Shown in pieces: positions 1 to 63,801 of a stretch of 63,801 nt of DNA (position 1 is the stretch's first letter; each line of letters starts with the position of its first letter). The notes under the pieces are model-generated. The model had not been told where the DNA came from, searched no databases, and saw nothing but the letters and a program-made list of their open reading frames with translations. The stretch comes from Aplysia californica. Lineage: Eukaryota. The stretch covers positions 116,103 to 179,903 of the forward strand of contig NW_004798090.1 in NCBI RefSeq assembly GCF_000002075.1, read 5' to 3'. The position numbers and the translations under genes were made by a program.

Positions 1-559
1 TTTTGTTTTGTTTTTGTTTTGGCGGGGGTGGTGTTTTGTCGTCTTGCAGTAGCTACCTAGGCCTACGAGTACAATGTACAACTCCTTTTTTTTAGGGGGG
101 GGGGGCTGCTGTTAATGTTGGTTGTTTGTTTGGTTTGGTTTGGTTTTTAGAAGGGAACGGGGAGCAGCATGATATGTTGCCTCAGATTTAGAGTGTGAGA
201 GTGAAATAGGGATCGGGTGTCAAGGGAGAAAAATGGAAAAGAATAGTCTAGGGCGGGAACGGAGAGGAAGGTTTTTCTGTTTATGGATGTTGGAGATTTT
301 CTAAACTCATACATAGTTACAGTCGATTCCTCATACATAGTTACAGTCGATTCCACCAAAGAAGAATTCGGTCATCGGAAGACAGTTAAAGAAGTGGTAG
401 TTAGAACTTATTCTTTTGTTATTAGGTAGAACTGATTCTTTAAACACGAATTTCAATTGGCAGAAAGTTGAATTGGCTTTCTCAGCTCTAACCCCCGTTT
501 GTAATTAATAAATGTTTTTTTAAATTAATTTTTGCTTTCCTTTTAGATCTTTTCTTTTT

Positions 560-845
560 GGTACGTGTTTTATGGCGCTCGAAACTGCATTGGGTCATTA
601 TTGTGAGCGCGCGAGGCACTTTAAATATTTTCAGTTAGATCTAAATGTAAATCTAGTAGGACATTTTGAAGTTTGCCCGAGTGGCAGCAGAAGCCTACTC
701 TTATCGATTTTCGACCACCAAGGGATCTTTGACTACTTTAATGTGCGTAACTTGCACACGGGACATCCGCCCTCAGCCTATAACGACAAGGCTAGGTGTT
801 ACATCTTACCTACCCTAAGATCAGGGGTGTGGCTGAAAGACAGTC
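560..845 (-). mobile_element. SINE family A, 3' part
   Basis: Matches the 3' half of family A in reverse. A similar fragment lies at ~26285-26470. Confidence 0.72.
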
Positions 846-3800
846 TAGTAAGGAGGTAGAAATAATAATTACTCGTAAATCATACTGGTTCCACAGGGAA
901 GAAAGAGAGAGTAATTTTTTTTTCATAGAGCAATTAGTAGAGGCAGAGGCTTCAAAGTAAAATTTTATATGACAGGACATTATGATACGATACCCTAGCT
1001 TATTGAAATTGATAGCACCAGTCCCACGCTGTATAAAAGAAGAGAAAGGGTTACCGTTGTTATTGTAGGTATTTTTACGCCCCTTTGACATGACACAGTT
1101 TTGACCATATTATTTTAGAAGGGCGCAGGCTTTCAACACTGCCTACCAGACCAACCAGGGCTGGAATACAACATCCTAGCAGAAAGACCCAGATACTCCA
1201 CAAAACTCCCCACTCGGGAACCGAACTCGGATCTCCTGCTTACGACAGCTATAATTAAGTGTCTAACTACTACACCACAAACACCTATTATAAGGATTGC
1301 CGTGGATGCGGGCTATGTCTGAAAAGAAATTCGGACGTTTTGGTCATGTAAGATGAGCAAGTGATTGTACCAGTCGAAAACCACGTATAACAAAAGTTAT
1401 GTGCATGCCTTCTTAATAAAAAAGCGCTTTGTGCAAGCGCGCATGCATTGTGCAGATTTCACCGCCCACTAGTCCACGCCAACCCTTCCTCTTTCACCTC
1501 AGCTCGCGCATTATTATTGTAGTGTGTAAATTAGATCTACACGTACCGGTACCTTCTAAATTACGGTGCTGTCCGCCTAACGGCAACACCCTTGGGGAGC
1601 AAGCCTTTATTGTTTTTGGCGGATATGTTGCTGCCAATTGAATTTTTNNNNNNNNNNNNNNNNNNNNNNNNNNNNNNNNNNNNNNNNNNNNNNNNNNNNN
1701 NNNNNNNNNNNNNNNNNNNNNNNNNNNNNNNNNNNNNNNNNNNNNNNNNNNNNNNNNNNNNNNNNNNNNNNNNNNNNNNNNNNNNNNNNNNNNNNNNNNN
1801 NNNNNNNNNNNNNNNNNNNNNNNNNNNNNNNNNNNNNNNNNNNNNNNNNNNNNNNNNNNNNNNNNNNNNNNNNNNNNNNNNNNNNNNNNNNNNNNNNNNN
1901 NNNNNNNNNNNNNNNNNNNNNNNNNNNNNNNNNNNNNNNNNNNNNNNNNNNNNNNNNNNNNNNNNNNNNCCCCTGTGAGCACTGCTTACTGCTTACGTTC
2001 AATCCGAAGTACATTGCTACTTACCGATTCTTTGAAAGCTCTCGCTGTTTCTTTTATCAGCAGTTTGCGTGATGTTTCGCGATTCCCGTTCCCTTAGAAG
2101 AGGCCAAGCCAATCTTGAAAGAAGAAAAGCACCGGATCCAAAAGCGATAGCAATTCTATTCATGTCAATAAAACAATGAACTCTCCGTCACTCTGAATTT
2201 AAGTCTGCAACTCTTGAATTGCTTTGAATCCCGGGTACGCAAAAATGATGATAATAATAATAATAATATGGTCTTCTGGCAGACGAGGTCACTTTTAGAA
2301 CGGAAACTGACAATAGATTGTCATCCGTTAAAGAAAGGCATGACAGGGCGCAGTGTGAATAGTGTAGTCGACTAAATAAATAGACTCTAGATCTACATAT
2401 TAAAATTTTCCCCACTTTAAACATGAATATCGTTCAACTGCCACCTTTTTTCTGCACAATGGTGTGGTGAATAAATATCCATGGCACACGAACAATATTT
2501 CACCACGATCGAAAGGTGGGCAACTAAGTGGAATTAGAAGTTAGATCTTAGATCTGGAATTTTTTTCCTGATTGTTTCGACAATGATGGAAATGATATTC
2601 TGGTAAAAGTAAGTTTTAGCTCTCCCTGCCTTCGCGCATCACGACTATCACAGCACTACGCTGCTTCCTGCTCCTGTCATAGAGGTTTATTCATCTTTGG
2701 TTAATCACGCGTAGTTCTATTTATAACCTCTTTGGCTTCTGTAAGCAAGATACGGCTGCTCTCCTTCTGTGACGCCCACGATGAACCCAGATCTGCGCAC
2801 TTATTGGTAATATAGTCACTTCATTTTTAAACCATGATTCCATACTTTTGTCTTTAAGGTTATGTTTTTGTAAGCCTTTAGCTCCAAAAAAACCAAAAAA
2901 AAACCCAGCTTGCCAGACGGAAGCTGGTGGTGGGAGCTAATAGGGCGCCACTGGTAAGTCATGCTTCCTAATTTATTGTTTTTCCAACTCTTGTTTCTCT
3001 TTATTACTCTTTGTCCGACTTATCTTTATTACGGCCATAATTCGTGGCGATGCGCTTCTTTTTACTCAAATCAACAATTTAGTTGAAATAAACCAGACAG
3101 ATTATCCCATGTTGCCCTTCAGAGACTTTATATTATCATTAATTTAATTATTTTGCTGGCTATGCCCATATTAAATCAAATACATTTAAATCTATCAAGT
3201 TCCACACCATTCGTGAAGGCAAACAGTCAACTTTATCCTCTGGAAATTTTCAAGTCCAATTACACAAGAAATAGGATCAACGTAATGAGGCACCCGTACT
3301 TTTCATGAGCACAATGGACTCATTACTCTTGACATGAAAAAATATCAAAGAATTTAAAACTACAGCACAGGCTGAGATTATTTTTCTTGTTAAAGCAGCA
3401 CAGCATAAGTCAACAGGCAACAGAAAATGACATGCCTTTTCACCCGCTTCACCAAAGACGAATAAATGAACTGTTCCTCTTTATGACACTCACTCGCGAA
3501 TGTTCGTTCCGAAGCTCTGACTCATGCACTGCAGTATAATAAGTATAACCAAGGATTTAAACTCGTCTTTGGTCTCTGCATGCTCACGTGGCAAGACAAA
3601 TTATATTATAAAACACCGTCCAATGTCTTCACGTAGGATCTACCAATTCTATATTTTTGCTATTTACATTATAATCCTAACTGTCATTATTGTAGTTCCT
3701 GTTGTTTTATGCCTCTGCATCTGCATATTAAGATCAACATGTGCATAGGCCTATGCCTATAATTACCTATGATTGTATCGATCATTTATAGAGAACTATG

Positions 3801-4332
3801 GAGTACTTGACTTTCTGTCCAATCATGGGTTGTTGTGCCACATCTTTACCCCCGCCCCCAACTTTGTTCCACAACATATATCTCCTTCTTTTTCATGCTC
3901 TCACGTCAATGAATTGTAAAAATACAAGCACCAGATAGCATGAGCAAGCTTAAAACTAAAGTCCCCCGCAAAGTGGAATATCTGAAAGAAGATCCCATCT
4001 GCGTTGTGACTTCAGCTAACTCCGGGGATGTAGCGGCAAATACCGGATTAGTCCTCGAATCAGCGAGCAGTCAATCGGTTTTCGCTGTTTTTAGAGAGTG
4101 GGCACTGCGTGGAATTGGTCATTTGGGACAATTTAAAACCATGAATGTGACATTAATTCTATGGAAAATGACTTTTCTTGCGAAAATGACGATTGGAGAG
4201 GGAGTGCATTTCTTTTAGCCTAGTGAGTAGACCAATTATTAACCCGTTACCCGAAATGAATGGCATTATGTAATATTGTCGATTGAATATTAATGCTTGT
4301 AAGCATTATTATGTATTTGTGTTTATTAAGCC

Positions 4333-4336
<4 letters not shown>

Positions 4337-4387
<51 letters not shown>

Positions 4388-5291
4388 NNNNNNNNNNNNN
4401 NNNNNNNNNNNNNNNNNNNNNNNNNNNNNNNNNNNNNNNNNNNNNNNNNNNNNNNNNNNNNNNNNNNNNNNNNNNNNNNNNNNNNNNNNNNNNNNNNNNN
4501 NNNNNNNNNNNNNNNNNNNNNNNNNNNNNNNNNNNNNNNNNNNNNNNNNNNNNNNNNNNNNNNNNNNNNNNNNNNNNNNNNNNNNNNNNNNNNNNNNNNN
4601 NNNNNNNNNNNNNNNNNNNNNNNNNNNNNNNNNNNNNNNNNNNNNNNNNNNNNNNNNNNNNNNNNNNNNNNNNNNNNNNNNNNNNNNNNNNNNNNNNNNN
4701 NNNNNNNNNNNNNNNNNNNNNNNNNNNNNNNNNNNNNNNNNNNNNNNNNNNNNNNNNNNNNNNNNNNNNNNNNNNNNNNNNNNNNNNNNNNNNNNNNNNN
4801 NNNNNNNNNNNNNNNNNNNNNNNNNNNNNNNNNNNNNNNNNNNNNNNNNNNNNNNNNNNNNNNNNNNNNNNNNNNNNNNNNNNNNNNNNNNNNNNNNNNN
4901 NNNNNNNNNNNNNNNNNNNNNNNNNNNNNNNNNNNNNNNNNNNNNNNNNNNNNNNNNNNNNNNNNNNNNNNNNNNNNNNNNNNNNNNNNNNNNNNNNNNN
5001 NNNNNNNNNNNNNNNNNNNNNNNNNNNNNNNNNNNNNNNNNNNNNNNNNNNNNNNNNNNNNNNNNNNNNNNNNNNNNNNNNNNNNNNNNNNNNNNNNNNN
5101 NNNNNNNNNNNNNNNNNNNNNNNNNNNNNNNNNNNNNNNNNNNNNNNNNNNNNNNNNNNNNNNNNNNNNNNNNNNNNNNNNNNNNNNNNNNNNNNNNNNN
5201 NNNNNNNNNNNNNNNNNNNNNNNNNNNNNNNNNNNNNNNNNNNNNNNNNNNNNNNNNNNNNNNNNNNNNNNNNNNNNNNNNNNNNNNNNNN

Positions 5292-5341
<50 letters not shown>
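4337..5341. repeat. (TG)n and (GA)n microsatellites flanking an assembly gap
   Basis: Seen directly. Similar simple repeats at ~43936-43998, 48540-48770, 49220-49300, 49800-49995, 52545-52646, 58905-59640, 62968-63028. Confidence 0.95.
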
Positions 5342-5345
<4 letters not shown>

Positions 5346-5529
5346 CCCACCGGTACAAGACAGGCAAAGGAAAGTCAACGAGACAAATACATTGAGAGGT
5401 AGATAGACGGACAGAGAGATTATTTGCGGTTACAGGGACCATGTCAGACATTATAATAATTATGGTGAATTCAAGAACGCTAATCAGTTTATTCATCATT
5501 ATCCAGTGCCAGATCTGCGACAGATATCG

Positions 5530-6790
5530 GCGATCATGGTTTTCCATTCATTCCTTTGCTCGGATACTCTAAAAAAAGCTACGTTTTCCTGATCTTTCCC
5601 TGTTACCCATTTGCTTAGGTTCCCTAAGTATGTTGTTCTGGGTCTACCCCTCAATTTTTCCAGTGAAAGCTAGATGTTCAAGACCCTTATGTCTATTCAG
5701 GTGTCCCAAAAATTGCATTTGTCGTTTCTTGATTCTTTTTAACATTGAGCGTCCCACGTGGGCTTCTTCAAGCACTACCTCATTTGATTTCCTTTCCTTC
5801 CATGATACTCTTAGCAGTCTCATAAGAAACCACATTATCTGTTGCTTCTATTTTATTTTCACTGTCTTTAGAGATTGTCCAGCATTCACAGCCATATAAA
5901 AGGGTTGACCAAACATAGCATTTCAGGACTTTCATTTTGGTGTTCATTGAGAAGTTTTTTTTTTTTTTCAGGATTGGGCTCATTTTATTGAAACTAGCCT
6001 TAGCCATTGCAGTTCTCCTCTTTATTTCTGTGGAACATTTGGCGTCAGATGTTTTCATATATCCTAGATATTTAAACTGTTGGACTTGTTTGATCTTTTC
6101 ACCTTTGCTAATGAGATTACAACTAGGGTTTGCTGCTTTTTTGGATATTACCATGCGTTCTGTTTTCTTTACATTCAACAATAATCCTATGTTCACTTTC
6201 TGTTACAACAGCACCTAGAAGCAATTAAAGGTCCTTTTCGGAGCCTGCTATTAAAACTGTGTCATCTGCATACCTGACGTTATTAATATTTTCTCCATTT
6301 ACTTTGAGGCCTGAACATTCTTCTATGTTTCTAAGGATTGTTTCACTGGACATAACACATCCTTACCTCACTCCTCGCCTGATCTGCTTATTCACTGTAT
6401 TCTCCATTAATTCGTACAGCAGCGTTTTGGTCCCAGTACAAATTTCTGATAATTCTTAGATCTTTTCCATATATGTCTAGCTTTTCCAGTATTTTAAATA
6501 GCTCATCATGTCTAACTTTATCAAACGCCTTTGAATAATCTATGAAGCATAAATACAGATCTTTCTGTGCTTCAATACATCTTTCCATTAACATTGTTAA
6601 GGTGAATATAGCATTTCTGGTGCCCTTGTCAGGAACAAAGCCGAATTGCGTTTTAGATATCTCTGGTCTTACACTTTTTCTCAATCTTCCCATTATTACT
6701 CGCAGCAATATTTTTGTAAAATGACTCATACGGCTAATTGTTCTATGCATATCACACTCAGTGGCACCTGGAGTTTTAGGTAAAGCAGTT
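5530..6790 (-). mobile_element. RTE-clade LINE fragment (RT to 3' end), frameshifted
   Basis: QFGFVPDKGTRNAIF, FIDYSKAFDKV, FKYLG, LLYGCECWT, QFLGHLNR. Confidence 0.85.
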
Positions 6791-6921
6791 TATTACCTCT
6801 TAAAATTGAGAAGAACTGTTAACTGACGAAACGGAAAAAACACGAAAGAAATTAACTTCCGTCCGGTACCCTGTTTATTTTGATTTTCTTGGCTATGGTA
6901 GGCCAGCTAGGATGCCACGAC

Positions 6922-7684
6922 ATGAAAGGGGTCTTCTGGCTTTTCCGCACTTTGTTTTTATTTGGACCTGTTTTAAAGGTTGTTTGTGATGACTTTTGCT
7001 GGAGAGAACCCGAAACTGAACGATTTGGACGTTTTGTTTTGGAAATTGTTGGTGATGACCGTCGCAATGTACCCTGCTGGCTTGAGCAAAGGCGAGGTAT
7101 TTGTTCAGCAGAAGAAACGAAAGCGAAAGTAGGTTTTGCCACACCAATATCACCCCATTATGATTGCCTTCGAAATCCCGAGATACTGTACAGTTCGTTT
7201 CAGGAATGGCTTACTTGTTTCCGTCAATCTTTAAAAGATACTTTCCCAGTAGACAAAGTTAAAGGAAATTTTGTGCGGACTGTCAGGAATGCTTTGTTTT
7301 CACATGTGAACCCCACTGGGCTGAAGTCAAATGTGAAACTTTGTTGCGCGTCTAAAGCTGTCTTGACAGACTGCCTTGACTTACATCCAACAGTGACTGT
7401 TACTGATCTATTCATTGACTTTATGAATGGCAACAACAGGAGCGGTTTATTTCCACCTTCTCTTGCTCATCGTTATGGTGGTCACCAATTTGGTCATTGG
7501 GCTGGTCAGCTTGGAGATGGACGTGCCATTCTCTTGGGCGATTATCAAAACAGAAAAGGAGAAAGATGGGAACTCCAATTGAAAGGATCTGGCAAGACTC
7601 CTTATTCCCGCGCTGGGGATGGTAGAGCAGTTCTGAGGTCCTCAGTGAGGGAGTTCCTGGCTTCTGAAGCCATGCATTACTTAG
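6922..7684 (+). CDS. SELENOO: SelO/SELENOO-family protein adenylyltransferase, coding exon 1 (alternative in-frame ATG at 6895)
   Basis: SelO motifs [55 protein letters not shown]. Homology stops at donor TTA G|gtaaat (intron starts 7685, phase 1). Confidence 0.92.
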
Positions 7685-7829
7685 GTAAATTATATATACA
7701 TGTTTAGTACTGTTTAGATATAGATCTAGATCTATATATATTCTTACATTTTTAGCAAAATTTTTATATCTACTTAAAAAGCTGTAATGAAAAGTTGAAG
7801 TGAGATATATATTTACACACATATATATA

Positions 7830-8639
7830 CTGTCGAACCTGTCTAAGATGGCCACACACTGTAGAGGAGAAAAGTGGACGTATAAGACTGGTACGCAGGT
7901 CTATCAAAATGTTTAGTAAACAAACCACCATTTACTTTGAGATCCCAACTGGAGGTGGCTGCCAGCTCAGGACTGGTGTAGGGCTTGTTAAAATGTTTTG
8001 TATTTGTTTTTTTCTTTTTTTTGTGTTTTGAAAGCGGGGACAGGATAGGACAGTTTTTGTTGGACCTTTTACATTGTTGGTTTCATTTTTATTTATTATT
8101 TTAGAAATTATGGTTTCGTGAAAGGTCAATCAAACAAAACAAAATGTGCCAGATGAGGAAGGCCAAGTGCCATAGCAAGTAGAACAAACAATGAGGGTGG
8201 TCACCACTCAGGGAACAATTAGACTTTTCTGTCGTGAGTTTGTGTTGACTTCCATTGTTATGGACTGGGTTTATAAACTGAGTTGTGGGCGAAGCTTAAT
8301 AGGTTATGACAGATCACATGCTTCCCTTATCAGCAGTTAAAAATGTATATTTACCCATTGGTCAACTTTGGTAAACATTGGGAGCGACCTAAGCAACATG
8401 ACCAGATGAATGGATTATGATGACGGCTTGTCTACAGCATCAGGGGAAGATGCATCATTTTTTTTGCAAAGCCTGGCCGTCTCTGGCAGGTGAATTTGGT
8501 CATGGGTTGATAAAATGGGGTGGCTGCAGCCGCGTTGGACAGGTGCTCGTTTTACACTGTTAAATTATATAGAAAAAATGTAAGGGGGGAAATGGAACTT
8601 GGCCGTTTGTACAGGTGGCCATCATGGCAGGTTTGACTG
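7830..8639. mobile_element. pogo/Tigger-type non-autonomous DNA element in the SelO intron
   Basis: Termini ctgtcgaacctgtc ... ggcaggtttgactg are inverted, with TA on the left. Confidence 0.55.
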
Positions 8640-10039
8640 TGTATTGAATTGTAATATTCTTCTTCTTCAGCAGGTGCCTCAGCTTCCTCTCTCAGAGAAA
8701 CTATGGCAGTGAGCAGGCTCATTTTTATGGTTACTCAGTTGTCTGAGTATTTTGCTTTAAAATCTCTACACAATTGCCTCCCTTGCCATCTTCTATTTTT
8801 GCGAGGAGTGAGTGTATTCACCAACAGAGGTACTATCTGAAGTGAAAATACTGATGTGTTTTATAAATAATAAAAATGACAGTGCATGCTGGAGAGGTTT
8901 AAGTACTCATCTTTATGTGCTCATGCCTTCAATTGAATATTGTCATCACATTCATTACCTTGACTGTCCTTTTTTTTCTCCTCTGTACTATATTCATTTG
9001 ATCCATAGAAGTAAAAGGAAACTTTTACAGTTCCAGGCAATGTCGGGTGTTGTCAATCAAAACGCCATGCAACACGACTCCAAGGACTAGTTGGTAGGGT
9101 CTGTGTAATGCTACTTTAGGATTAAATTAAATGGAAAAAAGAAATGTAAAAAATCGTTAAATCTCTCGAAAAGCCTTTCTATATTTTTTTTTTCTGCCAA
9201 TCTACTGTTTTCATTTTTGAATGATTGTTTACATATAAAACTATTTAACATGTTTAAATTAATGTACAGTAGTTATAGCCACCACTGATTCGTCGAAGTT
9301 GTCAACATGTTAATAATATGTAGCTTCCACTGCTTCAAAATTAACTGCTGTTGAGTATGATGGGATATAAGAGAATGCACGCCATTGCAGATATTCAATC
9401 GCAGTCTTGTTTTCTTTGCTGAAGGTTTTAGATACATGTAATTAAAAATGAGCTTTGGTTTAATTCTAGCTTCAGACAGGAATAATTCGATGATTACTAT
9501 TATAAATTCCTTTTTAAAGATTTACTTTTTTTTGTTATCCTTGGATGTGTACAGAAATGAAAAAGGTCTAATGTCTCACTTTGTCAATAATGAAGTAATA
9601 CTGTGAGTCCCCTTATATAATGCATATATTGTGTGTGTTGAAGAGACCTTATGCTATATATATGGTATTAAAGTTAAAGAATAACGAACATGCCTTAGTT
9701 GAAAAGGTTCTAAAGAAAATTATCCTTTCTGTAACTGAAGATAAAATAGTCTGGAAAATTCGGATTATCAGAGAATAGAATGTGGTTGACTGAAAGACAA
9801 TAAATGACTACTTTTTAATTATAAAATAGGATTGTGGAACCTGTCAGACTAGTCAGAGGCTCTCTATTGGCTCCTTCTTGGAGGGGAGAAGGCAGGTCAA
9901 TTTAGGATAAAAATCCTGGTTAATATGTGTGTATAATATAACAAAATGCAGATAGATTCCTGTGCTCATATTTTTTCCCCACAATACTTGATACTTTTTT
10001 ATTTCTCACCATTTTCTATTTTTGCATCTATTCATAGCC

Positions 10040-10527
10040 GGGGGGCTCTCGTGGCCTAGAGGTTAAGGTGTTGGCCTCTCATTCAAAGGTCCCAGGTTTG
10101 AATCCGGGTGTCTCCTTTCACCTCCTTTCCTGCTCTGTAGCAATGTTCTGTCGTCTGCTTTCGTCTTCACTTTCTGCCCCCACCCTCTCACCTTCTTTGC
10201 CCCCTGCTCTGGGCTCTTGACTCTTTCTGCAGCCTTTCTACTTCTTCTACTTGGCTTCTTCTTACTTCTGTCTTTCAGCCAGACCCCTGATCTTGTGGTA
10301 GGAAAGATCTTCACCTAGCCTTCTTGGACAAGGGCAAAAATCTCAGAGGTCCCATGTGCAAGTTGTGCACGTTAAAGATCCCTTGGTGGTCTAAAGATAA
10401 GAATAGGCTTTGGTCACCACCCGGGTGAAATTCAAAATATCCTACCAACTGAAAATGTTTAATGTGTTCCGCGCTCTCATTGGACCTTATGCAGTTGCGA
10501 GTGTCTTAAAACACTTACAAAAAAAAT
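10040..10527 (+). mobile_element. tRNA-derived SINE family A
   Basis: A box gtggcctagagg, B box ggtttgaatcc, body with cacgttaaagatccc, A-rich tail. At least 7 copies in the window. Confidence 0.8.
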
Positions 10528-10599
10528 TATAAAAAATACATACAACCATTTACTTTTTAGAAAGATGTTTAATGCTTTGTGCTTTTTTGTCTAATGCAG

Positions 10600-11684
10600 G
10601 TGTCCCTACTTCAAGAGCTGCCGCTCTAATTGTCAGTGATGATGAAGTTGTCAGAGATCAGTTTTATGATGGCCATCCCCTACCAGAGAGAACAGCCATA
10701 GTACTGAGGCTTGCTCCCTCTTGGTTTCGCATTGGATCACTGGAAATTCTTTCTTATACTGGAGAAACAGAATTATTGAGGTTATTGCTCGATAATGTGA
10801 TTAAATCTTTCTTTGTGAATATCGATATCAATAGTCAAGATAAATATCTGATGCTGTTTCAAGAAATAGTTAGCAGTACTGCACATCTCATTGCTCAGTG
10901 GCAAGGTATTGGGTTTGCACATGGAGTTTGTAACACTGACAACTTCAGCCTTTTGTCAATTACAATTGACTATGGTCCTTTTGGATTTATGGATGCCTAC
11001 GATCCCAAGTTTGTTCCTAATTTTTCAGATGATGAAAAAAGATACAGTTTTGAGAATCAACCCGATGTTGGGTTTTTTAACATGGAAAAATTGCTCAGAG
11101 CATTAGAACCAGTTTTACGGAATCAACAAATAAAATCTGCAAGTATTATTTTGAAAGGGTACGTTGAGCTATATAAAAGTTTCTTTTTAAAAGTTTTTGC
11201 AAAAAAATTTGGCTTCAACACTGTGAAAAGACATGAAGATGAAAATCTAATAGCCACATTTTTAAAGATACTTGAGGATACTGGAGCTGATTTTACAATG
11301 AGTTTCCGAGAGTTGGGGGAAATTTCTTTCATGAATCTCACGAAGGGTGAAATAAGTAAAAGCTTTTGGGCATTGCGTGTGATATCACAGCACGAATGGT
11401 TTCAACATTTTATAAACCTCTATAATATAAGACTCAAATCAGAGGACATTACTGATCATGAAAGACAAAAACTAATGAATAAAAATAATCCCCGTTATGT
11501 TCTCAGAAACTGGATAGCTCAAAGAGCAATTTCAGCTGTGGAAAAAAATGATTTTGCTTTTGTTCACCGCTTGCAGAAAGTATTGGAGAAGCCATTCTCA
11601 AAGCAAGATGATGCAGAGGTACTTGGGTTTGCCAGTAAACCCCCTCAATGGGCAGCTAATCTTTTTGTAAGTTGCTCATCATAG
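10600..11684 (+). CDS. SELENOO: SelO/SELENOO-family protein, coding exon 2 (terminal)
   Basis: Acceptor ttttttgtctaatgcag|GT (AG 10598-10599) restores MHYLG-VPTSRA in frame. Motifs HGVCNTDN, DYGPFGFMD, ADFT, NPRYVLRNW. Ends VSCSS-TAG. Confidence 0.93.
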
Positions 11685-14600
11685 ATCAATGAATGATAAT
11701 CCTTATAATAATAGGGTTGAGAGTTTGGTGTTTGTTGACAACTTTGTGGGATCCCACTGTTCCAGGCCTCAAAGTGGTTCACTCTGCTACTAACTGTAGG
11801 TGCTGCTCCTCTATAGGTGAGGTGGCTCCAACCTCTCTTGTGTGTATTTGAGTTTGAGGGGGGCGGGGGGGGGGGGGGGCATCTCTTCTCTTCACATCTA
11901 TTTTGTTCCAGTCTCAGGTGCTGCTAAAATTAGAATCTCCTGTAGTTGCCATTTAGGGTGTGTCTTGAGAGTGACCTGTTTGTTTGTCTAGAGGGGGATA
12001 AACTTACCTGAAAGAAAAATATATGAGGCATCCTGGTGATATCAGGCGCTCGTCAAAATAATGAACTTGGAGAAACAGGCATTTGTCTTACAGTTTGGCT
12101 AATTTTGTAGAATTTCTTTTTTTAAGTCTATGTAAAAACACATTTCCATTTAAATTTTACTGAAAAACGTTGAGTTAAAGACACAAACTACACCATTTTT
12201 CAGTTTTCAAGGACCTTTTAGGCATTTGAGTTACCAAACTTTAGCGCCCACTTTCTCCCTAATTTTACAATGGAAACCAGGCCTCCCTTTTTCTGTAAAA
12301 AAATAAATTATATAATCTATAGCGGTGTATATAACGTAAGGGTTGAAGTTCTCCTAAGGGTAGATCTATATAAAATGCAATGTTTTGCTACTGATTTGGG
12401 GATGAGATAATTAGCCTCCATGGCACATGTCTAATAAATTAATGTCAAAATGTCTGTGTATTGAGTTCTATGGAGATAGTGTCCAATAGAGTTCTAATTG
12501 TCATGGGATAGGTTTTCACACTTCTTCATGTTCATGTGACGAGGACTTCATAGTCATGCACATCAGGACCAGGTAGTCTCTTGAAGCTGAAAAAAAGAAA
12601 TGGACATATTCACTTCCTAGTGTGCTGTTTATTTGTGTGAATTGAAAATCTCTTTCCTCTTCCATTTCTTTTGATCTGTACCTGCTGTTTGCATGGGTAG
12701 TATGATTTCACTTGTTTATGTAGGTGTTTGCGAACTACACATCTACATGTTTGCATAGAAATGGCATCAGGCTAATCCTTTTGACCATTCTTCTTCCATT
12801 TAATGAAAAAAAATTAAAAGACGTGGAGGGTTCCGACGAGTATGAATTTGAGGTTTTTAAAGATCGGGGCGTTGTGGAGTGTTGATCTTTCTTCCGCTTC
12901 TTCTGGATGCAGGTGGTGACAGTTAAGGTGCAGGTTGTGTGTGACTTTAAAGGTGCTGCTTGTTCTGTCACCGGGGGTTGTGCAGGTGGGTCAGCTGGTG
13001 GTTCATGTTGAACTTGTCTGGGGGAAGAAACAGAACGGATTTGGCTTCTGTTCCTGCGTATGTCTCGTGTGTCGTGCTGATTTATGACATACGATCTCGG
13101 TGATGAGACTTTTTCGGTGGCGATTGCAGGTTCCCAATTTTTTGTTTTTGCATTTTGTACTGTCACATGTTCATTTCTTGATAAAGGCGGCAATATCTTT
13201 GTGTGTTGGTCATAGTAGTACCTTTGTGTTTCCTGCCTTTTCTCTAGTCCTTTCTCAATTTGTTCATTGTTTGCAGCATGATTTATCTTTCTTGGCATTG
13301 TGTCTCGCAGTTGTCTGTTGAAGAGCATTTGTCCGGGAGAAGGTAAGCTGTTGTTGATTGGTGTTATTCTCAGAGCAAGAAGACTCAGGTATGGGTCTTG
13401 GGATGTTTCAAATGCCTTTTTTAAGGTACGTTTCACGAGTTTCACTTGGCTCTAGATGAAACCGTTACTCTTTGGATAATGGTGTGAACTTGTTTTGTGC
13501 TGGAATCCATAAGCTGTTGCAAATTCTCTGAAGGCAGTTCTACTGAAATGTGGTCCATTGTCAGATCGCACAATTTCTGGGATTCCATGCTCACTGAAAG
13601 CTTGTTTCTAGAAGGTGATAACTCTTGTTGCGCTGTTGCTGGTGTCTTTTGGCAATTTGCGGACAATTGGAAACTTCGAATAGTAGTTGCTGATGAGAAG
13701 GTATTCATAGCCAGAATATTCAGGTAGAATAGATCAGTGCCTATGGTGTGCCATGGTCTTGGTGGTATCTCTGATTGGATGAGGGGTTCTTTTCGTTGAC
13801 TTGCCTGGTGTTTTTGGCACACTTGGCATTCTGAGACTGTTTGGTCTATTTCTTTGTTGATATTTGGCCAAAAAACTGTCTCTCTGGCGCGGAGCTTTGT
13901 TTTCTCTGTACCAAGATGTGGTTCATGGAGTTTCTTCATAACCTCTTCTTTCATAGATTTGGGGATGATTATCCTTGATTCCTTGATGAGAATTCCATCG
14001 TCAATGGATATTTCATCCCAATAGTTCCAGTAGGCTTTGCATTGATTAGGTACATCTTGTTGTGTCTCTGGCCAGCCAAAGTAGACTAAGTCTTTTAGGG
14101 CCATCAGTTCAGTGTCTGTTGCGGTAGCGTCTTTTATGCGTTGTAGATAGTTTCCAATGAACTGTGTCGCTACCGCGTGGATCTTGACATTCAGGCCCTC
14201 TATTGGTTCCTTCTCATTTCCTGGGAGTCTGGACAGGGCGTCAGCGATAAGCATCTATTTTCCTGGTTTGTAGATAATTTGGAAATCATATGGTTGCAGT
14301 CTTAGAAGCATTCTCTGGAGTCTGGGGGGTGCTGCCTTGAGATGCTTTAGCTGGATCGACTGGAGAGGGCGTGGTCAGATTCAACTTGGAACGTCTGTGC
14401 GTACAGGTAGGCTATGTGTGGAACCGTTCACACCTGTATACCACAGCGAGAAGTTCACGTTCGATATTGGCGTATCGCGTTTCTTCATCTGTGAGGGTTT
14501 TGCTGGCAAATGCTACTGGTTTATCATCTTGCAGGAGTGTAGCACCAAGTGCTTTCATGGATGCATCTACTTGCAATGTGATTGGCTTTTCCGGATTGAA

Positions 14601-17156
14601 GTAGGCGAGCGTGACCTCACTTGTAATTGAGTCCTTGACTTTCTGGAATGCATTTTGGTGGTTTATTGTCTACTCGAACTTGTTTTACTTGGACAGGAGT
14701 TCTCTCAGTGGTGTTGAGAGCTGGCTGATGTTTTGGATGAAGGGCCCATGTATGTCGCTAGACCCAGGAAGAACTAGCTCTTTCTCATTTTCTGGAGCTT
14801 TCATAGCTTTGATGGCTTCAACCTTTGCTGGGTCAGGCTTGATCCCTTCGCCTGTGCAGATTATGCCGTAGAACTTGATGTGGTTTTCCTTGATTCTGCA
14901 TTTGTCTGGGTTCAGCTTAAGTCCTGTTTCCTGACACCGAAGTATCATGTTCTGTAGGTTAGCGTCATGTTCTTCTGCAGTTTCCCCAAACACCACATCA
15001 TCTGCGATGCCAATCACACCTTTGCAGCCTTCAAATGTCTTGTCAATTTTCGCTTGGAAGACGTCTTGGCTCATTCGAAGTCCAAAGGGCATTCTTAGAA
15101 ATCGGTATCAGCCAAATGGAGAATTGAATGTGGTCAGATAACTTGAATCGTCATCAAGCTCAACGTTCCAGTATCCACATTTTGCATCAAGTATGGAGAA
15201 GTACTTTGCTCCGGAGAGGTGTGGCAAAATTTCTTCCAGAGTTGGTGTGATGTGATGCTCCCTCAGTATTGCTTTGTTGAGGTCTTTGGGGTCCAGGCAA
15301 AGACGTAGCCGTCCCGATGGTTTCTCTCTGTATACCAAGCTGTTCACCCAAGCTGTGGGTTCTCCCACCTTGATTCTCTTGATGATTCCCATTGTTTCCA
15401 TCTCATCCAGTTCTGTCTTGATTTTGTCCTCGAGTTTGAGGGGTATTTTCCTTTGTGGATGGATGACCTCTGGGACTGTGGGTCTATATGAATGTGGTAT
15501 TTTCCTTGAAACTTCCCAATTCCGTTGAAAGTGTCAGGGTATTGGGTCATCAGGGAGGCTTTTGGACTTTCTGGAGTTTTGTGAGGGTTGCTTTTGAGGC
15601 TAGATCGAGCCTTTGAAGCATTCTTTGATCTGTCTTGCAACTTCATTTCTAGATTTATGCTGACCAGTCCTAGTTCTCTTAAGGTGGGCAGTCCTAGGAT
15701 AGCTGGTCCTTTGTCCTCCGTCACATAGAATGTGGCGTTTTCTTCCTTCTCCTTGTAGGAGCACTTGATTTTGCAGGTGCCATATTGTTTAACTTGACTT
15801 CCTCCATACGCGGTTATTTTGGTTTTGGATCGGCCTAGTTCTGTTGGTTGTCCACGGCTGTCGAATTTCTGGGGGAACATTTCCTTGTATAGTCTCAAGG
15901 GCAATGCATTCCCTTGGGATCCAGTGTCGATCTTGACTTTGAGTTTATGTTTTGTATTCCTTGAGTTATGACATGGAAGTTGGATGCCTAAGGTTGCGAA
16001 GGCTTCGTCCTCTGTTTTCATTAAGTTCATTTTGAGTGTCTCAAATGTATGTACTTGATAATCTTCTTCTTCCTCCTCATTCCCTATCTCAATTTTGTGG
16101 GTCTTCTGGTTATTGTACTCGAGTTTTCTGCACATCTTTTTGAAATGGTGCGGCTTTTTGCAGTAGCTGCATGTCTGGTGTCTTGCTGGACACTGCGAAA
16201 AAGGGTGAGGGGAGTTGCCGCAATTTGGACAGCATTTTTGTGGTTTTCTGATATTGCTTGATGTAGGAGTGTTTGGTTGGACATGAAATTGTTCGGGTTT
16301 TGATCTGTGATTCTGTTGGGAAAATCTGGGCCTGGAACTACTGGAAGGTGCTTTTTTCATGAGTTTGTGGACATTCACTTGAGGTTGGCTTGACATCGAG
16401 TTTAGTTCATGATTGGATGTTTCCAAAGAACGAGCGATTTTTTAGAGTGTCTTCTAGAGTAGGGTCATCTTCCTGGAGGAGTCGTTCCTTGATTGAATGG
16501 TCATTTGTTCCGAAAATAATTCGATCTCTGATCAGAGAGCTCTGGAGTTTGTCTAACTCGCAACCCTCTGCCAGGAGTTTGAGGGCTGTGACAAATTGGT
16601 CCATGGACTCTCCCTCCTTTTGCACTCTAGAATTGAACCTGTATCTGAGTGTCGTTATTCTCTCTTTGGGGATGCAGTGGGTCCGAAATCGTGTAAAAAG
16701 GTCCTTCACTGTCTGTTCTTCTTCTGGAATTTCCCAGGTATTAAAAGTGTTTCTCCCTTCCTGTCCAATGTTGATAAGCAGGTAGGACATTTTCTGTTGG
16801 TCCGTTTTCTCTGCAAGAGGCCCTGTTAGGAGGAGGCGCATGTTCTGCTCCCACTGTTTAAATTTGCCCGACAGGTTTGGGTCATCAAAGTTCATGGGAG
16901 GAATTTTTGTATGTTCCATGGTCCTGACTATTTCAGGTTTTATTAGTACAGGTGGATTATAGACGTAGACCGAGCTTGATGCACTTGAGGTTCTGGAGTG
17001 ATTTGGTGCCACTCTTTTAATCTGGGTCTGACAGGGGTGTTCGACCCTTGACTTGCGAGCATGCAGCGATCTTACCTTAGATCTCTAGAATCTAGCACTT
17101 AGATGTTAATAAATCCCTGAAGACTTGAGCTTGACGGAGTGTAGGTTCATCTGGAT

Positions 17157-17167
17157 TTCTGACACCA
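17157..17167 (-). other. Primer-binding site (tRNA-Leu-like)
   Basis: TGGTGTCAGAA immediately after the LTR end. Confidence 0.7.
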
Positions 17168-17426
17168 TGTCGTGTTTGTATACACACACAAGTACAAGGA
17201 ATGTATACACACACAAGTACAAGGAATGATCGGCAACAGAACACAGTGTATTAGGCACAGAGGTTTAATGTCTCATGTAGCGGCCAGGACACTGACTCGA
17301 AGTGCGAACAGAACAAAGACTAAAGCGAAACTAAAAGCGAGAGGGTTATTTAAGTTATTAGGTCACTGGAACACAGGTAGCACAACAATGAGGTCGTAGT
17401 ACGGTAAACATTAGAGTATCATGACA
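17168..17426 (-). repeat. 5' LTR (259 bp)
   Basis: TGTCATG...CACGACA termini on -, directly followed by the PBS. Contains a ~25-bp tandem duplication near 17180-17228. Confidence 0.8.
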
Positions 17427-18403
17427 TCATCCTCTTCCGTTGCAAATTTCTTGTCATCTATTCTACATAAATGGGGATTCTTTTTCATTGAAAGCAACCC
17501 CCCCCCCCCAAAAAAAAAAAACCCTTTCCGATAATAAACAAAGTTCTCTAAATGCCCCTAAATTGACGAATGCCTGATTCCACTGTGTCGTGACACATAT
17601 TTTGATTATTGACATCAAGTGGATTGACTTGTCAGATTTTAGTAGTAGTGGAAACAGTTGCTGTAAATGTTTGTTTTGTAACTTAATTGATGGAGTTGGG
17701 GAGAATGTTATTTTGTAATGAGCTAAATGTAGGGTTTTTTTTATCATGTGCTTAGAAATATTTCTCAGCACACATAATTTATTAATGGTCTTTTGGGAAG
17801 GTGGGGGAGGGGGGAATGGGGTGTTAACCATAATTATTACCATGTAATACTTTTACAATTACCATATTAATGGACTGAAACACAATTTCAATCTACTTTC
17901 TGTGGTAATAACAAACCACTTGACAATAACCTATTTGGTCTTGAGGTGTAGGTCTGTGGCCGAGTGGTCAGTGAGATCAGACTCACGATAACATCAGGCG
18001 TATGTCGGAGACACGGCGTTTAGGTGGGTGGTCACTTGGGTGTCTCCTTCTTGAGTGAGGCACTTTAACCTTTGCTAAAATTGCAGGGCACTGCACTGTG
18101 GCGACCAACAATGGCAAGCTAATTGTCTGTATTGGTATGATATTGTATCAAGCTGTTAAAATGTCCTAAGCACAAAAGATTTATTTCAGAAGAGAGATAA
18201 ATCTGTTTTATTTTAAAAATAATTTTTACCATTTTATATAGATCTATCTTTTCTTCCTTTTTTTGTACAATTATTAAGAATTTGAATTTTGACAAAATGT
18301 ATGTCTCAAGCTCACGCAATGAATACCACTGGTTAAGAAACTGAAATTTAAAAAATGTTCACAATTTTGGGCTGACACATTTGAACAGCTGGCCGATGGT
18401 ATA

Positions 18404-19197
18404 CAGTAGAGCATGACAGCACGCGCTACAGCAGGACCATCCCTACAGCGGGACCTCACCAAAACCCCGGTTTACTGTCTATGAAAACTCAATTACCTGT
18501 GCTCGGGTTTAGCGGGGCAAATTAAGGAAAGGCCCGAACTCGGATACAGCGGAAGAGATCAAGCGAGTTCTTGCTGGGGGGAAGGGGGTTGGAATGCTGT
18601 AGGCGGGCTCCAAACAGGTAGTAGCCGTACGGCGTTGTGATTGGCCGGTCCAGTGATGAGTGAGGTGGGGCTGGCGGCAGAGAGAGATGATGTGGATAGA
18701 CGCGTTACGTGAGCCACTCCAAAAGTGATATTCCGTAGCTTAGACGCCCAGTATGAGAGCGTAGGCCATAGCCCTAGGCCTAGGCTAGGCCAAAGAGTAA
18801 AAGAAGAGGAGATCTCGTAGTGTGTGATTCCTGATTCATTGAATTGTGATCGTTGATGCTCATATAGAGGCATACGCAGGCTACCACTTCGCCAGTTCTA
18901 CTGTAAGCCTACCGGTACGATAGATAGCACAAGCTACGAGACCGAGGAAAAGGTGGCTTACAACAAAGACTAAAGGAAATCTTCCTCACTCGAAGTAAAG
19001 GCCAAGATAATCAACGAAGTTGACAAGAAAAGGAAGACTAATCTAAAGCATAAGTTTTATTGATATGGAAGGGAGGTAATCATGTGGATTTTAAGAAAAT
19101 TTTCTGTAATTTCCCCTTTGCACTCCTATAGCAGGAACTCGCCTACAGCGGGATTTTTCTTCTGGAACCCAATGTTCCGCTATAGCCGTGTTTACTG
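18404..19197 (+). mobile_element. Internally deleted Tigger/pogo element
   Basis: TA-CAGTA ... TACTG-TA ends with subterminal ctacagcggga repeats. Remnant LEVKAKIINEVDK (~18985-19030) resembles a CENP-B-type N-terminal HTH. Confidence 0.6.
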
Positions 19198-20236
19198 TAT
19201 TTTGTATTGTTGATAGATTATTGTATGTATGTATATATTTGTATTATGCCAGTGTAACTCAAATTTCCCAATGGGGATAAGCAAAAATGGAATGTAAATG
19301 AATGTGAATTAATACATTTATTTTATCTTTTTAATATAAGATGTACTGTATACAATTGAAATATGAACTAATTTTTTTAAATGTTTAGAACTTGTCCAGG
19401 AAAGAAACTAAAATATCAGAAAAGTATGGCAGAAACTATTACTAGTTCATCAAATAATTCTAATGTCAGCTTGTATGACTTCCTGTGCACAGATTAATTT
19501 CTGAAATAGGTAGGCCTACCTGGTCTGGGGAAAATATTTCAGGATTGTCAGGAAAGATTTGAACTTTGATTGCTGAGAATTAGAATTGAAAATATATTTG
19601 CATAGCTGTCAACCTGTTGTAAAAAACATATTTGATACATTTTTTAAGGTTCCTTTTTTAAATCAGAAAATGCTTATATATTCATTGTTTTCCTGTTCTA
19701 TATTGCTTCTCACGAACTTGCCATTGCTGAAGTAAAATTTGGAAATTTTAGGACTGGATTTGAGAAAGATAAAGAAAACCAAGCTCAAATATTAATTGGA
19801 GAGATCTCTTGCTGCATGTCTCCTTTGAATAGCTTGAATTTATCGAATGCAGTAATGTGTGTGTGAAAGGTTTGGAGGGGGATTACTTGGTCAATGCCCA
19901 CCATCTTGACTGACCTGCTGTGTGGGTAGAGTCTGTTTTCTGGTTTTGAAAAGTTTGCTGCTTTATTGCTATTGCTGTATTCTCATTATTTCAACTGTTG
20001 GAATCTTAGTTTTTCATCTCTGTTAAAATATATTTGGTACTTGGAGATTGTCCTCAGTCCAAATCTTTAAATGAGCTCCAAAAAGGTGTATGTGTTACTT
20101 TCATTGTTTAGAGTTATAATGCTGGTTGCATTTGGCAATGATAAAACCTTCTTGCTGTTGTTGCTGTTTTCATTTATTATGTTATTGTACCTACCATTTC
20201 TTTGTTGGGTGACTGATTCTTTACAATTTGTGACAA

Positions 20237-20555
20237 GCGGAGAGTTAGAGAACGTTAGGAGTAGGCCATTGGCCGATATTTATATAGCAACAGCCATCTT
20301 GTTTGTGTCATATACCGTCATAAAATAGTGTTCTTCATTCTGACAAAAGACAAAAGAAGTTCCAGACCTACTGTCTCACTGTTTGATCAGGAAAAAAAAT
20401 GTGGAGTAAAAAAAGAAAGTTTTTTTTCTTCATTTTAGCAAAGTGTTATGATACATGTAATGCTCACTGTGTATGTTAAAGTATAGGTCAAACATTATGG
20501 CTGTTACTAAAAATATCGGCCATTGGTGTACTCCTAACATTCTCTAACTATCCGC
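20237..20555. mobile_element. MITE-like element with ~45-bp inverted ends
   Basis: gcggagagttagagaacgttaggagta...ggccgatatt pairs with aatatcggcc...tactcctaacattctctaactatccgc. Confidence 0.6.
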
Positions 20556-21771
20556 CAGTCAATTCCTGGACAGATACCAGACGCAACATTTCCTCATAGA
20601 CTCAATTTTCTTTACAGTGGTATTCACTTATGACAAATTCTGATGTGGTAAATACTGAGTTTGGTCATCATATTTTTTTTTTCTCTTTGTGAGAACAGTG
20701 AGAAATAAGTCATTAAATGACTTTAATACGGGCATCTGTGGTGTAGTGGTTTGGAGCTTCGTCATTATTGGATGAAGGAGATCCAAGTTTGATTCCTGAG
20801 TGGAGAGAATTTTTGTTATATAATATGTATCTTGGTCTTTCTGCTGGTATGTTGTACACATATCACACTCTCAGCCGGCTTGGTGGTGACAGGCAATGTT
20901 GAAGCCTGCTTCCTAAAAGATATAATTTGTGTTAATGGGAGCATAATTATACCTACCNNNNNNNNNNNNNNNNNNNNNNNNNNNNNNNNNNNNNNNNNNN
21001 NNNNNNNNNNNNNNNNNNNNNNNNNNNNNNNNNNNNNNNNNNNNNNNNNNNNNNNNNNNNNNNNNNNNNNNNNNNNNNNNNNNNNNNNNNNNNNNNNNNN
21101 NNNNNNNNNNNNNNNNNNNNNNNNNNNNNNNNNNNNNNNNNNNNNNNNNNNNNNNNNNNNNNNNNNNNNNNNNNNNNNNNNNNNNNNNNNNNNNNNNNNN
21201 NNNNNNNNNNNNNNNNNGTACATTACATCCGTTCACGTTTTTTCAAGCAGAACTAGGAACCTGTGAATGGTTTCCCATCTCTTTTCTATATCCCATCCCT
21301 GAAAGGGTGAGTGAAGTGAGAAAACCCAGAGAGGTACCTGTATGTTAATTTACAAATTACATAGAATGGAAGTGATGTTTTTGGTATTAGTTTTTTTTTT
21401 ACAAATTAGTGGTCTCAGAGAATGGGGCCACAACAGCCAGCCTCTACTAGAGTCTAAGTCTAAGGTCTACAACGTGCGATTCAATGGCTTCAAAGCAAAA
21501 GGAAGGCCAAGAAGAAGATGGATCATATGTAGTCAAAGAAACCCCCTCCTCCCAAGCCAAAAGAAACAAATATAAATAACATTAACAATCTAAACCCATG
21601 TACGACAATTGCATCTCCCCTCAACACCTCTTGGTACAAAAATGCATAAAAGTTAGAGGACAGGAAAAAGTAAAAGTAAAGTCGGGATTTCTGTGATGAA
21701 TATAATCGCCTTCTTATATCAGATTTTGCAAGCTGACACAAACAAAACTGTGATATAAACGTTCTGTAAAG

Positions 21772-22539
21772 CAGTGGCGGTGGGTAGTGAAGGGCTCAGG
21801 GGCTTGAGCCCCTCTACCCACCCCCCAAGTCTATCCCAAGGCAAATGAAAAGAAACGAAATAAGCAGTTGAAACTGTTTTGATCGCCCGCAATGAACACA
21901 GAGTCGGCAACTAGGCGGCTTGCTCGTTTATCCAATCACTGTTGTCCCCGCTTACAACTATAGTAACCTAACAGCCAATCAAATGTCTTTAGGACTCAGC
22001 AATCAACCAGCCCGTTCCCACGGTCTCTCCTTAATGAAACCCCTCTTGTAAAAAGGTAGAAGACTTGAAAAAAATAACACTGCACAGAGGGCTCACGCTC
22101 TCCCAGCCCTGACAATGGGGTGAAAGTTTACGACACACTTTCCCCCAGTGACACAGTTACCTATGCGCCCATTGGGCCTTTGTTAGGCGCGTTCTATTTT
22201 CTGCAACAACACGACCCAATCCACCTCATACACGGTGTGTATTTGGAGTGCTGTGTGTTTGTGCCGCTGAGATCTAACAATAATCAAATAAAAACTAATT
22301 AGAGAAATTTGGAGGTGAAACGGCTTTGTTCCCATCATCCAGAAGAATTTAACGTAGAACAAAGAGATGGCAGACAAAGGTGACTCTTCTCGTTTGAATG
22401 GTTCGGTTCTCAAAATGCCGTGGCTCGCCGTGAGTATAGAAAAATCATCACTGTGTTGTTCTTATTGCTTGCTTTTTGGTGGTCAAGAAGTGGAAGAAAC
22501 CTGAGCCCCACCCAAATCTAGGTTCACCCACCGCCACTG
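21772..22539. mobile_element. hAT-type non-autonomous element
   Basis: TIR CAGTGGCGGTGGGT / ACCCACCGCCACTG with a perfect 8-bp TSD CTGTAAAG (21764-21771, 22540-22547). Confidence 0.88.
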
Positions 22540-22749
22540 CTGTAAAGTTAACTCACGAATATTGTTTCTGAGTGAAGAATCGGTGGGAGTCGGAGAAAAG
22601 GCATCAATTCAGAGATTTTCAAGGAAAATAATCCTTGGGGTATTGTGACCTTATTTAGTAATTATTCCTGGTTGTTTCCCTTGGTCTGTGACTTGTTTCA
22701 CCACAGTGGTTTCACAAGTATTCATTACACTTTACAAATTTGCACTATT

Positions 22750-22930
22750 CTATCCCCGGGGTTTTATGCACCCCGCATAATTTAGCAAAATTTGATCATT
22801 TTTTTGCATAATTTCTGATTATGTTCCTATATCATTCTTTGTTGAAATTAACAGAATCGCATGATTTCACATTTTTGGGCCCAGTTTGCATAATTTCAGA
22901 AATATTTTTTGTGTGCTAAAACCGCAGGGA
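22750..22930 (+). repeat. Dispersed ~175-bp repeat (also ~48840-49015 reverse and ~58605-58775)
   Basis: ccccggggttttatgcacc...ttaacagaatcgc...gtttgcataatttcag shared by three loci. Confidence 0.7.
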
Positions 22931-23135
22931 CAAAATATATATAATTGTTGCCTTTGTTCTGTTGAAAGTAATTGAAAAAATAGATGCAACACTTCATCAA
23001 GTAAAAATAACCCGTATAAATTACTCGTACCTTATATTTATATTTGATTTTGTTGTTAGTCATTTGGTTTACACTCATACACGCATGTTGGCCTACCTTG
23101 TATTTATTTTGCTATTGAAACTTCAAAGCCTAAAA

Positions 23136-23668
23136 GGGGGGCTCTCGTGGCCTAGAGGTTAAGGTGTTGGCCTCTCATTCAAAGGTCCCGGGTTCGAATC
23201 TGGGTAGCGACCGAAAACATTTCTTCTCAAAATTGTCTCATTTAACCCCCTTTCCTGCTCTCTAGCAATGTTCTGTCGTCTGTTTTTCGTCTCCGCTTTC
23301 TGCCCCCACCCCCTCACCTCCTTTACCCCCTCCTCTGGGCTCCTGACTCTTTCTGCTGCCTTTCTACTGCTACTTCTTAGCTCTCCCTTCTTAATGCTGT
23401 CTTTCAGCCACACCCCCGATCTTCTGGTAGGAAAGATCTAGACCTAGCCTTCTCAGACAACAAAGGCGAAAAATCCCGGAGGACTCGTTTGCAAGTTGCG
23501 CACGTTAAAGATCCCTTGGTGGTCTTAAATCTATAGGAGTAGTCTTCGGCCGCCACCCGGGCAAAGTATACAATTTTCTACCGACTGAAAAAGTTTAATG
23601 TGTCTCGCGCGCTCATAATACGACCTTATGCAGTAGCGAACGCCATAAAACACTTATTATAAAAAAAA
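23136..23668 (+). mobile_element. SINE family A, full length
   Basis: Same head, body and tail. Absent at the equivalent site of the duplicate (~40505). Confidence 0.82.
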
Positions 23669-24649
23669 GAAACATCTTGTTCGTTTCCTTTTGTATTCGT
23701 ATTAAATCATAAATGATTTAAATCAGTATCGTCATACAGCTGTGACTGTTCTATTATTTAATTTTTTTACGGGAACTCCCCTGTGGATTCAAGTAATAAT
23801 ATTAATAGGTTCTGAGAAATTTATTTTCAACTACCAGGTTCTAGCAATTTTCAGGCTACTACATAAATTTATCTCTCTTTGGTACTTTGGTACCACAGGT
23901 TTTTTTGTTTGCTTGACGGTCTACCTCCGGAGCAGTCTGACAACTGGTTCAGTTAAATTATGTTTGTAAGTATAGCCTTGGCTGCTGGCACTTGTGACAT
24001 GGAGAGAGAACATTTTCTTTCAGCGTAATACAGGCTAGGGGCTGTCGTCGACTGTATTAAACAGTTTTGGTGTTTTTAGTGTGTTCGTTGGGGGGGGGGG
24101 GGGGGGGGGGGTAAGCGGGGAGTTTTTTTGTGGGTAGGAGCGGGTTCGGAGTGTCTGGTTATTACCGTGTCCGATCAGACTTAGGCTACCCTAGACCACC
24201 TAGATCTAGATCACGAAACACGTTAATTGTACATTTACATTGTGAGAATGAAGAACATGGCAAACAGTGATAGTTTTACCGCACTCAGGAATACTACTTA
24301 TCAGCCTAGTGAGAGAGCAAGTTTTAAGATTGTAGTAGAGTTGTTACAGGTTACGACTCATTACGAGTACACGTGTATTAATACACGTGTTATTAGTATA
24401 GCCGTCAGTTGGCGCTTGCAAATCCCCCCCTNNNNNNNNNNNNNNNNNNNNNNNNNNNNNNNNNNNNNNNNNNNNNNNNNNNNNNNNNNNNNNNNNNNNN
24501 NNNNNNNNNNNNNNNNNNNNNNNNNNNNNNNNNNNNNNNNNNNNNNNNNNNNNNNNNNNNNNNNNNNNNNNNNNNNNNNNNNNNNNNNNNNNNNNNNNNN
24601 NNNNNNNNNNNNNNNNNNNNNNNTGCGAAATCAAAGAAACATCAAATTG

Positions 24650-25600
24650 TCTTCACGAGTGTATTATATATTGATAGAATCATGGACATTCATTGCATCC
24701 AATGAATGGAGAATTTTGTCTCTGCAATGAACAATATTTAATTTCGATAGTTTCAAATAATACGGAAAACAGATCAATCACAAATATCACGCAAAACCTG
24801 GACTTAACATTAGATGTGCTATGTGCTCATAGTTAGTTTGCTTAGAAGTCACTGGTTTTGTGTAGGGCACGATCCTTTTGGGCATCTCCTCCTTTAAATT
24901 TTGGACATAATTATGTGTCTTTTCGTCCCAAGTGTCACAGACAGTTGCAAACAAAGGGTCTGAATTGGGAGCAAAGTCGATTTTCTTCACTTGCTGTTTC
25001 ATGGGACTTCTCATATCTGTAGGATTCGCCTGGGCTATTTAATTTGACCACTCCAACGTTGACATGAAATGATTTTCCAAGAATAGTCTAGTGGCATTGG
25101 TCCTGTTAGAAAGGGTTTTGCCATGCATGGAGATGTCTACTTGAATAACATCATGACGAAAATAAGGGTAACACGACGTTCCAACACTTGCGCGATATGT
25201 AGTCCACTAAACCAAGCCATCTGGTGATTCACTCGCAGGCGGTTTTGCTCTGTCTACCCCAGCCACCCTAGTAAACCATGGCAGTTTTGTGGCCTCTGCT
25301 CCTCACAGTAAGTGTAAGGCAGATGATTTAATCCAAAATCTGACTAACACAGTCATGTGCAAAAAAGAAAAAAAAAGTTTGGTGCTCTACACGAAACCAA
25401 TAGCTCCTAAACAAAAACAAAATCATACCAATAAGCACCTGTAATGTTAAGTTAAGTCCAGGTTTTGCATGGTATTTGTGACTAATCTGTTTTCTAATCT
25501 GTGTGAAAATATCACCAGATGATGCTGTACATTGCAGAGACAACAATATTTTCCTATCATTTGATATTCAATACATACCATGTCCATGCCACCAATGTTG
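24650..25600. repeat. Diverged long inverted repeat (foldback-like)
   Basis: gcaaaacctggacttaac / gttaagtccaggttttgc and tgtctctgcaatg / cattgcagagaca in mirrored order. Confidence 0.6.
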
Positions 25601-26061
25601 CACTTCAATACAAGCGCGAACAAACGTTTACGTTTCTATGATTTCACACAATTAGACAATTTGCCAAACGTGAGTTTTTAAAGGTCAGTTTTGAGTGACC
25701 ATATCTCGAGCGTCTCTTAACATGGATGAAACATTATAGTGTCAGATGATGATTAATTTTTATGTAGCTTTTACAATGTAATTGGTATGCTGCATGAGTG
25801 GGTGGTGCAATGCTTTAACATGATAATTGCGAGATTACGTTTTCAAGTTTCTTTTGGACGTCACAGAACGTTATATATTGTAAAATAATCCAAATAAACA
25901 GAAAAACAACAACAACAATAAACAAAAACAAGAACACACACTTTCAGAGCCAAAGCGAAAAGACAAACGAACAAACAAATGGCATTAACAAATAATTTTA
26001 ATGCAAAACGGAAGCCCAAATTCAGTTAGGAACTGTACAAATCAACAAATACATCCATACT

Positions 26062-26067
26062 TTTATT
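26062..26067 (-). terminator. Polyadenylation signal, copy 1
   Basis: AATAAA downstream of the stop, followed by T/GT-rich sequence on -. Conserved in copy 2. Confidence 0.6.
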
Positions 26068-26112
26068 GCCTTTTTTGTTGACGCACCATTCAAGACATGT
26101 CTTGTTGAATTC

Positions 26113-26158
26113 TCAAGGTAGGGCCAGTGGAGGTCCACCGGGAACATAGCACTCATGT
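26113..26158 (-). CDS. Copy 1, exon 4 (terminal)
   Basis: tatctccag| phase 2, (R)HECYVPGGPPLALP-TGA. Supplies the sixth Cys of the module. AATAAA lies ~45 nt after the stop. Confidence 0.75.
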
Positions 26159-26479
26159 CTGGAGATACAAGAATTCTCAAGATGAGAAGATAAGCTAATC
26201 ACAACGGAAGAGGCGGCTTTATTCAAAGGCTGTGACTCACTTTGAGTATCTTGGAGGCCAATGGCTTTAGTTCAAATAATATATTTTTTTGGTAAGTGTT
26301 TTACGGCGCTCGAAACTATAAAGTCATATGAACGCGCGGGGCGCACCTAATATTTTCAGTTGGTAGGAAATTTTGAATTTTGCCCGGGTGGTGGCGGAAG
26401 CCTACTCTTATCGATTTCAGACCACCAAGGGATCTTTATCGTGCGCAACTTTCACACGTAACCTCCTCAGCTACCGGCA

Positions 26480-26760
26480 CTGAGTCCTGCTTGCGTTATG
26501 TAGAAAGACAGAGGATAAAATGGTTTGGCCATCTGTTACGCATGTCACCTGACCTGCCAGCCTCGAGAACCTACAACACCAAGCACCCAGGCTATAAAGG
26601 AAGAGGAAGGCCACGCAAAAGGTGGATCAAGGGTGTCAAGGAAACCCTAAGAAAACATAACATCACGACTGAAAGAGCTGCGGAGCTGGCCTGCCAATAC
26701 TGCCATAGAAAACTGCATCTCCCCTCGACGCTTAACGACAACAGAGGATGAAAAAGTAAA
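26480..26760 (+). mobile_element. RTE LINE 3' end fragment
   Basis: IKWFGHLLRM ... GRGRPRKRW. Related decayed piece at ~21420-21680. Confidence 0.7.
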
Positions 26761-26971
26761 AATAAAGTGATGTAATGCTAAAGACACGAGCTCTGTTCTG
26801 CTATGCGGAGATCGGTGGTTCGATTCAACTGATCCCCACTGACAAAAACAAAAACAAAACAAAAACAACGAAAAGAAACATTCCCCCATCCCCCACTCTC
26901 GCCGGAATATTGAGGCACTCCATTACTTTTTTATGTAAGCGTCTTTGCTCTCTGCTACTCTCTCCCCCCTC

Positions 26972-27788
26972 CAGGGGCGGCTCGTGGGGCTAAAAAGTGG
27001 ACGTGCACAATTAAGCTATCGCTTGCTGAAGATAGTCAAGGGCCAAGGGCATAGTAAATGGGACGGTGTGCAATTTTAGGATCTTTGGGTTCGTGAGGGA
27101 GAACCTCGTGCTTTTATTTTCATTCTTTTTACTTGTCGCTTCTAGTACTGAATTTGTTTGTTAGCTAAACATCAAATTCGTTCATCCTGTATTAGAACTG
27201 AACACTCAAGTAATAACTTTCACTGCTCCACTACAAAACCATTCAAAGGCACAACTCATAGGACGGTCACGTTCACCTCCCTCAGGTTCACTGTCACAGA
27301 GTCACTTAAAATAGCGGCAAGACAGACAATGAACCAATCACAATTCACATGAGCACTCCGCTGGATTGCTCTGGGGCTCACATAATATTGGGAAAGAATA
27401 GCGTACGGTCTATCGCGTTTATTTTTAGACTGCTTACTGTGGGCTATGTTTCGGCACTATTCGGCTGGAGCACATTTGAGATGTGCCGTCTTATTAATAA
27501 ATGTACCGCTAAACTCGCTACGAGTGTCGTCATCGCTTGGGTTATCCCCAGGAGCGATTTATAGGTCAGGTTACACCGTTGAATATCCTATTATGTTTAG
27601 CTAAAGCGTTTGAACTTTGGCATGGTATAGTAGACGATTTAGCGCCAGTGAGGAACTTGTTTTGATATAATATTTGGTTAGTGTTTCAGGCTTCTTTTAA
27701 TATATTATTGTGGGTGTTTTACGTAATAGAACATTAAAAAATTTTGGGCAGCACTGCACGACCGTGCTCTATGGACGAACCGCGCCTG
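26972..27788. mobile_element. hAT-type non-autonomous element in intron 3 of copy 1
   Basis: TIR caggggcggctcgt / acgaaccgcgcctg. TSD cccccctc/tccccctc (7 of 8). Absent from the duplicate near 48500. Confidence 0.7.
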
Positions 27789-28235
27789 TCCCCCTCCCCC
27801 CAAAAAAAGAAAGATAGAGAGACCCCCAAAAAAATCTATAGAAAAAAATAATAAAAAAATACATTAAAAATAAACAAACAAACAAACAACAATAACCAAC
27901 CAAACAAAATAAAAATCAACAAAAAACAACAAGCTAACAATTAAATGAAATAAATAAATAAATAAACAAATAAATAGATAAATAAATAAATAAATCGAAA
28001 CAATAAATAAATAGCCAACATGAATAAATAAATACGTAAATAAATAAATATAAAACAACATTAAAAAAGCAAATGAATAGAGANNNNNNNNNNNNNNNNN
28101 NNNNNNNNNNNNNNNNNNNNNNNNNNNNNNNNNNNNNNNNNNNNNNNNNNNNNNNNNNNNNNNNNNNNNNNNNNNNNNNNNNNNNNNNNNNNNNNNNNNN
28201 NNNNNNNNNNNNNNNNNNNNNNNNNNNNNNNNNNN

Positions 28236-28740
28236 TTTGGTAAGTGTTTTACGGCGCACGCAACTGCATGAAAGGTCAAAATGAGCGCGCGGGGACACTT
28301 TGAACATTTTCAGTGGTAGGAAATTTCGAATTTTGCCAGGGTGGCGGCCAAAGCCTGCTCTTATCGATTTTAGACCCCCAAGGAATCTTTAACGTGCGCA
28401 CGGGACCTCAGAGATTTTTTGCACTTATTCGAGAAGGCTAGGTGTAGATCTTTCTTACCAGAAGATCAGGGGTGTGGTTGAAAGACAGCAGTAAGAAGGA
28501 ACCGAGGAATAGCAGTAGAAAGGCTGCAGAAAGAGTCACAAGCCCAGAGGAGGGGGCAAAGGAGGTGAGGGGGTCGGGGCAGGAAGTGGAGACGAAATCA
28601 GACGACAGAACATTGTTAAAGAGCTGGAAAGGAGGTGAAAGGAGACAATTTTAGAGAAGAAAAATGTTCCGTCGCTACACGGATTCGAACCCGTTACCTT
28701 TGAATGAGAGGCGAGCACCTCAACCGCTAGGCCGTGAGAG
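28236..28740 (-). mobile_element. SINE family A
   Basis: Reverse complement of 23136-23668, inside intron 3 of WAP-VWC copy 1. Confidence 0.8.
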
Positions 28741-28819
28741 ATAACAATTCCCTGAAGTGGGATGGCCTACATTTTTTAGAGAGGGCCCCAAACTTCAAGT
28801 GAGAAAACGCTAGGTTTAC

Positions 28820-28958
28820 CTGTAGCAGGTCAGTTGTCCGTCAAAACACCAGCACATCCCGCAGGACTCGGTGTCTTCCCCATCAACAGCTCGGGTATGG
28901 TTCATCGTGTCGCGGTGAGCGTACGTCTTCCCTCCGACTCCGGTGCACGACTTTGTCA
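28820..28958 (-). CDS. Copy 1, exon 3: VWC/pacifastin-like Cys module
   Basis: ctctacag| ... |gtaaac, phase 1-2, in frame with exon 2: (V)TKSCTGVGGKTYAHRDTMNHTRAVDGEDTESCGMCWCFDGQLTCY. Confidence 0.8.
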
Positions 28959-29176
28959 CTGTAGAGTAATAATTGTAATGATATTAACAGCAACAACAAC
29001 AGNNNNNNNNNNNNNNNNNNNNNNNNNNNNNNNNNNNNNNNNNNNNNNNNNNNNNNNNNNNNNNNNNNNNNNNNNNNNNNNNNNNNNNNNNNNNNNNNNN
29101 NNNNNNNNNNNNNNNNNNNNNNNNNNNNNNNNNNNNNNNNNNNNNNNNNNNNNNNNNNNNNNNNNNNNNNNNNNNN

Positions 29177-29528
29177 TCTTCTATCCCGTTGTTGGGGCAA
29201 CCGTGGGGGCACCACTGCTTCTGAAAACCAGCTCTCGCCATCTATTTTTGTCCTCTGCTTTCCTCAGATTGTCACACATCGTCTTTCCTGTCCACTCTGT
29301 AATGTTGTCCTCCCATCTCCTTCTCTGCCTTCCTCTCTTTCTCTTTCCTTGTACGGTTCCTTGCAGGATTGCTTTGGCAAGTCCTGTGGATCTTGTGACA
29401 TGCCCATACCATTTTAATTTTCGTCTCTTCACTGTGGTCAGTAGATCGTCATATTGCCTCACTGCGTTGGTGATTCTCTTTCGTACCTCAGCATTTGAAA
29501 CGTGGTCTTTGTACGAAATTATACTCAT
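29177..29528 (-). mobile_element. RTE LINE 3' end fragment in intron 2 of copy 1
   Basis: RKLKWYGHVTR ... GKRKRGRQRRRWEDNI. Confidence 0.8.
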
Positions 29529-29863
29529 TAAAAACTAATAAACAATAGTAAGAATGTATGATCGGAAGGCCAACGTCGAATTTAGCTGAATTCGGTCGCA
29601 TTGTGTCAAAACAGAGGTCACAGCACCGTCCATAAAGGAAAAAATATGGCTGGCCATGCCTCAATTAAGAAGAATGCGAATGGCAATGTGTATTGGGTAC
29701 AGTCTTATCTTATCTTACCTTATCTTAGATTTTTGACATACCGTTAATGTTGGACTGCGTATCTTATCTTATCTTATCTTATCCATCTTATGGCAGGTGT
29801 TTGACTTACCGTTTATGTTGGACTGCTTATCTCATCTTATCTTATGGTAGATGTTTGACTTAC

Positions 29864-29983
29864 CGTTATAGCAGGACTTCCCGGCACAGGAGTCGGTGCA
29901 ACACATAGCCCCTCGCCGGCAGTCAGCATCCCTGCTACACTCTTCTCCGCAGGGAACAGTTGCGTCGGGATCCGAAGGACATG
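29864..29983 (-). CDS. Copy 1, exon 2: WAP (four-disulfide core) domain
   Basis: 120-nt phase 1-1 exon, ctctcag| ... |gtaagt, encoding (A)CPSDPDATVPCGEECSRDADCRRGAMCCTDSCAGKSCYN. Eight Cys in WAP spacing with the D-x-D-C ... CC motif. Confidence 0.85.
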
Positions 29984-30929
29984 CTGAGAGTTTGAATTTG
30001 AAAAGAACCTGTATCATGTAGAGTCAAAACTGCTCAAACAACTACATGTCTAAGACAATCACCTGTACAAATGAGCCCTTCCAACATTCCCCTTGTATTT
30101 TCCAATTATTATAATGACTCTGATAGGGACTACCGGTCTAAAAGGACCAATCTTCTTTTCGACAATGGGAGATCGTATTGAATAGATTCAACTGTATATC
30201 ACTGGCCTCTATGGTGTACCGGTTAGACACTTCACAGTCTTAGGAAAGGGGCACGGGTTCGATTCCCGAGTGGGTTAGAAGCCTACCTCCTAGATGATCT
30301 TAATTGTGTTGATGGGGGCGTAAAGACATCTATATTAAAAAGATGCTCGGTGTCACTTTCTCACTCAAGTACACTAATAGTAAATGAACACAAACAACTA
30401 GTTTAAAAGTTCTGAATGAAGGGCTTGTTAGGTACTCCCAGGTATGGTCAAAAACGTAAAGAGACGCATCACATGACTGGGGAATCTACTGTTTTGAAGG
30501 AGACCTAGATCGTGGTTGGACTACAAGAATCCTGATGTAACTAAACGTTTAAATACACACGCTTTCAGAAATGTAGTATTTCGATGTAGCCTTCCGGAAA
30601 GAAAGCTCCTGCGGCTTAGGCCTACTAATTATATTTTCCATGGCTCTTCAGTTAAGTAATTCCAAAAATCATATTACATGATAACGTAATATTATGTCTT
30701 CTCTGGGACATACTACGTTACTACAATTTACGTGAATCACGTTGCATAATTAATAGATTTCACTATCTGACGACAGATAAAAAAAATGACGCGAGACTGC
30801 TGTTTACTGGGGATATGGTATCCTATTCATAGGGGCCGGCAATCGAACTCATGATCTGAAGATGGCACATTTAACAATTAATTTGAAAAAGAAATGATTC
30901 TGCCGAAACAAAGGCGAAATACTCATTAC

Positions 30930-31002
30930 CAAGCTCAGGCAACCGAATATATGCTTGGGTCCCAATAGACGCAAGAAAAAGAAGAAATAAACAAGCGTTC
31001 AT
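30930..31002 (-). CDS. Secreted WAP + VWC/pacifastin-like protein, copy 1, exon 1 (signal peptide)
   Basis: gccATG then MNACLFLLFLASIGTQAYIRLPEL, with a hydrophobic core and T-Q-A cleavage-like site. Phase-1 donor G|gtaatg. Conserved in the duplicate. Confidence 0.75.
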
Positions 31003-31118
31003 GGCGATATACAACAGTATAGAGGAAAACCGAAGTGCAGGAAAACTGGTGTGAAGTTGGTCCAGTTAGTTTCAGGACAGCGACAACCTGAGATCTCCGA
31101 GGCTTGTGATCTGTTCTT

Positions 31119-31126
31119 CTTTTATA
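31119..31126 (-). promoter_or_regulatory. TATA box of WAP-VWC gene copy 1
   Basis: TATAAAAG ~120 nt upstream of the ATG, conserved in copy 2. Confidence 0.6.
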
Positions 31127-31431
31127 CTGGGTTTCCTAGTGTTGACGAGAGAGGATATTTTCAGACTTTGAAGTGTGTTTTAAAGCCACCCAGAGTAATT
31201 GTAATGCGCGGCAGCTGGCTATCGCCAAATATTAGTTTTCGTAACAACCACCGCTACACCATTAACAACATGGATTAAATGGTCTTAATTTTGACAATCA
31301 TTGTCGTAACATGACCTCTCTCCACATATGTAGAGATTACGCACTCAGAGGACAATGGGTGTGGTATGGTGCGCCCTATTCTCCTTGTTTGATCACTTGT
31401 TACTATCATAATGACTGATGGCAATGAGTCT

Positions 31432-31917
31432 ACATAACAAGAGGGTCCACTCCTCTCTTTGAGCAAATTAAAAAAGTGTCCTCAAAATTCGGTGGCACCC
31501 TCTTCGCAAATGCGCACCATTTGCGAACAGAGTTACCCTACTTAAAAAAAAAATCAAAGTGAAACTAACAAGTTTTTAAATAAATAAGAATTCAAATTTC
31601 GGAAGAATGCTTTTTAAAAATGGTTACGCTGACAAAAAACCTCTCCCGGAGGAAAGGGCAACTTTTTTCTTCGTTTAATTTGACTTTAGAATAAGAGGCG
31701 AGAGAGATCATTAAATTAAAAAAAACCTTAAAACTCCGCACTGAAAGAATCCGAACAGCTGATGAACAGCATTCAATCTGCGCACGCAAGGAGGTGCTAT
31801 TCCTATTCTTCTTCCGGAGAAACGAAAGAGAACTTCAAAACAGACTGCAGCGCCATCTGAAGCGAGAGCGAACTTCCGGCAGACACTTTTTTGGCTGAGT
31901 GGACCATCTTGTTATGT
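31432..31917. mobile_element. MITE with ~21-bp TIR, TA flanks
   Basis: acataacaagagggtccactc / gagtggaccatcttgttatgt. Second copy in the opposite orientation at 36769-37234. Confidence 0.8.
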
Positions 31918-32164
31918 ACTATCTTTGCTGATGGTTCGTTTCTGTGGGTATACTCGATCTCGACGCGTCTGCACATAATTTGTTTGAAGTAGGTCACTTG
32001 ATCTCAACACGATGGAGTATCATGGAGGTGAGTCCATTGTTGAAGCAAACAATGGACGGACAATATTATAGCGGCGTGGTATCTTTATCTCTATCTATTA
32101 TATTTGTGAAAATTCGTTACCTTTGGGCGCCTAAAACTTCCGAATCACTTAACTTTTGAATTTG

Positions 32165-33140
32165 AAAAAAATTTACGGTGGTTCAGAATCATTTAAAGGA
32201 TGCACAGTTTTATTGAAGAGTCTCAGGTCACTGTAGTTTAATTTTCAGATTTTAATTAGTTTCGTTTATATGCAATCTTGGGAAAGTCCGTCTTCTAAGA
32301 CGCCACTGTAAACAAGTGAGGCTTCCGTTCACAGGTAGTGCGCACTGGTTCCATAATGACTTAACGATCGATTCTTTTGAGTCCGTTCAACGAACGGGGT
32401 ACCCAGCTAATCTCTATCTCTATATATTATACTAACCGGGCCCCTTTTTGATGAAAAGAACGATCGGTGCATAAACATCAACTGAAACTCATTGGCCTAC
32501 TATATTTACACTCTACTGGAATGGAGCAATGCATCTTGAGAGATGAAAACAATTAGAAGGTCTAGATCTATACTCTCAAAACAAATGCGCCTCGCGAAAT
32601 ATCACTTCAGGCAGTTCCGTTGTGAAAGACAGCAACGCAGATTTCTTTCGTTTCTCAGTGGAATAATCACAAAGGCCAAAGAACGACTATAACTTCGTGT
32701 CTAATATATTCCTTTCTTACTTCAGGAAATGAATAAATATAAAATCGGGCTCCGTCGTGGGACCTATTTATCTTTTTGAAGATACTTGCCAACTTTCAAC
32801 TCTGTAGCTGTCCTGGTTTTATGGGGAAAGTGACACATGTGTTTCCAAGTAGTCAAATATATAATACATGTATAGATTGATTCTCTATTCCGCTTTCGTG
32901 GTTGTACACTCCATAATTTCAAAGGTGCGGAAGCAGTGCGCACTGCTAGTGAATGAAAACCTCACTTGTTTACAATGGTGTCTTAGAAGACGGAATTTCC
33001 CAAGATTAGATCTAAACGAAACAAATGAAAAACTGAAAATTAAACTACAGTGACTTCAGGCTCTTCAATGAAACTTAGTACATGTAATCTTCAGCACTTA
33101 TATGGCCTTATTATGTTACCAGTGCCGTAAAACTTTTACG
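32165..33140. repeat. Long inverted repeat (foldback/MITE-like)
   Basis: ~32210-32352 is the reverse complement of ~32929-33069, with a ~580-bp spacer. Confidence 0.7.
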
Positions 33141-36100
33141 AACACTAAACTTAGAGTCCGTACGGGGTCACGTGACGCGGGAACTTTTGAGTTTGTTGGC
33201 GGCCATGTGCGAGTTGGCAAAGAAGTCTGCTTGAATGTGAGTGCGCTCTTAATAAGGAATGTGTTTTGTTAGATTGAACGTTGTGTTTTAATCCAAAGAG
33301 ATGTTAAAAGCACAAGCCAGTGAAACGTCTAGTCCTTTTTTGGATTAACGTCTTAAAGCCTTAGAGACTTTCTCGACTGTAAATTCATCACCAGCATACG
33401 TCTGCTTAGTCTGGGACGAGGAAGACAGAAGAAAATGAGACCAGAAAGGATGGTGCAACCCAGATGTGTCTATCAATGTACTAAGAAAGACTCCTAAGGA
33501 ACTCCTCTTTATTTTCACTAGAAAGAATAAGATTGATAAGAATTTAGACAGATTAGATCCAGATCTATGTTTTGAAGTAAACATTCGAAAAGATTAGGAG
33601 CCTGGGCTTATCAAAGCCTACCTTTCAGTTAATTAATATCAGTCTAACCGCTGTAATTTTGCCACGCCTTTGTGTTAAATTACTTATTAAAAATCACAAA
33701 ATCCAAGCAAAATCTACTATTCTGAGGTACTAATTTCACTCTCTTGACTCACTGACTTAAGATATAAAAACACAAACAGGCATAAGCCTGAAAGCATTCA
33801 CAGTAGTATAAACGTATCAGCAATAATATTTTAATGGGGTGATGATGGATAGGAGCAATCAAAGATAGGCTGCTATTGTAACCTTGCTCGGGTCTAAAAT
33901 GTATGATGTAATATAGGCCTATAGGGTATATTAGTGACAAAGGAAACCATATCCAGACTGCGCATTATTGCGGAGCTTGTTATTATATTATGTACAACTT
34001 ATAATCTGTGTTTGGTACACATTTTCTATTTCACGAATGAATTTGAACAACTCATCACTGCTTTTTTCATGCAATTCATTGATGTCTGTTTTCTTTCATT
34101 ACATCATCTATGGGTGGGTTTTATTTTTTTTATATTTTTTTTTTTTTGGGGGGGGGGGAGACAGGGAAGTGCATAGAGGTTGAATGTAAAGCTATTGGAC
34201 TACAGTAAGTTTGACTCGTTGATTTTAAAAAGACTTNNNNNNNNNNNNNNNNNNNNNNNNNNNNNNNNNNNNNNNNNNNNNNNNNNNNNNNNNNNNNNNN
34301 NNNNNNNNNNNNNNNNNNNNNNNNNNNNNNNNNNNNNNNNNNNNNNNNNNNNNNNNNNNNNNNNNNNNNNNNNCCCTTGTCTCTCTCATATACCAAGACC
34401 ATACTACATCAAAGATTGAATTACACAAGTTTGCTACGACGCTGTTGTATCTTTAAGAGATTTTTTATGGTCACGAGGTCAATTCGTCGGGTCCGCTGGT
34501 TTGCCATCTTGCGCCCCCCACCCCCACCCCAGGAAAAAAAAGAAAAGAAAAGATAAAAGACAAACAAAGAAAAAACAAATAAAAGACGAAAAAGAAGGAA
34601 CATAAAGAATTAATATGTTCATAGTATAGCGTCCTTATGACTTCATCTCATTCAATTGAACTCTACAGTGCAAATGTAACGTGCTTTTTGAGGGCTTGGT
34701 TTATGAATAAAAAGAAGTAGATCTGGGAGTTTTTACGCCAAAATGGTCCCTTTTTGGCTCAGTCATGGGAAGTGTGTAATTCCAGGCTGAATTAAGGGAA
34801 TTCGAATATCTCGTGGGCTAAAGCTGGAAAACAGTTGGAGGAAATCGGTTGTAATACCCAATCTCTCAAACATGAGACTAAAAGTGTTATTATAGCCTTT
34901 AATAACGGTATGGGTTTAACGATCTGATTAACATTACTAGGTTGTTTAAGAGGCAGGGCCTCCGAAAATAACGTCCGTCTCCGATAGGACGGCCGAGCCA
35001 ATTGGGCAAAGAACCTTGGAAATTCCACATTGTGGTCCTAGCTCAAGATCACCCAGTCTAGGATTCAAACCAAGGCCAGCATCTTCATGGTCCAGCATAT
35101 AGCAAATAAGCTAACGGAACGCCCACTACAGCATATTATGGCACTTAATTAAGGGCATATCATGCTATTAAATATTATTAGATCTAGAGGTTCCACTGGG
35201 CTGGAAACTATTGATTTCAATTTTTGATTTTCAAGACAGGCAATTTAGTTGTAATAATTCACCAGGGCCAAATTAATAGTTCGTTATTGGGTCGACTCAT
35301 TGGCCAGAATTAAATTGCTCGCAGGCCGGATCTGGCTCGCGGTTTATAGTTTGCACACGTCTGATTTAGAACATTTAGGAGGCAGGCGAATATCCTCCCC
35401 ACACGGGAATCTAACTTGGGTCTTTTGGATGCGTCACAAAGCGTTTAACCGCTACTTCATAGACCCTGGTCTACTTCATTTGTGAGAATCAGAATGTGAA
35501 CGTACCTTGTTGCAATGTTTAAAAGATTATTAATTTTGTTGTTATAAAAAAAAATAAAAAATAAGCATTTTGTGTATTGATAAATAAATAAATTGGTAAG
35601 TAGTCTCTATCATGTAATCAGTGTATTAAATGAACAAGTTTATAGATACCTGGTCGGCATCGGTTATCCGGCCCACTTTGAAAAAAAAGGTTGATGAACC
35701 CTGGTTTGGGTAATATGGTTTAACAGTTTAGTTCTGCGGTCACAAGACTGAGCACATATCATGCCGTAGGCAGACTCATTATGGGTGGTGTCTGCTTTTT
35801 TAAGTGCATTGTTTACGTGTCAGTCCATAGCCACCAAAGGCCCTCAATAATCGCCGAGCTGTTACCAAAATCTGCCATTCAACTGGCACAGATGGCAATA
35901 ATTTGCGAGGCTATCAATCCTATCATGACCATAGTAAATGAGAAGCAGCTTTTAGTGTAGAGGCACGCAATTTGGTTCTAGAGCTACGTCTTTTTTCGTA
36001 ACTGGAATGACAAACATGTTAGATTCAGATTTGAATTGGCCTCCTACAAAGTGATTATGAATTACAAAGGACAGACAACGCCTAGACACAAAGAAAAGAA

Positions 36101-36768
36101 AGACTATGAATTTATTATATGAAAAATGCTCACAGAAATACTTAAAAGGCAAATACATATTTTGACTGGCAAAACAAAATAGGCCTACAAGACAAAATGT
36201 TCATAATGACTACAGCTTAAGAGCTCCCAAGACAAATGCTCAAAAGGACTAATTCTTAATACAAAATCCTGATGGCTAGCGTTGCTAGCAATGCAAGATT
36301 AATCCTTATCAAAATAAATGTTCGTAAGACGGAGTTCACAGTACATTGCTTCTCTCCAAAAGCCAAATGTTCTTAATAGAAATCCTCACAAGATTCACAA
36401 ACCAAAAATTCTCAAGATAAATGCTAACAAGACAAATGCTCGTAAGACCTAGAAGACACATGCCCACAAAGCAAATCTCTGCAAGACAGATACTAACAAA
36501 AGAAATATTTAAATAACTTCAAAGACATACGATTACAAAACATAGGCTTACAAGCTAAATGTCAAACAAACAAACAAACAATTGTAGATGTTTTACGCCC
36601 CTCTCAACACAATTTGGATCATTTAGGAAGTAAAACCAGATGCATCGACACAGCCTGTCTGGTCTAAGAAGAATGCATCATCCTAGTCTAGACAAAAGAT
36701 GGAAATGCTCGATAAAAACTATATCCCCACATTGGAATCGAATCCGTGTCTTCTGTGTCAAAGATAGA

Positions 36769-37234
36769 ACATAACAAGATGGTGCACTCAGCCAAAAAAG
36801 TGTCCACCGGAAGTCCGCTCTTTGCTTCAGATGGCGCTGCAGTCTATTTTGAAGCTCTCTTTCGTTTTTCCAGAAGAAGAATAGGAACAGCACCTCCTTG
36901 CGTGCGCAGATCGACTGCTGTTCATCAGCAGTTCGTGTTCGTTCAGTTCGGAATTTTAGGTTTTAAAAATTTTAATGACCTCTCGCCTTTTAATCTAAAG
37001 TCAAATTAAACGAAGAAAACAATCACCCTTTCCTCCGGAAGAGGTTTTTTTTGTCAGCGTAACCATTTTAAAAAAGCGTTCTTCCGAAATGTATCCAAAA
37101 AACTTGCTCGTTTCAATTTGATTTTTTAAACTCAAGTAGTGTAACTCTGTTCGCAAGGGTGCGCATTTGCGAAGAGGGCGCCACCGAATTTTGAGGACAC
37201 TTTTTTAATTGGCTCGTGGCCCCTCTTGTTATGT
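36769..37234. mobile_element. Same MITE family, opposite orientation
   Basis: Reverse complement of 31432-31917 along its whole length. Confidence 0.8.

Positions 37235-63801: not shown

What the first reader, a model, noticed from the sequence alone, without database searches (positions are those of the whole stretch)
26062..31126. Unannotated 4-exon gene for a small secreted WAP + VWC/pacifastin-like protein
Four short minus-strand exons splice in frame with canonical GT-AG sites (phases 1, 1, 2) into a 125-aa protein: MNACLFLLFLASIGTQA-YIRLPELA-CPSDPDATVPCGEECSRDADCRRGAMCCTDSCAGKSC-YNVTKS-CTGVGGKTYAHRDTMNHTRAVDGEDTESCGMCWCFDGQLTCYRHEC-YVPGGPPLALP. It has a TATA box and AATAAA, and all four exons and both signals recur in the duplicate. 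Established: WAP domains occur in protease inhibitors, crustin antimicrobials and shell-matrix proteins, and C-x2-C-x-C-x2-G-x3-C-x4-C resembles the VWC N-subdomain and pacifastin inhibitors. Inference: a compact two-domain secreted inhibitor or defence protein, an architecture I do not recognise as a named family.
Basis: partly seen in the sequence, partly recalled or inferred. Interest (0 to 1): 0.8.

Follow-up and report, generated by a model that had tools for sequence, protein, structure and literature searches.

The report
Sea-slug secreted WAP plus half-VWC protein
This is a real sea-hare gene, already annotated but unstudied, for a small secreted disulfide-rich protein that joins two known modules in an arrangement shared by several sea slugs and snails, most likely a binding or defence protein; its neighbouring duplicate is broken as assembled.

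Summary
The four-exon gene is real: GT-AG sites, phases 1, 1, 2, 125 aa. It is not unannotated: the protein is identical to Aplysia californica LOC101845278 (NCBI 'uncharacterized protein'). Six further proteins share the layout signal peptide + WAP + six-cysteine module, with 14 cysteines each; four of them are named, from Aplysia, Elysia, Plakobranchus and Physella. I found no paper describing this small gastropod family. Module 2 is the N-terminal half of a VWC domain (FnI-like fold). It is not a true pacifastin: Gly replaces the invariant Asn in 7 of 7. The WAP domain lacks the elafin/SLPI inhibitory spacing in 7 of 7, and all members are acidic (pI 4.5-5.1), which argues against a crustin-like antimicrobial. 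Best guess: an extracellular binding/recognition protein (0.4). Main rival: a trypsin-type inhibitor through the Cys5-Cys6 loop (0.27). No function was tested. It is a new arrangement of known modules, of modest interest.

The parts
31120..31126 (-). TATA box of copy A, 124 bases before the ATG; same position in copy B
   Evidence: promoter and 5' UTR are 93% identical between the copies
30930..31002 (-). Copy A exon 1, coding part: signal peptide plus 7-8 mature residues; phase-1 donor
   Evidence: signal-peptide codons pN 0.05 against pS 0.41 between copies
29864..29983 (-). Copy A exon 2: the whole WAP four-disulfide core (8 Cys, spacing 9-3-5-5-0-3-4); symmetrical phase 1-1 exon
   Evidence: Pfam PF00095 24.6 bits, cut-off 20.8; spacing; fold match to omwaprin/elafin/SLPI, Z about 4.0
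28820..28958 (-). Copy A exon 3: Cys1-Cys5 of the half-VWC (FnI-like) module; the exon most diverged between the copies
26113..26158 (-). Copy A exon 4, coding part: Cys6 of module 2, Pro-rich tail, stop codon
   Evidence: nearly identical tail in P0002
26062..26067 (-). AATAAA polyadenylation signal of copy A
54101..54107 (-). TATA box of copy B
53914..53983 (-). Copy B exon 1, coding part (intact signal peptide, different mature N-terminus)
52666..52784 (-). Copy B exon 2 (WAP), 96% identical to copy A but one base shorter: frameshifted as assembled
49065..49209 (-). Copy B exon 3, open frame, all five Cys kept, 72% identical to copy A
47547..47622 (-). Copy B exon 4: Cys6 kept, then a one-base gap against copy A and a different tail; AATAAA at 47519-47514
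10660..32017 (.). First unit of a tandem segmental duplication (last exon of a SelO gene, intergenic DNA, copy A)
   Evidence: chain of collinear same-strand blocks
38522..54471 (.). Second unit of the duplication (decayed SelO last-exon copy, copy B)

Best explanation
A small secreted, acidic protein with 14 cysteines (seven disulfides expected), one of a family in heterobranch gastropods. After the signal peptide is removed, a WAP core of the non-inhibitory waprin/anosmin spacing is followed, six residues later, by the N-terminal half of a VWC domain with an FnI-like beta-sheet. Loss of the VWC C-terminal half leaves Cys2 and Cys6 without their usual partners, so they most likely pair with each other as in pacifastins (inferred). 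Most likely mechanism (inferred, untested): a soluble binding/recognition protein in haemolymph, mucus or another secretion. The half-VWC sheet and its long first loop grip a foreign or extracellular protein or surface, as single-VWC opsonins and FnI modules do, while the WAP core gives protease-resistant support or a second contact. Shown: gene, architecture, family, fold class, charge. Inferred: disulfide pairing, tissue, ligand, defence role.
For: Same layout and 14 Cys in 7 of 7 members. Module 2 matches real VWC repeats beyond the Cys pattern: 14-28 bits against shuffle means of 3-6; at most 1 of 100 Cys-preserving shuffles reached the real score in 8 of 10 repeats; hhalign E 1.5e-4. Model residues 67-114 align with FnI modules (Z 4.9-5.3, rmsd 1.6-1.9, 40-42 residues) and VWC domains (Z 3.6-3.9). 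Atlas structure rows for residues 64-120 are VWC proteins and pacifastin-like clusters, TM 0.59-0.66. WAP Cys2-Cys3 spacing is 3 in 7 of 7, not the 6/8 of elafin and SLPI (PMC11408880, passages). Mature pI is 4.5-5.1. Between the copies exon 3 differs at 28% of sites against 16.6% in alignable introns (Fisher p 0.002) with all Cys kept, while exon 2 differs at 4%. Single-VWC proteins act as opsonins (MdSVWC1, PMC11515477 passages; granularin seen only as a reference title there).
Against: No expression, ligand or assay data. Fold Z-scores are middling, and the second model (paralogue P0008) gave only Z 2.3-2.6 to FnI/VWC-like chains. Exon 3 dN/dS is about 1.2 and not distinguishable from 1 (Fisher p 1.0). 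dS there is also high (0.35), the intron baseline is biased towards alignable stretches, and copy B may be a pseudogene, so positive selection is not shown. Across the family module 2 is no more variable than the WAP domain (non-Cys identity 0.30 against 0.22). The opsonin analogues are 8- or 10-Cys proteins, not this 6-Cys half. A basic residue is kept at the pacifastin P1 position in the closest three sequences, which favours the inhibitor rival.
Confidence: 0.4

Rival explanations
1. Canonical serine-protease inhibitor: module 2 works like a pacifastin, offering the Cys5-x-P1-P1'-x-Cys6 loop with Arg111 as P1 to trypsin-like proteases; the WAP domain is an accessory.
For: Six-Cys scaffold, Gly in the Cys4-Cys5 loop and a four-residue Cys5-Cys6 loop (6 of 7). 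P1 is Arg in P0001 and P0002 and Lys in copy B while the neighbouring residues differ. PMC13388995 (Results read) reports 109 molluscan proteins with pacifastin-like domains, an 'ancestral' class with a long N-terminal hairpin, Lys or Glu at P1, and WAP among co-occurring domains.
Against: The Asn after Cys2, called invariant in that paper, is Gly in 7 of 7. Pfam Pacifastin_I matched 0 of 7. P1 is Glu, Glu, Ser and His in the other four comparable members. Cys1-Cys2 spacing is 20-27 against 9-12 or 13-20. The model draws residues 106-113 as a continuous strand. The paper says activity of its non-metazoan homologues is not validated in vitro, and its Results report no assays.
Confidence: 0.27
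2. Structural or modifying component of an extracellular material (mucus, egg mass, cuticle, larval or internal shell), like the WAP proteins perlwapin and lustrin A.
For: Acidic, disulfide-rich and secreted. WAP domains and a VWC-repeat protein occur in mollusc shell proteomes (PMC5854119, passages).
Against: Members are kept in Elysia and Plakobranchus, which lack an adult shell (recalled; larvae have one). There is no low-complexity or repeat region, and only one WAP domain.
Confidence: 0.15
3. Minimal BMP/TGF-beta modulator: the half-VWC equals subdomain 1, which carries BMP-2 binding in Crossveinless-2, and the WAP domain and linker stand in for the clip segment.
For: CV2 binds BMP-2 through subdomain 1 plus clip (PMC6270503, passages; PMC2944808, start of abstract only). 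Atlas structure neighbours include chordin-like, BMPER and CRIM1 clusters.
Against: About 30% identity among most members, fast change of exon 3 and a range limited to gastropods among the named hits do not fit a conserved developmental ligand. A shared fold shows no function.
Confidence: 0.08
4. Direct-acting antimicrobial like crustins or omwaprin.
For: WAP domain of waprin-type spacing; profile hits to nawaprin (E 0.00085) and anosmin-1 (E 0.00046).
Against: Crustins are cationic with a C-terminal WAP domain (PMC11767717, passages). Here the net charge is -3 to -10 in 7 of 7 and the WAP is N-terminal.
Confidence: 0.05

Closest known systems
WFDC/WAP family, waprin/anosmin-type domains (PF00095; nawaprin 1udk, omwaprin 3ngg, anosmin-1)
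   Same: Eight-Cys core on one phase 1-1 exon, Cys2-Cys3 spacing 3, Pfam hit above cut-off, fold match Z about 4
   Different: Followed by a half-VWC module; acidic; lacks the 6/8 spacing of elafin and SLPI domain 2
VWC domains (PF00093), subdomain 1; FnI-like modules (PF25028 FnI_RECK, fibronectin/tPA/FXII fingers)
   Same: Cys spacing n-2-1-6-4, similarity beyond the Cys pattern, FnI-like sheet
   Different: Only six of ten Cys, no subdomain 2, first loop 20-27 residues against 18-19 in the P0004 repeats; no Pfam VWC or FnI hit above cut-off
Pacifastin-like domains (PF05375), 'ancestral' class of PMC13388995
   Same: Six Cys, Gly in the Cys4-Cys5 loop, four-residue Cys5-Cys6 loop, long N-terminal hairpin, molluscan, WAP listed as a co-occurring domain
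   Different: Gly for the invariant Asn in 7 of 7, longer first loop, no Pfam hit, P1 not conserved across the family
Single-VWC proteins (arthropod SVWC/Vago type; Lymnaea granularin)
   Same: Small secreted proteins built on one VWC-derived module; opsonin role shown for MdSVWC1 (PMC11515477)
   Different: SVWC has eight Cys and no WAP domain; no sequence match to them was found here
Crustins and single-WAP-domain proteins of crustaceans
   Same: Signal peptide plus one WAP domain in a protein of about 12 kDa
   Different: Crustins are cationic with a C-terminal WAP; this protein is acidic with an N-terminal WAP and a second folded module
Database-named relatives: A. californica 'WAP four-disulfide core domain protein 18', Physella acuta 'waprin-Phi2-like', ElyMa_003833300, PoB_006984600
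   Same: Same two-module layout and 14 Cys, profile E 2e-43 to 3e-42
   Different: About 30% identity; they form a group apart from P0001 and P0002 (98/100 support); their automatic names mention only the WAP half

Membership tests
WAP/WFDC domain proteins | Eight-Cys four-disulfide core with Pfam PF00095 above the gathering cut-off | tested here: met
   24.6 bits (exon 2) and 21.9 bits (whole protein) against 20.8. Above cut-off in 3 of 7 members, below in 3, no hit in 1.
Elafin/SLPI-type inhibitory WAP | Cys1-Cys2 and Cys2-Cys3 spacing of 6 and 8 (PMC11408880) | tested here: not met
   9-13 and 3 in 7 of 7
Elafin/SLPI-type inhibitory WAP | Measured protease inhibition | not testable with these tools
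   needs an assay
VWC domain (complete) | Ten Cys in two subdomains | tested here: not met
   Six Cys, then a short Pro-rich tail and the stop. Pfam VWC in 1 of 7, E 0.031, below cut-off.
VWC subdomain 1 / FnI-like module | First six Cys with n-2-1-6-4 spacing and sequence similarity to VWC repeats beyond the Cys | tested here: met
   The last spacing is 8 in P0012, so 6 of 7 match fully.
VWC subdomain 1 / FnI-like module | FnI-like beta-sheet fold | tested here: inconclusive
   Z 4.9-5.3, rmsd 1.6-1.9 over 40-42 residues for P0001; Z 2.3-2.6 for the paralogue model; Foldseek best E 0.043. Consistent but middling.
Pacifastin (I19) | Six-Cys scaffold with Gly in the Cys4-Cys5 loop and Cys5-x-P1-P1'-x-Cys6 | tested here: met
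   Gly105 invariant in 7 of 7; four-residue last loop in 6 of 7
Pacifastin (I19) | Invariant Asn after Cys2 (PMC13388995) | tested here: not met
   Gly in 7 of 7
Pacifastin (I19) | Cys1-Cys2 spacing 9-12 (conventional) or 13-20 (ancestral) | tested here: not met
   27 in P0001; 20-27 in the family, only 1 of 7 within range
Pacifastin (I19) | Disulfides 1-4, 2-6, 3-5 | not testable with these tools
   Model coordinates were not returned; the pairing is inferred from CV2 connectivity (PMC6270503).
Pacifastin (I19) | Profile or fold match to solved pacifastins | tested here: inconclusive
   Pfam PF05375 in 0 of 7, but filters drop weak hits. Two Atlas clusters with PF05375 align at TM 0.63.
Crustins | Cationic, WAP at the C-terminus | tested here: not met
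   pI 4.5-5.1, WAP N-terminal in 7 of 7 (definition from PMC11767717)
SVWC / granularin-type opsonins | Single VWC domain of eight Cys (SVWC), no other domain | tested here: not met
   Six-Cys module plus WAP (definition from PMC11515477)
SVWC / granularin-type opsonins | Binding to microbes and promotion of phagocytosis | not testable with these tools
   needs an assay

The most novel reading that the evidence does not exclude
An undescribed gastropod family in which a VWC domain was cut to its N-terminal half and re-paired its two orphan cysteines, giving a pacifastin-like scaffold without the pacifastin Asn, fused behind a WAP domain. It would be a living intermediate between VWC binding modules and pacifastin inhibitors, with the Aplysia/P0002 branch already a trypsin-type inhibitor (basic P1) and its binding exon under diversifying selection after tandem duplication.
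Probability: 0.2. Interest if true: 0.55.

Novelty: new variant of a known kind. Interest (0 to 1): 0.32.

Why it matters
The gene itself is ordinary in kind: an annotated, uncharacterised secreted protein built from two known modules. What is new is modest. At least seven proteins share a fixed WAP + half-VWC layout that automatic annotation labels only as WAP, and my searches found no paper on it. If the six-cysteine module pairs 1-4, 2-6, 3-5 and inhibits proteases or binds microbes, it would give a small, easily expressed test of the proposed link between VWC/FnI modules and pacifastins. It would also add a candidate effector to the poorly charted secreted defence of sea slugs and freshwater snails.

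Tried and rejected
Start coordinates 31000 and 31001 were my slips; the ATG is at 31002. Single exons against solved-structure sequences gave nothing significant (best E 1.4 and 2.6). Of 11 hits in the 1.84-billion-protein search I kept 6 as family members and dropped 5: P0003 (a Cys-poor repeat protein, chance hit), P0004 (a ten-repeat VWC protein, kept only as the comparator for module 2) and P0009-P0011 (multi-WAP proteins). Atlas feature scores were 0.81 and 0.78, below 0.9, so leads only. No pacifastin chain appeared among the listed fold rows, which does not exclude the family. A profile scan of all six frames found only copies A and B in the window, but 16 N gaps, several inside the introns, could hide sequence. 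An allelic false duplication was rejected: introns differ by 15-20% and the units differ by mobile-element insertions. Promoter scans found no kappaB or C/EBP motif in about 400 bases upstream of either copy (patterns recalled). The cluster-member look-up for P0001 could not be made, so its accession list and cluster size beyond 'one member' stay unseen. Complex prediction with a bacterial trypsin was not available, so docking of the Cys5-Cys6 loop is untested. The bacterial/archaeal genome collection was not scanned, being irrelevant to an animal gene. No eukaryotic genome or RNA-seq collection was on hand. The supplements of PMC13388995 held as text (2 files) had no occurrence of Aplysia, Elysia, Plakobranchus, Physella, LOC101845278 or WAP. 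Its full accession list may lie elsewhere, so whether it includes this family is open.


Full report
Observation. The minus strand carries four coding exons at 31002-30930, 29983-29864, 28958-28820 and 26158-26113, each internal boundary AG or GT, phases 1, 1, 2, giving 125 aa. TATAAAA starts at 31126 and AATAAA lies at 26067-26062. Exon 3 alone, searched against proteins of 80-2000 aa, returned one candidate: a 125-aa protein named by NCBI 'uncharacterized protein LOC101845278 [Aplysia californica]', identical to the model. So the window is sea-hare DNA and the gene is annotated, though uncharacterised. I did not see what evidence supports the NCBI model. A second protein, P0002, is 49% identical over the whole length, including the exon 4 tail (2 of 10 candidates). 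Its source label is 'merc', which I recall as a catalogue assembled from marine metatranscriptomes; if so, it is independent support for the spliced product.

The duplicate. Collinear same-strand blocks link 10660-32017 with 38522-54471: a tandem segmental duplication that also copied the last exon of a neighbouring SelO gene (Pfam SelO). Copy B keeps all four exons, the TATA box and AATAAA. Its exon 2, however, is one base shorter in a G run, so it reads 63 aa to the first stop, and exon 4 has a second one-base gap after the last cysteine. Both gaps sit in short homopolymers, so a young pseudogene and an assembly error cannot be told apart here. Copy B was under purifying selection for much of its history: signal-peptide codons show pN 0.05 against pS 0.41, and exon 2 pN is 0.034. 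Exon 2 is symmetrical in phase, so skipping it would keep copy B in frame (96 aa); that is speculation. Identity between copies is 93% in the promoter, 80-88% in alignable intron parts, 96% in exon 2 and 72% in exon 3. Exon 3 exceeds the intron baseline (39 of 139 against 142 of 858 mismatches, p 0.002) with all five Cys kept. But dN/dS is about 1.2 and not different from 1, dS is also raised, and the baseline is biased to alignable DNA. This hints at relaxed or diversifying selection and does not prove it.

The family. A full phmmer scan gave 11 hits at E up to 0.001. Six have this layout (P0001, P0005-P0008, P0012); with P0002 that makes seven. A profile search named four (6 of 364 candidates passed): Plakobranchus ocellatus PoB_006984600, Elysia marginata ElyMa_003833300, Physella acuta 'waprin-Phi2-like' and a second A. 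californica protein, 'WAP four-disulfide core domain protein 18'. All named hosts are heterobranch gastropods (taxonomy recalled). All seven have a hydrophobic N-terminal stretch (no SignalP was available; in P0012 it lies at residue 44 of a probably mispredicted 212-aa model), 14 cysteines, a six-residue linker between modules, and a mature pI of 4.5-5.1. P0001 and P0002 group apart from the other five (98/100; unrooted, long branches).

Module 1 is a WAP domain, above Pfam's cut-off. The family profile finds anosmin-1 and nawaprin over the whole domain and elafin only over its second half. Cys1-Cys2 spacing is 9-13 and Cys2-Cys3 is 3 in 7 of 7, whereas the antiprotease domains of SLPI and elafin have 6 and 8 (PMC11408880, two passages). 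That review also notes some inhibition by WFDC2, so spacing lowers but does not exclude activity.

Module 2 has spacing 20-27, 2, 1, 6, 4 (the last is 8 in P0012), matching the first six cysteines of the Pfam-confirmed VWC repeats of P0004 (18-19, 2, 1, 6, 4). The similarity goes beyond cysteines: a profile of module 2 scored the ten repeats at 14-28 bits against means of 3-6 for Cys-preserving shuffles, with at most 1 of 100 shuffles reaching the real score in 8 of 10. The AlphaFold2 model (pLDDT 69.7, pTM 0.45, six sequences) aligns residues 67-114 with FnI modules at Z 4.9-5.3 and with VWC domains at Z 3.6-3.9, and residues 23-69 with omwaprin, elafin and SLPI at Z about 4. These are middling scores, Foldseek had no match at E 0.001, and a model of the paralogue gave weaker ones. 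In Crossveinless-2 VWC1 the disulfides are Cys9-31, 29-38, 26-60, 43-61 and 50-64 (PMC6270503, passages), that is 1-4, 3-5, 2-8, 6-9, 7-10. Cutting the domain after Cys6 orphans Cys2 and Cys6, and pacifastins pair exactly 1-4, 2-6, 3-5 (PMC13388995). I infer that pairing here; it was not measured.

Is it a pacifastin? PMC13388995 (abstract, whole Results, selected passages, supplement search) extends pacifastin-like domains to molluscs and lists WAP among co-occurring domains, so the general combination may have been glimpsed. It defines the fold by six Cys, an invariant Asn after Cys2 and a Gly in the Cys4-Cys5 loop. The Gly is there, the Asn is Gly in 7 of 7, the first loop is mostly longer than its 13-20 range, and Pfam Pacifastin_I matched 0 of 7. 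I do not file it as a member. It may still work like one: P1 is Arg, Arg and Lys in P0001, P0002 and copy B, but Glu, Glu, Ser and His in the other branch.

Mechanism. The best reading (0.4) is a soluble recognition or binding protein whose half-VWC surface grips a foreign or extracellular target, by analogy with SVWC opsonins (PMC11515477, passages; granularin seen only as a cited title). Against it stand the lack of any functional data and the fact that module 2 is not more variable than the WAP domain across the family. Rivals: trypsin-type inhibitor (0.27), matrix, mucus or shell component (0.15; PMC5854119, passages), BMP modulator (0.08), direct antimicrobial (0.05; crustins are cationic, PMC11767717, passages).

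Literature. 'LOC101845278' gave 0 papers. Aplysia + whey acidic protein gave 8, snail + WAP domain + VWC 2, four-disulfide core + Aplysia 6, and + Biomphalaria 9. None of those listings pointed to this architecture; I read passages of two of them. In the waprin/snail search none of the 30 listed papers (of 857) held 'waprin'. The library lacks most subscription papers, so this is limited evidence of novelty.

Verdict. Real gene, correct architecture, wrong on 'unannotated' and on the intactness of the duplicate. It is an apparently undescribed small gastropod family combining two known modules: a new variant of a known kind, interest 0.32.

Noticed in passing
window 6856-7684 and about 10600-11684 (+): A SelO (protein adenylyltransferase) gene with only one intron seen, two large exons, a C-terminal Cys-Ser-Ser end and a hydrophobic N-terminal stretch after the ATG at 6922 that looks like a signal or targeting peptide.
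   Followed up: partly
window 38522-39890 (+): Decayed copy of the SelO last exon, 88% identical over the coding part with several frame-breaking gaps; it marks the start of the second duplication unit.
   Followed up: partly
window 12017-17607: Broken LTR-retrotransposon-like gag-pol on the minus strand (about 12735-17084; read from ORF translations, no Pfam confirmation), present in the first duplication unit only, so inserted after the duplication.
   Followed up: no
window 31422-31916; second copy 36759-37239: Element of about 495 bases with inverted ends, flanked by a 7-base direct repeat, inserted about 300 bases upstream of the TATA box of copy A only; MITE-like, and it could alter expression.
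   Followed up: partly
window 29864-29983 against 52666-52784: Exon 2 is more alike between the copies (96%, 2 synonymous changes in about 24 sites) than the flanking introns (80-88%); purifying selection or recent gene conversion.
   Followed up: partly
window 29700-29863 and 52540-52665: AAGAT pentamer microsatellite just inside intron 2; in copy A the donor-side sequence is itself repeated two to three times, giving extra GT donor-like copies downstream of the true donor.
   Followed up: no
window 10040-10560, 23136-23668, 26284-26466, 28236-28740, 42399-43026, 57986-58468: A dispersed repeat family of about 500 bases in at least six copies on both strands, two inside intron 3 of copy A; probably a SINE.
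   Followed up: no
window 5780-6789, 26377-26751, 29181-29534, 63338-63754: LINE-like reverse-transcriptase fragments, two of them within the introns of copy A (read from ORF translations).
   Followed up: no
P0009 (1209 aa, unnamed library): Six WAP-like repeats in front of an EHD/dynamin-type GTPase domain, sarcalumenin-like layout (name recalled); not part of this family.
   Followed up: no
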